The position numbers were made by a program, and so were the translations under genes. 64,000 bases of DNA from NCBI GenBank assembly GCA_021816695.1, contig JAKAXE010000004.1:61-64060 (forward strand), written 5' to 3'. Below are positions 1 to 64,000 of this stretch, piece after piece (positions within the stretch are counted from its first letter, which is position 1; each line of letters starts with the position of its first letter). Source of the stretch: a bacterium (GTDB lineage Bacteria > Chloroflexota > Dormibacteria > Aeolococcales > Bog-877). Under the pieces are notes generated by a model that made no database searches, was not told the origin of the DNA, and was given only the letters and a program-made list of their open reading frames with translations.

Positions 1-1
1 C

Positions 2-187
2 GGGGCCCGGGTCATCACCCAGGCCACCTATGAGCAGCTCCCCGCCGGCTTCCAGACCAGCGAGTTCCACCATGCCCGCGGCCTGATCGACCAGGTGGTT
101 GACCGCCGCCAGCTGCGCGAGGTCCTGGGACGGCTGCTGGCGGTGCTCGGCCCCTCCGCCGCGGAGGACGCCCGGCGCCCGGCGTGA
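2..187 (+). CDS. accD: Acetyl-CoA carboxylase carboxyltransferase beta subunit, 3' end only (runs off window)
   Basis: Frame 2 reads GARVITQATYEQLPAGFQTSEFHHARGLIDQVVDRRQLREVLGRLL, like the AccD C-terminus; TGA at 185-187 overlaps the accA GTG (GTGA). Confidence 0.85.
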   Translation, partial: GARVITQATYEQLPAGFQTSEFHHARGLIDQVVDRRQLREVLGRLLAVLGPSAAEDARRPA

Positions 188-1020
188 GTTCCACGGACCT
201 CGACGGCAACGCCGCCGGGGAGGCCGCCCAGGCCGCCTGGGCTCACGTCGAGGTCTCTCGCCACCCCGACCGCCCCTACTCCCTGGACCTGGTCCAGCGC
301 TGCCTGGACGACTTCATTGAGCTCCACGGCGACCGCCAGGGCGGGGACGATGCCGCGGTGGTCATCGGACTGGCACGGCTGGGGGGGCAGCCGCTGGCGG
401 TGGTCGCCAACCAGAAGGGGCGGACCCTGGAGGAACGGGGCAAGCGCAACTTCGGCATGGCCCACCCGGAGGGTTACCGCAAGGCCCAGCGGCTCTTCAC
501 CCTGGCGGGGCGGCTCAAGCTGCCGGTGGTCAGCTTCATCGACACTCCGGGGGCCTACCCCGGGGTAGCCGCCGAGGAGCGGGGCCAGGCCTGGGCCATC
601 GCCCAGACCCTCGAGGCCCAGCTGGCCCTGCCCACCCCGTACCTGGCGGTGGTGATCGGGGAGGGGGGAAGCGGCGGGGCGCTGGCCACGCTCCTGGCGG
701 ACTCGGTCCTGGTGCTGGAGCACGCCTTCCTCTCCGTGGCCTCGCCGGAGGCGGCCGCCGCCATCCTCTTCCGGGACGCCGGGCGCAAGCAGCAGGCCGC
801 GGCCGCGCTCAGGTTGGAGGCGGCCAACCTCCTGGAGTGGGGGATCGCGGACGAGATCGTCCCCGAGCCCCCGGGCGGCGCCCACACCGACTGGGACGAG
901 ACCGCCCGTCTACTCCGCCCGCGGCTGGAGGCCCGGCTCTTGGAGATCACCTCCCGAGGGTTCGACCCCGCCCGCCGGCGGGAGCGCTATCGGCGCCTGG
1001 ACGGGCTCTTCTCCGCCTGA
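184..1020 (+). CDS. accA: Acetyl-CoA carboxylase carboxyltransferase alpha subunit
   Basis: FIELHGDR, NFGMAHPEGYRKA, IDTPGAYPG and GEGGSGGALA motifs. Confidence 0.95.
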   Translation: MSSTDLDGNAAGEAAQAAWAHVEVSRHPDRPYSLDLVQRCLDDFIELHGDRQGGDDAAVVIGLARLGGQPLAVVANQKGRTLEERGKRNFGMAHPEGYRKAQRLFTLAGRLKLPVVSFIDTPGAYPGVAAEERGQAWAIAQTLEAQLALPTPYLAVVIGEGGSGGALATLLADSVLVLEHAFLSVASPEAAAAILFRDAGRKQQAAAALRLEAANLLEWGIADEIVPEPPGGAHTDWDETARLLRPRLEARLLEITSRGFDPARRRERYRRLDGLFSA

Positions 1021-2777
1021 GGCAGCTGGCCCCCGGCGGCGGGCCGGGACGGGTTGCGGGAAGTCCGGTGGCTGGTGGCGGCGAAGGCCGCCTCACTCTC
1101 CTCGTAGTGGAACTTGCCCCCACGCAACCACGAGGCCACCCCGGCCACCAGGCAGGCCACCACCGCGAAGTCGAAAGCCACCCGGAGCCCGCCCATGAAG
1201 GGGGCGGAAATCAGGGAGGAGAAGAAGGTGCGGCCGGTGAGGTAGGCAACCTTTGCCGGCGGCATGTGGGCGAGCAGAGGCCCGAGCAGCGAGTGGACCG
1301 GGTTGTACCCCAGGAAGGCGGCGAAGAGCGCTCCGGTGGGGGGGAGATGGGAGATCCGGGCCGCGGCCGCCGCCGGAATCCCCTGAGCCGTGAGGCCGTG
1401 GTAGAGCGCCCCCGGGAGCTGGGCCGCCAGCCCAGTGATGATGAGGGTGAAGAAGATCCCGATCGAGAGGACCTGGGCCGAGTTCTGGAAGGTCGCGGTC
1501 ATGCCGGAGCCGGCGCCGCGCTGGGTGGCGGGGAGGCTGTTCATGATCCCCGCTCGGTTGGGGGATGCGAAGAGCCCCATGGCGAGGCCGTTGAGGAGGA
1601 GCAGCGCGGCAAATACCGGGTAGCTGAAATCAGCGGGCAGCAGCTCGAGCAGCCCGAAGCTGAGCGCGGCCAGCAGCATCCCCCCGGTGGCGAACGGCCG
1701 GGCTCCATAGTGGTCGGACAGGTACCCGGATACCGGCCCGGCGACCAGAAAGCCCACAGTGAGCGGGAGCATGTAGATCCCCGCCCAGAGAGGGGTGCTG
1801 GCGAAGCTGTAGCCGTGCTCCGGGAGCCAGATCCCCTGCAGCCAGATGATGAGGATGAACATGATCCCGCCCCGGCCGAGGGAGGCCAGCAGGCTGGCCA
1901 CGTTGCCGGCGGCGAAGGCCCGGATCCGGAAGAGGGGGAGACGGAACATCGGGTTGGGCACGCGGGTCTCCAGGTAGAGGAAGAGCCCCAGCAGCACCAG
2001 CCCCAAGCCGATCTCGGTCAGCACCGATGGACTGGTCCAGCCCATGGTCGAGTTGCCATACGGCTCGATCCCGTAGGTGATGCCGACCAGCAGCGAGATC
2101 AGCCCGGCGGCAAAGGTCACGTTGCCCCACCAGTCGATCGAGGAGCGAACGCGCACTCCCCGCTCCTCGAGCTTGAAGTAGGCCCAGATCGTGCCGAAGA
2201 TGCCGAAGGGCACCGAGACCAGGAAGACCAGGTGCCAGTCCACCGGTCCCAGCAGCCCGCCGAGGATCAGGCCGATGAAGGACCCACCGATCGCCGCCAC
2301 CTGGTTCACCCCGAGGGCCAGCCCCCGCTGGTCCGGGGGGAAGGCGTCGGTGAGGATGGCCGAGGAATTGGCGAAGAGAAGCGCCCCGCCCACTCCCTGC
2401 ATGACCCGCATGGCGATCAGCCAGAGAGCGCCCGCCTGGCCGTCCAGCCAGGTGATGGAGAGCAGCACCGAGAAGGCGGAGAAGACCGCAAACCCGAGGT
2501 TGTACATGCGCACCCGCCCGTACATGTCCCCGAGCCGTCCGAAGCTCACCACCAGCACCGCGGTCACCACCATGTAGCCCATGAGCAGCCAGAGGAAGTA
2601 ACCGGTGTTCCCCGGGGTGAGGGGGTTCAGGTGGATGCCCCGGAAGATGTCGGGGAGGGCGATCAAGGTGATCGAGGAGTTGATCACCACCATGAGCATC
2701 CCCAGGGTGGTGTTGGAGAGTGCGACCCACTTTCCCCGGTAGCGGTCGGAGGTGGTCGGCGGGGATGCGGCGGGCAA
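987..2777 (-). CDS. DHA2-type (14-TMS) MFS efflux transporter
   Basis: Many hydrophobic segments; FGRLGDMYGRVR (motif A), QGVGGALL, and GPVSGYLSDHYGAR repeat. Confidence 0.9.
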   Translation of the reverse strand: MPAASPPTTSDRYRGKWVALSNTTLGMLMVVINSSITLIALPDIFRGIHLNPLTPGNTGYFLWLLMGYMVVTAVLVVSFGRLGDMYGRVRMYNLGFAVFSAFSVLLSITWLDGQAGALWLIAMRVMQGVGGALLFANSSAILTDAFPPDQRGLALGVNQVAAIGGSFIGLILGGLLGPVDWHLVFLVSVPFGIFGTIWAYFKLEERGVRVRSSIDWWGNVTFAAGLISLLVGITYGIEPYGNSTMGWTSPSVLTEIGLGLVLLGLFLYLETRVPNPMFRLPLFRIRAFAAGNVASLLASLGRGGIMFILIIWLQGIWLPEHGYSFASTPLWAGIYMLPLTVGFLVAGPVSGYLSDHYGARPFATGGMLLAALSFGLLELLPADFSYPVFAALLLLNGLAMGLFASPNRAGIMNSLPATQRGAGSGMTATFQNSAQVLSIGIFFTLIITGLAAQLPGALYHGLTAQGIPAAAAARISHLPPTGALFAAFLGYNPVHSLLGPLLAHMPPAKVAYLTGRTFFSSLISAPFMGGLRVAFDFAVVACLVAGVASWLRGGKFHYEESEAAFAATSHRTSRNPSRPAAGGQLPQAEKSPSRRR

Positions 2778-2820
2778 GGGATCCTCCCAGCTGAGCTGTC
2801 TCGGTTGAGGATACTCCCTA

Positions 2821-2838
2821 CTTTACGTTGACGTAAAG
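2821..2838. promoter_or_regulatory. Perfect inverted repeat CTTTACGT-TG-ACGTAAAG, probable MerR-family operator overlapping a minus-strand TTTACG-N18-TATCCT promoter of the MFS gene
   Basis: 8-bp AT-rich perfect arms about 45 bp upstream of the MFS start in a GC-rich background. Confidence 0.65.
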
Positions 2839-2857
2839 CGCGAAGAACTCGGAAGGG

Positions 2858-4336
2858 TCAGGCGGCTCGGGAGGCGGCCAGCTGCAGCGCTGCGAAGAGG
2901 CGCTCCACATCGTGGGGGGTGGTGCGCAGGCCCCCCACCGTGGCCCGAAGCACAAACCGCCCGTCTGGGGCAGCGTGCGAGATGAAAGCCTCGCCGGATT
3001 CGTTCACCAGCCGCATCACCTCCCGGTTGTGGGCCTCCAGCCCCCCCTCGTCGTCGGAACCTTTCGGATGGTGCCGGAAACAGACGGTGGCCAGCGGAAC
3101 CGGGGCCATCACCTCCCAGCCTCCACCGGACTCCAGCTGGCGGCGCAGCCAGTCGGCCATCTGCAGATGGGAGCGCAGCAAGCTTTGCAGCCCAGAACGG
3201 CCGAAGTAGCGCATCACCATCCAGAGCTTGAGGGCTCGCTGGCGACGGCCCAGAGCGACGCCGAGGTCCATGAGATTGCGCGAGCCCATTCCGGAGTCGC
3301 GGTCCGCCTCCGGAGTCTCGAGGTAGGCCGGGACCAGCGAGAAGGCCTGCCGGATGGCCCCTGGGTGGGCGGTGAAGAGGACCGAGCAGTCCATCGGGGT
3401 GAAGAGCCACTTGTGGGGGTTGACGACCAGGGAGTCGGCCCGGTCAGTCCCCTCCAGAACCCAGCGGCGCTCAGGCAGGATGGCCGCCACGCCGCCGTGC
3501 GCCGCGTCCACGTGGAGCCAGAGGTGATGCCGGGAGGCAACCTCGGCGATGGCCGGGATGGGGTCAACGCTGGTGGTGGCGGTGGTGCCGGCGGTGGCGA
3601 CCACCGCGCAGGGGATCACGCCGGCCTCGAGGTCCTCGGCGATGGCCCGCTCGAGCTCATCGGGGAGCATCCGGAACTCGGGGTCGCAGGCCACCGGGCG
3701 GTACCCTCGGCGGCCCATCCCCAGGGCCACCACCGCCTTCTCCACCGAGGAATGAGCCTGTGTCGAACCGTACACCCGGAGGGGGGCCAGTCCGCTGAGC
3801 CCCTGCTCCCGGGACTCCGGTGCCACCCGGTGGCGAGCCGCGCCCAGGGCCACCATGGTGGAGGTGGAGGCGGTGTCGTTGATGTGGCCGTCGAAGCTCC
3901 CCGGTAGCTCGAGCAGCTCCGCCAGCCAGCCGCAGGTGAGGTACTCCAGCTCGGTGGCCGCCGGACCGGTCCGCCAGAGCATGGCGTTGGCGTTGACCGA
4001 GGCGGCGATCAGCTCCCCCAGGATCCCCGCCGCCGCTGAGGTGCTGTTGAAGTAGGCGAAGAAGCGGGGGTGGTTCCAGTGGGTCGAGGCGGGGAGCAGG
4101 ATTCTCTCGATGTCCCCCAGGATGGTGTCCAGCTCCTCCCCCTCCTCGGGGGGTGAGGGCGCCAGCGCCGCCAGCACCTCGCCGGGGTTCACCTGCGGGA
4201 GGGGTGAGATCCCGTCCAGCCCCTCCAGGTACCGGGCCACCAAGTCCACCACCTCCTGTCCGTACCGCCGGAACTCGGTGGGCGCCATCTCCCCACTGTG
4301 GCCACCTGGCCCCGACCCGCCGGACGGAGTTTTCAC
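2858..4336 (-). CDS. Group II PLP-dependent decarboxylase (aromatic-L-amino-acid decarboxylase family)
   Basis: HWNHPRFFAYF, WLHVDAAHGG and NPHKW (PLP lysine); GTG 4336 overlaps the metF stop (alternative ATG 4288). Confidence 0.9.
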   Translation of the reverse strand: MKTPSGGSGPGGHSGEMAPTEFRRYGQEVVDLVARYLEGLDGISPLPQVNPGEVLAALAPSPPEEGEELDTILGDIERILLPASTHWNHPRFFAYFNSTSAAAGILGELIAASVNANAMLWRTGPAATELEYLTCGWLAELLELPGSFDGHINDTASTSTMVALGAARHRVAPESREQGLSGLAPLRVYGSTQAHSSVEKAVVALGMGRRGYRPVACDPEFRMLPDELERAIAEDLEAGVIPCAVVATAGTTATTSVDPIPAIAEVASRHHLWLHVDAAHGGVAAILPERRWVLEGTDRADSLVVNPHKWLFTPMDCSVLFTAHPGAIRQAFSLVPAYLETPEADRDSGMGSRNLMDLGVALGRRQRALKLWMVMRYFGRSGLQSLLRSHLQMADWLRRQLESGGGWEVMAPVPLATVCFRHHPKGSDDEGGLEAHNREVMRLVNESGEAFISHAAPDGRFVLRATVGGLRTTPHDVERLFAALQLAASRAA

Positions 4337-5145
4337 CCGGCGGCCACCACCAGCCGGCGCGATCGGAACTCGGCGCAGATCCGCGCCGCATGTCGCTCCG
4401 CACCAAGGGGGATGACGTGCAGGCGGAGATCGGGGCGCGATCCCAGCTCGCCGGCGATCTCCACGGCCACCTCCGCACCTTCCCCCGCAGTGATCCGGGC
4501 GGCGTAGGACTCGGGCACCGGGCAGTCGGGAAGAGCCCGGCGGACGAACTGGAGACTGCGGGCGGAGCGGATCACCCCCACGCTGGCAAACACCGTTACC
4601 GTGGGCGAAAGGACTCCTGCCAGGTCCTGAAGGAATTCGTCGAAGGCGGCCAGGTCGAAGACCATCTGCGTCTGGACGAAGTCGACCCCGGCAGCCGCCT
4701 TGCGCTCCAGGAGCCGGAGCTCGCGCCGGCGGTCGGCGAAGGGATTGACCACCGATCCGCGCAGCAGCTGCTGGGGTGCCACCCAGTCGGGGATCGCCGC
4801 CAGTGCCTCGGCGACGGTGGGCGACGCTGCCGCCCGCTCCGCCCCTGGGTCGCCGCGAACGACCAGGACCCCCGCCGCCCCCAGTGCCGCCGCCCCCAAC
4901 ACCTGTTGCTGGAGTCCGAGGCGGGTGCGGTCGCGGAGCGAGAGGTGGACCACCGCGGCCAGCCCGCGCTCCCGGCACGGGGCCACGGCCGCCAGCGGGG
5001 AGAGTCGGGGCCGGGCGGTATGGTTGTCGGTCAGTCCCACCAAGGTGACGCAGCCGGCCAGCTGGTCCGCGGCCCGCTGCACCCTGGAGAGGTCGGCTCG
5101 TCGGGGCATGGCCAGCTCGGCCGAACACAAAGCGGCGGAGATCAC
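4333..5145 (-). CDS. metF: Methylenetetrahydrofolate reductase family flavoprotein
   Basis: HLSLRDRTR, VRGDP and RKAAAGVDFVQTQMVFD motifs; TATAGT -10-like hexamer 9 nt upstream. Confidence 0.8.
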   Translation of the reverse strand: MISAALCSAELAMPRRADLSRVQRAADQLAGCVTLVGLTDNHTARPRLSPLAAVAPCRERGLAAVVHLSLRDRTRLGLQQQVLGAAALGAAGVLVVRGDPGAERAAASPTVAEALAAIPDWVAPQQLLRGSVVNPFADRRRELRLLERKAAAGVDFVQTQMVFDLAAFDEFLQDLAGVLSPTVTVFASVGVIRSARSLQFVRRALPDCPVPESYAARITAGEGAEVAVEIAGELGSRPDLRLHVIPLGAERHAARICAEFRSRRLVVAAG

Positions 5146-5289
5146 AACCGCACCACTATATTTGGCCGGGCGTGGCGAAAATTTTCATCCTTTTGGGCGA
5201 TGGCGGCCGCCAGCCTGCCGCCTCACACTGGACCTTGGCCGAGGTGCCCCCTCCGGACCCCTCCTCCGGCATCCTCCCCCTGGTCCTCA

Positions 5290-6054
5290 ATGTCTGACTT
5301 CGCCACCGCCTCCTCCCCCAACCAGGCGGATGGATCCGCCCCCGCGGTAGGCGAGGTCCCGGTCCTGGAGGTGCGGCACCTCGGCCGGTCGCTGCGCCTC
5401 GGGTCCGAGGAGCTGGAGATCCTCCAGGACATCACGTTCTCCATTCCCCCGGGCGAGTTCGTCACCCTTATGGGCCCCTCGGGAAGTGGCAAGAGCACCC
5501 TTCTGGGGTGCATCACCGGGTTGGACAACCCCAGCCAGGGCCAGGTGCTGCTCAACGGGGTGGATGTGTCCAAGATGCGCGAGTCGCAGCTGGCGGGGAT
5601 CCGCAATCGCACCGTGGGCATGGTGTTCCAGGCCTTCAACCTCATCCCCACGCTGACCGCTCGGGAGAACGTCGAGGTGCCGCTCTACGCCGGGCGCTGG
5701 CGGGGCTCTCCGTCAGCCAGGGCGATCGAGCTGCTGGGTCTGGTGGGGCTCTCCCACCGGCTGGAGCACCGCCCCAACCAGCTCTCCGGTGGGGAGCAGC
5801 AGCGGGTGGCGATCGCCAGGGCGCTGGCCACCGAGCCGCCCCTGGTGGTGGCCGACGAGCCCACCGGCAACCTCGCCGCAGCCCAGGGCAAGGAGATCCT
5901 GGAGCTGCTTTGGGACCTGCGCCAGCGCATGGGCACCACCTTCGTCATCGCCACCCATGACTCCACCATCGCCGGCTATGCCACGCGGATGCTGCAGATC
6001 TCGGACGGGCGGCTGGTGGGGGACCACCCGGGACCCCGTGCGGGCGCTCGGTGA
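5290..6054 (+). CDS. ABC transporter ATP-binding protein (LolD/MacB type)
   Basis: GPSGSGKS Walker A, LSGGEQQRVAIARAL, ADEPTGNL; start refined to ATG 5290. Confidence 0.92.
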   Translation: MSDFATASSPNQADGSAPAVGEVPVLEVRHLGRSLRLGSEELEILQDITFSIPPGEFVTLMGPSGSGKSTLLGCITGLDNPSQGQVLLNGVDVSKMRESQLAGIRNRTVGMVFQAFNLIPTLTARENVEVPLYAGRWRGSPSARAIELLGLVGLSHRLEHRPNQLSGGEQQRVAIARALATEPPLVVADEPTGNLAAAQGKEILELLWDLRQRMGTTFVIATHDSTIAGYATRMLQISDGRLVGDHPGPRAGAR

Positions 6055-8789
6055 AGGCCGGGCTCTACCTCCGCTACACCACCCGCTCGCTGACCCGCGG
6101 GGGCCGCCGGACGGTTCTCGCGGCTTTCTGCGTGGGGGTCGGGGTCATGGCCATCGTGGGGCTGCAGATGGCTGCGTCGATGGTCAACAGCTCGCTGACC
6201 GCCAACGTCCGCCAGGCCAACGGGGGTGACGTGTCGGTGGTCTCGGTGGCGGTCCCCTTCCCCCAGTCCGAGCTCCGGACTTTCCAGCAGCTGCAGAGCT
6301 CGGGGAAGATCACGGCGTTCACCGCCGTGCGGGAGTACTCCTCGACGGTCATCCGCCCGGGCGGCCAGGGGGTGGCCGCGACGGTGGACGCCGTGAACCC
6401 GTCCACCTTCCCCCTGGTGGGCACGGTGGCCCTACGTCCGGGCGCTGAGGGCACCTTCCGGCAGCTGATCTCGCGCCCAGGGACGATGGTGCTCTCCTCG
6501 ACCATCGAGAGCCTGCTGGGCGCCAAGGTCGGCACCAAGGTCCGAGTCAACCTCGCGCGGGCCAAGGGACCAGTGTACTGGCGGGTGGGAGGCATCGCCC
6601 AGGGCTCCCTCCCGGCGGGGATGGACCAGGACCTCGTGGTCTCCAACGCCACCCTGAACGCCGCCGTCTCGAGTTCGGCGCTCGTTGACTACGGCGAGGT
6701 CTACCTGACCACCGCCAGCACCAAGGCCGCCTCCCAGGTGGCCCGTCAGCTGACCGACCAGCTGCCGCTGGCCACCGTCTCCACCGTCCAGCAGGCGCTC
6801 AACTCCGACAAGAACGCGAGCTCGCAGCTGACCCAGTTCCTCTCCATCGCCGGGTTGGCGGCCCTGCTCATCGGGGGGATCGGGATCGTCAACACCATGC
6901 AGGTGAGCCTGGCCCGGAGGCGGCTGGAGATCGCCATGCTCAAGACCACCGGGTACCGGCGGCGCGACCTCTACCTCCTCTTCGGCTTGGAGGCGGTGAT
7001 GCTGGGGCTGGTGGGCGGGGTGGGCGGCGCGGCAGTGGGGATCGGCCTCTCCGACGCGGTCCGCTCCCTTCTCGAGGGGGTGGCCAACGTGGTCATCAAC
7101 TTCGCCATCAGCTGGGAGATCGTCCTCGCCGGGGTGGCCATCGGTGTGGCCACCACCTGCATCTTCGCCCTCCTGCCGATCGTGAGACTGAGCCGCGTCC
7201 GCCCGGCCGCGGTCCTCAGGGACACCCCAGCGGAGGTCACGGCAGGCGTTTTGGGCTCCAGCGCCATCCTCCTGGCGGTGGTGGCAGTGTTGTTCTGGCT
7301 ACTCGCCTCGGCGATCCTGGGTTCGGCCGGCCTCGCCCTGATCCTGGTGATCGGCACCGGGGTGGCGCTCGCCGTCCTCACCCTCATCTTCAGTCAGGCG
7401 CTGCGCCTGATCGGCCACCTTCCCGTGCCGGAGGGCTTCACCCCGTCGCACGTCCTACTGGTCACCTTGGCCCTTCTTATCTCGGTGGCTATCACCACGG
7501 TCGCCAGCCTGCGGGCGGTGGGTGCGCTCCTGATCCTGGCATCCCTCCTGGGATACGTGGTGGTCGTGCTACCCCGTCCGGCCAAGGCAGTGGTGAGGAT
7601 GGCGCTGCGCAACTCGGAGCGCACCAGGACCCGCACCGCGGCCACCTCGGTGGCGCTCTTCGTGGGCGTCTTCGCGGTGGGCCTCATCCTCATCCTGGGC
7701 ACCGACATCCGCAGCGACCTCGATAGCATCATCACCCAGTCCACCACCTACAACGTGATCGCCGTGGCCCCGGGGCAGAGCGCCGCCCGCCTGGTCCAGG
7801 CGGCCCGGGGCCTGGGGAGCACCTCCGAGCTCTCCACCTCCGCGGCCATCTCCGCGCCGGTGGCGATCAACGGCCGGCCCCTGTCCCAGGTGGTCGCCCC
7901 GCTGAGCCACGGAGACCGGTCCGAGCTCGCCTTCCTCACCAGCGGCATCCAGGGCTTCTCGGTCTCCTCGGGCACCCTTCCCGACGTGACCATCAAGCAG
8001 GGCCGCCAGCTGCGACCCGCGGACGCCTCCACCAACGGAGTCCTGGTCAGCACCGCCCTCTCCCGCTCGCCGTTCAACCTCAAGGTGGGGGACACCATCA
8101 CCTCCATCGACCCCCTGGCGCCCCACGCGGCTCCAGTGACTCTCCAGGTGGTCGGGCTCTACTCGGCCACCTCCGCGGGCAGCAAGAAGGGAATATCGAT
8201 AACCACCACCGTGGCCCCCATCCTGGCCACCCAGCAGACCGCCACCGCGGTGGCCGGGAGCAACCTCCAGCAGGTCCTGGAGCTGAAGTTCCCACCCAAG
8301 CGTGCTGACGCGGCTGCCACCCAGCTGCGGAGCGCGGACCCGGGAGCTCAGGTGGTCAGCCTCGCCGACTTCACCCTGATCATCGACCAGTTCCTCAACA
8401 ACGCCATCCTCTTCCTCACCGCCATCGCCTCCCTGGCCCTGCTGGCGGGGATCGTGATCATCGCCAACTCCGTGGCCCTGGCCCTGCTGGAGCGGCGGCG
8501 GGAGATCGGCATCCTGAAGGCGGTGGGGCAGGGCCGGGGAGCGGTCCTGGGCGAGGTCCTCACCGAGACCGCCGCCGTGGCGGGGCTGGGGGCCGCCGGG
8601 GGGATGGTGGCGATCGCCCTGGTGCTGCTGCCGCTGCAGAAGCTGGTGATCAAGATCAACCTCGGCATCCCCACCCCCCTGGCGCTGGCGCTGGTTGTGG
8701 GGGCGATCCTGGTGGCGGTGGTGACCGCCGCTCTGGTGGCCTGGGGCCCGGTCCGGGTGCGCCCGCTAGAGGTTCTGCGCTACGAGTGA
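6051..8789 (+). CDS. FtsX/MacB-family ABC permease with duplicated halves (912 aa)
   Basis: Two FtsX-like modules with RRLEIAMLKTTG and RRREIGILKAVG signatures; GTGA coupling to the ATPase. Confidence 0.9.
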   Translation: MKAGLYLRYTTRSLTRGGRRTVLAAFCVGVGVMAIVGLQMAASMVNSSLTANVRQANGGDVSVVSVAVPFPQSELRTFQQLQSSGKITAFTAVREYSSTVIRPGGQGVAATVDAVNPSTFPLVGTVALRPGAEGTFRQLISRPGTMVLSSTIESLLGAKVGTKVRVNLARAKGPVYWRVGGIAQGSLPAGMDQDLVVSNATLNAAVSSSALVDYGEVYLTTASTKAASQVARQLTDQLPLATVSTVQQALNSDKNASSQLTQFLSIAGLAALLIGGIGIVNTMQVSLARRRLEIAMLKTTGYRRRDLYLLFGLEAVMLGLVGGVGGAAVGIGLSDAVRSLLEGVANVVINFAISWEIVLAGVAIGVATTCIFALLPIVRLSRVRPAAVLRDTPAEVTAGVLGSSAILLAVVAVLFWLLASAILGSAGLALILVIGTGVALAVLTLIFSQALRLIGHLPVPEGFTPSHVLLVTLALLISVAITTVASLRAVGALLILASLLGYVVVVLPRPAKAVVRMALRNSERTRTRTAATSVALFVGVFAVGLILILGTDIRSDLDSIITQSTTYNVIAVAPGQSAARLVQAARGLGSTSELSTSAAISAPVAINGRPLSQVVAPLSHGDRSELAFLTSGIQGFSVSSGTLPDVTIKQGRQLRPADASTNGVLVSTALSRSPFNLKVGDTITSIDPLAPHAAPVTLQVVGLYSATSAGSKKGISITTTVAPILATQQTATAVAGSNLQQVLELKFPPKRADAAATQLRSADPGAQVVSLADFTLIIDQFLNNAILFLTAIASLALLAGIVIIANSVALALLERRREIGILKAVGQGRGAVLGEVLTETAAVAGLGAAGGMVAIALVLLPLQKLVIKINLGIPTPLALALVVGAILVAVVTAALVAWGPVRVRPLEVLRYE

Positions 8790-8793
8790 GGGG

Positions 8794-9450
8794 ATCGCCC
8801 CCACAACGGCCCAGGCAGCCCTGCTGGGGGCGTATGGGCAGCTGGCGGAGCTCCTGCCATCCTCCGACCCCCTGGCGCCCACCGGGTGCCGGGGCTGGAG
8901 TGCAGGTGACCTCTGGTTCCACCTCTTCCTGGACGCCCAGCGGGCCCTGATGGCCCTGGCGACTCCGACGGATTCTCCCCCCGACCGGGACTACGTCACC
9001 TACTGGAGAGAGTGGTCGTCGTCCGATCCGGATGCCGTGGAGCATGCGGACTTCGTGCGGCGCATGGCAGCTGCTCTCGGGGGTCGGGAGGCGGGGCGCT
9101 GGTGGAAGGAAACCAGTGAGGCGGTGCTCAGGGCCGCAGTCGCCACACCAACTGGGGCGGTGCTGGCCACCCAGGGCCACCGCCTGCGACTACCCGACCT
9201 CTTGGGCACCCTGGCGGTGGAGGCGACGGTGCACCACCTCGACCTTTTGGTGGGAGTCCAGGGTCCGAGTCCGGCGCCCCTGGCGCTGACGGTCTCGCGT
9301 CTGACCCTGGACGGCCTCCTGGGCGCCCCCTGCCCCTGCGACTGGGACAACCCGACGTACCTCAAGAAGGGGACCGGGCGGGACGAGCTCATAGTGGAGG
9401 AGCTGACCCAGCTCGGGGGGCTGGGGGATCGGTTCCCCCTTTTCAGCTGA
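8794..9450 (+). CDS. Maleylpyruvate isomerase N-terminal / DinB-like metal-binding protein; start uncertain
   Basis: Frame upstream of ATG 8950 reads ...LAPTGCRGWSAGDLWFHLFLDAQRAL, and EATVHHLDL occurs later; no in-frame ATG/GTG/TTG upstream of 8950. Confidence 0.7.
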   Translation: MAPTTAQAALLGAYGQLAELLPSSDPLAPTGCRGWSAGDLWFHLFLDAQRALMALATPTDSPPDRDYVTYWREWSSSDPDAVEHADFVRRMAAALGGREAGRWWKETSEAVLRAAVATPTGAVLATQGHRLRLPDLLGTLAVEATVHHLDLLVGVQGPSPAPLALTVSRLTLDGLLGAPCPCDWDNPTYLKKGTGRDELIVEELTQLGGLGDRFPLFS

Positions 9451-9490
9451 GGATCCAGCTGGCCGCGCGGGGCACAGCTCCGGCACCCGG

Positions 9491-10291
9491 TCAGTGGGCG
9501 ACCCAGCCTCCATCGATCGGGAGCGCGGCACCGGTGATCGTGGCCGCTTGGGGTCCACAGAGGAAGACGGTGAGCTCGCCCACCTGTTCTGGGGTGGTGA
9601 AGCGGCTGAGGGGCTGAGTCTCGGCCAGCATCTGCCGCTTGGCCTCCTCGATGGATGTGCCGGCCGCCTCAGCCCGCTCCTCGAGCTGGCGCGCCACCAG
9701 GGGGGTGAGCACCCAGCCGGGGCAGATCGCGTTCACGGTAACCCCGGAGTCGGCGGCCTCGATGGCGGCCACCTTGGTGGCCCCGACCACCCCGTGCTTG
9801 GCGGCGACGTAGGCGACCTTGCTGCCGCTGGCAACCAGCCCGTGGGCAGAGGCGATGTTCACGATCCGTCCCCAGCCTCGCTCTTCCATCACGGGAAGGG
9901 CGTAGCGCATCCCGTAGAAGACCCCGGAGAGGTTGACAGCGATGATCCTCTCCCACCTCTCCAGGGGGAACTCGGTGAGCCTCGCCACATGCTGGAGGCC
10001 GGCATTGTTCACCAGGATGTCCAGTCCCCCGAACTCTGCCACCGCCGCCGCCACCATTGCCGCCACCGCCTGCGGGTCGGCGACGTCCGCACCATGGTGC
10101 CGGACAGGGACTTTGAACTCGTTCTCCAACCCGAGCCGGAGTGCCTCCACCGTGGCCGGATCGCCGAACCCGTTGAGCATCACCGCCGACCCGGAGCGGG
10201 CCAGAGCTCTGGCTATCCCCCAGCCGATCCCGCTCGTGGAACCGGTGACGATGGCCACTCGCCCGTTCAGCTGCTCAGCCTCCACCACCAT
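9491..10291 (-). CDS. bdhA: 3-hydroxybutyrate dehydrogenase (SDR)
   Basis: TGSTSGIG, LNGFGD, NNAGLQHVA, YVAAKHG; SD GGAGG upstream of ATG 10291. Confidence 0.88.
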   Translation of the reverse strand: MVVEAEQLNGRVAIVTGSTSGIGWGIARALARSGSAVMLNGFGDPATVEALRLGLENEFKVPVRHHGADVADPQAVAAMVAAAVAEFGGLDILVNNAGLQHVARLTEFPLERWERIIAVNLSGVFYGMRYALPVMEERGWGRIVNIASAHGLVASGSKVAYVAAKHGVVGATKVAAIEAADSGVTVNAICPGWVLTPLVARQLEERAEAAGTSIEEAKRQMLAETQPLSRFTTPEQVGELTVFLCGPQAATITGAALPIDGGWVAH

Positions 10292-11801
10292 GGGCCTCCT
10301 CCCAGCGCTCGCGGAGTGCGCTCCGCCGGACCTTCCCCCCCTCAGTGGCGCGGGGAAGCTCCGCCACCACCACGACTTCCTTCGGCACCTTGAAGCCGGC
10401 CAGCCGTCCCCGCGCGAATCGGACCAGCTGCTGGGCATCGATCTCCGCTCCCTCCTTGGTGATGACGAAGGCGACTCCAACCTCCCCCCACCGAGAGTCG
10501 GGAACGCCCACCACCACCGCCTCGGCAACCTGGGGGTGGCTGGCGAGGACCTGCTCGACCTCGGCGGGGTACACGTTCTCGCCCCCGGAGATGTACATCT
10601 CACTGAGCCGTCCGAGCAACCAGTAGAAGCCGTCCTGGTCGCGCTCCGCCAGGTCCCCGGTGTGGAGCCAGCCCTGGGAGAGAGCCGCTGCCGTCGCCTC
10701 GGGCCTTCCCCAGTAACCCTGGAAGACGTTGGGGCCCCGCACCAGGAGCTCTCCCCTCCCGGGCCCGTCCAGCAGGGGCGGATCGAGGTCCTCCCCATGC
10801 GCCCGCTCCAGCGCCACCTCCACGTGGAGGTAGGGCCTGCCAGCCGAGCCGACCTTGGTGCGGCTGTACTCGGGCGGCACGCACAGCACGTTGGGCGAGG
10901 CCTCTGTCAGGCCGTAACCCTGAAGCACCGTCACCCCGCGGTCCAGCCAGAGCTCCAAGAGTCCTCTCGGCATGGCGGCGCCGCCGACGACCACCATCCG
11001 CAGGCTGGTGAGGTCAGTGGCGCCGAAGGCCGGATGCTCGGAGAGGAACAGGTAGTTGGTGGGGACGCCCATCATGGTGGTGACTCGGCGCTCGGCGATC
11101 AGGGCGAGGACCCGGCCGGCGTCGAAGCGGGGCTCCAAGAGCAAGCGGGCGCCGTGCCAGATGGCCTGCAGTGGCTGGACGTTCCACCCCCCGACGTGGG
11201 ACTGGGGGAGCACTTGGAGCACCACGTCGCTGCCCGCCAGCTCCGCGGTACGGTCGAGGCTCAGATTGGTCCAGAAGCAGTTGGACTGGGTCAGGACCGC
11301 TCCCTTGGGGGCTCCCGTGGTCCCTGAGGTGTAGATGATGAGCAGGGGATCGGAGCCGCGAGGCGGCGGAGTGGTCACCAGCCGAGAGGACGCCTCCTCG
11401 AGGTCGGAGAGCGGCAGCACCCGGACCTCGGGCCCGGATGCGGCCGCCTGGGCCGCCTCCTCGAGCTCACTGCCACTGAGCAGCAGGGTGGCTCCGCAGT
11501 CCCTCAACTGGAACTCCAGCTCCGGGGCCGCCAGCCGCCAGTTCAGCGGCACCATGATCAGCCGGGAGGAGGCGCAGGCGAAGAGTAGGGCGATCTGGTC
11601 GGGGCTGTTCTGGGACAGGGTGGCAATCCGGTCGCCGGGGCGCAGGCCCAGCGCCGCCAGTGCCGCCTGGATCGTGGCCGTACGGAGGGCCAGCTCCCGA
11701 TAGGTAAGAGATCCACCTCCGAACTCGACGGCCACCCGGTCGGGGGTCAGTGCGGCCCGTTGCGGGAGCCAGTCCGCGATGGTCGTCTCACCCTGGACCA
11801 T
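10275..11801 (-). CDS. Acyl-CoA synthetase (AMP-forming, FadD/MenE-like)
   Basis: YTSGTTGAPKG, QGYGLTE, HTGDL, YISGGENVYPAEVE. Confidence 0.92.
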   Translation of the reverse strand: MVQGETTIADWLPQRAALTPDRVAVEFGGGSLTYRELALRTATIQAALAALGLRPGDRIATLSQNSPDQIALLFACASSRLIMVPLNWRLAAPELEFQLRDCGATLLLSGSELEEAAQAAASGPEVRVLPLSDLEEASSRLVTTPPPRGSDPLLIIYTSGTTGAPKGAVLTQSNCFWTNLSLDRTAELAGSDVVLQVLPQSHVGGWNVQPLQAIWHGARLLLEPRFDAGRVLALIAERRVTTMMGVPTNYLFLSEHPAFGATDLTSLRMVVVGGAAMPRGLLELWLDRGVTVLQGYGLTEASPNVLCVPPEYSRTKVGSAGRPYLHVEVALERAHGEDLDPPLLDGPGRGELLVRGPNVFQGYWGRPEATAAALSQGWLHTGDLAERDQDGFYWLLGRLSEMYISGGENVYPAEVEQVLASHPQVAEAVVVGVPDSRWGEVGVAFVITKEGAEIDAQQLVRFARGRLAGFKVPKEVVVVAELPRATEGGKVRRSALRERWEEAHGGGG

Positions 11802-11803
11802 CC

Positions 11804-12811
11804 TCAGCCCCAGGTGATCACGGTCGCCGCCCAGGTGTACCCCGTGCCGGCGGCGATGAGGAGCAGGTTCTGCCCGGCGCGCAGATGGCCGGCGCGTGCC
11901 AGGCGGTCGAGGCCCAGGATCGGATCAGCACCACTCAGGTGGCCGGTGTCCTCCAGGTAGATCGATCTCTCGGGGGAGGACCCCAGGGCCGCGAGCAGGG
12001 AGGTGTGCATCGAGCGCTTCATGTGGATGGGCAGGACCCAGTCCACCTGGTCGAGGGTCAGCCCGGAACGAAGCAGTGCCTCCTTCGCGACCGCCACGAA
12101 GTTGGGCAGGCTCACCTCGCCCAGGCGGGCCCTCATCCCCTCGAGGTCCTCCACGTCGAGGAAGTGGAGGCGCTGGTCCACCGTGAGGTGAGAGGCGGGA
12201 AGCGCCGATCCCCCGGCGGGGATCTTGACGTGCTGGCTTAGCGTACCGTCGGTGAGCGTGCTCGAGCCGCGGACTAGGTTGTGCGGGTGGTCCCGGGTCA
12301 GGAGGGCTGCCACCGCCCCGTCCCCGAAGTTGAACATGAAGCGCGAGCGCTGGTTGGCGTAGTCGAGGAGCCGGGACTCACAGCTGGCGGCCACCATGAG
12401 GATGGTTCCCGCTCCCGGGTCGGACGAGGCCAGCGCCTTGGCCACGCGGAGCGCCACCGGGGCTCCGCAGGAGACGTAGTCGAGCTCCAGGGCGAACGCC
12501 CTACGGCAGCCGAGCCGCTCCTTGACCCGCGGAGCCGCCTGCCAGACCGGATAGTCCTTCCAGGTGGAGCCGAAGTACAGGACGGCATCCACGTCCAGCG
12601 GGTCGACGCCTTGCTCCTGCAATAGAGTGCGTCCAGCCTCGACTGCCATGGTGCTGGGGTGCTCCTCGGGACCGGCGAGGTGTTTGCCCGAGATCCCGAA
12701 CCGCCCGACCAGGACCTCTTCTGGGATGCCGCTGAGAACCGAGAGTTCGGCCGCCGGTAACCAGCCCTCGGGCAGGTAGTGGGCCGTTGCGACCAGCCCC
12801 ACCTCAGCCAT
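11804..12811 (-). CDS. 3-oxoacyl-ACP synthase III-like (FabH fold) condensing/acyltransferase
   Basis: Catalytic Cys in YVSCGA, FGDGAVA, His in PIHMK, GHLSGAD and AAGTGYTW. Confidence 0.85.
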   Translation of the reverse strand: MAEVGLVATAHYLPEGWLPAAELSVLSGIPEEVLVGRFGISGKHLAGPEEHPSTMAVEAGRTLLQEQGVDPLDVDAVLYFGSTWKDYPVWQAAPRVKERLGCRRAFALELDYVSCGAPVALRVAKALASSDPGAGTILMVAASCESRLLDYANQRSRFMFNFGDGAVAALLTRDHPHNLVRGSSTLTDGTLSQHVKIPAGGSALPASHLTVDQRLHFLDVEDLEGMRARLGEVSLPNFVAVAKEALLRSGLTLDQVDWVLPIHMKRSMHTSLLAALGSSPERSIYLEDTGHLSGADPILGLDRLARAGHLRAGQNLLLIAAGTGYTWAATVITWG

Positions 12812-13472
12812 TTGGCCCCTCCCCCTCCCCGGCAGGGGCAGCCGCGACGCCGAGGGCCCGGGCCACGAACGCCATGGTCCGGTCGAGGATCTCCGGCGGG
12901 ACGGCCTTGGCCTCGTCCCAGAGGATCCAGCGCATGCCGATCATCTCGCCCACCGCCATCAGGGCCCAGGCGGTGACTTCGGGGTCTGCTTCGGCGATCT
13001 CGCCCCGGGCGGAGGCCAAGCGCAGCGCCTCAGCGTAGCCGTCGGCGATGTGCTCATAGTGCCAGTGGAGCATGCGCGGCGAGGCGAACTCGGCCTGGCG
13101 GATCACCCGGTATAGCGCCGGGTGGTCCGCGGTGAAGCGGAAGAAGGCCTGGAAACCGAGGCGCTCCGCCTCGAGGCGGTCACGTCCGTGGCCGGAGGCA
13201 ACGGACATGGCGTGGCGCACCCGACGGCTGAGGTCCGCCACCAGCTCTTCGAAGACCGCCTGCTTGCCGTCGAAATAGCGGTAGAAGGTGCCCTGGGCGA
13301 CCCCGGCCAGCTCGGTGATCTTGGCCACGGAGGCGTCGTGGTATCCGAGTTCGCCAAAGACCTGCTCCGCGGCACCCAGCAGCCGTTCCCTGGTGCGCGC
13401 CCCCTTGGTGCCGGCAGCAGCCGCCACGGCCGCGACCGCCACTCCGCCCGAGCCGACCCGCACCCGGCTCAT
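12804..13472 (-). CDS. TetR-family transcriptional regulator
   Basis: HTH ASVAKITELAGVAQGTFYRYFDGK. Confidence 0.92.
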   Translation of the reverse strand: MSRVRVGSGGVAVAAVAAAAGTKGARTRERLLGAAEQVFGELGYHDASVAKITELAGVAQGTFYRYFDGKQAVFEELVADLSRRVRHAMSVASGHGRDRLEAERLGFQAFFRFTADHPALYRVIRQAEFASPRMLHWHYEHIADGYAEALRLASARGEIAEADPEVTAWALMAVGEMIGMRWILWDEAKAVPPEILDRTMAFVARALGVAAAPAGEGEGPNG

Positions 13473-14551
13473 GTTCGGCCCCCGAGAAAGCGGCCCACCA
13501 CGGCCGCGAACTCCTCGGGGTGCTCGAGATGGGGTGAGTGCCCGCAGTCAGCCAGCACCACCTCTTCTACCCTGGTACCGGCCTTACGGCACTCGGTGAG
13601 CACCGCCCTCGTCTGGGTCACCATGGGTTGGGCTGGGTAAACCTCAGCTCCGGGCCATCCGGGGATCAGCCCCAGCTCTGCCAGGTGCCCGATCTCGCTG
13701 AGGGACTGGTCCGACACGATCTGGTCATCGGCACCGCGGACCCAGAGGATGTCAGGCCCGGGCCGCAGCTCGGCAATGGCGCTCAGGTCGCAGTAGCGGG
13801 GCGAGATGGAGTTGACCACCCCCCGGGTCCCGGGGGCGACGTAGGGCCAGTGCGGGCTGGGCTCGCTGTCGCCCGGATAGTTGCCATCCCCGATCACAGT
13901 CGACAGCATGGCGCTGAGCAACTCCTCCTCCCACTCCGGTGGCAACCGCCTGCCGGGCTTCATGTACAGGGTATTCATCACCCGGCGGGGAGAGAGGTCG
14001 CTCTCTTCGCTCCGATCCGCGGCCGCCAGACGGCGGACCAGCTCGGGGTTGGCGGTGCCCCCGCCCGAGCCGGCAAAGTCCGGCCAGCAGGGGGTGCCAT
14101 CCGCGTCTCGGGTGCCCCCGAATCCCCGGGGGGACATCGGGCTCTCCAGAACCAGGGCGGAGACCATGCTGGGGTGATCCATTGCGAACTGCAGCGCGAC
14201 TCCGCCCCCCATGGACCACCCGAGGATGGGAAGCGGCTGACCCGGAGCGGTGACCTCAGCAACTCTCAGGAATTCGAAGAGATCATCGCCGAAGTCGCGC
14301 AAGCCGCGAGTGGCGTCAACCGGAAGCGCCTCCGAGCCGCCGAAGCCACGGAGGTCGGGCGCCCACACCCTCCACTCTCCCGCCAGCCGCAGTATCAGGT
14401 CCTGAAAGAAGCGCGCGCAGGAGACGTTTCCGTGGATCAGCACCAGCGCCGGCGCCGCGGGCGGACCGGCCACCAGGGCCTGCATCCGGACCCGCGGGGT
14501 CGGCACGGTCACCCGCTCGATCTCTGCAATCCGGCCGAGGTCGTGCATCAT
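13469..14551 (-). CDS. Alpha/beta-fold hydrolase (esterase/depolymerase-like)
   Basis: LIHGN oxyanion loop, GWSMGG nucleophile elbow, GHSPHLE; ATGA overlap with the upstream permease. Confidence 0.9.
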   Translation of the reverse strand: MMHDLGRIAEIERVTVPTPRVRMQALVAGPPAAPALVLIHGNVSCARFFQDLILRLAGEWRVWAPDLRGFGGSEALPVDATRGLRDFGDDLFEFLRVAEVTAPGQPLPILGWSMGGGVALQFAMDHPSMVSALVLESPMSPRGFGGTRDADGTPCWPDFAGSGGGTANPELVRRLAAADRSEESDLSPRRVMNTLYMKPGRRLPPEWEEELLSAMLSTVIGDGNYPGDSEPSPHWPYVAPGTRGVVNSISPRYCDLSAIAELRPGPDILWVRGADDQIVSDQSLSEIGHLAELGLIPGWPGAEVYPAQPMVTQTRAVLTECRKAGTRVEEVVLADCGHSPHLEHPEEFAAVVGRFLGGRT

Positions 14552-15660
14552 GAGGGGGCCTCCTTGACATGACTCGCCCGCCGGGGCAGGCGCTGCGCCA
14601 GACCGGCGAGCCCGCCGGGAACGAAGATGACGAACAAGATGAAGATGGCCCCCAGCAAGAAATCGGGCTGGGAGAGGGGGATCCGCAGTGGCCCGGGAAG
14701 GCTGGCGAAGGCTGGGAGGCCGCTGAAGCCGAGCAGGTACTGCTGCAGGTAGACGTACACCATGGCTCCCAGCGCCGGGCCCCAGAGGCTGCCGGCTCCG
14801 CCCAGCACCACCATCACCAGGATGGAGACGGTCACCGAGGTGGAGGCCACACTCGTGGGCGCGGCGGTTCCGACCAGAAGCAGATAGACGACCCCCCCGG
14901 CGCTGGACACCACGGACGAGAGGACGAATGAGGCCAGCTTGAACGGGAATGGCCGGTAACCCATGACCTCGACCCGTAGCTGATTGTCTCGGATGGCCGT
15001 CCACACCAGCCCTGCGGCCGAGCTGGAAGCCCACCAGGCCAGCAGCAGCGCCACCACCAGGTAGCCTAGTGCCACCCAGTACAGATTAGGCGTGTTGGCG
15101 ACCCCCACCAGAAAGCCGGGGAGCCGGGAGCTGGAGAGGACCAGCCCGGTGTCGCCGCCGGTCAGGCCCAGAGGATTGGACTGGGCGAGGAAGTAGCCCG
15201 CCTGGGCGAAGGCCAGGGTGACCATGGCGAAGGCGATTCCCCCCACTCTGAGGCAGATGGACCCCAGGGCCAGCGCCACGACGATGGCGGAGGCAAGCGT
15301 GAGCACGAGTGCCGGCCCGGGCGACCAGCCCCAGTCCGAGATCGCGATGTCGAACACGTAGACGCCTAGGGCGAAGTACAGCGCGGGCCCGAACGAGAGC
15401 AGACCGGTACGGCCGAAGAGGACGTCGTATCCCACCGCCACTCCGGCGAAAACCAGGCAGAGCCCCAGGACCTGCAGGGTCCCTGCGGAGTTGACCGGCG
15501 CCGCCGGCCCAGGCATGAGGCCGGGAACCGAGAACCCCAACAGGGGCACCACGGCGAGCAGTACCAGGACGACGGCAAGAACCCCCCGGGGCAGGCGGCT
15601 AGACGGCCCACCTGTGAGCCGGGCCCTGAGGGCGGCCAGCTGGGGGCTGAGCGGCCTCAT
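14548..15660 (-). CDS. Branched-chain amino acid-type ABC permease (LivM-like)
   Basis: GRTGLLSFG, IAFAMVTLAFAQ, GGDTGL, VVLGGAGSLWG. Confidence 0.9.
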   Translation of the reverse strand: MRPLSPQLAALRARLTGGPSSRLPRGVLAVVLVLLAVVPLLGFSVPGLMPGPAAPVNSAGTLQVLGLCLVFAGVAVGYDVLFGRTGLLSFGPALYFALGVYVFDIAISDWGWSPGPALVLTLASAIVVALALGSICLRVGGIAFAMVTLAFAQAGYFLAQSNPLGLTGGDTGLVLSSSRLPGFLVGVANTPNLYWVALGYLVVALLLAWWASSSAAGLVWTAIRDNQLRVEVMGYRPFPFKLASFVLSSVVSSAGGVVYLLLVGTAAPTSVASTSVTVSILVMVVLGGAGSLWGPALGAMVYVYLQQYLLGFSGLPAFASLPGPLRIPLSQPDFLLGAIFILFVIFVPGGLAGLAQRLPRRASHVKEAPS

Positions 15661-16559
15661 CGCGCCTCTCCCATGAGCCCGGAGGGGCGCACCAGGAGCA
15701 CCACCGCCAGGAGCAACACCACCGAGATGCTGCCCATCTGAGCGAGCCCGCCGGTGCCCGCGTAGAAGCTGACGTAGTCCTGGAGCATCCCCACCATCAC
15801 GGCGGCGAGGGCCGAGCCCCAGAGCGACCCCAGGCCGCCAATCACGACCACGATGAAGGCAAAGATCAAGAGCGAGTCGCCCTGGGTGGGGCTCACCAGG
15901 GCCCCGGAGAACACCACGCTGTTGAGGATCCCAGCCAGGCCGGCCGCCGCCCCCCCGATCACGAAGACCAGGGTGAAGGCTCGGCGGACGTTGATCCCCA
16001 GGGCCGCGACCATGTCCCGGTTCTCCACCCCGGCCCGAATGATCAGTCCATAGCGGGCGTGGCCCAGGAACCAGACCAAACCGAGCAGTACGGCGGCCCC
16101 CGCTCCCAAGGCCACGAAGTCAGCATTGGGCAGGATTTCGGGCCCAACGCGCGTGGCCCCCGCGAGCCACGAGGGAACCGGAACCGCCTGGGAGTTGCTT
16201 CCGAAAACTCCCAGCAGCAGCGCCACCACCACCAGGTCGAGTCCCACGGTGACCAGGATCTGGCTGACCGGGCGGCGATAGAGAGGCCGGATCAGGGCCA
16301 CCTCCGTGGCCCCGGCGATGACCGCCCCGGCCAGCACCGCCACCACCACCGCGACCAGGAAGCGCTCGGGGGCGCTCACCGACGCCGGAAGGTGTGTGGC
16401 GGTCACCCAGGCCGCGTAGGCGCCTACGGTGAGGAAGGCACCGTGGGCGAAGTTGAGCACCTCCATCAGTCCGTAGATCAACGAGAGGCCGGAGGCCACC
16501 AGGAAGTAGATCGCGCCCAGCGCCAGGCCGCTGAAGCTGATGGCGATGAAGGTGCTCAC
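15657..16559 (-). CDS. Branched-chain amino acid-type ABC permease (LivH-like)
   Basis: GLSLIYGLMEVLNFAHG, VVVIGGLGS, RPSGLMG. Confidence 0.92.
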   Translation of the reverse strand: MSTFIAISFSGLALGAIYFLVASGLSLIYGLMEVLNFAHGAFLTVGAYAAWVTATHLPASVSAPERFLVAVVVAVLAGAVIAGATEVALIRPLYRRPVSQILVTVGLDLVVVALLLGVFGSNSQAVPVPSWLAGATRVGPEILPNADFVALGAGAAVLLGLVWFLGHARYGLIIRAGVENRDMVAALGINVRRAFTLVFVIGGAAAGLAGILNSVVFSGALVSPTQGDSLLIFAFIVVVIGGLGSLWGSALAAVMVGMLQDYVSFYAGTGGLAQMGSISVVLLLAVVLLVRPSGLMGEAR

Positions 16560-17266
16560 TCTGGCCCCGAGACCCCAACCAACCGCCGCGCCAGGTTCTC
16601 ATCACTGAGCTCGTCCGCGGGCCCCTCGTGGACCACCTCACCGTGGTCCAGGACCAGCACTCGCTGCGCCAGGCGGCGGACGACGTGCACGTTCTGCTCG
16701 ACGAGGAGAATCGTCGCCGAGGAGCTGAGCTGCGCCAGCACTTCGACCACCTCGCCCACCAACTTGGGGGCTAACCCTTTGGTGGGCTCGTCCACTAGCA
16801 GCAGGGGGCGGACCCGAAGCAGAACCCGGGCGATCGCCAGCATCTGCTGCTGCCCCCCGGAGAGAGTCCCGGCCGCCTGGCGGCCGCGCTCCTGTAACTC
16901 CGGAAACAGGGAGTACACCCGGGGATAGTCGCCGCTGAGCCCGGCCTCGGCGAGACGCAGATTTTCCGCCACCGTGAGGCGGGTGAATATCTCCCGCTCC
17001 TCGGGAACGTAGCCCACCCCGAGCTGGGCGATGCGGTGCGTGGGCCAGCCGCGGACCTCCTGACCCATGATCCTGGCCGACCCGGTGCTGGGAACGAGCC
17101 CCAGGAGGGCCTTCAAAGTCGTGGTCTTGCCCACCCCGTTCCGCCCCATCATGGCGGTGACCCCGCCCGCCGCCACGCTGAAGCTGACCCCTTGGAGGAT
17201 GTGCGCTCCCCCCAGCCGCACGTGAAGATCGCTGACCTCCAACATCGGGGGCGCCGAGCCGCTCAC
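16556..17266 (-). CDS. ABC ATP-binding protein (LivF-like)
   Basis: GRNGVGKTT, LSGGQQQMLAIAR, DEPTKGLAP. Confidence 0.92.
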   Translation of the reverse strand: MSGSAPPMLEVSDLHVRLGGAHILQGVSFSVAAGGVTAMMGRNGVGKTTTLKALLGLVPSTGSARIMGQEVRGWPTHRIAQLGVGYVPEEREIFTRLTVAENLRLAEAGLSGDYPRVYSLFPELQERGRQAAGTLSGGQQQMLAIARVLLRVRPLLLVDEPTKGLAPKLVGEVVEVLAQLSSSATILLVEQNVHVVRRLAQRVLVLDHGEVVHEGPADELSDENLARRLVGVSGPE

Positions 17267-18033
17267 AGTGGGTCGCCCAGGTAAACGGCCTGGACAGTGG
17301 TGTCGCTCGCCACTTCCTCGGGCGTGCCGCAGGTCAGCAGCCTGCCGTGGTGGAGGACGGCGACCCGGTCTACCAGTCCCATGACCACTGCCATGTGGTG
17401 CTCCACCATGAGCACGGTCCTCCCTCCCTGGCGGAGCCTGGCAATCAGCTGCACCAACTCCGGCACGTCTTCGCGGTTCACGCCGGCCATCGGCTCATCC
17501 AGCAGCAGGGTCCGCGCTCCGCCGGCCAGCAGTATGGCCAGCTCGACCTTACGTCGGTCCCCGTGGGACAGGGCCGCCACCGGGCGATCTGCCAACTTCT
17601 CCAGCCCCACTGCTCTCACCGCCTCCACGGCCAGGCCCTGGGCTGGATCACCCGGCCGCAGGCGTGCCCACCAATGGGGGTGGGCACCGGCCCGGGCTAG
17701 GGCCGCCAAGCGGGCGTGGTCCAGGGGAGAGAGTGCCGCAAACACGGTGGAGGATTGAAATGTCCGGCCTAACCCCAAGCGGGCTCTAGGAGCCGGCCCC
17801 AGCCCCGCCAGGTTGCGGCCCTCGATCTCGACCTGCCCCGCCGTCGGCGTGAGCAACCCCGAAAGTAGGTTGAACAACGTGGTCTTGCCCGCTCCATTAG
17901 GCCCAATTACGCCAAGGCACTCACCCTGGGCCACCTCCAAGTCAACGTCTTGGAGAATGTCCAGCCCCCCCACCCGGAAGCCCAGCCCTGAGAGCCGCAC
18001 CGCGGGCGGCTCAGGGCTGGGCCGTGCAGCCAC
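17263..18033 (-). CDS. ABC ATP-binding protein (LivG-like)
   Basis: GPNGAGKTT, LSHGDRR, LDEPMAG, VYLG C-terminus. Confidence 0.92.
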   Translation of the reverse strand: MAARPSPEPPAVRLSGLGFRVGGLDILQDVDLEVAQGECLGVIGPNGAGKTTLFNLLSGLLTPTAGQVEIEGRNLAGLGPAPRARLGLGRTFQSSTVFAALSPLDHARLAALARAGAHPHWWARLRPGDPAQGLAVEAVRAVGLEKLADRPVAALSHGDRRKVELAILLAGGARTLLLDEPMAGVNREDVPELVQLIARLRQGGRTVLMVEHHMAVVMGLVDRVAVLHHGRLLTCGTPEEVASDTTVQAVYLGDPL

Positions 18034-18036
18034 CGG

Positions 18037-19254
18037 TCAGTTGCTGAGGTGGGCCGCCACCGGCGGCGCGGTGTCTGCCGGGGTCAGGGTGCGCACCAGC
18101 TGGGGAACGAACAGCTGCGGGGTTTGCTCCACCAACTTGGCCTGGTACATGGGCTGGAGCATGGCATGGTCGGAGGGCCTGATCTGCTGCTCCCCCTTAG
18201 GCGCCAGGAAGCTCCAACCGGCCAGCCCCTTGATCATGGCGTTGACGTTGGTCCCACCTCCTGTCGCGATGGCCCGCGCCACCATCTGGGCGGCCACAAA
18301 GCCGTCGGGTGCAAAGAGGTCAGGCACCGTGTTGTACAGCTTCTTTTCCATCTTGACCAGGTAGAGGTTGGGGGCGTTGTGCGACGCCTGGTAGAAGTAC
18401 AGCGAAAGGTAGTCGAATTTGGTGCCCGTGGCGCCGTAGAACGGATAGGTCGCGATGTTGGCCAGCCCGGTTACCACCTTGACCCCGTTGAAGTCGCCCT
18501 GCTGGTCGAGGGCCTGGGCCAGCGGCGCCCCGGTCGTTCCGGCCCAGGCCAGGAAGATCAGGTTCGGGTTCAGCTGCTTGACCTGGAGGGCCGTGGGGGT
18601 GAAGTCCGTGGTGGTGAGCGGCACCAGCACGGGGACCACCGTGTCACCGAGAGCGGTGAACACCTGCTGGGCGTCCGTCACGTAGGACTGCCCAAAGGCA
18701 TAGTCCTGAGCCAGAACCACGATTTTCTGGCCCGGCCCGGCACTGGAGATAAAGGACTTCGCGGCCATCACGTCCTGGTAGGTCTGGCGTCCGGAGCGGA
18801 AGGTGTAGCGGTTCGCCCCGGTGATCTGATCCGCAGCCGCCGGACCGGAGATGTAAAGGACCTGGTTCTGCGCCGCCAGCGGTGCCAGCTGGGTGGCGAT
18901 CCCCGAGTCCACCGTCCCGCCGATGATCTTGTAGCCCTCGCCGACAAGGCTCTTGAAGTCGGTCACGGCGGTGGTCGCACTGTCGCCGTCGTCGGACCAG
19001 GTCACCTGCACCGGGTGGCCGTCCACCTTGCCGGTCCCGTTGGTGGCGTAGTCCATCCCGATGGTGAATCCCTGCCGGTACTCCTGCGCGTAGATGGAGT
19101 AGATGCCCGTGGCCTCGGTGAGCATCCCGACCTTCACCGGGGAAGAACCCGGAGAGCTCCCGGGGCTGGGGCTTGACCCGCCGCACCCGGCGATAGCCAG
19201 CGTAAGGCCCGCCGCCCCCGCGGCGGCTCCGAGGCGCCCTGTGCTCCAGCGCAT
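18037..19254 (-). CDS. Lipoprotein substrate-binding protein of the Liv-type ABC system
   Basis: Lipobox IAGC; YTFRSGR, AQDYAFG and IRPSDHAMLQP; SD GGGAGG before ATG 19254. Confidence 0.9.
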   Translation of the reverse strand: MRWSTGRLGAAAGAAGLTLAIAGCGGSSPSPGSSPGSSPVKVGMLTEATGIYSIYAQEYRQGFTIGMDYATNGTGKVDGHPVQVTWSDDGDSATTAVTDFKSLVGEGYKIIGGTVDSGIATQLAPLAAQNQVLYISGPAAADQITGANRYTFRSGRQTYQDVMAAKSFISSAGPGQKIVVLAQDYAFGQSYVTDAQQVFTALGDTVVPVLVPLTTTDFTPTALQVKQLNPNLIFLAWAGTTGAPLAQALDQQGDFNGVKVVTGLANIATYPFYGATGTKFDYLSLYFYQASHNAPNLYLVKMEKKLYNTVPDLFAPDGFVAAQMVARAIATGGGTNVNAMIKGLAGWSFLAPKGEQQIRPSDHAMLQPMYQAKLVEQTPQLFVPQLVRTLTPADTAPPVAAHLSN

Positions 19255-19276
19255 CCTGGTCCCTCCCAAAAGTGAG

Positions 19277-19322
19277 GACTGAGTCAGGCGTCGAGTATGC
19301 TCATCGTAGGCGCTCCTGTCAA
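19277..19322 (-). promoter_or_regulatory. Sigma70-type promoter TTGACA(19322-19317)-N17-CATACT(19299-19294) with a downstream GACTGAGTC dyad (19277-19285)
   Basis: Exact -35 consensus and 17-bp spacer read directly from sequence, upstream of the SBP-led operon. Confidence 0.7.
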
Positions 19323-19576
19323 GCCCCTCTACACCGTCTCGGAGCTCCACCAAGCCAGAGCCAGGAGGCGGACGGCCTACCGGGGTCGACGGTGCGCGGG
19401 GGTGGCGCACCCGGTCCCGTTCCTCGCTCGCGTCACCGAGCGTGGGGGGGCTGAGAAGGGCCGGTGCGCTGGCCTCCCCATGCGACCGCGCGGCCCCGCC
19501 GCGCCCTCGAGATCTCCCCTGGGCGTCCGGACTCAGAAGGGTGCCATCCCCCCAGGCACCGACACCCTAGCCCGGC

Positions 19577-20209
19577 TCAGAGTGGGCTGGGTCGACCCTC
19601 TGGTAGGGCTCCCTCACGGTTGCCCGGAGGGCGGCGCATGATCCGGAAGTGCGGTGCTCCAGGCCTCCGCACCTCGTCCACCACCTCAAAGCCACGGCGC
19701 TGGTAGAAGGCGACATCCTCGGCGGTGACGGTGTCCAGGGTGGCGGGAAGGCGCTCTTGGTCGCAGCGCCGGAGGACCGGCTGGAGCACCGCGGTGCCCA
19801 GCCCCCGACCCTGGAGATCCGGCTCGGTCCCCAGCGCCGCTAGGTACCAGGTGGGCTCTCGCGGATGGCGGCGGTGGACCTCCAGGTTCACCGAGAGCGC
19901 CGCGAGGAGCCGGGTGCGCAGCGCGACCCCGATCCGGAGGTTGAGGCCGAGCTGGCGCCAGATGTGGGGCCTGGCTCCACGCCGGGGAACCCCCATGGGC
20001 AACCACAGTGCTGCTGCGGAGAGGTCGTCGGTGACCCATCCCTCCCCCGCGTCCTGCAGCGCCATCACGTTGAGGCAGTACCAGCGCTCCAGCCGCCGCT
20101 CCCGGCCGCGCGTCGAGGGAAACAGCCACTCCGTGGTGGGGTCCGTGGCGAAGGCCCGCGCCAGCATGGCGCCCACCTGGGGAACGTCGCCGTCGCGCAG
20201 CTCCCGCAC
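19577..20209 (-). CDS. GNAT-family N-acetyltransferase
   Basis: WYLAALGTEPDLQGRGLGTAVL acetyl-CoA motif; NxxFY-like EDVAFYQRRGFEVV. Confidence 0.88.
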   Translation of the reverse strand: MRELRDGDVPQVGAMLARAFATDPTTEWLFPSTRGRERRLERWYCLNVMALQDAGEGWVTDDLSAAALWLPMGVPRRGARPHIWRQLGLNLRIGVALRTRLLAALSVNLEVHRRHPREPTWYLAALGTEPDLQGRGLGTAVLQPVLRRCDQERLPATLDTVTAEDVAFYQRRGFEVVDEVRRPGAPHFRIMRRPPGNREGALPEGRPSPL

Positions 20210-20270
20210 CCCTGGTGACCCCGGGCCGATGGTGGTGATCGCCGAGGTGGGGCCGTCGGTCCAGGAGCTG

Positions 20271-20720
20271 TCAGCTGTCGTCGTCGCGCCGGCCCACCAG
20301 CCGCTCGGCGGCGGCGTTCAGCACCACCGGCGCCGCCATCCGACCCAGGCGGAGCCCGGCCTTCTGCCAGAGCGGCTGGCTCCGGTGCCCCCGCTCCGCC
20401 CCGGCGGCGGAGCTCAACCCGCCCTTGCTGGCGGCCTCGGCGAGCAGCTCCTCGAGCCGCCGGCGCCACTCCTCGGGCATGGCCGCGATCCAGTCCTGCT
20501 CGGGCTGGTCCGAGTGGTGCCGCCGTCGGCGCGCCCACACCGCCACCCCAACCACCAGCAGCGCCACTCCGGCCGCCGCGATCCGCGGGCCATCCCGGCG
20601 GAGGCGGTAGCGGGGGTCGAGATCGCGACGAAGCCGCTCCTCCAGCCGGTCCAGGGTGCCCTCCAGCCGCTGGCGGGTGGCGACTACCTGTGCGTGCGCC
20701 TGGTCTGTAGCCGCGCCCAC
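20271..20720 (-). CDS. DUF3618-like small membrane-associated protein
   Basis: AQVVATRQRLEGTLDRLEERL coiled segment followed by a TM helix; downstream of a holin-III family gene, a usual pairing. Confidence 0.6.
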   Translation of the reverse strand: MGAATDQAHAQVVATRQRLEGTLDRLEERLRRDLDPRYRLRRDGPRIAAAGVALLVVGVAVWARRRRHHSDQPEQDWIAAMPEEWRRRLEELLAEAASKGGLSSAAGAERGHRSQPLWQKAGLRLGRMAAPVVLNAAAERLVGRRDDDS

Positions 20721-21076
20721 TCGAGGTCCTCCTGCACCGTCTTGCGAGTCAGCACCAGCGGGATGAGCCGGCGGTTGGCGAAGACCACCGCCCCTCCCGC
20801 TCCCACCATCAGCAGCCCGACCGCGGCGATCAGCCCAGCCACCAGGGTGTGGTTGGGGATCCACTCCACCAGAGTGACCAGGGCGAAGGGCAGCATGAGG
20901 CTGAGTCCCAGGATGGCCAGCGCGAGCCCGATCAGCGCCCGGAGACCGCGCCTCAGGGTGTCCTTGGCCTCGGACTTGGCCAGCTGCAACTCGTCCGTCA
21001 CCAGCTGGCGCAGATCCCGGGTGAGCGACTCGACCAGCTCGGAGACGCTCTCCTCAGCCGAAGGTGAAGATGCCAC
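20684..21076 (-). CDS. Actinobacterial holin-X / holin superfamily III (DUF1469-like) membrane protein
   Basis: SVSELVESLTRDLRQLVTDELQLAKSE followed by two TM helices; no phage genes nearby. Confidence 0.7.
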   Translation of the reverse strand: MASSPSAEESVSELVESLTRDLRQLVTDELQLAKSEAKDTLRRGLRALIGLALAILGLSLMLPFALVTLVEWIPNHTLVAGLIAAVGLLMVGAGGAVVFANRRLIPLVLTRKTVQEDLEWARLQTRRTHR

Positions 21077-21139
21077 CTCTGCAGGTTAGCGGATGACACC
21101 GCTCCCGGCATCGGGGCCCGGCCCATCTATGATCGGAAA

Positions 21140-21979
21140 GTGGCACCGGCAGCGCCCCCGGGGATCGCGGCGCTGGCCGCCCCCCTGATCAGGCTGGCAA
21201 GACGTGGCAGCCTGCTGGTGGCCACCGACTTCGACGGCACCCTGGCGCCGGTGGTCCGGGACCCGGACCGCGCCGCCCCTCTCCCGGAGGCCCGCCTGGC
21301 GCTGGAGAAACTGGCCTCTCACACCCCCGTGGCGGTCATCAGCGCCCGCGACCTGGCCAATCTCGCCTCGCGCTGCCGGATCACCGGGGCGCTCCTGCTG
21401 GGCAGCTACGGCCAGGAGCCCTGGCTCCAGCTGAGCTCCGGCGAGCCACCTCCGTCTCCCCCTCGCCCCCGCCCAGAGCTCCTCCAGCTGGCCCAGGAGC
21501 TCTCCGCCTACACCGCCGAGATGCCCGGGGTCGGGGTGGAGGTCAAGGCGCTGGGGGTGGCGGTCCACTACCGCAACTCCCCGGAGTCTCGCCGGGTCGG
21601 CCCGCTGATCCGCCGCCAGGTGGAGGAGCTCTGCCGGAGCCACCAGCTGCAGGTGGTCCGGGGACGCCAGGTGGTGGAGGCCCGACCATTCCGGAGCGGC
21701 AACAAGGGGACGGCCCTCCGCCTGCTCCTGGACCGCCTCGGGCCCCGCGGCTGCGTCTATGCCGGGGACGACCTGGGAGACCTCCCGGCGATGCGGGAGC
21801 TGCATGCAGAGCGTGGCCAGCTGGAGCTGGCCGCCGCGGTGGGGGTGGCGAGCTCGGAGGTGAACCCCGAACTGGTGGCTGAGGCGGACCTTCTCCTGGA
21901 TGGTCCTAAGGAGTGGGCCAGGCTCCTGGCCGAGGTCGCCATGGGGCTGGACCGACCTACTGGGCCAGCAGGTCGTTGA
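21140..21979 (+). CDS. otsB: Trehalose-6-phosphate phosphatase (HAD)
   Basis: TDFDGTLAPVV, AVHYR, NKGTAL, YAGDDLGD. Confidence 0.88.
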   Translation: MAPAAPPGIAALAAPLIRLARRGSLLVATDFDGTLAPVVRDPDRAAPLPEARLALEKLASHTPVAVISARDLANLASRCRITGALLLGSYGQEPWLQLSSGEPPPSPPRPRPELLQLAQELSAYTAEMPGVGVEVKALGVAVHYRNSPESRRVGPLIRRQVEELCRSHQLQVVRGRQVVEARPFRSGNKGTALRLLLDRLGPRGCVYAGDDLGDLPAMRELHAERGQLELAAAVGVASSEVNPELVAEADLLLDGPKEWARLLAEVAMGLDRPTGPAGR

Positions 21980-23456
21980 GGTCCTGCAGCTGGTTGCTGA
22001 TCCAGCGGGTGATGTCGTTGCGCCGCACCTCCTGGCGCAGCTGGCGGGCCCGGCTGGCGCGGTACCGACGAGGCATGGTGAGGGCCGTGTGCAGCGCCTC
22101 GGCGGTCTGGTCGATGTCGAAGGGGTTGATGCCCAGGGAGTTCGCCCCCAGCTCCTCGAAGCTGCCGGCGTTCTCGCTCAGCACCAGGACGCCGTCACGC
22201 CCATTGCAGAGCACCCCCTCCTTGGCCACCAGGTTCATCCCGTCGTATATGGGGTTGACCAGCAGGGCGTCGTAGCTTTTGTAGGCGGCCACCGCCTTGT
22301 GAATGTTCTCCTCCACCTCGAGGCGGATGGGTAGCCAGTCCGCGGTCTGGAAGCGCCGGTTGACCCGGGCCGCCGCGGAAACCACCGCCCCCAGGTAGGC
22401 GCGGTAGGCGTCCAGGTCCTGGCGGCTGCGCTGCAGAAACGCCCAGAAGACCACTCGGGAGCGCAGCTCGGGATGGGTCTCCAGGAGGCGCTCGTAGGCC
22501 AGGAAGCCGCGCACGATGTTCTTGCTGAGGTCGGTGCGGTCCACCCGCAGGATGAGCAGCTCCGGCCTCCAGGAGTCGATCAGGCGCTCCTGCTCCGCCA
22601 CCCCCTCGCTCGCCACCAGCTGCTCCATGGCGCTGATGTCGATGGAGATGGGATAGGCACGGACCCAGACCGAGCGCCCCTCGTAGAAGACGATGCGCTG
22701 GCGGTGGTCCACTCCCAGCCCCAGATTCTCCTCACAGGTCATGAGGAAGTTGCGCACGTCGAGGCTGGTCTGGAGGCCCACCACGTCGTTGCCCAAAAGC
22801 CCGGTCAGGATCCCGTCCCGCATCCCCCGGGGGATCACCTTCCAGTACTGCGGGGTGGGCCAGGGCACATGGATGAAGTGCTGAAGGCGGGCCTCGGGCA
22901 GCCGCTCACGCACCATCGCCGGCGCCAGATAGAGGTGGTAGTCCTGGGTCATCACCAGCGGCCGGGCGCGGCTGCTGCCCGCCACCTCCACCACCCGGTC
23001 GGCGAACAGGCGGTTCACCTCGACATACCCGTCCCGCCAGGCCCGCCAGGTCCGGCCGTCCAGGATGGGCTCCCGGCCCAGATCCCAGAGGTAGTGCTGG
23101 ACGAACCAGAGCAGGGGATTGCTGATCTGGTTGTAGTAGAGGTCGTAAGCCTCGCGGTCGGGGGTGACGAAGGCCACCCGGAAGAAGTCCCCGGTCTCCG
23201 ATGTGACCTCGGCCACCCCGTCCTCGCCGGAAACCAGCTCCAGGTCGGATGGCCCGCGGGCGCAGGCCACCCAGACCGACTCGCTGGCCTGGGCCAGGGC
23301 GGACATGGCGGTCACCAGCCCCCCGCCACCCCGGGTGATCCTCGAGGGACCGGAGCGCTCGGGGTGGACATCGATCGGGGGCCGGTTGGCGACCACGATG
23401 GGCTGCCAGCCGGCGAGCATCCGTCGCAGGTACGACTGGATCCCGGGCATCGGCAT
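21957..23456 (-). CDS. otsA: Trehalose-6-phosphate synthase (GT20)
   Basis: VANRPP, GGGGLVTA, QDYHLYL, HFIHVPWP, RVDRTDLSKNI, DGMNLVAKE; start among ATGs 23420/23450/23456. Confidence 0.9.
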   Translation of the reverse strand: MPMPGIQSYLRRMLAGWQPIVVANRPPIDVHPERSGPSRITRGGGGLVTAMSALAQASESVWVACARGPSDLELVSGEDGVAEVTSETGDFFRVAFVTPDREAYDLYYNQISNPLLWFVQHYLWDLGREPILDGRTWRAWRDGYVEVNRLFADRVVEVAGSSRARPLVMTQDYHLYLAPAMVRERLPEARLQHFIHVPWPTPQYWKVIPRGMRDGILTGLLGNDVVGLQTSLDVRNFLMTCEENLGLGVDHRQRIVFYEGRSVWVRAYPISIDISAMEQLVASEGVAEQERLIDSWRPELLILRVDRTDLSKNIVRGFLAYERLLETHPELRSRVVFWAFLQRSRQDLDAYRAYLGAVVSAAARVNRRFQTADWLPIRLEVEENIHKAVAAYKSYDALLVNPIYDGMNLVAKEGVLCNGRDGVLVLSENAGSFEELGANSLGINPFDIDQTAEALHTALTMPRRYRASRARQLRQEVRRNDITRWISNQLQDLNDLLAQ

Positions 23457-23796
23457 AGGATGACGGAAGCCGGTCACTCCGGGGGCTGTCTCAATTCGAG
23501 GTCGGGCAGGGGCACGGCCACGAGTAGGGATGATGCGGACGCCCGCTCTGGGCTGACCGGCTGGGGGACGGCCCTGCTCCAAGCATCGCGGAGAGCGTTG
23601 CTGAGAGATCGTGGCATTCGGTCCTGCGGGAGGCGATGTCGCTCCCCGGAGCAGTCGGCTCCAGCCGCGCCGAGCTGGAGCGCACCAGCGTGAGGGCCGG
23701 TGAGGCGCCGGGCCAGCGAGTCAGGGCTCGCCGCCGCCACAGGTCCGCGGCGAACGGCCGCACCCACGGCGCCGGCACCGCCGTGGCGGGAGCGAC

Positions 23797-24987
23797 CTAC
23801 AGCAGCTCCAGGATGGTGGCATTGGCCATGCCCCCTCCCTCACACATTGCCTGCAAGCCCCACCGCGACCCGCGCCGGACCATGGAATGGACCAGGGTGG
23901 TCATCAGCCGCGCTCCGCTGGCGCCCACAGGGTGGCCCAGGGCAATGGCCCCGCCGTTCACGTTTACCCGCTCCAGGTCGGCCCCGGTATCCCGCTGCCA
24001 CGCCAGCACCACGCTGGAGAAGGCCTCGTTGATCTCGAACAGATCGATGTCGGCCAGGGATAGCCGGGCTGAGCTGAGAACCCTTTGCGTGGCGGGAATC
24101 ACTGCGGCCAGCATGAGGATTGGGTCCGCGGCGGCCACGGCCATGGCATGCACCCGGGCCAGGGGTCGGAGGCCAAGGTCTCGTGCTCGCTCGCCGCTCA
24201 TGAGCAGTAGGGCCGCTGCCCCGTCACTGATCTGACTGGAGTTGCCGGCAGTGACCGTCCAATCGATCCCGGGAAACCTGGATGCCAACCCCGGGTCGGC
24301 GAAGGCCGGGGAGAGGCGGGCCAGAACCTCCGGAGTCGTTTCGGGTCGGATTCCCTCGTCGGCCACCGTGGCACCGGGCGAGGCGGTGCCTTCCGGGCAA
24401 GGCAGCAACTCGGCGGCGAAGGCCCCCTCCAGGTGGGCACTGGCCGCTCTCTGATGGCTGCCGGCGGAGTAAGCGTCGAGCTCGGCGCGGGACAGCCCCC
24501 ACTGGGCAGCGATGAGCTCGGCGCTGATGCCCTGATGCACCATCCCCTGGGGATAGCGGAGGGCCATCCCGCGGCCCAGAGGATCGACGCCCTTGAGCAC
24601 ATTGGAGCCCAGGGGGACCCGGCTCATGCTCTCGACGCCACAGGCGATGACGGCATCGTAGGAGCCGGCCATGATCCCCTGGGCGGCAAAGTGCACGGCC
24701 TGCTGGGAGGAGCCGCACTGGCGGTCGATGGTGGTGGCGGGCACCGTCTCCGGGAGGCCGGCCGCCAGGGTGGCCCAGCGGGCGATGTTGAGCGCCTGCT
24801 CCCCCACCTGGTCGACGCACCCGGCGATCACGTCGTCGATCAGCTCGGGAGGCACCCCGGTGCGCTCCACAAGGGCCGCCATCGTTCCGGCGAGGAGGTC
24901 CACCGGATGCACAGCGGAGAGCAGCCCTCCTTGACGCCCGCGGCCGATGGGGGTGCGGACGGCCTCGACGATCACCGCGTCCCGCAC
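23797..24987 (-). CDS. Acetyl-CoA C-acyltransferase (thiolase II/FadA family)
   Basis: RTPIG, QCGSSQQA, NEAF, GHPVGASG, MCEGGG; SD GGAGG before GTG 24987. Confidence 0.95.
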   Translation of the reverse strand: MRDAVIVEAVRTPIGRGRQGGLLSAVHPVDLLAGTMAALVERTGVPPELIDDVIAGCVDQVGEQALNIARWATLAAGLPETVPATTIDRQCGSSQQAVHFAAQGIMAGSYDAVIACGVESMSRVPLGSNVLKGVDPLGRGMALRYPQGMVHQGISAELIAAQWGLSRAELDAYSAGSHQRAASAHLEGAFAAELLPCPEGTASPGATVADEGIRPETTPEVLARLSPAFADPGLASRFPGIDWTVTAGNSSQISDGAAALLLMSGERARDLGLRPLARVHAMAVAAADPILMLAAVIPATQRVLSSARLSLADIDLFEINEAFSSVVLAWQRDTGADLERVNVNGGAIALGHPVGASGARLMTTLVHSMVRRGSRWGLQAMCEGGGMANATILELL

Positions 24988-25138
24988 GGACTTCCTCCAA
25001 CCCGCGACTCCCGCCGCCAGCATCACGAGGATAGCCGGAGAACGCCCGAGACCGGGAGCGCCACTGCGGATCCGGCCCCAGTCGCACGCATCGTCCGCCG
25101 GCGGCGGTGAAAGAGATGAACCGAGGCGGACAGGGCTC

Positions 25139-25720
25139 TCAGGCGCGGCGGCGGACCCGGTCCAGGTGGATGGCAACGGTGAACGAAGCCACCACCAACA
25201 CAAGGAGGATCAAGGTTCCGACGGTCGGCGGTAGTCCCTTGCAGTGGGTGACCATCCGTCCTCCCACCGGGCCGTAGGTGAGGCATTCGGAGGAGGCCCC
25301 CGGCAGGAGTCCGAACATCGTTACCCCCATCAGGCCCAAGGGGACCACCAAGGTGCCCAGTACTTTGTCGCGGAGCCGCCAGACCGGTGAGGCCCAGAGG
25401 ATGGCCACCCCGGCCAGCCAGCCCACCAGGAAGACGAAGCCGCCGAAGAGGAGGAGAACCGGTACCAGCGCCTCCGGCCATGTTCGTCGGTGAAGGTCGG
25501 CGCCCGCCTCCCGGGCGATCTCCTCGGGCTCGCCCAGCTGGTCCAGGAGTTGCCGCACACCGGCCTCGTCCTCGGGAGCCAGCTGGCGGCACGCCTCCTC
25601 GATATGGGCCTGCACCTCCCCCCTGACCTGGCGTCTCCGGCCCCGGGGCAGGGAAGCGAGCCGGCGGTCGAGCTCGCGCAGATAGTCGCGTGTCAGCTCA
25701 TCCCTCTTGGTGTTCCCCAT
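25139..25720 (-). CDS. HAAS/DUF1700-like membrane protein (PadR partner)
   Basis: YLRELDRRLASLP...LGEPEEIARE N-terminus plus TM helices; TGATG coupling to PadR. Confidence 0.7.
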   Translation of the reverse strand: MGNTKRDELTRDYLRELDRRLASLPRGRRRQVRGEVQAHIEEACRQLAPEDEAGVRQLLDQLGEPEEIAREAGADLHRRTWPEALVPVLLLFGGFVFLVGWLAGVAILWASPVWRLRDKVLGTLVVPLGLMGVTMFGLLPGASSECLTYGPVGGRMVTHCKGLPPTVGTLILLVLVVASFTVAIHLDRVRRRA

Positions 25721-26064
25721 CAACCACCCTCCTCCAGGGCCTGGTCGACCGCGGTTCGGAACTGCCCCCACCCCTGCTCGAAGGCCGCCAGCGCCTGGGT
25801 ACCCTGCTCCGTGAGGCGGTAGTAGCGGCGCGGCGGACCGTCCTCCGACTCCCTCCAGGTGGTCTCCACCCAGCGCCGCTGGCGCAGTCGGGCCAGAAGG
25901 GGATAGACCGTACCCTCTCCCATCAGCAGCCCTCCCGGCGCTCCCAGCGACCGAGCGAGCTCGAAGCCGTATCGCTCCCGCGAGCGCAGGGCCGCCAGGA
26001 CGCAGTACTCCACGACCCCCCGGCGGAGCTGAGCCTCCCAGTTGCTGTCCGTGCCAGGTATCAT
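25720..26064 (-). CDS. PadR-family transcriptional regulator
   Basis: QLRRGVVEYCVL, YGFEL, EGTVYPLLARL, GPPRRYYRLT. Confidence 0.92.
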   Translation of the reverse strand: MIPGTDSNWEAQLRRGVVEYCVLAALRSRERYGFELARSLGAPGGLLMGEGTVYPLLARLRQRRWVETTWRESEDGPPRRYYRLTEQGTQALAAFEQGWGQFRTAVDQALEEGG

Positions 26065-26140
26065 GCGGCGCAGTGTACTGAGCGTCGCATCCAAGGTCAA
26101 TGCTTCCGAGTGGTCCGATCCCCGGGGAGGTTGGGGGCGG

Positions 26141-27196
26141 CTAGCGCAGCCTGGCCTGGAACTTGGCCAGTTCAGCGGAGCCGGGGCAGAGCCGCTGGAA
26201 CGGGAGGTCCCAGAGCCGCTCCTCGGTGGTGGCGCTCACCTGATGCATGTCTGGGGTGGTTTCGTCCAGGTAGAGGAGCCCGGTCGCGATCTCACCCTGG
26301 CGCGCGCTCTCCACCAGGTAGGAGCCGACCCGGACCCGGTCCGTCGGGTCGTAGCCCTCGGGGACGGCACGGAAGAGCACCCGGCTGCCATCGTGGAGCT
26401 CGACCTCGGTGAGCGAGCCCGGGGTCTGCTCCGAATGGATCTGGCCCCGCACCGGGATGATGTCGGCGTCGATGTCCTGGAGCTCGTGCTCCCGGACGTA
26501 GCGGAAGCTCTTGGTGGAGCCCTCGTGGTCGTTGAACTGCACGCAAGGGGAGATCACGTCCACCAGGGCGAAGCCACCATGGGAAAGCCCGGCCTTCAGG
26601 ATGGGCACAAGCTGGGCCTTGTCCCCGGAGAAGCCCCGAGCGAGGAAGGTGGCACCCAGGCTCAGCCCCAGCAGCATCGGGTCCACCGGCGGCAGGAGGT
26701 TGGGCTCCCCCTTGCGGGAGCGGGATCCGATGTCCGCCGAAGCCGAGAACTGCCCCTTGGTCAGCCCGTACACCCCGTTGTTGGCGATCACGTAGAGCAT
26801 CCTGACGTTGCGCCGGATGGCGTGGGCGAGGTTGCCCAGGCCGATCGAGAGCGAGTCGCCGTCCCCCGACACTCCGACCACCACGAGGCCGCGGTTGGCG
26901 GCTGCGGCGCCGCTGGCCACCGCCGCCATCCGGCCGTGAACCGAGTTGAAGCCAACCGCCGCCGAGTCGAAGTACTGCGGGGTCTTGGAGGAGCAGCCGA
27001 TGCCGCTCAGCTTGGCCACCTGGTAGGGCGGGATGGAGAGCCCCCAGAGCGCCTCCTGGATGGCGGCGGTGACCGAGTCGTGGCCACAGCCGGCACAGAG
27101 GGTGGACATGCTCCCGGAGTAGTCGCGGATGGTGAGCCCAAGCTGGTTGCGCTCGAGGGGCAGGAGGGGGATCTGGGGCTTGGCTATCGAGGTCAC
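26141..27196 (-). CDS. 2-oxoacid:ferredoxin oxidoreductase beta subunit
   Basis: LCAGCGH, SGIGCSS, HGR, GDGDSLSIG (TPP), NNGVYGLTKGQ; GTGA coupling. Confidence 0.93.
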   Translation of the reverse strand: MTSIAKPQIPLLPLERNQLGLTIRDYSGSMSTLCAGCGHDSVTAAIQEALWGLSIPPYQVAKLSGIGCSSKTPQYFDSAAVGFNSVHGRMAAVASGAAAANRGLVVVGVSGDGDSLSIGLGNLAHAIRRNVRMLYVIANNGVYGLTKGQFSASADIGSRSRKGEPNLLPPVDPMLLGLSLGATFLARGFSGDKAQLVPILKAGLSHGGFALVDVISPCVQFNDHEGSTKSFRYVREHELQDIDADIIPVRGQIHSEQTPGSLTEVELHDGSRVLFRAVPEGYDPTDRVRVGSYLVESARQGEIATGLLYLDETTPDMHQVSATTEERLWDLPFQRLCPGSAELAKFQARLR

Positions 27197-29022
27197 TTGG
27201 AGCTCTCCTGCTCCAGGATCCGATCCTGGATGAACGAAGCGGTGATGGGAAGGCCCCCGTAGGAGAGGACGGGGCGCAGCCGCTCCCCGCCGACCCCGGT
27301 GTCGATGAGCAGGAGGGAGCGGAGCTGACCGTCCCGGTTCTGCTCCACCACGTAGCAGTGGGGGTGGGCGTCGATGAACTCCGCCACCGCCGGCGGGAAG
27401 GGGTAGCCGGTGATTCGCAGGTAGCTGGGGGAAGGGCCAGGGAGCTCCTCCAGCGCCTCGCGCACCGCCAAGTCGCAGCTGCCCATGGTTATGACCCCGA
27501 AGGGTGCACCCTCCCGCAGCTCGACCACCGGCGGGGGAAGGTGCTCGGCCGCGGCCCGGTGCTTGCGCAACAGCCGGTCCACCACCTCCTGGTATTCGTC
27601 CGGGCGCTCGGTGTAGACGGCCCGGAAGTCGTGGCCGGACCCCCGCACCAGGTGGCCGGCCAGGGGGGTCTCGCCGGGGACCGCCCGGGGCGTGGTCCAC
27701 TCGGGGTCAGGGTCCCCATAGCGCCAGAAGTGCTCCAGCCGCTCCAGCTCCTCCGGGCCCAGCAGCCGGCCGCGGTCCGGGCGGTAGGAGTCGTCCCAGG
27801 TGAGCTCGGGAACCTCCCAGTCGTTCATCCCGATGTCCAGGTCGCTCATGACCAGGACCGGAGTCTGGAAACGCTCGGCCAGGTCGAAGGCCTGGACCGT
27901 GTGCCGGAAGCACTCACTGGGATCTGAGGGGAAGAGGAGGATGTGGCGGGTGTCACCATGGGAAGCGAAGGCGGCGGAGAGCAGGTCGGCCTGTTGCACC
28001 CTGGTTGGCATCCCAGTGGAGGGGCCGGCCCGCTGCACGTCCACCACCACCGCCGGGACCTCGGTGTAGTAGGCCAGGCCTAGCAGCTCCTGCATCAGCG
28101 AGAGGCCGGGGCCGGAGGTGGAGGTGAAGGCTCGGGCGCCGGCCCAGCTCGCCCCGACCACGATCCCCAGCGCCGCCAGCTCGTCCTCCGCCTGGAGGAT
28201 GAGGTAGTCATTGACCTCCCGCCCGTCGGGGCCGGGATGGCGGCGGTACTGGGCGCAGAGCCGAATGAAGTTCTCCATCACCGAGGTGGCCGGGGTGATG
28301 GGGTACCAGGCGCCCACGGTGGCCCCCGCGAAGACCGCCCCCAGCGCCACTGCCGTGTTGCCATCGATGAGGATGCGGCCGTCGGGGGCGCCCATCTGCT
28401 CCACGTGGAAGGGCAGGGGGCAGGAGAAATTCTCCAGGGCGTACTGGTAGCCGAGCTGCAGCGCCGCCTGGTTGTCCTCCAGCAGCTGGGGACGCCGGGA
28501 GTAGGCCGCCACCAGCTGCTTGGACAGCTCGTCCACGGGCAGGGCGAGGAGCGCCGCCACCAGCCCGGCGGTGGCCACGTTCTTCATCAGGATCCGCTCT
28601 TTGACCGTGGCGAAGCGCTGGGCGCAGAGCTGGGCCAGGGGCGCCCCCAGGAAGGTGATGTCGGGGCGGCGCATCTCCTGGTCCAGAGGCCAGCTGTCGT
28701 CGTAGACCAGGTAGCCTCCTGAGGCCACCTCCGCTATGTCCTGCTGGTAGGTCTGGCCGTTCATGGCCACCATGAGGTCGAAGCTGGAGGTTCGGGCGGT
28801 GTGCCCCGACTGGCTGACCCGCACCTCATACCAGGTGGGCAGCCCCTGGATGTTGGAGGGGAAGAGGTTCTTCCCCGAGACCGGCACCCCCATGCGGAAG
28901 ATGGTCTGCATCAGGAGGTTGTTGGTGCTGGCCGATCCGGTGCCGTTGACGTTGGCCAGCTTGATGGCGAACTCGTTCACCCGGGCCCGGCTGGGGGCCT
29001 CCGGAAGCTGGACCTTGGCCAT
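27193..29022 (-). CDS. 2-oxoacid:acceptor oxidoreductase alpha subunit (gamma+alpha fusion)
   Basis: NGTGS, YPITPAT, QAEDELAA, TSTSGPG, QRAGPSTGMPT. Confidence 0.93.
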   Translation of the reverse strand: MAKVQLPEAPSRARVNEFAIKLANVNGTGSASTNNLLMQTIFRMGVPVSGKNLFPSNIQGLPTWYEVRVSQSGHTARTSSFDLMVAMNGQTYQQDIAEVASGGYLVYDDSWPLDQEMRRPDITFLGAPLAQLCAQRFATVKERILMKNVATAGLVAALLALPVDELSKQLVAAYSRRPQLLEDNQAALQLGYQYALENFSCPLPFHVEQMGAPDGRILIDGNTAVALGAVFAGATVGAWYPITPATSVMENFIRLCAQYRRHPGPDGREVNDYLILQAEDELAALGIVVGASWAGARAFTSTSGPGLSLMQELLGLAYYTEVPAVVVDVQRAGPSTGMPTRVQQADLLSAAFASHGDTRHILLFPSDPSECFRHTVQAFDLAERFQTPVLVMSDLDIGMNDWEVPELTWDDSYRPDRGRLLGPEELERLEHFWRYGDPDPEWTTPRAVPGETPLAGHLVRGSGHDFRAVYTERPDEYQEVVDRLLRKHRAAAEHLPPPVVELREGAPFGVITMGSCDLAVREALEELPGPSPSYLRITGYPFPPAVAEFIDAHPHCYVVEQNRDGQLRSLLLIDTGVGGERLRPVLSYGGLPITASFIQDRILEQESSK

Positions 29023-30845
29023 CAGCCCACCTCCGCCGGGCGGCCGGCGTAGGGGATGCCCAGTTCGAAGCGGGCCATGTCCCAGGCCGCCGTCGGGCAG
29101 CGCTCGGCGCAGAGGCCGCAGTGGACGCAGAGGTTCTCGTCCTTGACCATCACCCTCCCGGTCTGGGGCAGCGCCTCGGAGACGTAGATCGCCTGGCTCC
29201 GGTTCTCCGCGGGAGCGTTGAGCCGGGCGCGGAGCTCATCCTCGTCGGCCCAGTCGGGGCGGACGATGGTGAGGCAGCGCACCGGGCAGACGTCGATGCA
29301 GGCGTCGCACTCGATGCAGAGGGGAGCCTGGAACTCGGTCTGGATGTCGCAGTTGAGGCAGCGCTGCACCTCCCTGGCGGTCTCGTCGGGGCCGAAGCCC
29401 AGCTCCACCTCCAGGTTGAGGCGCTCAAACCGCCGCCTGAGGTCCACCCGGGCCATCTCCTGGCGGCCGTGGGGGTTGTAGTCGTTGTGGTAGCTCCACT
29501 GGGTCAGGCCCATCTTGCGGCTGGTGAGCCGCATGGTCTGGGCCGGCCGCTCCGCCACCGGCACCCCCTGGCAGTGGTTGTGGATGGAGATGGCGGCCTG
29601 ATGGCCGTGCTCCACCGCCCAGATGATGTTCTTGGCGCCGAAGGCGGCGTCCCCCCCAAAGAAAACCCCGGGGATGGTGGCCTGCATGGTCAGCTCGTCG
29701 ACCGCCGCCAGCTGGGGGGAGGTGAATTCCAGAGGAAGGTCACGCTCGATCCAGGGGAAGGCATTCTCCTGGCCGATCGCCAGGATCACATCGTCGCAGT
29801 CGATGCGCACCGTCCCCACGGTCCTGGAGTGGACCGCACCCTCGTCCCACTCCACCTGGTCGAACTCTATGCCCACCAGCCGCCCGTCCTCGACGATGAA
29901 GCGGCGAGGGGCGTGGTTGACCACGATCTGCACCCCCTCCTCCTCGGCGTCCTCCAGCTCCCAGGGAGAGGCCTTGAAGTACTGCCGGGGCCGTCGGGCC
30001 ATCACCCGGATGTCCTCCCCGCCCAGACGCCGAGAGGAGCGGCAGCAATCCATCGCCGTGTTCCCCACCCCGATGATGAGCACCCGGCGCCCCACCTTGT
30101 TGACGTGGCCGAAGGCGATCGACTCCAGCCAGTCGATGCCGATGTGGATGTGGGTCTCCCCCACCTCGTCGTGGCGCCCGGGTAGCTCCAGCTCCTTGCC
30201 CCGAGGGGCACCGCTGCCCACGAACACGGCGTCGTATCCCATCTGGAGCAGCTCGCGCATGCTGGAGATCTCGGTGCCATAGCGGATGTCCACCCCCATG
30301 TCGAGGATCACCGCGATCTCCTCGTCCAGCACCTTGGCCGGCAGCCGGAAGGCGGGGATGTTGGTGCGCATCAGCCCGCCGGGGAGCTGCTGGCGCTCGA
30401 AGATGGTGACCTCGTAGCCCAGGGGCATGAGGTCGTTGGCCACGGTCAGCGAGGCGGGGCCGGCGCCCACGCAGGCGACCCGCTTGCCGTTCCTCGCCTC
30501 GGCCGCCCGGGGAAGCCCCCAGCCCACGTCCTCCCGGAGGTCGGAGGCCACCCGCTTCAGGCGGCAGATGGCCACGGCGTCGCCGTCCACGCGGCCCCGG
30601 CGGCAGGCCGGCTCACAGGGCCGGTCGCAGGTGCGCCCCAGAATCCCGGGGAACACGTTGGACTTGCGGTTGAGGAGGTAGGCGTCCCCGTACCTCCCCT
30701 GGCCGATGAGGCGGATGTACTGGGGCACATCGGTGTGGGCGGGGCAGGCCCACTGGCAGTCCACCACCTTGTGGAAGTAGCTGGGGTCCTCGACGTTGGT
30801 GACCGGGATGGGCACCAGGGTGCGGCGTGGGGCCAGCTCAGCCAC
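29022..30845 (-). CDS. GltD/NfnB-like FAD/NAD(P)H Fe-S oxidoreductase with C-terminal 2x[4Fe-4S] ferredoxin domain
   Basis: CQWACPAH, CDRPCEPACRR, GAGPA, GVGNTAMD, CIECDACIDVCP, CVHCGLCAERCP; start uncertain (30845-30893). Confidence 0.85.
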   Translation of the reverse strand: MAELAPRRTLVPIPVTNVEDPSYFHKVVDCQWACPAHTDVPQYIRLIGQGRYGDAYLLNRKSNVFPGILGRTCDRPCEPACRRGRVDGDAVAICRLKRVASDLREDVGWGLPRAAEARNGKRVACVGAGPASLTVANDLMPLGYEVTIFERQQLPGGLMRTNIPAFRLPAKVLDEEIAVILDMGVDIRYGTEISSMRELLQMGYDAVFVGSGAPRGKELELPGRHDEVGETHIHIGIDWLESIAFGHVNKVGRRVLIIGVGNTAMDCCRSSRRLGGEDIRVMARRPRQYFKASPWELEDAEEEGVQIVVNHAPRRFIVEDGRLVGIEFDQVEWDEGAVHSRTVGTVRIDCDDVILAIGQENAFPWIERDLPLEFTSPQLAAVDELTMQATIPGVFFGGDAAFGAKNIIWAVEHGHQAAISIHNHCQGVPVAERPAQTMRLTSRKMGLTQWSYHNDYNPHGRQEMARVDLRRRFERLNLEVELGFGPDETAREVQRCLNCDIQTEFQAPLCIECDACIDVCPVRCLTIVRPDWADEDELRARLNAPAENRSQAIYVSEALPQTGRVMVKDENLCVHCGLCAERCPTAAWDMARFELGIPYAGRPAEVG

Positions 30846-31000
30846 AGCAATCCTCGGGAGACCGGCCGCCGACCCCCGTCCCGCTCTCGGCACGGCGACC
30901 TGGAAGGATCATCACAGCCCCTCTATTCTGGCCCTCCGCTGGCCCGGAGGGAGTCGGCGGCCGCAGCAGGTGGCGCGACCGGATCCGGGTCACCTGCGCT

Positions 31001-32395
31001 TCAGGCGGCCTTGACCGCCGCCACCAACTTGGTGAGGGAGTCCTTGGCGTCGCCGAACAGCATGATGGTCTTGGGGTCGTAGAGCAGCTCGTTGTCGATC
31101 CCGGCGAATCCCGGGCGCATGGAGCGCTTCATGAAGACGATGTTGTGCGCCTCGTCGGCGTTGAGGATGGGCATCCCGTAGATGGGGCTGCCCGGGGAGT
31201 TGCGGGCCGCCGGGTTGACCACGTCGTTGGCCCCCACGACAAGGGCCACGTCCGCGGTCTTGAAGGCGTCGTTGATCTCTTCCATGTCCTTGAGCTGCTC
31301 GTAGGGGACGTTGGCCTCGGCCAGGAGCACGTTCATGTGCCCCGGCATCCGTCCTGCCACCGGGTGGATGGCATAGTCCACCGTCACCCCCCGCTTCTCC
31401 AGCACGTCGGCCAGCTCGCGGGCCACGTGCTGCGCCTGGGCCACGGCGAGCCCGTAGCCCGGGACGATGATCACCCGCTGCGAGTAGGCCAAAAGGGTGC
31501 CGATGTCCTCGGCCGAGCCGGAACGCACGGACTTGGCGCCCCCGGGTCCGGCAGCCTCACTCACCTGGATCTTGCCGAAGGCGCCGAACAGCAGGTTGCC
31601 CAGGGAACGGCCCATGGCATCCGACATCATCTTGGTGAGGAAGGTACCCGAGGCCCCCACCAAGGTCCCGCCCACGATGAGCACCGGGTTGCCGACCACG
31701 AAGCCGTCCCCGGCCACCGCCAGCCCGGTGAAGGCGTTGAGCAGCGAGATCACCACCGGCATGTCGGCTCCGCCGATGGGGAGGACGAAGGCGACGCCCA
31801 GGATGAGGGCGAGCAGGAGCAGCACCCAGAGGCCGAGGGCGGAGAGCGTCCCCACCACGACCAGAACTCCGACGACCACGATCGCCGCCGCCACCGCGCC
31901 GTTCACCGGCTGCTGGCCGGGATAGGTGATGGGGGTGCCGCGCATCAGCTCCTGGAGCTTGGTGTAGGCGATGGCCGAGCCGGCGAAGCTGATCGCCCCG
32001 ATCACCACCGCGAAGACCACCGAGATAGAGAGCACCAGTGACGGGCTGGAATGAACCGGGACCCTGAGGAACTCCACGATCGCCACCAGCGCTGCCGCCC
32101 CACCTCCCACCCCGTTGAAGGTGGCCACCATCTGGGGCATCGCGGTCATCTTCACCGCCCGGGCGGCCACCGCTCCTACCGGCGCCCCGATGACGATCGC
32201 CACCACCAGGAGCACGAGGTCCAGCGTCGTGTGGTGGAGGAGGTCGATCGTGGTCCCGACCGCGATCAAGGCCCCTAGCGCCGCCACCAGGTTCCCCGAG
32301 CGGGCGTGCTTGGGCGAGCTCAGCTGGTGCAGCCCCAGGATGAAGAGGACGGCGGCCAGCAGGTAGAGCAGGACGATGTAGGGCGCCAGGTGCAT
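31001..32395 (-). CDS. pntB: NAD(P) transhydrogenase beta subunit
   Basis: MTAMPQMVA, GGADMPVVISLLN, PGYGLAVAQAQ, HPVAGRMPGHMNVLLAEA. Confidence 0.97.
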   Translation of the reverse strand: MHLAPYIVLLYLLAAVLFILGLHQLSSPKHARSGNLVAALGALIAVGTTIDLLHHTTLDLVLLVVAIVIGAPVGAVAARAVKMTAMPQMVATFNGVGGGAAALVAIVEFLRVPVHSSPSLVLSISVVFAVVIGAISFAGSAIAYTKLQELMRGTPITYPGQQPVNGAVAAAIVVVGVLVVVGTLSALGLWVLLLLALILGVAFVLPIGGADMPVVISLLNAFTGLAVAGDGFVVGNPVLIVGGTLVGASGTFLTKMMSDAMGRSLGNLLFGAFGKIQVSEAAGPGGAKSVRSGSAEDIGTLLAYSQRVIIVPGYGLAVAQAQHVARELADVLEKRGVTVDYAIHPVAGRMPGHMNVLLAEANVPYEQLKDMEEINDAFKTADVALVVGANDVVNPAARNSPGSPIYGMPILNADEAHNIVFMKRSMRPGFAGIDNELLYDPKTIMLFGDAKDSLTKLVAAVKAA

Positions 32396-32417
32396 CAGCC
32401 GTTCCCCCCAGCCCGGT

Positions 32418-32723
32418 TCACGACCGAGCCCCGCCCCTGGGGTTGCGGCTCTTGAACATCTCCAGCATGCGGTCGGTGACCACGTACCCGCCCACCATGT
32501 TGATGGTGGCCAGGATCACCGCCACGAAGGCCACCCCGATCTGGAGGGGACCGGTGGCCTCGCTCATGATGACCATCGCTCCGACCAGGATCACGCCGTG
32601 GATGGCGTTGCTGCCCGACATCAGCGGGGTGTGCAGGATGGTCGGCACCTTGGAGATCACCTCGAAGCCGAGGAAGACCGCCAGCACGAAGATGGAGATC
32701 TCGTTGACCAGCTGCGCGTTCAA
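32418..32723 (-). CDS. pntAB: NAD(P) transhydrogenase alpha subunit part 2 (membrane)
   Basis: LHTPLMSGSNAIHG, INMVGGYVVTDRMLEMF. Confidence 0.95.
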   Translation of the reverse strand: MNAQLVNEISIFVLAVFLGFEVISKVPTILHTPLMSGSNAIHGVILVGAMVIMSEATGPLQIGVAFVAVILATINMVGGYVVTDRMLEMFKSRNPRGGARS

Positions 32724-33847
32724 GAGGAGATGGCCTCCTTGAGTTGGGGGCTGCGAACCTCCCCGGCGTGGATGGCGCAGGCGCCGGCCACCACCTCGTC
32801 CTCGAAGTCCAGGTGGAGCTCCCCGTCCTTCACCAAAAGGGCCACGATGGCCGCCACGTTGCGAGCCAGCATCTGGCTGGAGGTGGTCGGCACGCTGGCC
32901 GGGAGATTGCGCTGCCCGATGATGGTCACCCCCTTCACCACGACCTCCTCGCCGGGCCTGGTGAGCTCGCAGTTTCCGCCGGTGTCGGCGGCCAGGTCGA
33001 CGATGACCGCCCCCGGCCGCATTCGCTCGACCAGCTCTCTGGTGATGAGGATGGGGGCTCGCCGTCCCGGGACGGCGGCGGTGGTGACCACCAGGTCGCT
33101 CTGCTCCACCCGCTGGGCGATCAGCTCGCGCTGGCGCCGGAGAAACTCCTCGGACTGCTCCCGGGCGTATCCGCCCTCACCCTCCTGAGCCTCCAGCTCC
33201 AGCTCCACGAAGGTGGCGCCCAGGCTCTTGACCTCGTCCCGGACCGCGGTGCGGACGTCAGTCGCCTCCACCACCGCCCCCAGCCTCCGCGCGGTGGCGA
33301 TCGCCTGCAGCCCCGCGACCCCGGCCCCCATGACCAGCACCCGGGCAGGGGGAATGGTCCCCGCGGCGGTCATCTGCAGCGGCAGGATCTTGGGCAGCCG
33401 GGCAGCACCGACTAGGACCGCCTTGTACCCCCCGATCGAGGCCTGGGACGAGAGGGCGTCCATGGACTGGGCCCGGCTGATCCGGGGCACAAGCTCGAAG
33501 CTGAAGGCGGTGATCCGGCGTCCCACCAGTTCATCCACCACCGCCCGCTCGGTGGAGCTGGGCAGGAAGCTGATGAGGCAGCAGCCCTCGGGCAGCGCCT
33601 TCGCCTCCTCCATCGTGGGCGGCTGGACCTTGCAGACCAGCTGGGCGCCCTGGAGGGCCGCGGCCCGGTCCGGGGCCACCTCGGCCCCCACTCCGGCCAG
33701 CGCCTCGTCGGTGAAGCCGGCAGCCTCCCCGGCGCCGGCCTCCACCACGACCTGAAGCCCCAAGGCGGTGAGGCGGGGGACGGAGTCCGGGCTCAACGGG
33801 ATCCGCCGCTCCCCGTCCGCGAACTCACGCAGGACCGAGAACTTCAC
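32720..33847 (-). CDS. pntAA: NAD(P) transhydrogenase alpha subunit part 1 (NAD-binding)
   Basis: RISRAQSMDALSSQ, GAGVAGLQAIATARRLGA, GGYA, VDLAADTGGNC. Confidence 0.96.
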   Translation of the reverse strand: MKFSVLREFADGERRIPLSPDSVPRLTALGLQVVVEAGAGEAAGFTDEALAGVGAEVAPDRAAALQGAQLVCKVQPPTMEEAKALPEGCCLISFLPSSTERAVVDELVGRRITAFSFELVPRISRAQSMDALSSQASIGGYKAVLVGAARLPKILPLQMTAAGTIPPARVLVMGAGVAGLQAIATARRLGAVVEATDVRTAVRDEVKSLGATFVELELEAQEGEGGYAREQSEEFLRRQRELIAQRVEQSDLVVTTAAVPGRRAPILITRELVERMRPGAVIVDLAADTGGNCELTRPGEEVVVKGVTIIGQRNLPASVPTTSSQMLARNVAAIVALLVKDGELHLDFEDEVVAGACAIHAGEVRSPQLKEAISS

Positions 33848-34054
33848 CAGCCCATGGTATCGGAGCGATGGTCGGCAAAGGCAGGGGTTTTCGCCCAGGT
33901 GGCGCGGAGCGTTTCCCTCGATGCCGGGACTGCCGCCGCTGCCTGGAGATTAGGGGCCCCCTGCTAAAATCGAGTTCAAAAGATCGCCGAGCCGCGGCCC
34001 CGAGCCCGCCTTCGCCGGGGGCCCCGGGCGGGGCTCCATGGGAGGGCCCCAGCC

Positions 34055-34882
34055 ATGTCCGTCGTCTTTGACTTCTCCGGGAGGGTGGCGCTGGTGACCG
34101 GGGCGGGCCGGGGGGTCGGGAGGGTGACCGCGGCGGCCTTCGCCGACTCCGGGGCCAAGGTGGTGGCGGCTGACCGCGACGCCCCTGGGCTCGCGGAGAC
34201 CGTGGCCCCCTACTCCGGGCGGATGATCTCCGTGGAGGCGGACATCAGCACCCCGGAGGGCGCCCGGGAGGTGGTCTCCAGAGCGGTCCGGGAATTCGGT
34301 CGGCTGGACATCTGCGTGAACAACGCCGCCGTCGCCCCCCACACCAGCCTTCTGGAGGAACGCGTCGAGGTCTGGGACCGGGTCTACGCGGTCAACTGCC
34401 GGGGCACCTTTCTCATGACCCAGGCGGCCGCCCGGGCGATGATCGAGCAGGGCACCGGAGGGCGGATCATCAACTTCTCCTCCGGAGTCAGCTCCCGCGG
34501 CTCGGCCGGCGCCGCCGCCTATGCCAGCAGCCGGGCCGCCACCGAGAGCTTCACCCGGGTGGCGGCCATCGAGCTGGCCCCGCAGGGGATCCTGGTCAAC
34601 TGCGTCAGCCCGGGGCTGATCGACACCCAGCCCAAGCCGCTGCCCCCGGCCATGGCCGCCTCGCTGGCCGCCCGGATCCCGAGGTTGCCCCTGGCTCGGC
34701 CCGGGAGACCCGAGGAGGTGGCGGCGATGGTGCTCTGGCTCAGCTCAGAGGCGGCGAGCTACGTCACCGGGACGGTGCTCTCGGTGGACGGGGGGGCGGG
34801 AGTCGGCTCCCGCTCCGAGGACCCGGTCGTGGACGACGACGTCCGCTACGACTGGGTCACCGGCCGGCAGCGACCCGGCTGA
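34055..34882 (+). CDS. SDR-family oxidoreductase (FabG-like) with YxxxR in place of YxxxK
   Basis: TGAGRGVG, NNAA, YASSRAA, VSPGLIDT, VDGG. Confidence 0.85.
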   Translation: MSVVFDFSGRVALVTGAGRGVGRVTAAAFADSGAKVVAADRDAPGLAETVAPYSGRMISVEADISTPEGAREVVSRAVREFGRLDICVNNAAVAPHTSLLEERVEVWDRVYAVNCRGTFLMTQAAARAMIEQGTGGRIINFSSGVSSRGSAGAAAYASSRAATESFTRVAAIELAPQGILVNCVSPGLIDTQPKPLPPAMAASLAARIPRLPLARPGRPEEVAAMVLWLSSEAASYVTGTVLSVDGGAGVGSRSEDPVVDDDVRYDWVTGRQRPG

Positions 34883-34903
34883 GGGGAGGAGAACCCCCCG
34901 GGA

Positions 34904-36253
34904 TCAGCGGAAGCCGAGGCGGAAGCCCCGCACGCGCAGGCTGGGAGCGCTGGCGACCCCGTTCCAGACGTTCATGATCGGCTGGCTGAGGAGCTGCGAG
35001 CCCACCCCGTCGGTACGGCTCAGGATTCCCAGCACCTCCTCGGTGAATCGGGAGGAGGCCACCGGACCCGCCAGCCGTCCCCCGCGGATGCGAAACGCCG
35101 CGTCGCGGGTAACCCCGGTGAAGGCGCTGGTCTCGGGGTCCACCATGCGGGTGTAGTGGAAGCGGGAGATGTAGAGGCCGTCGTCCACCCCTTCGATCAG
35201 CTCCGCGGTGGTTGAGGATCCGGGTCTCAGGATGAGATTGGCCGGGGTCGGGGACGGGGCCTCCTCCCTGGCGATGTGGGCGTGCCCGGTGCTCCTGGTC
35301 CCCGCGGCCCGGGCCGTGGCCAGGTCGAACACGGCCGCTCCGACCCGTCCACGGTCCAGCATGGGGACCTCCACCTTGGGCATCCCCTCGATGTCGAAGG
35401 GGATGGGGAGGCCGACCCCGGCGAAGAGCGCGTCATCGGCGACGGTGACCAGCTCGGAGGCGACCGTCTGCCCCTGCCGCCTGGCAACCGCCCCGGCGCC
35501 GGCGGCCACGGCCTCCCCGGTGAACCCCATGGCGCCGAAGAAGGTGAGCATATCCCCCACGGCCAGTGGTCCCAGGACCACGTCGTAGGTACCCGGTGGG
35601 AGCGGCTCCGGGTCCCGGGCGGCGGCGGCCTCGGCCAGCGCTCCGTGCACCATCTCCTCCACCGCCATCCGCTCCACGGATCGCGACAGGTCGCCCCGGT
35701 AGGCCGAGCCCGCTCCGGAGCGGACCAGGAGGGTGGCCGCGGCCTCGGTGGCGCTGACATAGGCGCGCCCCGAGGGACCGGCGGTAGCCATCTCCACGAG
35801 AACCCGGGAGAGCATCCCGTTGGCGGTGGCGCCCGCGGCCTGGGCGAGGGTCATGGCGACCGAGGCCACCTGGCTGCGGGCACCCGCACCCCAGGCGGCG
35901 GTGTCCTCGTCCCACTCGGAGAAGGAGCCGGAGACGGCCTCCGCGGGAGCGCCGGCCGAGGTGAGTCCGGGCACCAGGGCGGCGGCCCTTCTGAGCGCCT
36001 CCGCGCCGGTGGCTCGAGCATCCTCCAGCCGGGAGGTGGCCACCCGGGCGGCGCCGCCACCTCGGTCCACGGTCACCATGAGCTGGACCTCCTCCACCGC
36101 CTGCGGCTGATGGACCCTGGTCCCGGCGAAGCGGGTGTGCTCCCCCTGGCGCACGGTGGTGAAGGCATGGGCACCTTCGCCTCCGGCAGCTAGCAGCGCC
36201 TCCTCCAGGCGGCCCAGTAGCTCGTCGCCTCCACGAAGCTGGGCGGCGATCAC
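34904..36253 (-). CDS. TldE/PmbA-family protein (non-catalytic partner)
   Basis: TRFAGTRVHQ, FDIEG, HAHIA, HYTRMVDP...FTGVTRD; no HExxxH; GTGA coupling to TldD. Confidence 0.88.
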   Translation of the reverse strand: MIAAQLRGGDELLGRLEEALLAAGGEGAHAFTTVRQGEHTRFAGTRVHQPQAVEEVQLMVTVDRGGGAARVATSRLEDARATGAEALRRAAALVPGLTSAGAPAEAVSGSFSEWDEDTAAWGAGARSQVASVAMTLAQAAGATANGMLSRVLVEMATAGPSGRAYVSATEAAATLLVRSGAGSAYRGDLSRSVERMAVEEMVHGALAEAAAARDPEPLPPGTYDVVLGPLAVGDMLTFFGAMGFTGEAVAAGAGAVARRQGQTVASELVTVADDALFAGVGLPIPFDIEGMPKVEVPMLDRGRVGAAVFDLATARAAGTRSTGHAHIAREEAPSPTPANLILRPGSSTTAELIEGVDDGLYISRFHYTRMVDPETSAFTGVTRDAAFRIRGGRLAGPVASSRFTEEVLGILSRTDGVGSQLLSQPIMNVWNGVASAPSLRVRGFRLGFR

Positions 36254-37737
36254 CCGGCCACCCCGATCCGGACGCCTCTCACCAGGATGGGGGCGGCGCC
36301 GTGGGAGACGAACCCCCACTGCTTGGGCTCGCCCTTGCCGCAGGGAAGCCCAAACACCTGGAGGGTCTCGGGGCCTCCGACCGCCTCCACCGATCCCCAG
36401 AACTCGGGGGTCACCCCGCCGTAGGAGGCGTTCCTGTACAGTCGGGTCCGCCGCCCCCGGCGGACCTCCCAGGCCACCTCGGTCCCGAACTGGAAGTTCA
36501 GGCGCTTCTCGTCGATGCTCCAGCTGCGGTCCATGTCCAGGTAGTAGCCGTCCCCCAGCCGTTCCAGGAGGGCGTCGAGGTCCCCCTCCCCCGGCCGGAG
36601 GCCGACGTGGGTGGAGAAGCAGAGGGGCATGAAGCTGTGGCCGTCGGCCCGCATGGCCGCGGTGCTGGACCGCCCGATCCGCTGGGCCGTCTCCCTGGAA
36701 GAGAGGAAGTCGTTGACGATCCCGTTCTCGATCAGGACCGCGGGTCGGGCCGGCTGGCCCTCGTCGTCGAAGGCGAAGGAGCCGCGGGCCCCGGGTGTGG
36801 TGGGGTCGGCGATCATGGTCACCGCTTCTGAGCCGTATCGCATCCGCCCCCGCTCCTCGGCGCGGATGAAGGAGGTGCCGGCAAACCCGGCCTCGTCCCC
36901 GAAGATCCGGTCCAGCTCCAGGGCGTGCCCGCAGGACTCGTGGATCTGCAGCGCGGTCATCGCCGGCCCCAGCACCAGGTCGGCCGTGCCCGCCGCCAGG
37001 ACCGGGGCTCGCAGCAGCGCCCGGGCCTCGTCCGCCACCCTGGGCAGCTCCGCGGGAAGCCGCAGCTCATCGAGGTACTCCCAGCCGGCGGCAGCGGTGT
37101 TGCCGTGAAATGAGTTGGGGTAGGAGCGCCGCTGCACCTCTCCGTCGCGAGCCGCCCAGACCTGGAGCAGCCCCCCGGTCTCCAGCAGCTCCTGGACCTG
37201 CCACGACCCCTCGCTGCTGGCGAAGCATCGGCGCTGGCGCTTGGCGTTGACCCCGGCCACCGCCCGCGTCACCTCCGGGGTGGCGAGCGCCTCCTCCAGA
37301 AGCCCGGCCACCAGCTGGTGCTTGGTGGATGGCGGAACGGCGAACGGGTCCACGATGAACGGCGTCCGGAAGTGGCCGCTGGCCCCCGGCAGAGGATCCA
37401 GGTGCGCCGAGTTCGGGCCCACCTGCGCCTCCGCCATCTCCACGGCGGCGACGGCTGCCTCGATCGCCTGAGAGGCGGGCCCGAGCACCCGGCTGCCGAA
37501 GCCCCAAGCCCCCCGGAGGAGCACCCGGACACCGAGCCCGACCACCTGCTCCAGCCGCCAGTCGGGCTCCCGGCCCGAGGCCGCATACAGCCGCTCCTCC
37601 ACCACCTCCACCAGTCGGGCGTCGGCGTAGGTCGCGCCCCGGCCGAGCGCCAGGTCAACGGCCTCCTGGGCGAGGGCGCGGGCTTCGTCTTCGGAATGCG
37701 CCCATGCCCAAGAGGACGCGGTGGCAATCTGGCTCAA
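36250..37737 (-). CDS. tldD: TldD-family zinc metalloprotease
   Basis: QIHESCGHALE (HExxxH), LPCGKGEP (C-terminal Cys ligand), FAFDDEG; TTG 37737 after SD GGAGGAGG. Confidence 0.9.
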   Translation of the reverse strand: MSQIATASSWAWAHSEDEARALAQEAVDLALGRGATYADARLVEVVEERLYAASGREPDWRLEQVVGLGVRVLLRGAWGFGSRVLGPASQAIEAAVAAVEMAEAQVGPNSAHLDPLPGASGHFRTPFIVDPFAVPPSTKHQLVAGLLEEALATPEVTRAVAGVNAKRQRRCFASSEGSWQVQELLETGGLLQVWAARDGEVQRRSYPNSFHGNTAAAGWEYLDELRLPAELPRVADEARALLRAPVLAAGTADLVLGPAMTALQIHESCGHALELDRIFGDEAGFAGTSFIRAEERGRMRYGSEAVTMIADPTTPGARGSFAFDDEGQPARPAVLIENGIVNDFLSSRETAQRIGRSSTAAMRADGHSFMPLCFSTHVGLRPGEGDLDALLERLGDGYYLDMDRSWSIDEKRLNFQFGTEVAWEVRRGRRTRLYRNASYGGVTPEFWGSVEAVGGPETLQVFGLPCGKGEPKQWGFVSHGAAPILVRGVRIGVAG

Positions 37738-37807
37738 ATCGGGAACTCCTCCTCCCCGCTGTCGACGGGGGCGGGGGGGCGGCCGCCCCGGGCGGCCGCC
37801 CCCGAGG

Positions 37808-39655
37808 TCACTTGGTGTAGTACCAGTCCTGCGGGAAGATGGCGAGCAGGGGGTTGGCGGGAAGGACCCCCTTGAGCTTGCTCTTGACCTCCAGGAGCTG
37901 GTAGTCGGCATTGGGGATCCAGAGCTCCGGAAGCTGCTTGGCGACGTAGGTCTCCCAGGCGAACAGCGCCGACTGTCCGCCCTGAACGGCCGCGTTGGAG
38001 AGCCCCACCTCGGTCTGGTCGCAGTAGCTGCCAGCGTTCAGCGCCCCGCCACAGCGGAAGTAGCCGCCGCCCGGCGGGTAGTAGGGCAGGGTGTAGACCG
38101 CACCGCCCCAGTCGATCATCTGCCAGCTGCAGGCAGCCTGCGAGCTGGTGCAGGGGATGGCGTCCGCGTAGGCGAAGGTGCTGCCCTTGAGGTTGATCTG
38201 GACCCCGGCGTGGCTGGCCGTGGACTTGTAGATCTCCATCTCCGTGAGGCCGGCCGTGTAGTTGTCCTGGTAGATGAGGGTGAAGGACAGCTGGCTGCCC
38301 TTGGCCACCCCGGGGCCGCATTGATTGGATGCGGTGCCGGGGTTCTGACAGCTGTCCACGCCGCCGGGAACGATGCTCCAACCGTGCTGCCGCAGCAGCG
38401 ACTCGGCGGTGCTGATGCTGTACGGGTACGGGTAACCCTGGGCGCTGAGGCTGGGTGCCGTCACCGCCGGGGCGCCGTTGACGACCGGCCCGTAGGTGGG
38501 CACGCCATACCCCACCAGCGCCGTCTTGATCCACTGGGGCTGGTCGACGAGCCGCTCCAGCGCCTGGCGGATGTAGAGCTGATGGAAGAGGGGGCCCGCG
38601 GTCGGGTTGTTGAAGTTGATGAACAGGGAGTTGAAACCGTACACCGGCCAGACGCCGAAGCTGTATCCCTGGTGGGACAGCTCGGTCGTCAGGTTGGAAT
38701 CGCTGGTGGGCAGGTAGCCCACGTCCACCGAGCCCGCCCGGACCGCGTCCACCTCCGCCGTCTCACTGTCGAAGGGCTCGAAGATGAGCTTGGAGATGTG
38801 GGGCTTGTCCGGCCCGCTGTAGCTCGGGTTGGGCTGCATCACGATGTAGCCACTGTTAAGGAAGGTGGTGAGCCGCCACGGCCCATCCACCACCTTCCAC
38901 AGCGGGTTGGTCGCGTAGGTGGCGATGTTCTTCGACTGAGCATCGAGGAAGTTGAAGACGGACTGGGCACCGGCGGTGGTCTGGTCGTAGTTGCCGATGG
39001 CGCCCGAGGAGGACTCCTTGTCCCAGGCGTGCTGGGGCATGGGGGTGATCTGCGCCAGCTCGTTGTAGGTGAACCAGGTCGGGGAGTACGCCTTGTTGAG
39101 GGTGAACGTCAGCTTGTAGGTGCTGTCGATCTTGATCGAGGTGACGTTGTCCGGAAACAGCCCGGGCACGTACGCCGCCCAGTTGTCCTTCTCCGCCCTT
39201 AACTCGTTCATCCAGAAGGTGACGTCCCGGGCGCTCACCGGGGTGCCATCCGACCAGACGTAGTGCTTGAGGGTGATCACCACCTGGGTGTTCCCGTCCT
39301 GGTAGACAGGTGGATAGGCCAGGCTGATCTTGTAGTTGATCGCGGGCGAGGTCCCGGACCCGAACTGATACAGCGGCGGGATCATGAGGTACTCAAACTG
39401 GCTCTGGTACTGCACCGTGAAGTCGGTGGCCGGGTACAGCGGCAGAATCCAGGGCGGGCCGATGCCCGCCGTCTCGGCCACCGTCACCGTTCCCCCGGAG
39501 ACCGGCTTGCCGCTGCCCGAGGCCTGCCCGGAGTTGGTGCTGGCGCAGCCCGCCACCAGCCCGAGCGCCACAAGGCCCGATACCCAGATGGGGCCGGCGG
39601 CCCAGCGCCGGCCGCCTATCCTCATCAACCTGGAAAGCATTCTCATCCCGGTCAC
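37808..39655 (-). CDS. Family-5 (peptide/opine/oligosaccharide) ABC substrate-binding lipoprotein, with no adjacent permease or ATPase
   Basis: Lipobox LVAGC, WSDGTPVSARDVTFW, VDGPWRL, IRQALERLVD; SD TAAGGAGG. Confidence 0.88.
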   Translation of the reverse strand: MTGMRMLSRLMRIGGRRWAAGPIWVSGLVALGLVAGCASTNSGQASGSGKPVSGGTVTVAETAGIGPPWILPLYPATDFTVQYQSQFEYLMIPPLYQFGSGTSPAINYKISLAYPPVYQDGNTQVVITLKHYVWSDGTPVSARDVTFWMNELRAEKDNWAAYVPGLFPDNVTSIKIDSTYKLTFTLNKAYSPTWFTYNELAQITPMPQHAWDKESSSGAIGNYDQTTAGAQSVFNFLDAQSKNIATYATNPLWKVVDGPWRLTTFLNSGYIVMQPNPSYSGPDKPHISKLIFEPFDSETAEVDAVRAGSVDVGYLPTSDSNLTTELSHQGYSFGVWPVYGFNSLFINFNNPTAGPLFHQLYIRQALERLVDQPQWIKTALVGYGVPTYGPVVNGAPAVTAPSLSAQGYPYPYSISTAESLLRQHGWSIVPGGVDSCQNPGTASNQCGPGVAKGSQLSFTLIYQDNYTAGLTEMEIYKSTASHAGVQINLKGSTFAYADAIPCTSSQAACSWQMIDWGGAVYTLPYYPPGGGYFRCGGALNAGSYCDQTEVGLSNAAVQGGQSALFAWETYVAKQLPELWIPNADYQLLEVKSKLKGVLPANPLLAIFPQDWYYTK

Positions 39656-39815
39656 GATCCCTCCTTAAGTCGCGGCCGCTAGCGGACTTCGGGGTCGCGT
39701 TCGCACCCCGAAAACAGACGTTGGAAGGCCGTCCGGTGACGGCCCGTGGACACCCAAGTGGGCCTGCGCCCCAACCGGGGAGACGCCAGGGGAACCGTTG
39801 GCGAGGTCAGCCCCA

Positions 39816-40571
39816 TCACTCGCCGCTCACTTCACTGGAGATGTCGCCCCCGGAGGCGCCGGGGGTAGTGTCCGCCCGATGGTCGAGGGGCTCGACGTAC
39901 CCCTTGATCAGGCGGGCGTACGCACCCTCTAGGTGGACCCGGATCATTTCCAGCGCCTTCTCGGTGTCATGGGCGGCCATGGTCTCCACCAGCTCCCCGT
40001 GCTCCCGGTGGCCCACCTCGCTGAAGTCCGGATTCACAAGGTTGCGCGTCAGAAGGAAGCGGAAGATGTGCGAGCGGAGCATGGTCCAGCAGGCGTAGAG
40101 CCGGTCGTGGCGCGCAGCTTGGTACACCAGGTCGTGGAACGCGACGTCCAGCTCGGCATATTCCCGGGGGCTGAGGCGTGCGGCGGCCTCAGGCATTCGG
40201 TTGGCCAGCTCGCGGAGGCGGCCCAGGTCCTCCGGGGTGGCCCGCGCGATGGCCAGCCGCACGGCGAGGCTCTCCAGGCTGGCCCGCAGGGTGTAGACCT
40301 CCTCCACATCCTGTGCCGTGAGCCCCACCACGATGGCGCCGCGATGGCTGCGGATGGCCACCAGCCCCTCGTGGCCCAGCTGGGCAAAGGCGTCCCGCAC
40401 CGGGCTTCGGCTCACCTGCAGCGCCGCTGAGATCTCCGCCTCGCGCAGGTGCTGGCCGGGTTTGAACCTCCCCGTGACGATGGCCTCCCTCAGTCGGTCT
40501 GCCACCTCGTCGGAGAGGACCCGGTGGGGAACCGCGGTCAGGGCTTTGGCTTCGCTGAAGTCGTCTGGCAC
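39816..40571 (-). CDS. GntR-family (FadR/FCD) transcriptional regulator
   Basis: LREAEISAALQVSRSPVRDAFAQLGHEGLV winged HTH; FCD LDVAFHDLV and HREHGELVE; start moved to GTG 40571 because the promoter lies inside the longer track ORF. Confidence 0.93.
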   Translation of the reverse strand: MPDDFSEAKALTAVPHRVLSDEVADRLREAIVTGRFKPGQHLREAEISAALQVSRSPVRDAFAQLGHEGLVAIRSHRGAIVVGLTAQDVEEVYTLRASLESLAVRLAIARATPEDLGRLRELANRMPEAAARLSPREYAELDVAFHDLVYQAARHDRLYACWTMLRSHIFRFLLTRNLVNPDFSEVGHREHGELVETMAAHDTEKALEMIRVHLEGAYARLIKGYVEPLDHRADTTPGASGGDISSEVSGE

Positions 40572-40581
40572 GGTGGATGTA

Positions 40582-40610
40582 ATATTGTCGACAATCCATC
40601 TACCTGTCAA
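40582..40610 (-). promoter_or_regulatory. Promoter TTGACA-N17-CAATAT with palindromic GntR-type operator ATTGTCGACAAT (40584-40595)
   Basis: Perfect 12-bp palindrome overlapping the -10; same architecture as the 41657-41685 site. Confidence 0.85.
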
Positions 40611-40708
40611 GTCCCCGGACACGCGATCGGATGAGGATCCGCCCCGAGGTGCCGCGGCGCCGTCCCCCCCAGGGCCATCGCCGAGTTCCCCGGGCAGTCC
40701 GGTCGACG

Positions 40709-41467
40709 TCATGCGCGCGCCGCCTCGGTCCGCAGGCTGATGGCCTCAGACAGCTGGAAGGCGTCGAACCGCAGCCCCGTGGCCTGCTCCGCATCCAGGG
40801 CGGCGAGGTAGGCGAAGGCGGGGGCCAGGCGGCTGGGTGAGATCATCCGCTCCCGCATCTCGGGGGTGTAGTGCCCCCACGACATGGGAGTGTCGATCGG
40901 CGCTCCTGTGGTCGCGGTGTTCACCGCGATGTTGAACTCGGCGCCCTCAATACTGAGCACCTTCATGAGCCCTTCCTGGCCGTGCTTAGCGGGGGTGTAG
41001 GCGGACTCCAGGGGGAAGCCCCGCAGGGCGGAGCCGGAGGAGATGAAGACGATGCTTCCGTGGCCCTGAGCGATCATCGGCTCCCAGACCCCCTTGGCCA
41101 AGACGAAGGCCCCCTGCAGGATGATGTCCAGCTCCCGGCGCCAGCCCTCGAAGGTCCACTCCCGGAACGGGCGCGGCGTCAGGACGGCGGCGTCGTGGAT
41201 CAAGGCCCGCGGCGGCCCCACCTGACGCACGGCCTCGGCCACGGCGGTCTGGGTCCCGGCGGCATCGGCCAGATCTGCCACCACCGGGAGCGCCTGGATC
41301 CCGAGCGCCAGGAGTTCGTGAGCCAGCGAGGCCACCTTGCCCTCCTGCACGTCGAAAAGGACCAGGTTCATCCCCCGTGCCGCCAGCTCCCGGGCGATCG
41401 CGTTTCCCAGGCCGTCTGCGGCGCCGCTGAGGAAGCACCACTGGCCGCGGATGTCGTGCAGACCCAT
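40709..41467 (-). CDS. SDR-family oxidoreductase
   Basis: SGAADGLG, HDAA, SSGSA, YTPAKHG; SD GGGAGG before ATG 41467. Confidence 0.88.
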   Translation of the reverse strand: MGLHDIRGQWCFLSGAADGLGNAIARELAARGMNLVLFDVQEGKVASLAHELLALGIQALPVVADLADAAGTQTAVAEAVRQVGPPRALIHDAAVLTPRPFREWTFEGWRRELDIILQGAFVLAKGVWEPMIAQGHGSIVFISSGSALRGFPLESAYTPAKHGQEGLMKVLSIEGAEFNIAVNTATTGAPIDTPMSWGHYTPEMRERMISPSRLAPAFAYLAALDAEQATGLRFDAFQLSEAISLRTEAARA

Positions 41468-41656
41468 TAGCTCGCCTCCCAGTTCGGGCGGGGTTGGCCA
41501 CCGCCGCTGTCCACCATGGGCGGGCGCCCCAGCTGCCACCCGGAGCGGAGCGCCGGGTCCGAGGTCCCCGTGTCCAAGGAACCCGCGCGGGCGTCCCTTC
41601 CCGGGGGGCGGGCGGCGGCGTTGGCGTGCTGGCGATGCTCAATCACGGTGTACCAC

Positions 41657-41685
41657 ATATTGTCGACAATCATCAGCTGTGTCAA
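41657..41685 (-). promoter_or_regulatory. Promoter TTGACA-N17-CAATAT with operator ATTGTCGACAAT (41659-41670)
   Basis: Exact second copy of the palindrome and promoter geometry, upstream of the SDR. Confidence 0.85.
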
Positions 41686-41710
41686 GCCCCTCTGAGCGCG
41701 TCCCTGAGGC

Positions 41711-42868
41711 TCATGGGAGCGGCTCGGATCGGACCTCGGTCCAGGACCGGGAGCGGTGCGAGGCCTCGACCGCGTTGATCACCTCCTGCACCGCCGCCCC
41801 CTGGGCGAAGTCGCCCTGGTTGTCATCCCGGCCTGAGGTGATCTCCTCCACGAAGCTGCGGATCAGGTTGCCGTAGCAGGTCTCCTCCCAGCCGTGACCG
41901 GTCTCGTGCTGGGGCGGGAAGAACTCCTCGGGGATGGGTAGGCGCCTGAACTCCACCTGGTCGGCGGTGGCCCCCCAGAGGCGCTGCCACTCGCCGTTCT
42001 CCTCGACGATCCGGCAGATCAGGGCCCCGCGGTCGCCGTACAGCCGGGCTTCCACGCCGGGGTAGTTGCCCACGGTGACATAGCTGCTTTGGATCGTCCC
42101 CAGAGCCCCGTTGGCGAACTTGGCGATGAAGACGTCGCCGTCATCCAGGTTGATCGGCTCCCGGGCGCTGTCGAGATTGGTGCGGCGGCGCTCCGGTACG
42201 AAGTTGCGCAGCACTCCCACCGTCTCCTTGATGCCGGACCCGGTGAGCATCAGCCCGATGTCGATGATGGGAGCTCCATAGCCCTCGAGGCTGGAGACCG
42301 TGATCGCCTCCTCCCCCGGCTCCCAGCCGCCCACCTGGTCGTCGGCGGGGGCGGCGAGGAGCCGCTTGTCGGCTGGATTGTCCGGGTCCAGCCACTGGCT
42401 GTTCTGCTCGTAGCCGTTGAAGACGAAGGGGCGGCCGCACCACCCCTGGGCCACCAGATGGGCCATGTAGGAGATGGCCGGCGCGTAGCGGAAGGTGAGC
42501 CCGACCTTGGTCTTCAGACCCCGGCGCCGCGCGATCTGCGCCGCCCTCCAGACATCCTCCGCCCGATGGGCCACCGGCTTCTCGGAGAGGCAGTGCTTGC
42601 CCGCCTCCAGGGAGGCGAACACCAAGGGGTCGTGCTCGTCCCGGGTGCAGACGTCCACCACGTCGATGTCGTCCCGGGCCAGCACCTCACGGTAGTCGGC
42701 GGAGATCCCATCAGCCCCGAACTGGGCGGCGGCGGCGCTGGCCAGCTCCTGGTTGAGGTCACAGACCACGGCCAGCCTTACTCCCGGGCACCTTTGCCAG
42801 CCGGGCAGGTGGGCCCGCTGCGACCACCTCCCGGCACCGATGACTGCCACCCGCAGCTCGTCCGCCAT
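41711..42868 (-). CDS. Gfo/Idh/MocA-family oxidoreductase (paralog of 46647-47765)
   Basis: GAGRWS, LSEKP, FNGYEQNSQWLDP, SSLEGYGAPIID. Confidence 0.88.
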   Translation of the reverse strand: MADELRVAVIGAGRWSQRAHLPGWQRCPGVRLAVVCDLNQELASAAAAQFGADGISADYREVLARDDIDVVDVCTRDEHDPLVFASLEAGKHCLSEKPVAHRAEDVWRAAQIARRRGLKTKVGLTFRYAPAISYMAHLVAQGWCGRPFVFNGYEQNSQWLDPDNPADKRLLAAPADDQVGGWEPGEEAITVSSLEGYGAPIIDIGLMLTGSGIKETVGVLRNFVPERRRTNLDSAREPINLDDGDVFIAKFANGALGTIQSSYVTVGNYPGVEARLYGDRGALICRIVEENGEWQRLWGATADQVEFRRLPIPEEFFPPQHETGHGWEETCYGNLIRSFVEEITSGRDDNQGDFAQGAAVQEVINAVEASHRSRSWTEVRSEPLP

Positions 42869-42873
42869 CTACC

Positions 42874-43866
42874 TCACCTCCCTGATTCTCTGGAAGCGGC
42901 CGCCCGAACCCACTCGAGCGCCTGGGCCGTGGGAATCGAGTCGTCGATCGCCAGGTGCCGGGGGCTGGCTCCCTCCCTCAGCACTGCGTGGATGTGCCGG
43001 AGCAGCGGGGCGAAGGTGGGCTCGTCGGTCATCAACCGCTCCCTCTCGCCTGGGCGCCCGGCGACACGCAGCTCGAAGGTGTCATGGGCACCGGGATGAA
43101 AGGGGTCGGTGAGCTCCAGAGAGCCCTCGGTGCCCAGGAGCCGAGTGGTCGTGTCCCTCGCCCGGGAGAGACCGCTGCTGAAGAGGAGGCGGAGCCCTCC
43201 ACCGTACTCGAGGAGGCCACAGGTCTCCAGGTCAACCCCGGAAGGGGCCGCGGTGGCGGAAACCAGGGCGCGCCCGGGAACCTGCCGGAAAAGGAGTGCG
43301 GCCAGGTGGACGGGGTAGCAGCCCACGTCGTTGAGCGCACCTCCGGCCAGCTCCGGGCTCCAGCGGATGTTATCCGGCCGGCGGACCGGGAAGTGGAAGT
43401 GGCTCACCACCTCCCTGAGCTCTCCGATCTCCCCCCCGGAGATCAGCTCCTCGGCCCTCAGGTACTGCCGGTGGAAGGGGAAGGCGAAGGCCTCCCACAG
43501 TGGGGCTCGGGCCCCCCGGGCCAGGGCCACCAGCTCCTCCACCTCGGCCAGGTCGACGCCCAGCGGTTTCTCGCAGAGCACCGCCTTGCCCGCTCGCAGC
43601 GCCGCCCCGGCCCACTCCACGTGAACGGTGTTGGGTAGGGCCACGTAGACCGCGTCGACCTCGTCGGTACCGATCGCCCCCTCATAGTCGGAGATCCGGC
43701 ACTCCACCTCCTCGCGAGCCAGCAGCTCGGCGGCTCGCCGGCTGTCCCGGCTGCCCACGACCACCACCTCACCGCCGCCGGCGGCCCGCAGCGAGGGCAG
43801 GAAGTTGGCCCTGAAGATGTTGGCGGCGCCGAGAACCCCCCAGCGGACCGATGCCGGCTCAGCCAT
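42874..43866 (-). CDS. Gfo/Idh/MocA-family oxidoreductase (GFOR/aldose dehydrogenase-like, Tyr type)
   Basis: WGVLGAANI, VYVALPNTVH, LCEKP, GGALNDVGCYP. Confidence 0.9.
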   Translation of the reverse strand: MAEPASVRWGVLGAANIFRANFLPSLRAAGGGEVVVVGSRDSRRAAELLAREEVECRISDYEGAIGTDEVDAVYVALPNTVHVEWAGAALRAGKAVLCEKPLGVDLAEVEELVALARGARAPLWEAFAFPFHRQYLRAEELISGGEIGELREVVSHFHFPVRRPDNIRWSPELAGGALNDVGCYPVHLAALLFRQVPGRALVSATAAPSGVDLETCGLLEYGGGLRLLFSSGLSRARDTTTRLLGTEGSLELTDPFHPGAHDTFELRVAGRPGERERLMTDEPTFAPLLRHIHAVLREGASPRHLAIDDSIPTAQALEWVRAAASRESGR

Positions 43867-44746
43867 TCAGCCCCTCCTCCGTCCCCAGGGAGAGCAGCTC
43901 AGCCAGGTTGGCCCCGGGGTCCACTGCCAGGGCGAGCTTCCCCTCGCGGCCGGAGAGGAGGACGGTGAGCCCCAGGCCGTGCCCCGGCAGACGGCTGGCC
44001 CCGTGGGACACGACGCCCACCACCACCGAGCCCGGGCGATATCCGCTGATGTAGGCCGCGTCCCAGTCCCGGACCGCAACCAGGTCACCCAGGCGCGCCT
44101 GGGCCAGCTCCGGGATCGTCTCCAGCAGGGAGGGGGGAGTCTGCAGCTCCCAGGAGGTGGCGGCGGCCACCCGCCCGGCCCCCATCCCGACCGCCTCCGG
44201 GGGCAGCTCCAGCCTCACCCGGACCTCCAACCCGTCCCCCCTGGGCTCCGGGGCCCAGGCTGCCCAGAGCTCGGGCCCCAGGCTGTGAGCCACCACGGCC
44301 GGGGAGGGGCACGGCCGGAGGCCGCGGCCGATCGCCTCAATCGCCACCTGGTCTCCGGGGGCGAGCACCTCCAGGGCAGCGGCCGGGAGGTCGACCAGCA
44401 CCTCCTGGAAGCGCTGGAACTCCTCGTGCTTCCCGGTCACCACGCCCTCGGCGCCGGCGGCCGCCCCGGTTCGGACCCTGGCCCGGTTGCCCACACAGGC
44501 GAAGAGGTTCAGGGCCCGGTTGGCCGCCACGTCCGGATGGGCGATGCTCGCCCCGGGCTGGACCCGATCCGCCTCCCAACCGAAGGCGGGCATCCCGACC
44601 CGCACGTTGTAACGGACCCCCTGGCAGCCCACCGGCACGAACGCTCGGCCCTCAAAGTCGGTGAGGTAGGGCGAGGACTCCATCTCCGGCTGGCTCACCC
44701 ACCCCACCAGCATGGTTCGCACCAGACGCGGGGAGTCCACGGTCAT
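43859..44746 (-). CDS. DUF4438-like protein, copy B
   Basis: Aligns by eye with copy A: YNVRVG, QPGAS, ACVGN, VTGKH, GDLVAV, GVVSHG..PGHGLG; ATGA coupling. Confidence 0.75.
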   Translation of the reverse strand: MTVDSPRLVRTMLVGWVSQPEMESSPYLTDFEGRAFVPVGCQGVRYNVRVGMPAFGWEADRVQPGASIAHPDVAANRALNLFACVGNRARVRTGAAAGAEGVVTGKHEEFQRFQEVLVDLPAAALEVLAPGDQVAIEAIGRGLRPCPSPAVVAHSLGPELWAAWAPEPRGDGLEVRVRLELPPEAVGMGAGRVAAATSWELQTPPSLLETIPELAQARLGDLVAVRDWDAAYISGYRPGSVVVGVVSHGASRLPGHGLGLTVLLSGREGKLALAVDPGANLAELLSLGTEEGLNG

Positions 44747-45609
44747 CGGGCCAGCTCCAAAAGGTTGGCCAGATTGCGGCCCGGCCCCGGGTGGTAGGAG
44801 AGAAGCTCCCGTCGGCCGCTGAGCAGGGTGACCACCCCGACCCCGTGCCCCGGGCTGGGGCCGAGAGCGTGGACCACCACCCCCACGGCCGAGTACCGGG
44901 GATCGTAGCGGCGGCCGAAGCGGTGGTCCTGGCCGGGCATGCCGACGAGGTCCCCCACCCTCAGCCCCTCCAGTCCCAGCCGGCGGACAGTCTCGCGGTC
45001 GTGCAGCATCACGTCGCAATTGGCCCACTCGCAGTCCATCCCCAGTCCCGCGCCCATCACCTCGGGGGTGAGCTCCGCGGCCACGGCCACCGAAATGGCC
45101 CCCGGACCGGTGAGCTCCAATCCCAGGCGGTTCAGGAGGTGCGGCGAGCAGTTCCTGCAGGCGACCTCGGGAGCGTCCAGGATGGCCAGCCCCTGGCCAC
45201 TGGCCCGCACCAGGAGGCGGTCTCCGGGGAGGATCTGCTCCAGGGCCTCCTGGGGGAAGTCGATCAGCACGTAGGCGTGCTTGCCGGCCACAATTCCCCG
45301 GGAGCCCCGCGCCGCCCCGCTGAGCACCTGGACGGGATTGCCCAGGCAGGCCAGGACCTGGAAGGCGAGGTTGGCTGACTCCCCCTCGGCCTCCGCCGAC
45401 ACCCCCGCTTCGCCATGGTCGCAGGCGAAGTCGAACACCGGGGACCCCACCCGGATGTCCGGGGTCACCCCGGACATGCCAGGCAGGATCCCGGGCAGAT
45501 CGTCCCGGTCCACGGCGTAGGTGCCGGGGTGGCGAGGGTAGCTGACTCTTCCCAGTAGCCCCACCTGCACCAGCATCTCCTCGTTGGTGCGGAGAAGAGC
45601 GGGCGGCAT
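44743..45609 (-). CDS. DUF4438-like protein (Thermotoga TM1086 family), copy A
   Basis: LRTNEEMLV, DHGEAGVS, ACLGN, GSRGIVAGKH, LRVGDLV, GVVVHA..PGHGVGV match my recollection of the family. Confidence 0.8.
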   Translation of the reverse strand: MPPALLRTNEEMLVQVGLLGRVSYPRHPGTYAVDRDDLPGILPGMSGVTPDIRVGSPVFDFACDHGEAGVSAEAEGESANLAFQVLACLGNPVQVLSGAARGSRGIVAGKHAYVLIDFPQEALEQILPGDRLLVRASGQGLAILDAPEVACRNCSPHLLNRLGLELTGPGAISVAVAAELTPEVMGAGLGMDCEWANCDVMLHDRETVRRLGLEGLRVGDLVGMPGQDHRFGRRYDPRYSAVGVVVHALGPSPGHGVGVVTLLSGRRELLSYHPGPGRNLANLLELAR

Positions 45610-46643
45610 CAGTAGAGACGGTCCTTGCGCAGCACGTTCAGGAGTTCCGCCCCGTGCCGGTACCGCTCCAGGTTCTCGCTGAAGAGCTGGGCCAGAAGCT
45701 GGTTCTCACCGGCCACCGTGCTCATGGAGTGTGGCGTGACCAGGACGTTGGCAAGGTCCCACAGTGGGCTCCCCGGCGGGAGCGGCTCCTCCCGGAAGAC
45801 ATCCAGGGCGGCCCCGCGAAGCCTGCCCTCCCGAAGCGCTGCGGTGAGGGCGTCCTCGTCCACCACGGTGCCTCGGGCCAGGTTCACCAGCACCGCCGAG
45901 TGGGGCAGTAGGGAGAGCCGCGCTCCCGAGATGAGCCCCTCGGTCTCGTCGGTGTGGGGCATGGCCAGGACCAGGAAGTCGGCCTCAGGCAGGGCGCTCT
46001 CCAGCTCCGCCACCTCGAGCAGCCGGTCGACGCCGGACGAGGCCGCCGTCCTGCCGTCCAGGGAGCGCACCACCCCCGTGGTTCGCGCCCCCAGGGCCCT
46101 GGCCAGGGTCGCCACCTCCCGGCCGATGCTGCCCAGCCCGACGATGACCACCTCCTGGCCCGCCACCAGGCGGCCGCTGCGTCGCGCCCACTGGTGGAGC
46201 CGTTGGTCGGCGAGGATCTCCGGCAGGTCGCGGTTGAAGTAGATCATGGCGAAGATGGCGAACTCCGCCAGCGCCCGCCCATGGACTCCCCGGGCGGTGG
46301 TCACCACCACCTTCGCACTCTGGTCCAGCCCCACCCGGCGAACGAACTGTCCGACCCCCGCCGAGGTGGCCTGGATCCAGCGGAGATTGGGGAGATGGGC
46401 CAGCTCGGTGTGCAGGGCAGGCGGCCCAAAGTCGAACATCACCTCCGCCCGGGAGAGCAGCGTACGCCAGCGGTCGAGTTCCTCCCCCTGGGCCCCGGGC
46501 ATACGGTGGTGGCCGGGGTACTGGGGGGTGGCGATGAGGTCCTCGGGGTACTCGAAGGTGTACTCCGGATGGGACCGCCGCAGGCGCTCCACCAGCTCCG
46601 GCTCCAGGGGGGTGGTGAACACCACCAGGCGGTCCACTGGCAT
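45609..46643 (-). CDS. D-isomer-specific 2-hydroxyacid dehydrogenase
   Basis: SAGV, VGLGSIG, NLARG, LDVFREEPL, VTPH (R/E/H triad). Confidence 0.92.
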   Translation of the reverse strand: MPVDRLVVFTTPLEPELVERLRRSHPEYTFEYPEDLIATPQYPGHHRMPGAQGEELDRWRTLLSRAEVMFDFGPPALHTELAHLPNLRWIQATSAGVGQFVRRVGLDQSAKVVVTTARGVHGRALAEFAIFAMIYFNRDLPEILADQRLHQWARRSGRLVAGQEVVIVGLGSIGREVATLARALGARTTGVVRSLDGRTAASSGVDRLLEVAELESALPEADFLVLAMPHTDETEGLISGARLSLLPHSAVLVNLARGTVVDEDALTAALREGRLRGAALDVFREEPLPPGSPLWDLANVLVTPHSMSTVAGENQLLAQLFSENLERYRHGAELLNVLRKDRLY

Positions 46644-46646
46644 CGC

Positions 46647-47765
46647 TCAGCCCTCCAGGGGGAGCTGAACCCAGCCGTGGCGGCGGTGGGACAGCTCGAC
46701 GGCATTGATCACCTCCTGCACCCGGGCGGCGGCCAGGAAGTCGGCCTGCGCCGGAAGGTCGGGGTCGGCGATCTCACTGACGAAGGCGGAGATCAGGTTG
46801 GCGTAGAAGGCGGTGTCCCAGGGCTCGGTGAGACCGCCCCCGGGTGGGTACAGCCGCTCCGGAACCTCAAGGCTGCGGAACTCCACCTGGTCCCGGCGGG
46901 CGCCGTAGAGCCGCTCACACACCCCCTCCTCCTCCACCAGCCGGCAGATCAGGGCACCCTCGGTGCCGTACAGCCGCGCCTCCAAGCCGGGGTAGTTGCC
47001 CACCGTGACATAGCTGCTCTGGATGGTGCCGATGGCGCCGTTGGCGAAGCGGCAGAGGAAGGCGTCGGCGTCGTCGATCGGCAGCCGCACCGGGACCTGG
47101 GATCCCGGTACCAGGCGCTCGGGGACGAGATTGGCCAGCTGACCCACCACCTCCTCGAGCTCGGAGCCCACGAACCAGAGGGCGAGGTCGATGATCGGGG
47201 CCCCGTAACCCTCCAGGGAGCTCACCTGGATGTCGGCTCCGGCTCCCGGATCCCCCTCGCCGGCCCGGATGGGGGTCATGGGGTCGAGGAACTGGGAGTT
47301 CTGCTCGAAGCCGTTGAAGACCAGGGGCCGTCCGACGTACCCCTCGGCGATCAGCTCGCGCATGCGCATCATCGCGGGGCTGAACCGGAAGGTGAAGCCC
47401 ACCTTGGTGCGGAGCCCGCGGGAGAGCGCCAGCTCCCCCGCGTCCCGGGTGCGGGCCCACTCCCGGTGCACCGGTTTCTCGCAGAGGACGTGCCTCCGGG
47501 ACTCGAGGCCGGCCATGGCGCTCAGGAAGTGAGCCGGCCCCCAGGTGACCACGTCCACAACCTGGACCTCGGGGTCGGCTAGCAGCTCGGCCTCCGAGGA
47601 GTAGGCCCTGGAGCCGGGAGCCATGGCTGAGAGAGCACGGGCTCGATCCTGGTCCAGGTCGTACACCCCGACCACCCGAGCCCGCGGGTCCCGCAACCAG
47701 CCGGGAAGGTGGGCGCGCTGAGCCCAGCGTCCCGCCCCCACGATCGCCGCCCCCAGCTCTGCCAA
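46647..47765 (-). CDS. Gfo/Idh/MocA-family oxidoreductase (paralog of 41711-42868)
   Basis: GAGRWA, LCEKP, FNGFEQNSQFLDP, SSLEGYGAPIID; TTG 47765 after SD GGAGGGG. Confidence 0.88.
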   Translation of the reverse strand: MAELGAAIVGAGRWAQRAHLPGWLRDPRARVVGVYDLDQDRARALSAMAPGSRAYSSEAELLADPEVQVVDVVTWGPAHFLSAMAGLESRRHVLCEKPVHREWARTRDAGELALSRGLRTKVGFTFRFSPAMMRMRELIAEGYVGRPLVFNGFEQNSQFLDPMTPIRAGEGDPGAGADIQVSSLEGYGAPIIDLALWFVGSELEEVVGQLANLVPERLVPGSQVPVRLPIDDADAFLCRFANGAIGTIQSSYVTVGNYPGLEARLYGTEGALICRLVEEEGVCERLYGARRDQVEFRSLEVPERLYPPGGGLTEPWDTAFYANLISAFVSEIADPDLPAQADFLAAARVQEVINAVELSHRRHGWVQLPLEG

Positions 47766-47814
47766 CTGCTCCCCTCCAACACCGGGCCGGACCCGTCTGA
47801 GCGTGATTGGAGAA

Positions 47815-47829
47815 AGTATATTGTCGACC
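47815..47829 (-). promoter_or_regulatory. Degenerate GntR box (ATATTGTCGACC) adjoining a TATACT -10 hexamer at the head of the oxidoreductase operon
   Basis: ATTGTCGAC at 47820-47828 matches 9 of 12 nt of the perfect boxes; no clear -35. Confidence 0.6.
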
Positions 47830-47873
47830 GAGCCCACGCGCCCACGCGGGTCAGCCGAGATGACGACACCGGG

Positions 47874-48881
47874 TCACCCCGAAGGGGACGGGGTGGTGGA
47901 GTACCGGAGCGGGGCGCAAGCCGCCGTGGACGCCGCGCAGGTCACGAAGTCCGTGACCGGGGGTTGGTTGGACACAGAGAAGACCAGGACCGGGACGAGG
48001 AAGCCGGCGCTGGCCACCATCCCCAGGCTCGCCCCCGAGATCAGCACCACGGTGCTCGTGGCGTTGGGGCTGGGAGAGGGAAAGGGCTGCCCGGAGGAGT
48101 CCAGAAGGTAGGAGCCCGGTGCCAGGAGGCCCTGGTTCAGATCCTGGATCATGAGATCGGGAGTCGTGGCAGGGTAGGCGGCCAGCGGGCCGGTGATCGG
48201 CGGGGGTACGGTGCCCGAGAGGCCCACCAGGGACAGCTGCTCCCGGTAGTTGGCGGCCACGTCGGCGTACACCTCCTGGGGCTGACCGCTGATGTCTACC
48301 AGCGGGTACCCGCTCACCGCCCACTCGAAGAAGACCCGGCGGTCGGCGGCGTTGACGACGCTCAGGGAGGGCAGGGGGAGCAGGCTCTCATGGGGGTAGG
48401 GGAGGTGGCGGGTGGCGAGGAATTGGGAGACGAAGGCGTCGGCGGCCGCCACCGAGGGGGTCGCCCCCGTCTCGTCCACCGGGGTGTTGGGGTGGAAGTT
48501 GAAGAGCTGGTACCCCGTCGGCGAGGTGAGCTGGTATCCGGAGGTGGCGCCAAGGTTGTAGGAGAGGCCGGCGCCGGTGTTGACGGCCGGCCCGGGGACC
48601 TCCAGGGCGGTCACCAGGTCCTGGAGGGCGGTCAGGGGATCCTGCGCCGTCTGGGCGGCGGGAACATGGCGGGGCATCTGCGGCAGCCGGCCCTGGACCA
48701 GGAACGGGGGCTGAAGGTCAAGAGGGGCGGCGACCTCTCCCCCCAGAGGCAGCACCCCCAGGGGAAGTGGCGGGGTGGGAGTGGGGCTCACCTCGGGATG
48801 GGGATGGTGATGCGGCGCGACGGAGCCACAGCCGGCCAGCAGCAGCAACGCCAGCGCCGCGGCCGGGATGAGCGTTCTCAC
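47874..48881 (-). CDS. Hypothetical lipoprotein
   Basis: Hydrophobic signal with lipobox LLLLAGC, His/Pro-rich linker; no family recognised. Confidence 0.65.
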   Translation of the reverse strand: MRTLIPAAALALLLLAGCGSVAPHHHPHPEVSPTPTPPLPLGVLPLGGEVAAPLDLQPPFLVQGRLPQMPRHVPAAQTAQDPLTALQDLVTALEVPGPAVNTGAGLSYNLGATSGYQLTSPTGYQLFNFHPNTPVDETGATPSVAAADAFVSQFLATRHLPYPHESLLPLPSLSVVNAADRRVFFEWAVSGYPLVDISGQPQEVYADVAANYREQLSLVGLSGTVPPPITGPLAAYPATTPDLMIQDLNQGLLAPGSYLLDSSGQPFPSPSPNATSTVVLISGASLGMVASAGFLVPVLVFSVSNQPPVTDFVTCAASTAACAPLRYSTTPSPSG

Positions 48882-48900
48882 GCCCTCACAATGCCAGACC

Positions 48901-50199
48901 ATGGACTACCGTGAGTCGCTGGCGGCGCTGGCCGCATCCAGCCGGCCGGGCATGCGCCTCGGCCTGGACTCCACCAGGGCCCTCTGCCGGGAATTGGGTG
49001 ACCCTCAGGACCAGCTCACAGGAGTCCTGGTGGCGGGCACCAACGGTAAGGGCTCGGTCTGCGCCCTGGTCGCGGCCATGGCCAGGGCTGCCGGGCTGCG
49101 CGTGGCACTCCTCACCAAGCCCCATCTCACCAGCTACCGGGAGCGGGTCCAGCTGGGGGAGCGCCCGGTCGCGGAGGAGGAGTTCGCCCGCCTGGCAGCC
49201 CAAGCCCTGGAGGCCGCCCGCCGAGGGGGGGTGGACGCCACCCACCACGAACTCCTGACGGCGATGGGGTTTCTCGCCGCAAGGGAGTGGGGTGCCGAGG
49301 TCACCGTGTGTGAGGTGGGGCTGGGAGGGCGGCTGGACGCCACCAACGTCTGGGACGGCGGGGTGGCGGTCGTGGTCTCGGTGGGGCTGGATCACCAGGC
49401 CCAGCTGGGCGACACCGTGGCCCAGATCGCCGGCGAGAAGGCGGCGATCTTCAAGCCGGGTGACCTGGCCATCTCCGGGGCCCTGGGGGAGGCCCGGCCG
49501 GTGGTGCGGGCGGCCGCCGCAGGGGTGGGCGCGGAGCTCTGGCAGCTCGGAGAGGGGATCGAATACGCCTGGGAGGCGGCGGGACTGCGGGTCCGGACCC
49601 CGGCCCGGGAGCTGGGCGAACTGGAACTGGGGGTGACCGGCCAGGTGCAGGGGGCCAACGCCGCCGTGGCCGTGGCCGCCACGGACGGCCTGGGCCGGCT
49701 GCTGGGAGCGGAGATCGGTGAGGGAGCGGTCCGGCAGGGATTGCTGGGGGTCCGCTGGCCGGGACGGCTGGAGGAGGTGGCCACCTCCCCCACCGTGCTG
49801 GTGGACGCGGCTCACAACCCGGCCGCCGTCGAGGCGGTCCTGGGGGAGCTGCGGGCAGCCACCGGGGGCCGGCGGGCGGTGCTGCTGTTCGGGTCCATGG
49901 GCGACCACGACCACTCAGGGATGCTGGCCCGGCTCTCGTCCCTGCCCCTCTGGGCGGCGGTCTTCACCAGGGCCGACGCCATCCGGGCGGTGGAGCCCGA
50001 GGTCCTGGCCCGCGAGTGGCCCGGGAGATCGGAGCGCCTGGTGCCGGTGGCGGCGGCGCTCTCCCGGGCACGGGAGCTGGCCGGTCCCGAGGGGGCGGTG
50101 ATCGCCCTCGGTTCGATCTACCTGGTCGGAGAGGTCATGGCCGAACTGGGAATCGGCCTCCCGCCCGATCCCAAGGTGGCCTGGCGGCCCGCCTACTGA
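48901..50199 (+). CDS. folC: Folylpolyglutamate synthase/dihydrofolate synthase
   Basis: VAGTNGKGS, TKPHLTSYRER, EVGLGGRLDATN, WPGRLE, DAAHNP, GSIYLVGE. Confidence 0.95.
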   Translation: MDYRESLAALAASSRPGMRLGLDSTRALCRELGDPQDQLTGVLVAGTNGKGSVCALVAAMARAAGLRVALLTKPHLTSYRERVQLGERPVAEEEFARLAAQALEAARRGGVDATHHELLTAMGFLAAREWGAEVTVCEVGLGGRLDATNVWDGGVAVVVSVGLDHQAQLGDTVAQIAGEKAAIFKPGDLAISGALGEARPVVRAAAAGVGAELWQLGEGIEYAWEAAGLRVRTPARELGELELGVTGQVQGANAAVAVAATDGLGRLLGAEIGEGAVRQGLLGVRWPGRLEEVATSPTVLVDAAHNPAAVEAVLGELRAATGGRRAVLLFGSMGDHDHSGMLARLSSLPLWAAVFTRADAIRAVEPEVLAREWPGRSERLVPVAAALSRARELAGPEGAVIALGSIYLVGEVMAELGIGLPPDPKVAWRPAY

Positions 50200-50223
50200 A
50201 CTGCGGCTGAGGGCGCCGCCGGG

Positions 50224-50871
50224 TCAGACGGGGAGCGGGGCGGCCTCCGCCAGCGCCCGCCGGCAGAGCTGGGTGATCTCCTCCCACCTCTCCTCCCGCA
50301 GGAGGCCGGGCCGGAAGAGGTCGTTGGTCAACCCCACCACCCGGACCCCGGCGGCGAGGTACTCGGTGACGTCCCCGATCCCCACCATCCCGCTGACCCA
50401 GAGGGGCACCTCGGGCATCGGCCCCCGGACGGCGCGGATGTACTCGGGCCCGCCCAGGGGGTTGGCCGGGAACACCTTGACCAGACCCGCCCCCAGCTCC
50501 ATCGCCCGGGCGATCTCGGTGGGGGTGCTGGCCCCCATCACCAGCAGGACCCCGGCCTGCCGGGCCACCTCGGCCACCTCGGGGACCAGGTACGGGGTGA
50601 CCAGGTATTCGGCTCCAGCCCCGAGCGCGGCCTCGGCCAGCTCAGCGCTGGTGATCGTCCCGCCACCGAAGTGGCAGCTCGAGCCGAACTCCTTCCGCAG
50701 GCGGGCGATGGTCTTGAACGCCCCCGGGGTGCCCGAGGTGACCTCAACCGACCCGACCCCCGCCCGAGCCGCCGCCTCCGCCCCGCGATACGCCTGCTCC
50801 CCGTCGGACCAGCGCATGACCGCTGCCAGGCGGGTCGGGAAGTAGGTGGCGATCTGGTCGGGCTGGGTCAT
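50224..50871 (-). CDS. eda: KDPG/KHG aldolase family protein
   Basis: VEVT (catalytic Glu), GGGTI, TPTEI, VKVFPA (Schiff-base Lys), GGPEYIRAVRGPMP; SD AAGGAG. Confidence 0.85.
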   Translation of the reverse strand: MTQPDQIATYFPTRLAAVMRWSDGEQAYRGAEAAARAGVGSVEVTSGTPGAFKTIARLRKEFGSSCHFGGGTITSAELAEAALGAGAEYLVTPYLVPEVAEVARQAGVLLVMGASTPTEIARAMELGAGLVKVFPANPLGGPEYIRAVRGPMPEVPLWVSGMVGIGDVTEYLAAGVRVVGLTNDLFRPGLLREERWEEITQLCRRALAEAAPLPV

Positions 50872-51128
50872 CAGGTGGCTCTCCTTCATCTGCGGGGGGC
50901 TGCGCCGGCTCAGAGGCCGACCGGCCATGGCGGTGCTTCGCCGGAGCTGGCGGAGCCGGACGTGAACTGGATCCCGGAGCCCAGTATGGCGCGGGGCGCT
51001 GGATCACTTCAAGGGAAGCTGGCCGTGGGCGCGGCTCCTGAACGGATCCGACGGCTCGCCCGCCACCGCCGGAGTCGCCCGTCCCCTTCGAACCGGTGGG
51101 TCCCACCCCACCGGGAGCCGCGGCATGA

Positions 51129-51158
51129 TTGACACGTGCCGATATAGGCATGTAATCT
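51129..51158 (+). promoter_or_regulatory. Promoter TTGACA-N18-TAATCT with imperfect palindrome ACGTGCCGATATAGGCATGT (51134-51153), probable ArsR operator
   Basis: Read directly; 16 of 20 positions self-complementary; ATG 6 nt after the -10. Confidence 0.7.
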
Positions 51159-51164
51159 CCAGCC

Positions 51165-51554
51165 ATGGCCCGAGCTTCGACCACCAGCGACGCCTTCAAC
51201 GCCGTGGCCGAGCCGCGCCGACGACAGATCCTCGATGCCCTGGCGGGCGGTGAGCACTCGGTCGGCGAGCTGGCCCAGCGCCTGCGGGTCGCCCAGCCGG
51301 TCGTGTCCAAGCACCTCAGGGTGCTTCGCGACGTGAACCTGGTGGCCCGCCGGGACCAGGGGCGCCGGCGCCTCTATCGGCTGAACGGGGCGGCGCTCCG
51401 GCCGATTCACGAATGGCTGCGCCGGTATGAGGAGAGCTGGTCTGGGGCGTTCGACCGCATGGAGATGGTGCTGCAGACGCTGGAAGCACAGGAGGAACTG
51501 CAACATGGCCAAGGAGCAGAGACGCAGGGCTCTGGTCACGCTGCCCAGAGATGA
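51165..51554 (+). CDS. ArsR/SmtB-family transcriptional regulator
   Basis: DAFNAVAEPRRRQIL, QPVVSKHLRVLRDVNLV, GRRRLYRL. Confidence 0.92.
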   Translation: MARASTTSDAFNAVAEPRRRQILDALAGGEHSVGELAQRLRVAQPVVSKHLRVLRDVNLVARRDQGRRRLYRLNGAALRPIHEWLRRYEESWSGAFDRMEMVLQTLEAQEELQHGQGAETQGSGHAAQR

Positions 51555-52002
51555 TCAGATCCTGATCACCCGGGAGTTCACGGCGCCGCGCGCCCTGGTC
51601 TACCGCGCCTACACCACCCCGGAGCTGGTGGCGCAGTGGTGGCACGCCGACCGCGGGACCATCGACAGCATCGAGATCGACCTCCGGGTGGGTGGCAGGT
51701 GGCGCTACGCCATGACCGCCAACGGCGGCTTCCCCGTAGTCTTCCATGGCGAGTACCTGGAGATCGTGCCGGCGGAGAGGATCGTGTCGACCGAGGTCTT
51801 CGAGGGGATGCCCGAGGCGGCGGCAACCAGCACCGTGACCTTCAGCGACACGGCCCAGGGCACCACCCTGGCGATCCTGGTGCAGCACAAGAACCGGGCC
51901 AATCGCGACGTCCACCTGCACTCGGGAATGGAGGACGGGCTCCAGGAAGCCATGGACCACCTGGAGGAGGTGGCGTCGGCCCAGGGGAGCAGGGATGGTT
52001 AG
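51505..52002 (+). CDS. SRPBCC/AHSA1 (START-like) ligand-binding protein
   Basis: ITREFTAPRALVYRAYTTPELVAQWW, DLRVGGRWRY, GEYLEIVP. Confidence 0.9.
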   Translation: MAKEQRRRALVTLPRDDQILITREFTAPRALVYRAYTTPELVAQWWHADRGTIDSIEIDLRVGGRWRYAMTANGGFPVVFHGEYLEIVPAERIVSTEVFEGMPEAAATSTVTFSDTAQGTTLAILVQHKNRANRDVHLHSGMEDGLQEAMDHLEEVASAQGSRDG

Positions 52003-52128
52003 CAGCCGACCGAGCTACCGCACCTCCCCCCGGGATCATTCCCCGGCCTTCCCGGGACCCGGCACGGCTGGGCAGGGGGCGGGGACGCGAGCCCCGGTGC
52101 CCGCGCCCCCCCGCCGGGCCGGAGGCGC

Positions 52129-53688
52129 TCAGAGGCGCTCGGCGATGCTCTGCCCCTGCATGAAGAAGAGCAGGTAGTCTGGCCCCCCGGCCTTGGTGTC
52201 GGTGCCGCTCATGTTGAACCCGCCGAAGGGGTGGACGCCCATCAGGGCGCCGGTAGACTTGCGGTTTACGTACAGGTTGCCGACGTGGATGCGCTCCTTG
52301 GCGAAGGCGATCCGCTCCGGGTCGCGGCTGAAGTAGGAGCCGGTGAGCCCGTACTCCGTGGAGTTGGCGATGCGGATGCCGTCCTCGAAGTCCCGGGCGG
52401 GCATGACCGCCAGAACCGGGCCGAAGATCTCCTCCTGGGCGATGCGGGCCTCGGCCCGGACCCCGGAGAAGACCGTGGGCTCGATGTAGTAGCCCTCACC
52501 CGGGGGCTTCCGCCCCCCCAGCACCAGCTCCCCCTCGTGCTTGCCTACCTCGATGTAGTCGAGGATCTTCTCCTCGGCGGCCGAGTCCACCACCGGGCCC
52601 ATGGTCACCTTGGGATCCACCGGGTCCCCGAGCCGGATCTCCCGGACCCGGTCCAACACCTTGGTTAGCAGCTGGTCATACACCTCCTGCACCACCACGG
52701 CCCGGGAACCCGCCGAGCACTTCTGGCCCTGGAAACCGAAGGCGGAGATGGCGATGTCGCGGGCGGCGCGGTCCAGGTCGGCGGTCTCGTCCACCACCAC
52801 CGCGTTCTTGCCACCCATCTCCAGCTGTACCCGCTTCAGCCAGCGCTGCCCGGGGTGCACCCGAGCGGCCCGCTCGTTGATCCGCACCCCCACCTCACGC
52901 GAACCGGTGAAGGCCACGAAGCGTGTCTGGGGGTGGTCCACCAGCGGGTCCCCAACCAGCGATCCCCTCCCGGTGAGCAGGTTGATGACCCCCGGAGGCA
53001 GGCCGGCATCCTCCCAGATCCGCACCAAAAAGGCGGCCGTGGTGCAGGCGGTGTTGGCGGGCTTGAGAACGACGCAGTTGCCCGCCACCAGGGCCGCGGT
53101 GGTCATCCCGGTGGTAAGCGCCACCGGGAAGTTCCAGGGGGAGATCACCGCCCCCACCCCGAGCGGGATGTAGCGGAACTGGGTGATCTCCCCGGCGATG
53201 GGGGCGGTCCGGTCGCCGGCGGCGAACTGCAGCGCCTGCCGGGCATACCACTCCATGAGGTCGACCGCCTCCGCCGCCTCGCCGTCCGCCTCATCCCAGG
53301 GCTTGCCCACCTCGTACACCATCACCGCGGCCAGCTCGTGGCGGCGGCGGCGGACCAGCTCGGCCGCCCTCACCAGCACCGCGGCCCGCTCCTCCACCGG
53401 TGTCCTGGACCACTCCGGGAACGCTTGCCAACCGGCCGCCAGCGCCTCCTCGACATGCTCGAGCTGTGCCGCCGCATGCCGCCCAACCACCTGGTCGGGG
53501 TGGGCCGGGTTGACGGAGACGATCTGCTCAGTGGAGCCCACCCGGCGCCCCCCGATGATCAGCGGGTAGTCCTCTCCCAGCCGACCCTCCATCTGCCGGA
53601 GGGCGGCCCGCATGGCCTCCTGGTTGGCCGGGATGGAGAAGTCCAGGGCGGGCTCGGTGGAGAAGGGGGGAAGGTTCATGGGCGTCAC
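52129..53688 (-). CDS. pruA: L-glutamate gamma-semialdehyde (P5C) dehydrogenase
   Basis: ISPWNFP, FTGSREVG, LEMGGKN, FGFQGQKCSAGSR, EEIFGP, TDTKAGGPDYL. Confidence 0.96.
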   Translation of the reverse strand: MTPMNLPPFSTEPALDFSIPANQEAMRAALRQMEGRLGEDYPLIIGGRRVGSTEQIVSVNPAHPDQVVGRHAAAQLEHVEEALAAGWQAFPEWSRTPVEERAAVLVRAAELVRRRRHELAAVMVYEVGKPWDEADGEAAEAVDLMEWYARQALQFAAGDRTAPIAGEITQFRYIPLGVGAVISPWNFPVALTTGMTTAALVAGNCVVLKPANTACTTAAFLVRIWEDAGLPPGVINLLTGRGSLVGDPLVDHPQTRFVAFTGSREVGVRINERAARVHPGQRWLKRVQLEMGGKNAVVVDETADLDRAARDIAISAFGFQGQKCSAGSRAVVVQEVYDQLLTKVLDRVREIRLGDPVDPKVTMGPVVDSAAEEKILDYIEVGKHEGELVLGGRKPPGEGYYIEPTVFSGVRAEARIAQEEIFGPVLAVMPARDFEDGIRIANSTEYGLTGSYFSRDPERIAFAKERIHVGNLYVNRKSTGALMGVHPFGGFNMSGTDTKAGGPDYLLFFMQGQSIAERL

Positions 53689-53708
53689 TCCTGAAGGCGG
53701 GCCACAGC

Positions 53709-54635
53709 TCAGCGCCGGACCAGGTTTCGGGCGAGAAACAGGACGTTGGCGGGGCGCTCGGCCAGCCGGCGCATGAAGAAGGGGTACCAGTGGGTCCCGT
53801 AGGAGACGGCCACCAGCACCGTGTAGCCCCGGGAGACCAGCTGGCGCTGGAGGTCGGGGCGCACTCCGTACAGCATCTGGAATTCGAAGCGGTCCCGGGG
53901 GATCCCCTTGCGGAGGGCGAAGGTCACCGACTCCTCGATGATCTCCGGGTCGTGGGTGGCGAGGGCGGTGTAGCCACCGCCGGAGAGGGCCAGCTCCATC
54001 ATGCGCAGGTAGTTGCGGTCCACGTCCTGCTTGCGGGGGAAGGCCACCTGCACCGGCTCGAGGTAGGCGCCCTTGACCAGCCGCAGGTTGGGGCTGAGCG
54101 GCAGGAGCTGCTCCAGGTCCTGGTAGCTGCGGAAGAGGTAGGACTGGAGCACGCAGCCCACGTTGTCGTAGCCGAGCTCGCGCAGGTGGCGGTAGGCGTC
54201 CAGGGTGGGCTGGACGTGGGCCGAGTCCTCCATGTCGATGCGGATGAACAGACCCAGCTCCCGCGCCAGGTCCAGGAGGTGGGCCAGGTTGCGCTCCGCG
54301 AGCCCGGGGTCGATGTCCTGCCCCAGGAGGGTCAGCTTGAGCGCCGCGTTCGCCCGCAGCCCCTCAGAGGCCATCCGCCGCAGCAGGACCTCGTAGTCCC
54401 CCACCGCCCGGGCGGCGTCAGCCTCGGTGGCGACCGCCTCACCCAACTCGGTGGCGTTGCACTTGAATCCGGCCTGGTTCAGCCTGCGGATGGTGTCCAC
54501 CGCCTGGTCCAGGGTCTCCCCGGCCACGAACCGGGAGGCGCCCAGCCTCATGCCGTACCGGTTCATGAACCGTTCCGTGCCCCGATTGCCGGCGGCCAGC
54601 AGGATGGCCGACCGCGCGGCCCCGTTCAGCGGCAA
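53709..54635 (-). CDS. putB: Monofunctional proline dehydrogenase
   Basis: RFVAGE, RIDMED, LQSYLFRS, RLVKGAY, ATHD, EFQMLYGVR, FMRRLAERPAN. Confidence 0.95.
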   Translation of the reverse strand: MPLNGAARSAILLAAGNRGTERFMNRYGMRLGASRFVAGETLDQAVDTIRRLNQAGFKCNATELGEAVATEADAARAVGDYEVLLRRMASEGLRANAALKLTLLGQDIDPGLAERNLAHLLDLARELGLFIRIDMEDSAHVQPTLDAYRHLRELGYDNVGCVLQSYLFRSYQDLEQLLPLSPNLRLVKGAYLEPVQVAFPRKQDVDRNYLRMMELALSGGGYTALATHDPEIIEESVTFALRKGIPRDRFEFQMLYGVRPDLQRQLVSRGYTVLVAVSYGTHWYPFFMRRLAERPANVLFLARNLVRR

Positions 54636-54675
54636 GGTCGGTCGGTTCGCCCGACGGGGCGGCCAAAGACGCAGC

Positions 54676-55824
54676 TCATCCGCTCACCTCCATAAGGCGG
54701 GATGCCTCGAGCGGCCCGATCGGCCGCAGCGGCCGACCCTCCAATACCAGGTCGGCCATCAGCTCGCCGATCACCGGGGAGAACTTGTAGCCGTGCCCGG
54801 AGAAGCCACAGGCCACCTGGACCCGGGAGCACTCCGGGTGCGGACCCAGGGCGAAGTCACCGTCCGGGGTGTTGGTCATCAGCCCGACCCGGGCGCGCAC
54901 CACCGGCGCCGCCCGCAGCGAGGGGGCGACGTTCCCGATCCCCTCGCGGATGGCCGCCAGCTCCTCCTGATGGCACTCGCGGTCCACCGAGTCGGGGGCG
55001 GTGACCTCCCCTCCGTGATGCCGGGCGACCTTGACCGTCACACCGTCCAGGGTAGGGAAGCCGTACCAGGAATGGCCGGGATCGTGCTGGTAGTAGAAGG
55101 CCGGCAGCCGGTCCGGCGCGAACGACTCCACGACCGCCGGGCGCAGCCACACCATGACCTGCCGCTCCACCGTGAGCGGCAGCTGCCAGCCCCGCAGCAG
55201 CTTCGCCGTCCAGGCCCCAGCCGTGAGCACCAGGTGGTCGAATCGAAGCTGGCCCGAGGGGGTCTCGACCAAGACCCCGTCCGCAGTGGGCGCCCAGGAG
55301 AGCGCCGGCTCGCCGAAGCGGAGAGATGCACCGGCGCCGGCGGCCGCCCGCAGGTGGCAGAGCACCCCGGCCTCCGGCCTCAGCACCCCCGCACCCGGTT
55401 CCAGAAGAGCGGTGACGCCGCGGGGAGGATCCAGGGCGGGGAACTCCCGCCGAACCTCGGAGGCGGTGAGAAGCCGGGCCTCCAGGCCGTACTTCCGGGA
55501 GCTGGCCAGCGCCCCCCGCACGAGGCCCGAATCCGGGGCCCCCAGGATCAGCCCGCCGGTTATCTGCAGGATCGGCTCGCGGCACTCCGCCTCCAGCTCC
55601 CGCCAGAGCTCGTAGGCGCGCAGGACCAGGGGAACGTAGGCGGGGTCCGAGTAGTAGGCCTGGTGGATCACTCGGGACTCGCCGTGCGAGGAACCCAGGT
55701 CGTGACCGGGTCCGAAGGCCTCCAGGCCCACCACCCGAGCTCCCCGCCGGGCCAGATGGTAGGCGCTGGCGGCGCCCATGGCCCCCAGGCCGACCACGCC
55801 CACCAGGGGCCGCGCCCCCGTCAT
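54676..55824 (-). CDS. SolA/monomeric sarcosine oxidase-family flavoprotein
   Basis: GLGAMG, GSSHGESRVI, TAGAW, TPDGDF, GFSGHGYKF; flavinylation Cys absent. Confidence 0.88.
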   Translation of the reverse strand: MTGARPLVGVVGLGAMGAASAYHLARRGARVVGLEAFGPGHDLGSSHGESRVIHQAYYSDPAYVPLVLRAYELWRELEAECREPILQITGGLILGAPDSGLVRGALASSRKYGLEARLLTASEVRREFPALDPPRGVTALLEPGAGVLRPEAGVLCHLRAAAGAGASLRFGEPALSWAPTADGVLVETPSGQLRFDHLVLTAGAWTAKLLRGWQLPLTVERQVMVWLRPAVVESFAPDRLPAFYYQHDPGHSWYGFPTLDGVTVKVARHHGGEVTAPDSVDRECHQEELAAIREGIGNVAPSLRAAPVVRARVGLMTNTPDGDFALGPHPECSRVQVACGFSGHGYKFSPVIGELMADLVLEGRPLRPIGPLEASRLMEVSG

Positions 55825-55873
55825 GCCGCCCCGACCCCCATCATCGCCCCCCAGCAAGTGGACACCAACGAGT

Positions 55874-56860
55874 CTAAGCTCTCGGCCGCACCCCCTCCGG
55901 AGGAGCGGCCACCGGCGGGCTGGAGGACAGCTGCGGCGCACCCGAGCCCCCCCGGCTCCCACCCACCCGACGCGGACGCGGCCGTCCCAGAGCGACCCCC
56001 ACCAGCATGATCGCACCTCCCAGGAGCTGCAGCGGCAGGACCGCCTCCCCGATCAGGAGGGCCGCGGCCACCACCGCGATGAACGGCTGCAGGTAGGTGT
56101 AGGCGGAGGTGCGGGCTGGTCCCAGCCGCTCCAGGCCGACGAGGAACAGCCAGGTGGTGGCCACCACGGCCACCAGCGAGCTGTAGGCCAAAAGGCCCAC
56201 CCACCCGAGGTTGATCCGGGGCGGGCTGGCCACCGCCTCCACGGCGCCGAAGGGCAGGAGCATGAGCGCCCCCAGGACGGTCACCAGGGCGGAGAGGGTG
56301 AGGGGACGGTGCTGCCGCAGAAGTCTGGGCAGCACGAGCAGGTAGGCGGCCCAGCTGGTGGGCATGATCAGAGCCACCACAATTCCCAGCGCGCTGGCCC
56401 GGGCCCCGCCCCCCGTGTCCACCACCAGCGCCAGCCCCGCCAGCCCCAGCCCCAGCCCCACCCAGACCCTCCTGCCGAAGTGCTGCTTGCTGACGGCCGC
56501 CAGCCAGCCGGCCACCATGAGGGGAGTCGCCGCCTGCACCAGGGCCACGAAGTCGGCGCTGTTGAGGGCCAGCGCCCCGGTGAAGCTGGCCTGGTTGATG
56601 GCGGTGCCCAGGGCGGCCGCCGTGAGGACCAAGGCCAGGTCCCGGCCCCGGGGGAGACGGACCGGGCCCTCCAGCCGCCAGGCCAGGAGCCAGAGCCCGG
56701 CGCCGCCCAGCAGGAAGCGCACCGCCGCGTAGAAGAGGGGACCGCTGTCGGTGAGGGCCACCTTGACCACCACCACGTTCACGCTCCAGGCTGCGGTGAC
56801 CAGGAGGATCACCAGGTCCGCACGCGTCAGCGACCGGCCCGCCAGCCCCACCTTCCTCAC
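55874..56860 (-). CDS. EamA/DMT-family transporter
   Basis: About 10 TM helices in two EamA repeats; YTYLQPFIAV..LIGE. Confidence 0.9.
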   Translation of the reverse strand: MRKVGLAGRSLTRADLVILLVTAAWSVNVVVVKVALTDSGPLFYAAVRFLLGGAGLWLLAWRLEGPVRLPRGRDLALVLTAAALGTAINQASFTGALALNSADFVALVQAATPLMVAGWLAAVSKQHFGRRVWVGLGLGLAGLALVVDTGGGARASALGIVVALIMPTSWAAYLLVLPRLLRQHRPLTLSALVTVLGALMLLPFGAVEAVASPPRINLGWVGLLAYSSLVAVVATTWLFLVGLERLGPARTSAYTYLQPFIAVVAAALLIGEAVLPLQLLGGAIMLVGVALGRPRPRRVGGSRGGSGAPQLSSSPPVAAPPEGVRPRA

Positions 56861-56996
56861 TTTTCAGAGGATAGGCCGCCTCCCTCACTAGGCCTCCCCC
56901 TCCCGGTCCGGTCAGGCGGAGGGCGGGAGAACCGTAGTCAGGTATACAATATGGGCGCGGCGGGATGGCAGCTCCGTCCGGTATTCGAGGTGGAAC

Positions 56997-58319
56997 ATGG
57001 CACGGAACGCGGACGGAGTGAAGCAGGGGGACCCCGGCACCTCCCAAGGTGGCGCGCCGCTCCCCTCGGACGAGGACCGGAGAGGAGGGTCAGGAAGCGC
57101 CTGGAGGGTGCTGGGAACCACCTCCCTCGCCCACTTCGTCAATGACGGGACGGTGTTCTTCGTCCCGGTGATGGCCGACCTGTTGGCCAGCCGCGGCCAC
57201 GTCTCTGCGCCGGTCATCACGGTGATGCTCACCGGGTTCTACCTCAGCTCCAGCGCCGCCGGGATCCTGATCGGGCGGCTGGCTGACTCCGGCGGCAGCC
57301 GGGGGGCCAAGATGGCGATGGGGATCCTGGGCCTGGCCGCCGGGCTGCTGCTGTTCGCGGCGGCGGTGGCCGCTCCGGATGTGACAGAGAGGACGGTGCT
57401 GGCGCTCCTGGCGGCGCTGGTGGCCGGAGTCGGCAGCTCCGTCTACCACCCGCTGGGAGCCAGCCTGATCATCGCCGCCTTCCCACCCCGCGGCCGGGCC
57501 CGGGCGCTGGGGGCCAACGGCGCCATGGGAAGCTTGGGGCGGGCGCTGTATCCCACACTCTTCTTCGCGGTGACCGGGCTCATCGCCTCCCAGACCGGTG
57601 CGGTCGTGGTCTTCGCCGTGGTGGCCGCGGGGGCGGCGGTCCTGCTCTGGACCACCCGGGTGGACTCCCGGCCCGTCGCCGGGGCCGGGGCCCACTCCCC
57701 GGTCGCGACCGGCGGCGCCCCCCAGAGGGCCTGGCTGGACCGCAACATCGCCATCCTCACCGTGGTCTCGCTGCTGCGGTCTTTGGCCTTCACCGGGATG
57801 GTGGCCTGGCTCCCCACCTACTTCACCCGGGAGCGGGGGCTCGGGCTCTCCGGGGAGCTGGGCCTGATGGTGACCCTGCTGTACGCCGGTGGGATCGTGG
57901 GCCAGCCGGTGTTCGGGCTGCTGGCCGACCGGGTGGACAAGCGGCTCATGCTGGCCCTAGCCACGCTGGGCGCGGCAGGCACCACCTTCGGATACCTCAA
58001 CGTGGGCGGTGCCGGAGGGCTGGCCCTCCTGGGCCTGTTCGGGGTCTTCAACTTCAGCGGCTTCCCCCTCCTCATGTCGCTGGTCGCCGACTACGCCCCT
58101 AAGGGCAGCTCCTCGACCGCCAACGCCTTCGTCTGGGGGCTGGGATCCACCGGGGGGCAGGCGCTGGGGCCACTGGTTATCGGGCTGCTGGCGCTCAGCT
58201 CCTACCGGCACCTGGCGGTCTCCTTCGAGTCGCTGGCGCTGGTGGCGGTGGCCGGCCTGGTCGGCCTGCTGCTCCTCCCCCGCGCCGGGAGGCGATCCAA
58301 GGCCCAGCTGTTCGGCTGA
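56997..58319 (+). CDS. MFS transporter (Fsr-like)
   Basis: LAHFVNDG, GRLADSGG, SSVYHPLG, GLLADRVDKR; start uncertain. Confidence 0.85.
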   Translation: MARNADGVKQGDPGTSQGGAPLPSDEDRRGGSGSAWRVLGTTSLAHFVNDGTVFFVPVMADLLASRGHVSAPVITVMLTGFYLSSSAAGILIGRLADSGGSRGAKMAMGILGLAAGLLLFAAAVAAPDVTERTVLALLAALVAGVGSSVYHPLGASLIIAAFPPRGRARALGANGAMGSLGRALYPTLFFAVTGLIASQTGAVVVFAVVAAGAAVLLWTTRVDSRPVAGAGAHSPVATGGAPQRAWLDRNIAILTVVSLLRSLAFTGMVAWLPTYFTRERGLGLSGELGLMVTLLYAGGIVGQPVFGLLADRVDKRLMLALATLGAAGTTFGYLNVGGAGGLALLGLFGVFNFSGFPLLMSLVADYAPKGSSSTANAFVWGLGSTGGQALGPLVIGLLALSSYRHLAVSFESLALVAVAGLVGLLLLPRAGRRSKAQLFG

Positions 58320-58328
58320 GCGGCACCG

Positions 58329-58466
58329 TCAATGGTGGCGGCGCACCATTCCCAGCATCTTGAGATTGATGCGCAGGAACCTCCAGGCCTGCCAGGGGAG
58401 GAAGGTGCGCAGGAAGACGGTCCACCGGGTGGGCAAGGTGACGGAGGCGGCCTCTTCGTCAGGCAC
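58329..58466 (-). CDS. Small 45-aa amphipathic protein downstream of SQR (below the ORF-track cutoff)
   Basis: GTG 58466 to TGA 58329 reads MPDEEAASVTLPTRWTVFLRTFLPWQAWRFLRINLKMLGMVRRHH; AGGGGG SD; GC3-rich codons. Confidence 0.7.
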   Translation of the reverse strand: MPDEEAASVTLPTRWTVFLRTFLPWQAWRFLRINLKMLGMVRRHH

Positions 58467-58493
58467 AGCTGGCCCCCTGTTGGGCACCCTGAC

Positions 58494-59945
58494 CTACTCC
58501 GGGATCAGGGGCCAGCCGGGGCGGAGCTTGGCCTTGTAGATGAACATGTGGTGCAGCAGGATCTTGATCCAGTGCCCGGCCAGGCCGATTTCGCCGAACG
58601 TCCGCTTCATGTCGCGTCCGTATCCCGGGTAGCGCTCGTAGTCGGGCACGACCGGGTACACGGTCATCGAGGCGGCCGTGCCGGAGAAGGGGTTGGCCCC
58701 GGCCGAGGCGACGCAGGCGGCCCCCATCTCGGCCATCGAGGCGGTCGCGGTGGGGCGGGGCGCACCCCTCAGCATGTCGACGACGCTCCGGGCCACCGCC
58801 CTGCCGATCTGGGCCGAAGGCATTCCCGTGCGTGGGGCGGCCGGGGTGATGACCGTGCCCCGGGGGCTGGTGTGGGGGCGGGAGATGGGATGAGGCGGTG
58901 CGAAGGCGATCCCCGCCGCGAAGAGGTTGGGATAGGCGGGTGACTGGTAGGTGCGGGGCCAGTCCCGCGCCGACCACTCCTCGAAGGGCCGCGGGGTGTA
59001 GTCCCCGTCCACCCGCATGAACCCGTTGGGCTGGAACAGCCGGTCGGTGATCTCCGTGCCCTGGCGGTCGAACGCCCGGAGCCCCACACCCGAGAAGGGG
59101 GGGAGAAGCATGGCGAAGTCGAACCCCAGCTCTGCCTCGCCCCCGTCGAGGGTCTCGTAGGACAGCCGATCGGGCTCCACCTTGCGCACGTGGGCCCGGG
59201 TTATCCAGCTGATGCCCCGCTCGGCGAAGAGGGAGGCCGTGAAGATGCTGGCGGGTATGAGGTACCCGGAGCGGCGCATCTGCATCCCGGCCATCCCGAA
59301 GTCCCCCAACTCGTACTCGTTGGTGATCCAGACGATCTCGGCGAGCTCCCGCACCTTGCGGGCCCTCAGTTCGAACTCCAGGTTGACGATGTACTCGAAG
59401 GCCGCTCCCTCGCAGGTGCATCCTCCATGTCCCACCCCGACCACGAAACGCTGGCGCTGGCCCCGCCGCATCCGCTCGACCGCTCGGTCCAGCGCCCGAG
59501 CCGCCAGCTGGGCATGCTCCGGGGTGCAGACCGACATGCTGTTGGCCTCCGGCCCCAGACCCTCGGTCATGTCGAAGCGCAGCCGGGGTCCCGTGGCGTT
59601 GATGAGGAAGTCGTAAGGCAGCCGAAGGAAATCGCCATCCCCGCCCGCCACCCTCTCCACGGCGACGAAGGGCCGGGAATCGCCCGCGTCACCCTCCGGA
59701 TGAATTTGGCGGGCGAAGCCGTGGACGAACTCGATTCCGTGCCGCTCGTAGACCGGGGCCAGCGGGAAGGTCACCTGGTGTGGCTGCATCAGGCCCACCC
59801 CGACCCAGATGTTGGACGGCACCCAGTTGTAGCGGTCGACCGGGGAGACAACGGTGACGGTTTCAGTCCGAGGAAGCCACCTCCGCGCGAAGGAAGCGGC
59901 CGTGTGCCCGGCGATACCCGACCCGAGCACCACCACCCGGCTCAC
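58494..59945 (-). CDS. sqr: Sulfide:quinone oxidoreductase-family flavoprotein
   Basis: GSGIAG; SVCTPEHA, CTCEGAAFEY, PRTGM and AACVAS align with SQR FAD-linking and catalytic Cys motifs. Confidence 0.8.
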   Translation of the reverse strand: MSRVVVLGSGIAGHTAASFARRWLPRTETVTVVSPVDRYNWVPSNIWVGVGLMQPHQVTFPLAPVYERHGIEFVHGFARQIHPEGDAGDSRPFVAVERVAGGDGDFLRLPYDFLINATGPRLRFDMTEGLGPEANSMSVCTPEHAQLAARALDRAVERMRRGQRQRFVVGVGHGGCTCEGAAFEYIVNLEFELRARKVRELAEIVWITNEYELGDFGMAGMQMRRSGYLIPASIFTASLFAERGISWITRAHVRKVEPDRLSYETLDGGEAELGFDFAMLLPPFSGVGLRAFDRQGTEITDRLFQPNGFMRVDGDYTPRPFEEWSARDWPRTYQSPAYPNLFAAGIAFAPPHPISRPHTSPRGTVITPAAPRTGMPSAQIGRAVARSVVDMLRGAPRPTATASMAEMGAACVASAGANPFSGTAASMTVYPVVPDYERYPGYGRDMKRTFGEIGLAGHWIKILLHHMFIYKAKLRPGWPLIPE

Positions 59946-60058
59946 CGGCGTCCCCTCCGGAAATGGAGGAAGGAACGCCTCCTTGCATCCATGTGAGCCA
60001 TCTTGGCATTCCCGGCGAACTCTGTGTTGCCGGCCGCAAACTGCTCCCCAGGAGGATC

Positions 60059-60400
60059 TCAGACCTGGGGGCCGTCCCCCCGCTGAACCTGGCGCAGGAT
60101 GCTCTCGATCACCTCCTGCCCGGGGTGGCGGCGGCTCCCCACCCGGCGACTGGGGTTGCGGCGCCGCTCCTGGCGGGGGCTGAGCATGTGCGCCTCCTGC
60201 TTGCGCCAGACCCGCTCGATCAGGATGCGCACCTCGGCGCCGTCCTCGTAGGGGATCTGGTGCGCCTCCAAAGAGCGCCGGACCCGGTCCGGGAGCTGAG
60301 TGGCCTCGGAGAGGTTGAGCTGCTCCAGTGCCTCGAGGACATCGTCCAGGCGGCGCAGCAGAGCGCGCCTCTCGGTGGTCTCCTCGGGGGCGGTCATCAC
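60059..60400 (-). CDS. Hypothetical protein (~113 aa), helical with Arg-rich tail
   Basis: LLRRLDDVLEALEQLNL; plausible codon use; GATAAT hexamer 6 nt before GTG 60400. Confidence 0.55.
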   Translation of the reverse strand: MMTAPEETTERRALLRRLDDVLEALEQLNLSEATQLPDRVRRSLEAHQIPYEDGAEVRILIERVWRKQEAHMLSPRQERRRNPSRRVGSRRHPGQEVIESILRQVQRGDGPQV

Positions 60401-60438
60401 GGCCCGATTATCCGCGTTCCGGAGAGCGGGCCGCCAGT

Positions 60439-62721
60439 TCAGGCGGCCTTCGCCGGAGGCACCGGCGCGGAGCTCTCGTACAGGCCCAGCCGGGCCACCA
60501 GCCGCTGGGCCGGAGCCGGCGCCCACCAGTTGGCCCGGCCGAGCAGGCGCATCAAGGCCGGGACCATGACCCCCCGCACCAGGCTGGCGTCAACCGCCAC
60601 CGCGATGGCCATCCCCAGCCCCAGGATCTGGATGTCCAGGACGTGCCCCAGGGCGAAGGCGCCGAACACCGCGATCATGATCAGCGCTGCCGAGGTGATG
60701 ACCCCTCCGGTCGAGGCCATGCCCTCCTGAACCGCCCGGCGGTTGTCCCCGGTGGCCAGATAGCGCTCCCTGATGCGGGTGAGCAGGAAGACCTCGTAGT
60801 CCATGGAGAGGCCGAAGATGAAGGCGAACATCAACACCGGGTCGGTGGCGGTGATCGAGCCGGGCGAGCTGAAGTTCAGCAGGTGGGAGAGATGTCCCTC
60901 CTGGAAGATCCAGACCATGGCGCCGAAGGCGGCACTGATGGAGATGAGGCTCATCAGCACCGCCTTGATGGGCAGCACCACCGAGCCAAAGGTGAGGAAC
61001 AGGACCGCCATGGTGGCCAGCACCACCATGGCCACCGCCCAGGGGATGGTGTCGGCGAAGGCCTGGAGGAAGTCCACCGAGACGGCCGCCCCGCCTCCGT
61101 ACAGTACCGAGGCGCCGGGTGGCGGGGCCAGCCGCCGAAGCTGGGACACCAACCTCGCCCCCGAACTGGAGTCGGGACCGTATGCGGTGGAGACCTCGAA
61201 TTGGGCCACAGGTCCGGCCAGATAGCCCGCGATGTACTTCTCGACCGCCGCCGGGCGCTGTGCCGGGGGCCCGCTGAGCAACCCCAGATAGACCTTCGCG
61301 GGAATCCCCGGGGGTGGGGAGAGCACCCCGACCAAGCCCTGCACCCCATGGAGCCGCTCCGCCCGTGCCAGGTAGGCGCTGAGGGTGGACTGCTGGGCCG
61401 GGGTCAGCCTCCCCGAGAGCTGGTGGCCGTAGTTCACCACCATGTTGAGGTCGTTCACCCCACCGGCCTGGGGGAAATTGTTCACCAACTGGGCGTAGCC
61501 GGTGCGCGCCGGGCCAGCCGGGATCTCCTGGACGCTGGCCCCAGTGGAGAGCCGGAGGCTGAGGAAGGGCGTGCCCACGGCCAGCAGGAGCACGGCCACC
61601 GGGAGGGCGATGGCCACCGGATGGCGCATCACCCGCTCGCCGGCCCATCCCCAGAAGCTGGAATGGTGGTGGGTGAGCTCAGTTGCACCGCGCAGCCCGC
61701 GCCTCAGGGTGAGCCAGTTGAGCCGGTTGCCGAGCAGGGAGAGGATGGCCGGCAGGACGGTGAGGGCGTAGAGCAGGGTGCAGGCGACCACCACCACACC
61801 TCCGATCCCCATGCTCCCCAGGGCGGTCGCCGGGAAGAGGGTCAGGGAGAGGAGACCCAGGGCCACGGCGGTGCCGGAGATGGCCACCGCCTTGCCGGCG
61901 CTGGCGGTGGCCGCCACCACCGCCACCTCGGGCGGGCTCTGGGTCAGCTCCTCGCGGAAGCGCTTGACAAAGAAGAGCGAGTAGTCGATGGCCAGCCCCA
62001 GCCCCACGATGGTGGCCACATTGGTGACGAAGATGGACATGGAGAAGTGGGCGGCGATGAGGCGTATCACCGAGAGGGCGGTGGGGACGGCCAGCCCGGC
62101 GATCAGGAGGGGGAGGAGGGCCGCGGTGACCGAGCCGAAGACCAAGAGCAGGAGGAGCAGGGAGATGGGGAGGGCGATCAGCTCGGCGGTCTTGAGCTGA
62201 GCCTCCAAGGCGGTGTTGTAGAGGGCGTCGATAGGGGCCGGGCCTGTCACCCACATGGTGAGCCCCCTAGGGCGGCTCAGGTAGGACTCCAGCTGGGGCA
62301 GCTGGTTGGTGGCCGCCACCTCGCTCATCTTCAGGTTGACCACCGCGAAGGTCTCATACCCCCGGTCCCCGATGAAGATCGGGAGCTTGGTGGTGGCGTA
62401 GGTCTGGACCGAGGCCACCTGCGGGCGGCGGGCCAGACGGGCGAAGCTGGAGGCCACCTCGGCCTGGACCTGCGGGCTGGTCACGTCCTGGTGGGAGCTG
62501 CGGTACACCAGGAGCAGCTGGGTGGTGGCGGCGCCGAAGTGCCGGGTGAGGAGCTGGCTGGCGCGCTGGCTCTGCGAGCCCGGGACCGAGAAGCCCCCCG
62601 CCTGGAGGGAGCCCCCGAGCGGCCCGGAGAGGACCAGGAGCAGGACCATCAGGGCCAGCCCCCCCACCGGAATGGAGCGCCGGTGGCGGTGGGCGAAGGC
62701 GCCGAGGCGGGCGAAGGGCAT
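60439..62721 (-). CDS. MMPL-family RND transporter
   Basis: GLGLAIDYSLFFVKRFREEL, FGLSMDYEVFLLTRIRE, DASLVRGVMVPALM. Confidence 0.95.
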   Translation of the reverse strand: MPFARLGAFAHRHRRSIPVGGLALMVLLLVLSGPLGGSLQAGGFSVPGSQSQRASQLLTRHFGAATTQLLLVYRSSHQDVTSPQVQAEVASSFARLARRPQVASVQTYATTKLPIFIGDRGYETFAVVNLKMSEVAATNQLPQLESYLSRPRGLTMWVTGPAPIDALYNTALEAQLKTAELIALPISLLLLLLVFGSVTAALLPLLIAGLAVPTALSVIRLIAAHFSMSIFVTNVATIVGLGLAIDYSLFFVKRFREELTQSPPEVAVVAATASAGKAVAISGTAVALGLLSLTLFPATALGSMGIGGVVVVACTLLYALTVLPAILSLLGNRLNWLTLRRGLRGATELTHHHSSFWGWAGERVMRHPVAIALPVAVLLLAVGTPFLSLRLSTGASVQEIPAGPARTGYAQLVNNFPQAGGVNDLNMVVNYGHQLSGRLTPAQQSTLSAYLARAERLHGVQGLVGVLSPPPGIPAKVYLGLLSGPPAQRPAAVEKYIAGYLAGPVAQFEVSTAYGPDSSSGARLVSQLRRLAPPPGASVLYGGGAAVSVDFLQAFADTIPWAVAMVVLATMAVLFLTFGSVVLPIKAVLMSLISISAAFGAMVWIFQEGHLSHLLNFSSPGSITATDPVLMFAFIFGLSMDYEVFLLTRIRERYLATGDNRRAVQEGMASTGGVITSAALIMIAVFGAFALGHVLDIQILGLGMAIAVAVDASLVRGVMVPALMRLLGRANWWAPAPAQRLVARLGLYESSAPVPPAKAA

Positions 62722-62744
62722 GCGGGCGGCCTCCGGTGGAGCAT

Positions 62745-62766
62745 CCTGAATGAACGTTCATTCAGG
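62745..62766. promoter_or_regulatory. Perfect 22-bp palindrome CCTGAATGAACGTTCATTCAGG, probable TetR operator between divergent mmpL and tetR
   Basis: Fully self-complementary, read directly. Confidence 0.85.
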
Positions 62767-62812
62767 TAGGCTTACAGGTTAGCAGGAGAGCCCAGGGAGC
62801 GGAGGAGGTGGC

Positions 62813-63424
62813 TTGGCCGTCCAGCCGGCGATCAGCGAGCACGCGGACCAGATGCGCCGCCGCATCCTGGAGGGCGCGGCGCGCGCCTTCTCCCGGTCGG
62901 GCCCGCAGGCCACCTCGGTGCCCGAGATCGCAGCCGAGGCCAGGGTCTCCGTAGGGCTGATCTACCGCTACTTCAGCGGCAAGGCCGAGCTGTACGCCGC
63001 CGCCTGCACCCTGGGGGCGGAGGCGGAGATGGCGGGACTCATGGCCGAGATGGCGGCCATCCGCGACCCCCGGGCCCGTCTGGCCCACGCCGTGGACTTC
63101 TACCTCTCCCGGCTGGCCGAGGACGGTGAGGGGGCGCTCCTCCTGGGGGCGATGGCCGAGGCCCAGCGGAACCCCGGGCTCCAGGCCTCGCTGCGGCTCC
63201 GTCGTGACACCATCGTGGCCTTCATCCGCCGGTACCTGGAGGAGCGCCGGGCGGAGGGGGAGGTGGAGGGTGAGGTGGCCCCCCTGGCCCGCGCCATCGC
63301 CATGACCATGGACGGGGCGCTGACCGAGCTGGCGCTCGGGGACTCTGACATTGGCGCCGTCCGGGAGGCGATCCTGAACCTATTGGAGCGCCTGCTTCAG
63401 GCGAGCGGGCCGGCCCCCACCTGA
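62813..63424 (+). CDS. TetR-family transcriptional regulator
   Basis: TSVPEIAAEARVSVGLIYRYFSGKAEL. Confidence 0.92.
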   Translation: MAVQPAISEHADQMRRRILEGAARAFSRSGPQATSVPEIAAEARVSVGLIYRYFSGKAELYAAACTLGAEAEMAGLMAEMAAIRDPRARLAHAVDFYLSRLAEDGEGALLLGAMAEAQRNPGLQASLRLRRDTIVAFIRRYLEERRAEGEVEGEVAPLARAIAMTMDGALTELALGDSDIGAVREAILNLLERLLQASGPAPT

Positions 63425-64000
63425 GCCAGCGCCCGACCCAGGTCCTCCAGCAGGTCCTCCTGGTTCTCGATCCCGCAGGAGAGGCGGATCAACCCCTCGG
63501 GCAGGTACTCCTCTCCCGCCCACCGGCCCCGGCGCTCCAAGAGCGACTCGACCGAGCCGAGGCTGGTGGCGTTGGTCCAGATCCTGGTGGAGGTGCAGAC
63601 CCGCTCCGCCGCCACTGCGCCCACCTCCAGCTCCAGCGCCAGCAGGGCGCCGAAGGCCCCGTCCAGCTGCGCCTCCGCCAGCTCGTGCTGGGGGTGGGTG
63701 GGGAGCCCGGGATAGTGGACCTCCCGCACCCGGGAGGTCCCGGCAAGCGCCTTGGCCAGGAACCCCGCCGTCTGGCACTGGCGGGAGAGGCGCACCGCCA
63801 GGGTGCGCATCCCCCGGAGCGCCAGCCAGGCCTCCAGCTGTCCGGGGCAGCCTCCCTGCCGGGTGCGGTGCTGGCGCAGCCGCGAGAGGAGCTCCAGGTC
63901 CCGCCCGGCCACCACTCCGAGCATGAGGTCGCTGTGGCCGCCGAGGTGCTTGGAGGCGGAGTGAGCCACCAGGTCAGCGCCCAGCTCCAAAGGACGGCAG
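63397..64000 (-). CDS. Cys/Met-metabolism PLP enzyme (cystathionine gamma-synthase/lyase family), 5' end outside window
   Basis: HSASKHLGGHSD (PLP Lys), RGMRTL, VHYPGLPTHPQH, SLGSVESL, RLSCGIE. Confidence 0.9.
   Translation of the reverse strand, partial: CRPLELGADLVAHSASKHLGGHSDLMLGVVAGRDLELLSRLRQHRTRQGGCPGQLEAWLALRGMRTLAVRLSRQCQTAGFLAKALAGTSRVREVHYPGLPTHPQHELAEAQLDGAFGALLALELEVGAVAAERVCTSTRIWTNATSLGSVESLLERRGRWAGEEYLPEGLIRLSCGIENQEDLLEDLGRALAQVGAGPLA

Follow-up and report, generated by a model that had tools for sequence, protein, structure and literature searches.

The window analysed here, a stretch of 64,000 nucleotides from an uncultured soil bacterium of the Dormibacterota, carries a conserved cluster in which five NAD-type dehydrogenases are combined with a peptide-type importer and a pair of DUF4438 proteins. 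The gene cluster is real and is placed under the control of a predicted GntR/FCD repressor. We tentatively interpret it (probability about 0.4) as a GntR/FCD-repressed regulon for the catabolism of a small imported compound, likeliest a peptide- or amide-linked conjugate bearing secondary-alcohol and/or 2-hydroxyacid groups, with DUF4438 acting as the non-redox enzyme.

All genes concerned lie on the minus strand. The first, Gfo-A (46647–47765; PF01408 and PF22725), is a Gfo/Idh/MocA protein of the "LEGYGAP" subtype and has a TTG start after the SD sequence GGAGG. It is followed by a D-isomer-specific 2-hydroxyacid dehydrogenase (D-2HADH; 45609–46643; PF02826, 2-Hacid_dh_C, 169.5 bits), DUF4438-A (44743–45609) and DUF4438-B (43859–44746), both with PF14505 and PF20999, and, assigned by Pfam, the Gfo/Idh/MocA proteins Gfo-B (42874–43866), with an EKP and a D..Y motif, and Gfo-C (41711–42868), again of the LEGYGAP type. 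The interval 41711–47765 runs exactly from the Gfo-C stop through the Gfo-A start, and its successive junctions measure +3, −1, −4, −8 and +5 nt, the ATG of DUF4438-B overlapping the stop of DUF4438-A by 4 nt. The Pfam assignments and these junctions (−8 to +5 nt) confirm the tightly coupled six-gene operon, followed by SDR and GntR, that was described in the initial annotation. The SDR (40709–41466; PF00106; probable start ATG 41466 after GGGAGG) and the GntR/FCD repressor (39816–40571; PF00392 and PF07729; probable start GTG 40571, directly after the promoter) are encoded 3′ of Gfo-C, each from a separate promoter. Located 3′ of gntR are a family-5 solute-binding lipoprotein (SBP5; 37808–39655; PF00496; lipobox LVAGC) and then a TldD and PmbA/TldE metallopeptidase pair (34904–37911; PF19289 in both). 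The listed TldD and SBP5 reading frames overlap, and the true TldD start must therefore lie downstream of 37911. Searches with Pfam and NCBIfam profiles revealed no kinase, dehydratase, isomerase or aldolase domain in the operon, so that the earlier statement that the first three are missing holds; DUF4438 aside, the domain search found no recognisable non-redox enzyme there.

The "shared boxes" noted earlier were confirmed. In the whole 2.49-Mb genome there are exactly two copies of the perfect palindrome ATTGTCGACAAT, against an expectation of 0.01, and both are in the window, at 40584 and 41659. Each coincides with a minus-strand promoter of the form TTGACA-N17-CAATAT: in that of SDR (41650–41690) the operator (41659–41670) spans the spacer and the −10 element, and in that of gntR (40575–40611) it occupies 40584–40595. 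The promoter of the Gfo-A operon (47809–47840, minus strand) has a degenerate half-site (47820), with GGTCGACAAT joined to a −10-like CAATAT/TATACT. Other genera have a full or near-full operator at the same place 5′ of Gfo-A (TTTGTCGACAAT in loci L024 and L028), and the gntR operator is kept at its position in L024, L028 and L032. A copy with one mismatch is found on contig C91, ahead of a second operon encoding SBP5, DppB, DppC and an SDR; the two SBP5 proteins share 41% identity. Both binding proteins are assigned to SBP_bac_5 and the permeases to OppC_N/BPD_transp_1, while genes for the ATPases are present only on contig C76, without an operator. Winged-helix GntR and FCD domains in the regulator, together with a palindromic operator with a GT..AC core lying over promoters, are the hallmarks of a GntR/FCD regulon. 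One operator is thus predicted to control the SDR and gntR promoters, with SBP5, TldD and PmbA downstream, plus the second SBP5-DppBC-SDR operon. The six-gene operon stands as annotated, but the real regulon is larger than was initially drawn, taking in two SBP5 proteins, DppBC, a second SDR and TldD/PmbA.

Synteny of the cluster extends over four genera of the family, with protein identities of 50–76%. Twin Gfo genes are present in 11 of the 13 genomes with a DUF4438 pair and in none of the 28 without (Fisher p = 2.5e-8). On the strength of this synteny and co-occurrence, the gene arrangement is more than chance. The initial annotation had proposed a candidate undescribed pathway, an idea that a match to a characterised family or a gene combination confined to this genome would have refuted; no protein of the cluster reaches a curated NCBIfam equivalog cut-off, and the combination is conserved in these four genera.

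All three Gfo proteins possess the PF01408 Rossmann domain, a C-terminal α/β domain and the EKP motif. A motif scan found the cofactor and catalytic motifs retained in the dehydrogenases of the cluster, except for the acid/base pair of Gfo-A and Gfo-C. In these two proteins, which are 52% identical, L-E-G-Y-G-A-P replaces the canonical G-D-x-G-x-H (Asp to Gly, His to Pro); the canonical Asp-x3-His/Tyr pair is absent from both and present in Gfo-B (D-V-G-C-Y). Since this pair is missing, even dehydrogenase activity is an assumption for Gfo-A and Gfo-C. D-2HADH shows the motifs GLGSIG, NLARG, DVFREEP and TPH, corresponding to the Arg/Glu/His triad; its closest solved structure is the Haloferax D-2-hydroxyacid dehydrogenase 5MH5, and it falls under every NCBIfam equivalog cut-off (best 212 versus 400 bits). 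The SDR has GAADGLG, SSGS and YTPAK. For Gfo-C, homologues of about 60% identity are found in Gemmatimonadota and Chloroflexota, and the closest solved structures are 4H3V (uncharacterised), levoglucosan dehydrogenase (6A3F) and DgpA; for Gfo-B they are 4HAD, the sugar 3-ketoreductase KijD10 and 1,5-anhydro-D-fructose reductase.

The closest characterised relatives of all three Gfo proteins use sugar or cyclitol substrates, not peptides, and one may envisage a carbohydrate or cyclitol "3-keto" sequence of oxidation, elimination, hydration and reduction, in which Gfo-A and Gfo-C would oxidise C3, the DUF4438 pair would replace the TIM-barrel eliminase/hydratase and Gfo-B would reduce the 3-keto sugar. 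The levoglucosan pathway of Bacillus smithii is encoded as LgdA-LgdB1-LgdB2-LgdC (PMC7676230), and our operon has a matching order: a dehydrogenase, then a pair of paralogous non-redox proteins and a Gfo reductase. As in that pathway and the related DgpA/B/C C-glycoside system, Gfo-type dehydrogenases stand at both ends, two non-redox proteins stand between them and there is no kinase. Oxidise-eliminate-reduce logic would account for an operon built almost only of dehydrogenases, and the co-occurrence of twin Gfo and DUF4438 genes is in keeping with it, as is the lack of a TIM-barrel lyase in the operon. However, the Lgd and Dgp systems use sugar-phosphate-isomerase/xylose-isomerase-like TIM barrels as eliminase/hydratase and a sugar-type ABC importer, whereas no such barrel was found in the operon or regulon, DUF4438 holds the corresponding position and the importer belongs to family 5, not the sugar-type family 1. 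Similarity to levoglucosan dehydrogenase is remote (75–107 bits versus a cut-off of 650 for NF052479), the Gfo proteins score 25–39 bits against the BT_2158 and BT_2159 families (cut-offs 650–750), and Gfo-A and Gfo-C have Pro where the THVID of LgdA has the catalytic His. The regulon contains neither sugar kinase nor glycosidase, and TldD/E, the M14, M20, M24 and M32 peptidases and the aminotransferases would be left unexplained. Moreover, orthologues of Gfo-C and Gfo-B (58–61% and 35–38% identity) exist without DUF4438 in peptidase-rich DUF885/amidohydrolase/AstE/Dpp clusters of Gemmatimonadota and Chloroflexota, and the DUF4438 pairs of L022 and L023 have no nearby Gfo gene. These separations weaken the earlier proposal that DUF4438 supplies the step that the Gfo enzymes lack, and we judge the 3-keto route unlikely.

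The tandem DUF4438 pair is found in 58 of 79 loci, and its constant company there consists of a Dpp-type importer, peptidases or amidohydrolases, aminotransferases and a 2-hydroxyacid dehydrogenase. SBP5 is present in 47 of the 58 paired loci, peptidases or amidohydrolases in 43, and Ldh_2 or D-2HADH in 49; the hydroxyacid dehydrogenase directly adjoins the pair in both types of Dormibacterota cluster. Because of this company, the substrate is less likely to be a simple sugar, sugar acid or cyclitol than a peptide- or amide-linked conjugate, and it is to a peptide-like conjugate, rather than to the sugar-type routes named initially, that the context across the 58 loci points. The orthologues of Gfo-C and Gfo-B add to this peptide link, since their clusters combine Dpp genes with DUF885, M19, M14, AstE and amidohydrolase.

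Two sets of related loci are instructive. The DUF4438 islands of Chloroflexota and Gemmatimonadota (L052–L112), for which we found no published description, resemble the window in the order of the A/B pair and in encoding amide hydrolases, a family-5 Dpp importer and a GntR/FCD regulator alongside Gfo enzymes and a dehydrogenase of the 2-hydroxyacid type. What sets them apart is an aminotransferase pair with one live and one dead member, an epimerase of the SDR type, Ldh_2, a VOC protein and peptidases of families M14, M20, M24 and M32; the window has instead D-2HADH, SDR, TldD/E and three different Gfo proteins, of which two are of the LEGYGAP type. Unlike Gfo-A and Gfo-C, the island Gfo proteins retain the catalytic His. 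The uncharacterised DUF885-Dpp-GfoC-GfoB clusters (L117–L123; Gemmatimonadota, Chloroflexota) share with the window the Gfo-C orthologues with LEGYGAP, a Gfo-B-like partner, an SDR, SBP5/DppBC and GntR/FCD, but lack DUF4438 and D-2HADH; their non-redox genes encode DUF885, which belongs to the Peptidase_MA clan (PMC12572635), Amidohydro_1, AstE/AspA, M19 and an Asp/Glu racemase.

The last-named company, in which an M19 dipeptidase, DUF885, an amidohydrolase, AstE/AspA and the racemase accompany the orthologues, also suits a purely amino-acid or peptide pathway. Here an imported peptide would release an unusual amino acid (a D- or a hydroxylated one, for instance), the LEGYGAP-type Gfo proteins, rather than acting as alcohol dehydrogenases, would oxidise its amine or hydroxy-acid centre, DUF4438-A/B would convert the cyclic imine or 2-oxo acid so formed, and the hydroxyacid dehydrogenase and SDR would finish the route. 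Gfo-A and Gfo-C have lost the canonical alcohol-dehydrogenase acid/base pair, and downstream of the DUF4438 pair other phyla encode aminotransferases and Ldh_2, whose family has imine reductases among its members. To our knowledge, however, no member of Gfo/Idh/MocA acts on amino acids. The site of Gfo-B is of the sugar-ketoreductase type (D..Y), and a DegT-type (keto-sugar) aminotransferase in L023, together with the SDR-type epimerase and a weak GHL10-like protein in the Chloroflexota islands, hints at a sugar-like moiety. We consider this pathway unlikely.

The assignment of both tandem proteins to DUF4438 was verified for both domains, the PF14505/PF20999 scores being 128.1/90.9 bits for DUF4438-A and 116.5/80.9 bits for DUF4438-B (cut-offs 24.9/27). 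The structural prototype is TM1086 of Thermotoga maritima (PDB 3DCL, 3N99), which has the same two-domain architecture. DUF4438-A matches its sequence at E 4e-49, and an AF2 model (pLDDT 86.6) superimposes on 3DCL with a Foldseek TM-score of 0.90 (E 5e-31); Foldseek returned no other structural relative of this model at E < 0.07. In agreement with the initial annotation that the family has no assigned function, we found neither a paper on it nor an NCBIfam model. TM1086-type genes are single-copy and, like single-copy DUF4438 genes generally, adjoin EamA or MFS transporters without catabolic context, from which the basic chemistry of the family may be unrelated to 2-oxo acids; the window, by contrast, has two ancient paralogues, one partly degenerate, within a dehydrogenase operon.

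Judged from their sequences, the A and B copies are products of one ancient duplication. The copies separate cleanly into three clades of parallel topology, one each for first, second and single copies, with DUF4438-A in the first-of-pair and DUF4438-B in the second-of-pair clade. DUF4438-A has all residues conserved in the single-copy clade, home of the Thermotogae-type proteins, and retains D64, H65, E67, S71, N91, H111, D117, D130, D199, D220, D228, R233, H247 and H255, whereas DUF4438-B has R61, Q63, E200 and S234 where H, E, D and R are expected. The Asp/His/Glu set, kept in A and incomplete in B, points to a heteromer that has a single active site; a natural fusion of two DUF4438 modules displays the same live/degenerate pattern.

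The pair might instead be a hetero-oligomer without enzymatic activity, serving in binding, scaffolding, metal handling or regulation and simply accompanying the dehydrogenases. The columns invariant in both A and B are mostly glycines, the fold consists of small β-barrels without an enzymatic relative, and the TM1086 crystals, with 5 and 30 chains, are suggestive of a large oligomer. Yet across phyla the single and first-of-pair copies strictly conserve fourteen polar residues, four of them His and several Asp/Glu, and the loss of precisely these residues in B is the pattern of catalytic/non-catalytic subunit pairs. Moreover, the two genes show translational coupling within enzyme operons, usually at their head. 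A non-enzymatic role is accordingly quite improbable.

Under the favoured reading of a conjugate-degrading regulon, the cluster would consist of two joined conserved modules. The first comprises D-2HADH and DUF4438-A/B, with or without SDR; the second, for which about 10 loci were available, comprises two LEGYGAP-type Gfo proteins, the KijD10-like Gfo-B, SDR, a Dpp-type importer and a peptidase. DUF4438-A and -B would form a single hetero-oligomeric enzyme, in which the ancestral Asp/His/Glu constellation of A is probably a metal site and B a partly degenerate partner. This enzyme may act as a lyase (C-O or C-N), hydratase or hydrolase, catalysing a non-redox step whose substrate is an intermediate with a 2-oxo or 2-hydroxy acid, made or removed by the adjacent dehydrogenases. 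The Gfo trio would oxidise and then re-reduce hydroxyl groups on the same imported molecule, TldD/E would trim its peptide part, and the repressor, as FCD regulators usually do, probably responds to a carboxylate intermediate as inducer.

TldD/E is best known for the maturation of microcin B17, and this might speak for a biosynthetic or maturation cluster (e.g., for a modified peptide or metallophore) rather than a catabolic one; dehydrogenases and aminotransferases serve biosynthesis too, and the SBP5 of the Chloroflexota type is similar to NikA and to metallophore binders. The regulon nevertheless includes two substrate-binding lipoproteins and importer permeases, and GntR/FCD operators lie over its promoters. 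Domain searches of the operon and flanks showed no ligase, NRPS, precursor-peptide gene or exporter, and the cluster is present in only 13 of 41 relatives, as expected of an accessory nutrient trait, which makes biosynthesis very improbable. Like the E. coli proteins, the window pair consists of a TldD with HExxxH (HESCGH) and a C-terminal CGKG and a PmbA/TldE partner without such a motif; the difference is that its genes share a transcript, or at least an orientation, with an importer gene under GntR control. TldD/PmbA is syntenic in L024, L025 and L028, but neither L030 nor L032 nor the Chloroflexota islands have it, which makes it an optional add-on.

The gene cluster is carried on contig C22 of a 2.49-Mb metagenome-assembled genome (89% complete), and the window has a G+C content of approximately 70%. 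Six genes on the minus strand form the operon: Gfo-A (46647-47765), a D-isomer 2-hydroxyacid dehydrogenase (HADH; 45609-46643), the tandem TM1086-family genes DUF4438-A (44743-45609) and DUF4438-B (43859-44746), Gfo-B (42874-43866), and Gfo-C (41711-42868); the three Gfo proteins belong to the Gfo/Idh/MocA oxidoreductases. An SDR (40709-41466) and a GntR/FCD regulator (39816-40571) follow on the same strand. Pfam searches bore out every gene named in the initial annotation, and the tight coupling it described is evident in the spacing of the six genes (+3, −1, −4, −8, and +5 nt from Gfo-A to Gfo-C). The domain search also agreed with its claim that the operon is devoid of kinase, dehydratase, or isomerase, and no aldolase domain was detected in the operon proteins. 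The cofactor and catalytic motifs are retained in HADH, SDR, and Gfo-B. None of the proteins reached an NCBIfam equivalog cut-off, and no NCBIfam model exists for DUF4438. The core idea of that annotation, that an operon consisting of dehydrogenases needs a non-redox enzyme for which DUF4438 is the candidate, appears reasonable.

The shared boxes that had been reported for this operon are real. The perfect palindrome ATTGTCGACAAT, the predicted operator of the GntR/FCD regulator, occurs exactly twice in the genome, both times in the window, where 0.01 copies are expected from base composition. Each copy straddles the spacer and −10 element of a TTGACA-N17-CAATAT promoter, one belonging to the SDR and the other to gntR; a half-site, GGTCGACAAT, adjoins a −10-like box ahead of the TTG start of Gfo-A. 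The predicted operator also occurs in other genera, with its positions conserved. The operon alone proved, however, too small a unit: the unit appears to be a regulon, which includes the family-5 solute-binding lipoprotein (SBP5) and the TldD/PmbA pair located 3′ of gntR, as well as a second locus on contig C91 (C91:11494-15711; L114:5994-10211). At the latter a one-mismatch predicted operator, AATGTCGACAAT, lies just 3′ of a TTGACA-N17-TAGACT promoter and approximately 40 nt ahead of a second SBP5 (621 aa; 41% identity to that of the window), which is followed by the importer permeases DppB and DppC and another SDR (L114:10391-11170). The seemingly orphan SBP5 of the window would thus have permeases under the same control. 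Two-mismatch matches elsewhere in the genome were rejected since they lie inside ORFs or beside unrelated genes (a TetR regulator, a transketolase-like gene), and a radical-SAM gene on contig C30 with two weak boxes was not counted as a regulon member for the same reason.

That the gene combination recurs in other genomes was confirmed among related genomes, all of them uncultured. PF14505 is present in 13 of the 41, in each case as two adjacent genes. By tblastn, the order GfoA-HADH-DUFA-DUFB-GfoB-GfoC-GntR-SBP5-TldD-PmbA is preserved in three further genera, with identities of 50-76%, and a fourth genus possesses the same parts in rearranged versions. The twin Gfo proteins (Gfo-A and Gfo-C) occur in 11 genomes, all with the DUF4438 pair, and are absent from all 28 genomes that lack it (Fisher p = 2.5e-8). 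Two genomes of the same bacterial family, G016 (L023:1674-13164) and G010 (L022), carry a different type of cluster, consisting of two amidohydrolases, Ldh_2, two class I/II aminotransferases (one weak and one strong match), HADH, DUF-A, DUF-B, SDR, a divergent DegT aminotransferase, and GntR, which an IS110 transposase adjoins. None of the genomes searched contained both types. HADH and SDR belong to both and are therefore the constant neighbors of the DUF4438 pair in this phylum.

DUF4438-A matches TM1086 (PDB 3DCL and 3N99) with an E value of 4e-49, and its AlphaFold2 model (pLDDT 86.6) superimposes on 3DCL with a TM-score of 0.90. Beyond TM1086, Foldseek found no match to this model in the PDB under E 0.07, and phmmer gave just a chance-level similarity to the ribosomal L2 barrel. 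Only 917 DUF4438 clusters were retrieved when 1.8 billion representative proteins were searched with a profile, so the family is small. No matches to DUF4438-A were found in plasmids using tblastn, which offered no lead to a megaplasmid of a model organism. A literature search for PF14505, PF20999, IPR027951, 3DCL, and 3N99 found no functional paper on DUF4438/TM1086; the name matches (C. elegans strain names, a paper on crystallization methods, and the misspelt name of another family) were unrelated to its function.

Among 79 DUF4438 loci from many phyla, 58 hold a tandem pair and 21 a single gene. The tree resolves three clean groups (first-of-pair, second-of-pair, and single copies), and the two window proteins fall in matching subclades, which indicates a single ancient duplication followed by co-evolution. 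Fourteen residues are kept in the single and first copies (D64, H65, E67, S71, N91, H111, D117, D130, D199, D220, D228, R233, H247, and H255), eight of which are replaced in second copies; in DUF4438-B four are replaced (R61, Q63, E200, and S234). The same live/lost pattern is seen in the natural fusion P0001 (L116:865-2775), a protein of 636 aa with a signal-peptide-like N-terminus and two DUF4438 modules, the first of which has lost the DH.E motif while the second has kept it (GDRATFG in one, ADHVEPDV...GHGPG in the other). The single-copy clade is the nearest to both modules, and the fusion arose from it independently by a separate duplication; it lies on a contig that is too short to show its gene neighborhood. 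We infer that DUF4438-A and -B assemble into a hetero-oligomer in which one subunit is active and probably depends on a metal. A non-catalytic role for the proteins is a less likely rival explanation; the 14 residues kept in the single and first copies speak against it, as does their replacement in second copies.

To place the pair in a wider context, the neighbors of the 79 loci were clustered and representatives scanned against Pfam. In Chloroflexota, Gemmatimonadota, Alphaproteobacteria, and Acidobacteriota the pair is found at the head of a two-armed island of approximately 20 genes. One arm consists of GntR, an SDR-type epimerase, Gfo, SBP5, DppBC, a 473-aa protein, a further Gfo, and an aminotransferase; the other of DUF-A, DUF-B, VOC, Ldh_2, two aminotransferases, AstE/AspA, M20, an amidohydrolase, M14, and M24, with M32 in some. 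Across the 58 paired loci, Gfo is present at 45, Ldh_2 or HADH at 49, SBP5 at 47, and a peptidase or amidohydrolase at 43; each of these is present at 0 of the 21 single-copy loci, where the gene is placed after EamA or MFS transporters and followed by unrelated sugar or ThiI genes, surroundings which give no clue to the chemistry. A biosynthetic role for the cluster is an unlikely alternative to a catabolic one. The 473-aa cytoplasmic protein (c16; L067:16515-17936 and 29 other island loci) is a second protein of undescribed kind in the Chloroflexota and Gemmatimonadota islands. It matches no Pfam family above threshold, GHL10 reaching just 20 bits, and the PDB contains no relative; the sub-threshold GHL10 hit and amylase matches at chance level were discarded as evidence for glycans. 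The L-amino-acid-amide binding protein (MeAmi) was likewise set aside, since it belongs to FmdA-amidase operons without DUF4438.

In Gfo-A and Gfo-C the family block G-D-x-G-x-H reads L-E-G-Y-G-A-P, and thus neither the aligned Asp nor the catalytic His is retained. Homologues of Gfo-C at approximately 60% identity with the same motif, followed by a Gfo-B-like protein, occur in Gemmatimonadota and Chloroflexota. There (L117, L119, and L121-L123) the LEGYGAP Gfo and its 331-aa Gfo partner lie in clusters with DUF885, SBP5, DppBC(DF), SDR, Amidohydro_1, AstE/AspA, GntR/FCD, Asp/Glu racemase, and M19 or M14 peptidases, and DUF4438 is absent. DUF885 is a member of the HExxH Peptidase_MA clan (PMC12572635). 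The literature yielded no functional study of DUF885 and no characterized member of the LEGYGAP subfamily. Since the Gfo module exists without DUF4438 in other phyla, the operon of the window appears to be a junction of two modules, each existing alone, and peptide-type import and amide hydrolases accompany both.

Among described systems, the logic comes closest to that of the LgdA-LgdB1-LgdB2-LgdC levoglucosan route of oxidation, elimination, hydration, and reduction (PMC7676230). Membership in such a system fails on every feature that could be tested: equivalog scores fall well short of the cut-offs, the TIM-barrel eliminase is absent, the importer is of family 5, and the would-be 3-dehydrogenases, Gfo-A and Gfo-C, are without the catalytic His. 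The same features speak against a strict sugar "3-keto" model, which is a less probable rival. Because peptidases, amidohydrolases, aminotransferases, and 2-hydroxyacid dehydrogenases persistently surround both modules, the gene content favors, as the substrate, a conjugate with a peptide or amide linkage over a free sugar or cyclitol. A purely amino-acid model is a further rival of lower probability.

The reading we favor, at a probability of roughly 40%, is that DUF4438-A/B is a heteromeric metal-dependent enzyme that would act as a lyase, hydratase, or hydrolase on an intermediate that carries a 2-oxo or 2-hydroxy acid, beside a Gfo trio that would oxidize and then re-reduce hydroxyls of the same imported compound. 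It is a long shot that the pair founds a new class of all-beta-barrel metallo-enzymes cleaving a non-peptide C-O or C-N linkage after activation by the neighboring dehydrogenases, and provides with the LEGYGAP Gfo a kinase-independent, redox-driven route for recycling necromass-derived conjugates in oligotrophic soil phyla (Dormibacterota, Actinomycetota, Chloroflexota, and Gemmatimonadota). Candidates for this linkage would then be the lactyl ether in muramyl peptides, the bond between sugar and amine in glycated peptides of the Amadori type, or the secondary amine in N-(carboxyalkyl) amino acids of the opine or metallophore type.

DUF4438 has had a structure since 2008 yet no known function, and at least six phyla contain catabolic islands centered on its paired form. 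The window offers a compact version, with six coupled genes, a defined predicted operator, and two binding proteins suited to ligand screens. Its enzyme set differs from that of the better-sampled Chloroflexota islands, and comparison of the two narrows the needs of the pair to a 2-hydroxyacid dehydrogenase and Dpp-type import. It also exposes in the LEGYGAP Gfo a second highly conserved enzyme type without a characterized member. Solving either function would provide annotation for thousands of environmental genes, and might reveal the means by which soil bacteria that grow slowly make use of peptide-linked organic matter.

Three genes upstream of the operon lies a KDPG/KHG aldolase gene (50224-50928, minus strand), which is syntenic with it in this genus only (L026, L027, and L029), has no predicted operator, and is probably outside the regulon. 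Directly upstream of the Gfo-A promoter is a 342-aa lipoprotein-like ORF (47874-48902, minus strand) with the lipobox LLAGC and a Pro-rich sequence; it gave no Pfam or NCBIfam matches and is conserved within the genus only, at 84-91% identity. Its listed 5′-end overlaps that of a divergent FolC-like gene (48868-50199, plus strand) by 35 nt, and so one of the two annotated starts is probably wrong.

Follow-up and report, generated by a model that had tools for sequence, protein, structure and literature searches.

Does an amine oxidase that has lost the attachment site of its flavin still work as an enzyme, and if so on what? The question is raised by a gene in a 64,000-nt stretch of DNA (the window) from an uncultured soil/mine-drainage Dormibacterota bacterium known as a MAG. 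Its product, here called OX_G, is a relative of the MSOX/MTOX amine oxidases encoded upstream of genes for proline catabolism. In the MSOX/MTOX/PIPOX family the flavin is carried as covalent 8-alpha-S-cysteinyl-FAD, and the covalent link of the MSOX family is thought to retain weakly bound FAD and to raise its redox potential. The literature searched contained no report of a natural Cys-less MSOX-family enzyme, nor of an MSOX-ProDH-hydroxyproline cluster.

The gene cluster and its surroundings

Four co-oriented genes encode, in this order, an EamA permease, OX_G, a proline dehydrogenase (ProDH) and a P5C dehydrogenase (P5CDH) (Table 1). This is the arrangement given by the initial annotation, and the minus-strand open reading frames and their Pfam and NCBIfam assignments bear it out. 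The intergenic gaps are 49, 40 and 20 nt, in gene order. The OX_G reading frame stays open upstream to a GTG at 56016, from where it would overlap with EamA. P5CDH scored above the cut-offs of both TIGR01237 (660 bits) and NF002852. The Thermus-type model NF045947 aligned over its full length with ProDH, at 311 bits against a cut-off of 500, and ProDH and the TIGR01237-type P5CDH make up an adjacent proline catabolic pair. For EamA, TIGR00950 gave 85 bits, below its cut-off, and no specific equivalog model reached its cut-off.

Table 1. Features of the locus, in positions of the window.
Feature	Position	Strand	Assignment and remarks
MFS transporter, 440 aa	56997..58319	+	PF07690 1e-41; divergent from EamA, sharing the intergenic region with the 19-nt box
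Conserved 19-nt box ATTGTATACCTGACTACGG	56932..56950	-	Between the divergent EamA and MFS genes; possible operator or promoter element
EamA/DMT-family permease, 328 aa	55874..56860	-	PF00892, two repeats, 2.4e-36; first gene of the putative operon
OX_G, MSOX/MTOX-family FAD amine oxidase, 382 aa from ATG	54676..55824	-	PF01266 5e-57; NF008425 391 bits
OX_G loop SSHGESRVIHQAYYS	55648..55692	-	His54 for carboxylate-clamp Arg52; Ser59 for Glu57; equivalents of His45, Arg49 and Tyr55 retained
OX_G loop ARVGLMTNTPD	54862..54894	-	Gly314 for flavin-linking Cys (MSOX Cys315); Met316 for Tyr317
Monofunctional proline dehydrogenase (ProDH), 308 aa, TTG start	53709..54635	-	PF01619 6e-35, 121.6 bits
L-glutamate gamma-semialdehyde (P5C) dehydrogenase (P5CDH), 519 aa	52129..53688	-	NF002852 763 bits; TIGR01237 702 bits; last gene of the putative operon

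On the 3' side of P5CDH lies a plus-strand gene that converges on it, with its end at 52002. A candidate fifth operon gene, orf214 (51316-51960, minus strand), was rejected by codon-position GC and Pfam: it is the shadow of two plus-strand genes coding for an ArsR regulator and an AHSA1/SRPBCC protein. With orf214 a mere shadow, the KHG/KDPG aldolase lies outside the operon in the window genome. On the 5' side, the 19-nt box occurs once in the window, where 0 occurrences are expected by chance. Five genomes share it almost unchanged, among them the divergent G001, whose remaining spacer is unconserved. The MFS gene is syntenic in G001, G003, G004 and G007, is reduced to a remnant in G002 and is absent from G006. 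A promoter and terminator scan of positions 50000-58500 yielded nothing above chance.

Four active-site residues are replaced in an otherwise conserved oxidase

PF01266, NF008425, alignments with solved structures and an AF2 model all place OX_G in the MSOX/MTOX secondary-amine oxidase family, as initially annotated. The NF008425 score exceeds that model's cut-off of 257 bits, and the 239 bits obtained with TIGR01377 (soxA_mon) fall below a cut-off of 480. OX_G has the two-domain DAO/GR2 fold with an N-terminal GxGxxG motif, here GLGAMG, and its AF2 model (pLDDT 92) matches 7exs with a TM of 0.94 and MSOX with a TM of 0.93.

The loss of Cys and of the nearby Tyr, read earlier from the loop ARVGLMTNTPD, is confirmed by the translation and by HMMER alignments to solved structures. 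In these alignments the Gly of OX_G falls on the Cys of 'VTCLYTMTPD' from TrSOX (7exs) and of 'AVCMYTKTLD' from MSOX (1el5), and Met316 falls on Tyr317. Two further replacements, Arg52 to His and Glu57 to Ser, had not been remarked on before. Because OX_G lacks both the flavinylation Cys and Tyr317, any FAD that it binds would have to be non-covalent, which supports the earlier suggestion of a non-covalent flavin. An engineered MSOX Cys315Ala is reportedly isolated mostly as apoprotein and binds FAD weakly; this counts against OX_G being a functional oxidase.

The replaced residues are otherwise close to invariant. Among close Cys-type homologues, Cys315, Arg52 and Glu57 are each found in 116 of 116 sequences and Tyr317 in 115 of 116. 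The flavinylation Cys is present in 147 of 149 diverse family representatives, and among 150 such representatives only two besides OX_G lack it, the independent proteins P0195 and P0218. P0195 also lacks Arg52 and Glu57; a metagenome scan with it alone returned no matches. All G-type sequences have His at Arg52, Ser, Pro or Ala at Glu57, and Gly or Ala at Cys315. His54 does not vary across lineages down to 71% identity, and position 314 holds Gly in all of them but one, which has Ala. The loss is not a sequencing artefact: Gly or Ala stands in for Cys in six related genomes, as an intact gene in five and in the G005 pseudogene, and likewise in four proteins from metagenomes.

The rest of the protein is well preserved. 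OX_G keeps 56 of the 64 positions that are at least 98% conserved in Cys-type homologues, and the only non-conservative changes among the 64 are at Arg52, Glu57, Cys315 and Tyr317, all in the two active-site loops. Equivalents of His45, Arg49, Tyr55, Tyr254, Lys265, His269, His345 and Lys348 are retained, and the flavin-side catalytic and O2-activating residues His45, Arg49, Lys265 and His269 are present in every G-type sequence. MSOX holds the substrate carboxylate with Arg52, Tyr55 and Lys348, and the cyclic imino acids L-Pro, D-Pro and pipecolate are its minor substrates (PMC12582975). OX_G keeps Tyr55 and Lys348 of this clamp and has His54 in place of Arg52.

Origin and selection of the Cys-less form

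The OX_G variant is a single clade, found in one genus of Dormibacterota MAGs. The G-type clade (SH-aLRT 100) is nested inside the Dormibacterota Cys-type clade, and on this tree the G-type sequences have a single origin. The sister genome G004 codes for both OX_G and a canonical Cys copy, OX_C, the latter beside ProDH. OX_C is interrupted by a multicopy repeat in G004, carries an in-frame TAA in G012, and was not found in G000, G003 or G006. The canonical paralogue is gone or inactivated within the genus, and OX_G is the sole MSOX-family gene in most of its genomes. Judging from G004 and G012, OX_G is a paralogue of the Cys enzyme that first occupied the slot next to ProDH.

OX_G is under purifying selection, with a dN/dS of 0.06-0.21; the values are 0.09-0.28 for ProDH, 0.13-0.20 for EamA and 0.04-0.17 for P5CDH. 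In G005 it is a pseudogene, with residues 191-242 deleted, a frameshift and a TGA stop, next to an intact ProDH and P5CDH, so OX_G is dispensable.

Selection on a par with that on the neighboring housekeeping catabolic genes makes it unlikely that OX_G is a relic paralogue being lost, crippled or very weak and kept mainly by a useful operon, even though four otherwise invariant active-site residues are gone, one genome holds a clear pseudogene and the other MSOX-like copies are decaying too. Against such a relic also stand the restriction of the changes to two active-site loops with 56 of 64 conserved positions intact, the constancy of His54 and Gly/Ala314 over divergent lineages, and the confident AF2 model. 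Since purifying selection has persisted despite the four lost residues, OX_G is probably no dead gene but a re-specialized amine oxidase that binds its flavin loosely.

Linkage to EamA and to proline catabolism

OX_G abuts ProDH in all genomes of the genus but one. The two genes are adjacent in G000, G003, G006 and G007, across a contig break in G001, and with OX_G as the pseudogene in G005; the OX_G-ProDH junction is homologous across four genomes. In G004 a convergent gene follows EamA and OX_G, which are separated from ProDH by about 10 kb of other genes, so that OX_G need not be co-transcribed with ProDH. OX_G adjoins EamA in G001, G002, G003, G004, G006 and G007, making EamA, not ProDH, its constant partner throughout the genus. 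More distant Cys-type relatives are found beside ProDH/P5CDH only in one sister genus and in Rubrobacteraceae. Linkage of the oxidase with putB/pruA in relatives, a point raised by the initial annotation, is supported with qualifications: neighborhood comparison finds the genes adjacent in several genomes of the genus, but they are well apart in G004 and the Cys-less form is limited to that one genus.

Around the Cys paralogue, the loci of relatives encode a Pyr2C/Pip2C-reductase-like OCD protein, DAO-type dehydrogenases, a trans-3-hydroxyproline-dehydratase-like protein and a Liv-type ABC importer. This wider imino-acid toolkit is missing from G000 (89% complete), in which no proline-racemase-family or OCD-family gene was found, even as a remnant. 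In genus g4 the Cys paralogue directly adjoins the aldolase, which raised the idea of a hydroxyproline route through P5CDH and KHG aldolase; that route is speculative. The g4 genomes have ProDH elsewhere than beside the Cys paralogue and the aldolase, and their linkage may be plain synteny with FolC.

That Arg52, Glu57 and Tyr317 were lost together points to altered substrate binding and not just to a changed cofactor linkage. It is therefore rather improbable that OX_G replaced the canonical copy only to do the same job with a dissociable FAD, as a general sarcosine/MTOX-type N-methyl or secondary amino-acid oxidase. An NF008425 score above cut-off, a place upstream of ProDH in the slot held by the Cys copy in G004 and G012, and the absence of a second MSOX-family gene from most genomes of the genus are all compatible with such a replacement. 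An independent Arg52-less clade in secondary-metabolite contexts speaks against it, in that the Arg52 position tracks substrate class.

N-methylproline is a tertiary amine. We give very little credence to the original proposal that OX_G is an N-methylproline (stachydrine product) demethylase or a pipecolate oxidase supplying proline to ProDH: the operon link with ProDH and P5CDH would suit it, as would a family that demethylates N-methyl amino acids and weakly oxidizes pipecolate and proline (PMC12582975, PMC8892156), but dimethylglycine, likewise a tertiary amine, inhibits MSOX (PDB 1EL5 title), no betaine or Rieske demethylase genes and no proline-betaine pathway genes were seen at or near the locus, pipecolate, once oxidized, would call for a P6C dehydrogenase and not ProDH, and no sequence feature points to either compound.

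Proposed function of OX_G

Most likely, OX_G is a working oxidase of amines or imino acids that binds FAD non-covalently and its substrate in an altered way. The explanation that best covers the whole locus, to which we assign a probability of roughly 0.5, is that the four genes form one operon in which a genus-restricted paralogue with non-covalent FAD delivers its product to ProDH/P5CDH. EamA, OX_G, ProDH and P5CDH would be transcribed together. After duplication of a Cys-type oxidase, OX_G lost the Cys (to Gly/Ala), the clamp Arg52 (to His) and the neighboring Glu57, with Tyr317 lost later, in most OX_G lineages; it retained its dinucleotide fold and, on the flavin side, the catalytic residues. 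With its FAD held non-covalently, the enzyme would act on a secondary amine or imino acid, bound differently from sarcosine, and oxidize a C-N bond in it. The substrate would probably be imported by the EamA permease, and the product, a P5C-type cyclic imine or aldehyde or proline itself, would pass to ProDH and P5CDH and so to glutamate.

More tentatively, this locus may record a switch from covalent to dissociable FAD within the otherwise covalent MSOX/MTOX clade that was coupled to loss of the Arg52/Glu57 clamp and produced an oxidase with a new class of substrate. Examples would be an imino acid modified by hydroxylation or otherwise, or an amine bound without the classical clamp, imported by its dedicated EamA permease and carried to glutamate by P5CDH.

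Naturally selected without the covalent link and without three other invariant residues, OX_G is a ready-made evolutionary experiment, one that could reveal the purpose of the covalent flavin bond and the identity of the residues that are co-dependent on it. It would also extend the almost unknown amino-acid metabolism of the Dormibacterota. The automatic label 'N-methyl-L-tryptophan oxidase' would be misleading.

Comparison with known systems

The Dormibacterota Cys-type enzymes, OX_C (for example G004 contig 18, G010, G023, P0006-P0017), form the sister clade at 51-57% identity. They share the OX_G neighborhood of ProDH-P5CDH, KHG/KDPG aldolase and FolC but differ in retaining Cys, Arg52, Glu57 and Tyr317 and in having no EamA partner.

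The Arg52/Glu57 pair is missing, as in OX_G, from MSOX-like enzymes of secondary-metabolite clusters (L114-L117; P0159, P0161) and from NikD, which have Trp or Leu at Arg52 and Met or Tyr at Glu57. Unlike OX_G, this group retains the flavinylation Cys, and it lies among genes for a Lys/Orn N-monooxygenase, an AMP-binding enzyme and an ACP/acyltransferase, not for proline catabolism. The group shows that the clamp gives way to other residues as the class of substrate changes. A metagenome scan with an alignment of the group gave 80 loci, none of them Cys-less and none linked to ProDH or EamA.

Although OX_G exceeds the cut-off of the MTOX/SolA model NF008425, it is less similar, in direct comparison, to the E. 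coli enzyme (2uzz, 166 bits) than to MSOX; MTOX/SolA has the covalent Cys that OX_G lacks, and N-methyltryptophan has no support as a substrate. MSOX itself (Bacillus sp. B-0618; 1el5, 2gb0, 9u3b-f) is 33% identical, with OX_G having Gly for Cys315, His for Arg52, Ser for Glu57, Met for Tyr317 and Tyr for Met245. The best solved relative is TrSOX of Thermomicrobium roseum (45% identity, phmmer 5.5e-87). The two are alike in their two-domain fold and flavin-side residues and differ in that TrSOX has Arg, Glu and Tyr where OX_G has His54, Ser59 and Met316, and carries its FAD covalently on Cys312, the Cys aligned with Gly314 (PMC8892156).

Organization of the operon

The window has a G+C content of ~70% and lies on contig 22 of a MAG (2.49 Mb, 142 contigs, 89% complete). 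Near-identical DNA was found in metagenomes from mine drainage and sediment. As the initial annotation described, four co-oriented genes code for EamA, a SolA-like oxidase (OX_G), ProDH and P5CDH; they lie on the minus strand, with intergenic gaps of 49, 40 and 20 nt. A terminator scan found no terminator-like sites within these gene junctions. Upstream of EamA is a divergently transcribed MFS transporter gene. Codon-position GC and Pfam led us to reject a candidate fifth gene, orf214, as the shadow of two convergent plus-strand genes, encoding ArsR and AHSA1/SRPBCC proteins, that sit between P5CDH and the KHG/KDPG aldolase. P5CDH is therefore the last gene of the operon.

The EamA-MFS spacer includes a 19-nt box, ATTGTATACCTGACTACGG, whose sequence hardly varies among five genomes, including those with a diverged remaining spacer. 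The similarity of its left half, ATTGT..AC, to the GntR operator ATTGTCGACAAT suggests that it may be a GntR-type operator.

Features of the operon region (positions in the window)
Feature	Position	Strand	Basis or remark
EamA/DMT permease	56860..55874	-	ORF and domain/family matches
MSOX/MTOX-family FAD oxidase (OX_G)	55824..54676	-	ORF and domain/family matches
ARVGLMTNTPD peptide of OX_G	54862-54894		
Monofunctional ProDH	54635..53709	-	ORF and domain/family matches
P5C dehydrogenase (P5CDH)	53688..52129	-	ORF and domain/family matches
AHSA1/SRPBCC protein	~51554-52002	+	codon-position GC, Pfam; convergent to operon
orf214	51316-51960	-	rejected
ArsR-family HTH regulator	51165-51554	+	codon-position GC, Pfam; convergent to operon
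KHG/KDPG aldolase	50928..50224		separate from operon in this genome
19-nt box	56932-56950		conservation; between EamA and divergent MFS gene

The active site of OX_G

We aligned OX_G with solved structures using HMMER (45% identity to TrSOX, 7exs; E 5.5e-87). Gly314 aligns with the flavin-linking Cys of 7exs and Cys315 of MSOX (1el5), and Met316 with Tyr317, so the reported replacement of both the flavinylation Cys and the Tyr was borne out. Two further substitutions had been missed, Arg52 to His54 and Glu57 to Ser59. According to PMC12582975, Arg52, Tyr55 and Lys348 hold the substrate carboxylate and are conserved across the Sox family. OX_G retains every flavin-side residue (equivalents of His45, Arg49, Tyr55, Tyr254, Lys265, His269, His345 and Lys348). 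The AlphaFold model of OX_G has a pLDDT of 92 and TM scores of 0.94 to 7exs and 0.93 to MSOX.

To determine how common these changes are, we surveyed the best 120 matches in 5.8 billion proteins. Gly/Ala and His are common only to the four closest (71-95% identity). The other 116, at ≤58% identity, are Cys-type; Arg52, Glu57 and Cys315 are found in all 116 and Tyr317 in 115. The G-type enzymes, those without the Cys, keep 56 of the 64 positions that are ≥98% conserved in the Cys-type set, and the sole non-conservative changes are at the Arg52, Glu57, Cys315 and Tyr317 sites. This pattern argues for targeted remodelling of the active site, not general decay.

In a more diverse set, 150 representatives of clusters at 50% identity (38-54% identity), the Cys occurs in 147 of 149 and Arg52 in 147 of 150. 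P0195 is an independent case (Arg52 to Phe, Glu57 to Met, Cys315 to Gly); the other Cys-less exception, P0218, has a degenerate sequence. P0159 and P0161 lost Arg52 and Glu57 and kept the Cys. Relatives of this group adjoin Lys/Orn N-monooxygenase or AMP-binding/ACP genes, which are biosynthetic settings. On four metagenome contigs (L114-L117) this MSOX-like clade, separate from OX_G, has Arg52 to Trp/Leu, Glu57 to Met and the flavinylation Cys present. The neighbors there are Lys/Orn N-monooxygenase and luciferase-like monooxygenase genes, or AMP-binding/ACP/acyltransferase genes, and the roles look biosynthetic and NikD-like.

Pairwise Nei-Gojobori dN/dS among six genomes was 0.06-0.21 for OX_G, a range like those of ProDH (0.09-0.28), EamA (0.13-0.20), MFS (0.12-0.19) and P5CDH (0.04-0.17), indicating purifying selection on OX_G. 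OX_G could instead be a weakly active relic, or only its cofactor linkage could have changed with the substrate unchanged; both explanations fit these selection data, and the coordinated loss of the Arg52/Glu57 clamp, less well. The best-supported reading of the sequences is that OX_G is a functional flavoenzyme with non-covalent FAD, a rebuilt substrate-anchoring site and a dedicated permease partner.

OX_G in its genus

In the tree, all G-type sequences group in one clade (SH-aLRT 100; stem 0.26 substitutions per site) nested inside the Dormibacterota Cys-type clade. All are from a single genus of eight genomes, g1. EamA adjoins OX_G in every g1 genome with the region assembled. Linkage to ProDH-P5CDH also holds in relatives: OX_G directly abuts the pair in G003, G006 and G007, as in the window, and in G001 it does so with a contig break in between. 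The OX_G-ProDH junction is homologous in the first three and the window, implying a single event. The lineage of P0005 and G001 has the Gly and His and still retains Tyr317; Cys315, Arg52 and Glu57 were therefore lost first.

In G004, EamA-OX_G is followed by a convergent OCD/mu-crystallin gene (best NCBIfam match Pyr2C/Pip2C reductase, below cut-off), a five-gene Liv-type ABC importer and two DAO-family genes. Next comes a canonical Cys-type oxidase (OX_C, 56% identity), immediately upstream of ProDH-P5CDH; beyond roughly codon 43 its gene is split by a repeat (L022 19397-19801 and L032 1-125; contig 6 end/contig 18 start). Present in at least nine copies in G004, mostly at contig ends, the repeat is mobile, probably an IS element; the window's genome has none. 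Its first ORF has a helix-turn-helix-like N-terminus. OX_G is a paralogue with EamA as its fixed partner, and the Cys enzyme is the original neighbor of ProDH, deleted or inactivated in g1.

The G005 OX_G (L028 2611-3197) is a pseudogene with residues 191-242 deleted, a frameshift and a TGA stop, so at least one lineage can do without its function. Identity to the window is 71% for this gene; for the neighboring ProDH and P5CDH it is 94-97%.

Cys-type oxidases in other genera

In a sister genus (g6; G012, L029 1-11500) the order is Liv ABC, GntR, DAO, OX_C, DinB-like, ProDH, P5CDH, a proline-racemase-family protein (best match trans-3-hydroxy-L-proline dehydratase) and KHG aldolase, the last convergent with FolC. 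The locus looks like an imino-acid catabolic island; its OX_C carries an in-frame TAA. The regulator is GntR/FCD and the DinB-like gene encodes a DinB/MDMPI protein. In genus g4 (G010, L030; G023, L031), OX_C is immediately downstream of KHG/KDPG aldolase and convergent with FolC, with ProDH elsewhere; the unpublished genome G014 (L033) has the same arrangement, and none of the conclusions depends on G014 by itself. Hydroxyproline or glyoxylate metabolism may lie behind this recurrent adjacency, or it may be no more than synteny. The oxidases of G010 and G023, which belong to the same family as the window's genome, are nearly identical to P0032 and P0045 (NCBI, labelled Candidatus Dormiibacterota), which places the window's organism in the Dormibacterota.

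When 80 Cys-type loci of more distant relatives were compared, the oxidase was linked to ProDH/P5CDH only in Rubrobacteraceae, where the association with proline catabolism has recurred independently. In L036, L037, L041 and L048 from that family, the oxidase is divergent from the ProDH-P5CDH pair and preceded by an aldehyde dehydrogenase ~30% identical to P5CDH. An unrelated aldehyde dehydrogenase often neighbors the Cys-type oxidase in mycobacteria and streptomycetes.

Possible substrates and relation to known enzymes

The family oxidizes C-N bonds of secondary amines, cyclic imino acids included (PMC12582975, PMC8892156), and OX_G would be transcribed together with ProDH and P5CDH in most of g1. 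In relatives the paralogue lies among imino-acid genes, suggesting a proline-related compound as the substrate. The initial annotation's view of a secondary-amine oxidase linked to proline catabolism is retained in part; its suggestion of N-methylproline is not, since this tertiary amine is a poor candidate (cf. dimethylglycine as inhibitor, 1EL5). OX_G has no bearing on a major open question; it is a rare, narrowly distributed and mechanistically suggestive variant of a known enzyme type. Unlike TrSOX (7exs), in which FAD is covalently attached to the aligned Cys (PMC8892156), OX_G has Gly314 at that position.

Follow-up and report, generated by a model that had tools for sequence, protein, structure and literature searches.

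In sulfide detoxification and in energy metabolism based on sulfur, sulfide:quinone oxidoreductases (SQRs) are treated as single-polypeptide enzymes and are usually expressed alone for biochemical work, and the solved or characterized SQRs examined here are described as single polypeptides. Small helical partners are familiar from cytochrome bd, whose CydX/YbgT is a single helix of 30–60 aa encoded directly after the catalytic genes and often overlooked; subunits of this type are required for the stability or activity of the complex. In Bacillus subtilis, YjlD (NDH-2), a flavoprotein that is monotopic, reduces quinone and belongs with SQR to the two-dinucleotide-binding-domain superfamily, has a small co-operonic partner, YjlC. 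Most SQRs carry two C-terminal amphipathic helices that serve in membrane binding, oligomerization and the quinone site (PMC9666304). The type VI enzyme (SqrF) of Thiocapsa roseopersicina has a single C-terminal alpha-helix and stayed membrane-bound when this helix was deleted; a small partner gene of SqrF is not mentioned in that work (PMC9666304).

The window analyzed here, a 64,000-nt stretch of DNA from a member of the Dormibacteria, encodes on its minus strand an SQR-like flavoprotein of 483 aa (sqr, 58494–59945) that is directly followed by a small open reading frame (ORF). We call the flavoprotein SQR-like on the basis of its fold and cysteines, and its sulfide:quinone activity is putative. 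The best PDB sequence matches were the type I SQRs (SqrA) of Aquifex aeolicus (3HYV; 1e-38) and Acidithiobacillus ferrooxidans (3T2Z/3SZ0), and Foldseek gave a TM-score of 0.81 against 3hyv. The FAD-binding N-terminus, VVVLGSGIAGH, carries the GxGxxG signature of the two-dinucleotide-binding-domain fold. In the HMMER alignment to 3hyv, the segments SVCTPEHA/SICTAEHA, GCTCEGAAFEY/GVSCFGPAYEF and AACVASAG/AICIADFG pair the SQR cysteines with Aquifex C124/C156/C347, and C140, C178 and C411 show no variation across 16 homologues. The protein therefore shares with type I SQRs the fold, the catalytic cysteine positions and the character of a monotopic flavoprotein with a C-terminal amphipathic helix. 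It differs from them in sequence identity (about 26–36%) and in length (483 aa versus about 430). Its match to Pfam Pyr_redox_2 was weak (3e-5, below the gathering cut-off), as were its NCBIfam matches, which suggests that this SQR belongs to a distinct, longer clade.

Further differences lie at the C-terminus. The AlphaFold2 (AF2) model contains one helix (residues 455–474) past the last beta element, in a region of low confidence (pLDDT 45–56), and the protein ends at residue 483, whereas type I SQRs have two such helices in cis (PMC9666304). The C-terminus, GHWIKILLHHMFIYKAKLRPGWPLIPE, is almost invariant among homologues; the tail H458...PGWxLIPE is nearly so, with PGWQIIPE kept even in 43%-identical relatives, and could mark the peptide-associated SQR clade. 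This tail and the obligatory small gene downstream set the window SQR apart from the type I enzymes. SqrF resembles the window SQR in having one C-terminal alpha-helix (PMC9666304) but is shorter, with its C-terminal cysteine at position 332 and its helix at ~366, compared to Cys411 and 455–474 here. Type VI membership, considered because of the single helix, was not adopted, since these lengths and positions differ.

The original prediction described the small ORF as a 45-aa protein, and the sequence agrees: from GTG 58466, 27 nt past the sqr stop (TAG 58494–58496) and with AGGGGG 6 nt upstream, the frame runs on the minus strand to TGA 58329–58331 (58329–58466), giving (V/M)PDEEAASVTLPTRWTVFLRTFLPWQAWRFLRINLKMLGMVRRHH, the C-terminal part of which (...VPDEEAASVTLPTRWTVFLRTFLPWQAWRFLRINLKMLGMVRRHH) is identical to the earlier reading. 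The same frame is also open from GTG 58487, 6 nt past the sqr stop, yielding a longest form of 52 aa (MPNRGPAVPDEEAASVTLPTRWTVFLRTFLPWQAWRFLRINLKMLGMVRRHH; 58329–58487, minus), which is our preferred gene model. Nine nucleotides separate the peptide stop from the stop of a convergent MFS transporter gene (56997–58319, plus; Pfam MFS_1, 1e-41), a neighbor outside the module. This MFS gene adjoins the module only in the two congeners discussed below and is absent from the other neighborhoods examined.

The choice of start codon follows from the junction between the two genes. In the window (58488–58502, minus), the last sqr codons, CCG GAG, contain the Shine–Dalgarno (SD) sequence GGAG and are followed by TAG, the 6-nt spacer GTCAGG and GTG 58487. 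Among 81 unique junctions, sqr ends in CCG GAG (Pro-Glu) in 67, which supplies the GGAG; the spacer from sqr stop to peptide start is 2–8 nt (mode, 4), the start is ATG in 78, and a few junctions overlap in the ATGA manner. GTG 58487 is preferred because its position matches that of these ATG codons, and by homology to the other junctions the window product is probably the 52-aa form. In one congener (G003), ATG stands where the window has GTG 58487 and the AGGGGG upstream of GTG 58466 is not kept; related Dormibacteria peptides begin MERRRPE.../MGRKRPE.... The shorter form is a possible alternative, and in the near relative P0001 a gene caller picked the corresponding start. The original prediction was thus right about the gene and, by junction homology, probably placed its start codon too far downstream.

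Judged from these junctions, the peptide is translationally coupled to sqr, and the shared SD probably gives near-equimolar synthesis. Loci with long spacers (L100, L081, L107 and L112–L114) carry a separate GGAGG or GAGG inside the spacer, a compensation that points to selection for translation of the peptide. The last two codons of the SQR tail PGWxLIPE (58494–58520, minus; residues 476–483) also act as the SD of the peptide gene, and constraints on the protein and on the RNA thus coincide at this place.

In this GC-rich region the ORF list contains dozens of spurious overlapping ORFs, so an open frame by itself is no proof of a gene. Two congeneric genomes show the same arrangement (G004, SQR 97% identical; G003, 91%), and in a DNA alignment of the three the ORF differences are mostly synonymous in the peptide frame; in the 28 C-terminal codons, G003 and the window differ by five changes, all of them silent. 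Replacements accumulate in the antisense frame, and the short spacer past the sqr stop has diverged and contains a 1-nt indel. Homologues of 45–68 aa numbered 52 in a word-indexed search of 5.8 billion proteins, and scanning 1.84 billion representatives in full with HMMER yielded 295 clusters (50% identity) at E<=1e-3, nearly all of 33–131 aa. In the family alignment, an N-terminal region that is highly variable in sequence and length (16 to about 60 residues) precedes a core of sharp conservation, Y(V/A)TxPTRxTVFLRTFLPWQAWRFxRINLKMxxIIRRSH, in which 14 columns are invariant among 53 sequences. In the window, the 30-codon conserved core (PTRWTVFLRTFLPWQAWRFLRINLKMLGMV; 58347–58436, minus) is predicted to form part of one long amphipathic helix. 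Across 80 unique gene sequences this core has a dN/dS of ~0.23 and nucleotide diversities of 0.21, 0.15 and 0.39 at codon positions 1, 2 and 3. The amino-acid motif is kept across phyla of very different GC content and codon usage, surviving for example in a low-GC contig (P0322). The ORF is a protein-coding gene under purifying selection.

This codon-level evidence bears directly on the alternative that the ORF encodes no functional protein and owes its conservation to an element at the RNA or DNA level, for example a terminator or a structure in the sqr 3'-UTR, or is merely a chance frame. Such an account could draw on the abundance of spurious ORFs in GC-rich DNA of this kind and on a palindrome with 7-bp arms (AATGGTG-GCGGCG-CACCATT, 58332–58352) that lies between the two convergent genes and runs across the final peptide codons (MVRRHH). 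It does not explain the excess of synonymous change in the peptide frame over the antisense frame, the low dN/dS of the core, the persistence of the motif across differing base compositions, or the start codon and SD, which are conserved or compensated. At the 3' end of the peptide gene we found no terminator-like site, and the local RNA fold was no better than shuffles (z = -0.85); the terminator or RNA-structure account of this end was rejected on these grounds. Taken on the sequence evidence, the non-protein alternative is effectively refuted, and we give it almost no weight.

The peptide gene is tightly linked to sqr. We collected 80 loci with relatives of the window SQR (69–97% identity) from one-genome-per-species contigs, and a six-frame HMM search found the peptide co-directional with sqr and directly 3' of it in 78 cases; the remaining two contigs end 11–21 nt past sqr, so that all 78 loci with downstream DNA carry the peptide. 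These loci come from Dormibacteria-like MAGs, Actinomycetota, Gemmatimonadota, Acidobacteriota and Candidatus Eisenbacteria, the actinomycetotal carriers including Thermoleophilia, Solirubrobacterales, Gaiellales, Acidimicrobiales and the cultured Conexibacter sp. S30A1. Going by contig sequences, the pairing of peptide and SQR occurs in at least six bacterial phyla, and the peptide gene co-occurs and is co-oriented with the catalytic gene across distant taxa. The original prediction had looked ahead to a conserved RTFLPWQxWRF ORF adjoining sqr homologues, and this was found at 78 of 78 loci in several phyla. Comparative sequence evidence therefore gives good support to a functional link between the peptide and this SQR clade, and we consider it very likely that the ORF encodes a functional protein that acts with SQR.

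More distant relatives show the same pairing. A gammaproteobacterium-like contig (L107) has an SQR of 55% identity with a diverged peptide behind it. Within the phylum of the window, a six-frame scan detected the peptide in only 7 of 301 genomes; in four of the five hits that we fetched, it lies behind an SQR of 43–60% identity that keeps the tail PGWxIIPE, and the peptides of these four loci are of a shorter, diverged form (MQITDKDRFWMNFKPYQLWRFIVLNIKILKAISHSKRA), a subfamily with 24 further clusters. The fifth hit (L110, 3381–3551; G214:C29) is an orphan fragment that retains only the C-terminal half of the motif (...GDLPWQLVRFVWINFKMIDMIRVSQ); its flanks are free of sqr for 3 kb in both directions, and it is probably the remnant of a lost sqr–peptide module. 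Seventeen paralogous SQR-like loci from related genomes (30–39% identity) are without the peptide. We found no natural SQR–peptide fusion among the 295 clusters of the HMMER scan; the sole long hit (P0246, 357 aa) was rejected as a fusion, as it appears to be a frameshifted sqr that continues into the peptide frame.

Beyond sqr, the peptide neighborhoods have nothing in common, with LysR/SLAC1, LUD-domain, Asp/Glu racemase, cydAB-ABC and MFS genes variously present. In two unrelated carriers the sqr–peptide pair lies beside a cytochrome bd operon (L025, 6227–8635, with cydAB and an ABC transporter; L107, 300–3404, with cydAB-cydX/ybgT-ybgE and cydP), an adjacency that fits a sulfide-tolerant respiratory module and is not a general association. 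Such neighbors raise the alternative that the peptide has a sulfide-related membrane role independent of SQR, for example in handling polysulfide or sulfur products, in membrane protection or in contact with a respiratory complex such as cytochrome bd, and is linked to sqr for co-expression only. The direct placement of cydAB beside the pair in these two loci is what this alternative would lead one to see, and a basic interfacial helix could bind other partners or lipids. Against it, cyd, rhodanese, MMPL and other neighbors are not conserved and sqr alone is, the peptide is without a conserved Cys for sulfur chemistry, and the only orphan copy found (L110) looks like a remnant. We therefore regard an SQR-independent role as improbable and return to a peptide that works with SQR.

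The peptide alone was modeled by AF2 as a helix spanning residues 14–44 of the 45-aa form (pLDDT 75). Its maximum hydrophobic moment is 0.63 and its net charge +5 to +8, and this agrees with the helical, amphipathic, Trp/Phe/Arg-rich character originally ascribed to it. The best 19-residue Kyte–Doolittle mean is 0.65, which indicates that the peptide is not a transmembrane segment. No Cys or His is conserved in the 53-sequence family alignment. Searches of the peptide and 53 family members against Pfam and NCBIfam gave no match beyond noise, and the family had no significant match among PDB profiles (best E-value, 0.89). All source names for its homologues read 'hypothetical protein', as in WP_249019900.1 (PGAP, Conexibacter sp. 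S30A1) and MGC8473971.1 (a Dormibacteria MAG). The original description of the gene as unannotated and typically missed by gene callers is thus only partly true, since homologues have been called in many records; the peptide gene is often annotated and never characterized. Our literature searches yielded neither a report of a small SQR subunit nor a described clade of this kind, and we regard the sqr–peptide pair as a two-gene form of SQR.

Among known small subunits, CydX/YbgT is similar to the peptide in being very short, forming a single helix and being encoded directly behind a catalytic gene, and CydX/YbgT and CydP genes are themselves annotated on the cyd operon next to the pair in L107. 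The two have no sequence similarity (no Pfam match), and CydX is a true transmembrane helix on an integral membrane complex, whereas the peptide is too polar for this and would partner a monotopic flavoprotein.

The reading that we favor, with somewhat better than even confidence, is that the peptide is a stable, stoichiometric structural small subunit or membrane anchor of SQR that completes the C-terminal domain in trans, as the comparative sequences and structure models together suggest. The peptide would be made together with the SQR encoded upstream and would work with it. Its variable, probably disordered N-terminal stretch would lead into the conserved PTRxTVFLRTFLPWQAWRFxRINLKMxxIIRR, predicted as one long, very basic, Trp/Phe-rich amphipathic helix, which may sit at the membrane interface next to the one C-terminal amphipathic helix that SQR has (GHWIKILLHHMFIYKAKL). 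The second helix, present in cis in type I SQRs, would then come from the peptide in trans, and the helix pair would complete the membrane-binding and quinone-access domain, contributing to anchoring, oligomerization and/or the quinone channel. The role would be structural or anchoring and not catalytic, because the peptide is without a conserved Cys or His. Of the original proposal of an accessory subunit or membrane anchor, the functional link is upheld by the 78/78 linkage, the coupling and the dN/dS of ~0.23, and from that link we infer the subunit or anchor role.

We likewise infer that the peptide associates physically with SQR. An in-frame read-through fusion was modeled with AF2, since the window peptide frame (GTG 58487) is in frame with sqr; the TAG was replaced by Gly, and the alignment comprised 16 paired in-frame read-through rows taken from other loci, along with unpaired rows for SQR and for the peptide. 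The SQR body was modeled confidently, the C-terminal region and linker had pLDDT values of 35–56 and the peptide helix 59–73, and this fusion model contained no confident docking of the peptide on SQR. Mutual information between SQR and peptide columns (APC, 83 pairs of sequences) was dominated by phylogeny and placed 0 of the 30 top column pairs in the SQR C-terminus, where both proteins are nearly invariant. A counterpoint to the anchor reading is that SQR keeps an amphipathic helix of its own, and together with the SqrF deletion result this means that an extra anchor is not obviously required.

The same data can be read in terms of a factor that assists assembly or targeting transiently, or of a regulator, in place of a stable subunit. 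A factor of this type would aid the insertion or folding of SQR at the membrane (for example, in flavinylation-independent maturation or oligomerization) or modulate activity or quinone access, and would not be bound stoichiometrically. Strict linkage and coupling fit this role equally, as do the missing confident docking in the fusion model and the highly variable length of the N-terminal region before the core. Accessory partners of related monotopic flavoproteins provide a precedent, the integrative YjlC–YjlD (NDH-2) model (9A63) being among the Foldseek matches, although only its flavoprotein chain was matched; YjlC is larger than the peptide, unrelated to it and encoded upstream, so the likeness is by analogy only. 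What weighs against a transient factor is that tight coupling through a shared SD favors equimolar synthesis, which is commoner for subunits than for catalytic chaperones, and that the extreme conservation of the 30-residue helix suggests a permanent, specific interface. On balance we judge the transient role unlikely.

The pattern may extend to the whole group: we see about an even chance that a large cross-phylum SQR clade consists of obligate two-subunit enzymes in which the second C-terminal amphipathic helix of classical SQRs has been replaced by a separately encoded, translationally coupled protein of 40–60 residues. The replacement protein would be part of the membrane anchor and quinone channel, and the textbook single-polypeptide monotopic SQR would have an unrecognized heteromeric form that heterologous expression of sqr only would miss. 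More generally, if these enzymes depend on a small partner, studies of sqr alone may get their activity, stability or membrane binding wrong. Members of the clade abound in lineages of soil and peat (Thermoleophilia, Acidimicrobiia, Gemmatimonadota, Acidobacteriota and Dormibacteria). With at least 295 clusters at 50% identity, the family of the peptide is without a name or model, so a profile would improve annotation; the SQR tail PGWxxIPE together with the peptide motif FLRTFLPWQxWRFxxINLKM provides a sequence marker for the clade. Among small functional proteins that attach to respiratory enzymes, a growing group, the peptide is a further clear case.

Several further observations concern the surroundings of the pair. 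Upstream of the window sqr lie an MMPL-family transporter gene (60439–62721, minus; 760 aa; Pfam, 1.5e-73) and a 155-aa ORF (60059–60526, minus) with no Pfam hit that overlaps the 3' end of the MMPL gene. An MMPL gene also occurs near the sqr–peptide pair in another locus (L021), together with ArsR-type regulators and rhodanese/OsmC genes, and a sulfur-stress gene neighborhood around the pair is possible. In G003, the sqr orthologue (L003 / L028; G003:C26) contains one in-frame TAG, such that its ORF starts at residue ~58; this could be a sequencing error or recent pseudogenization, and the peptide gene behind it is intact.
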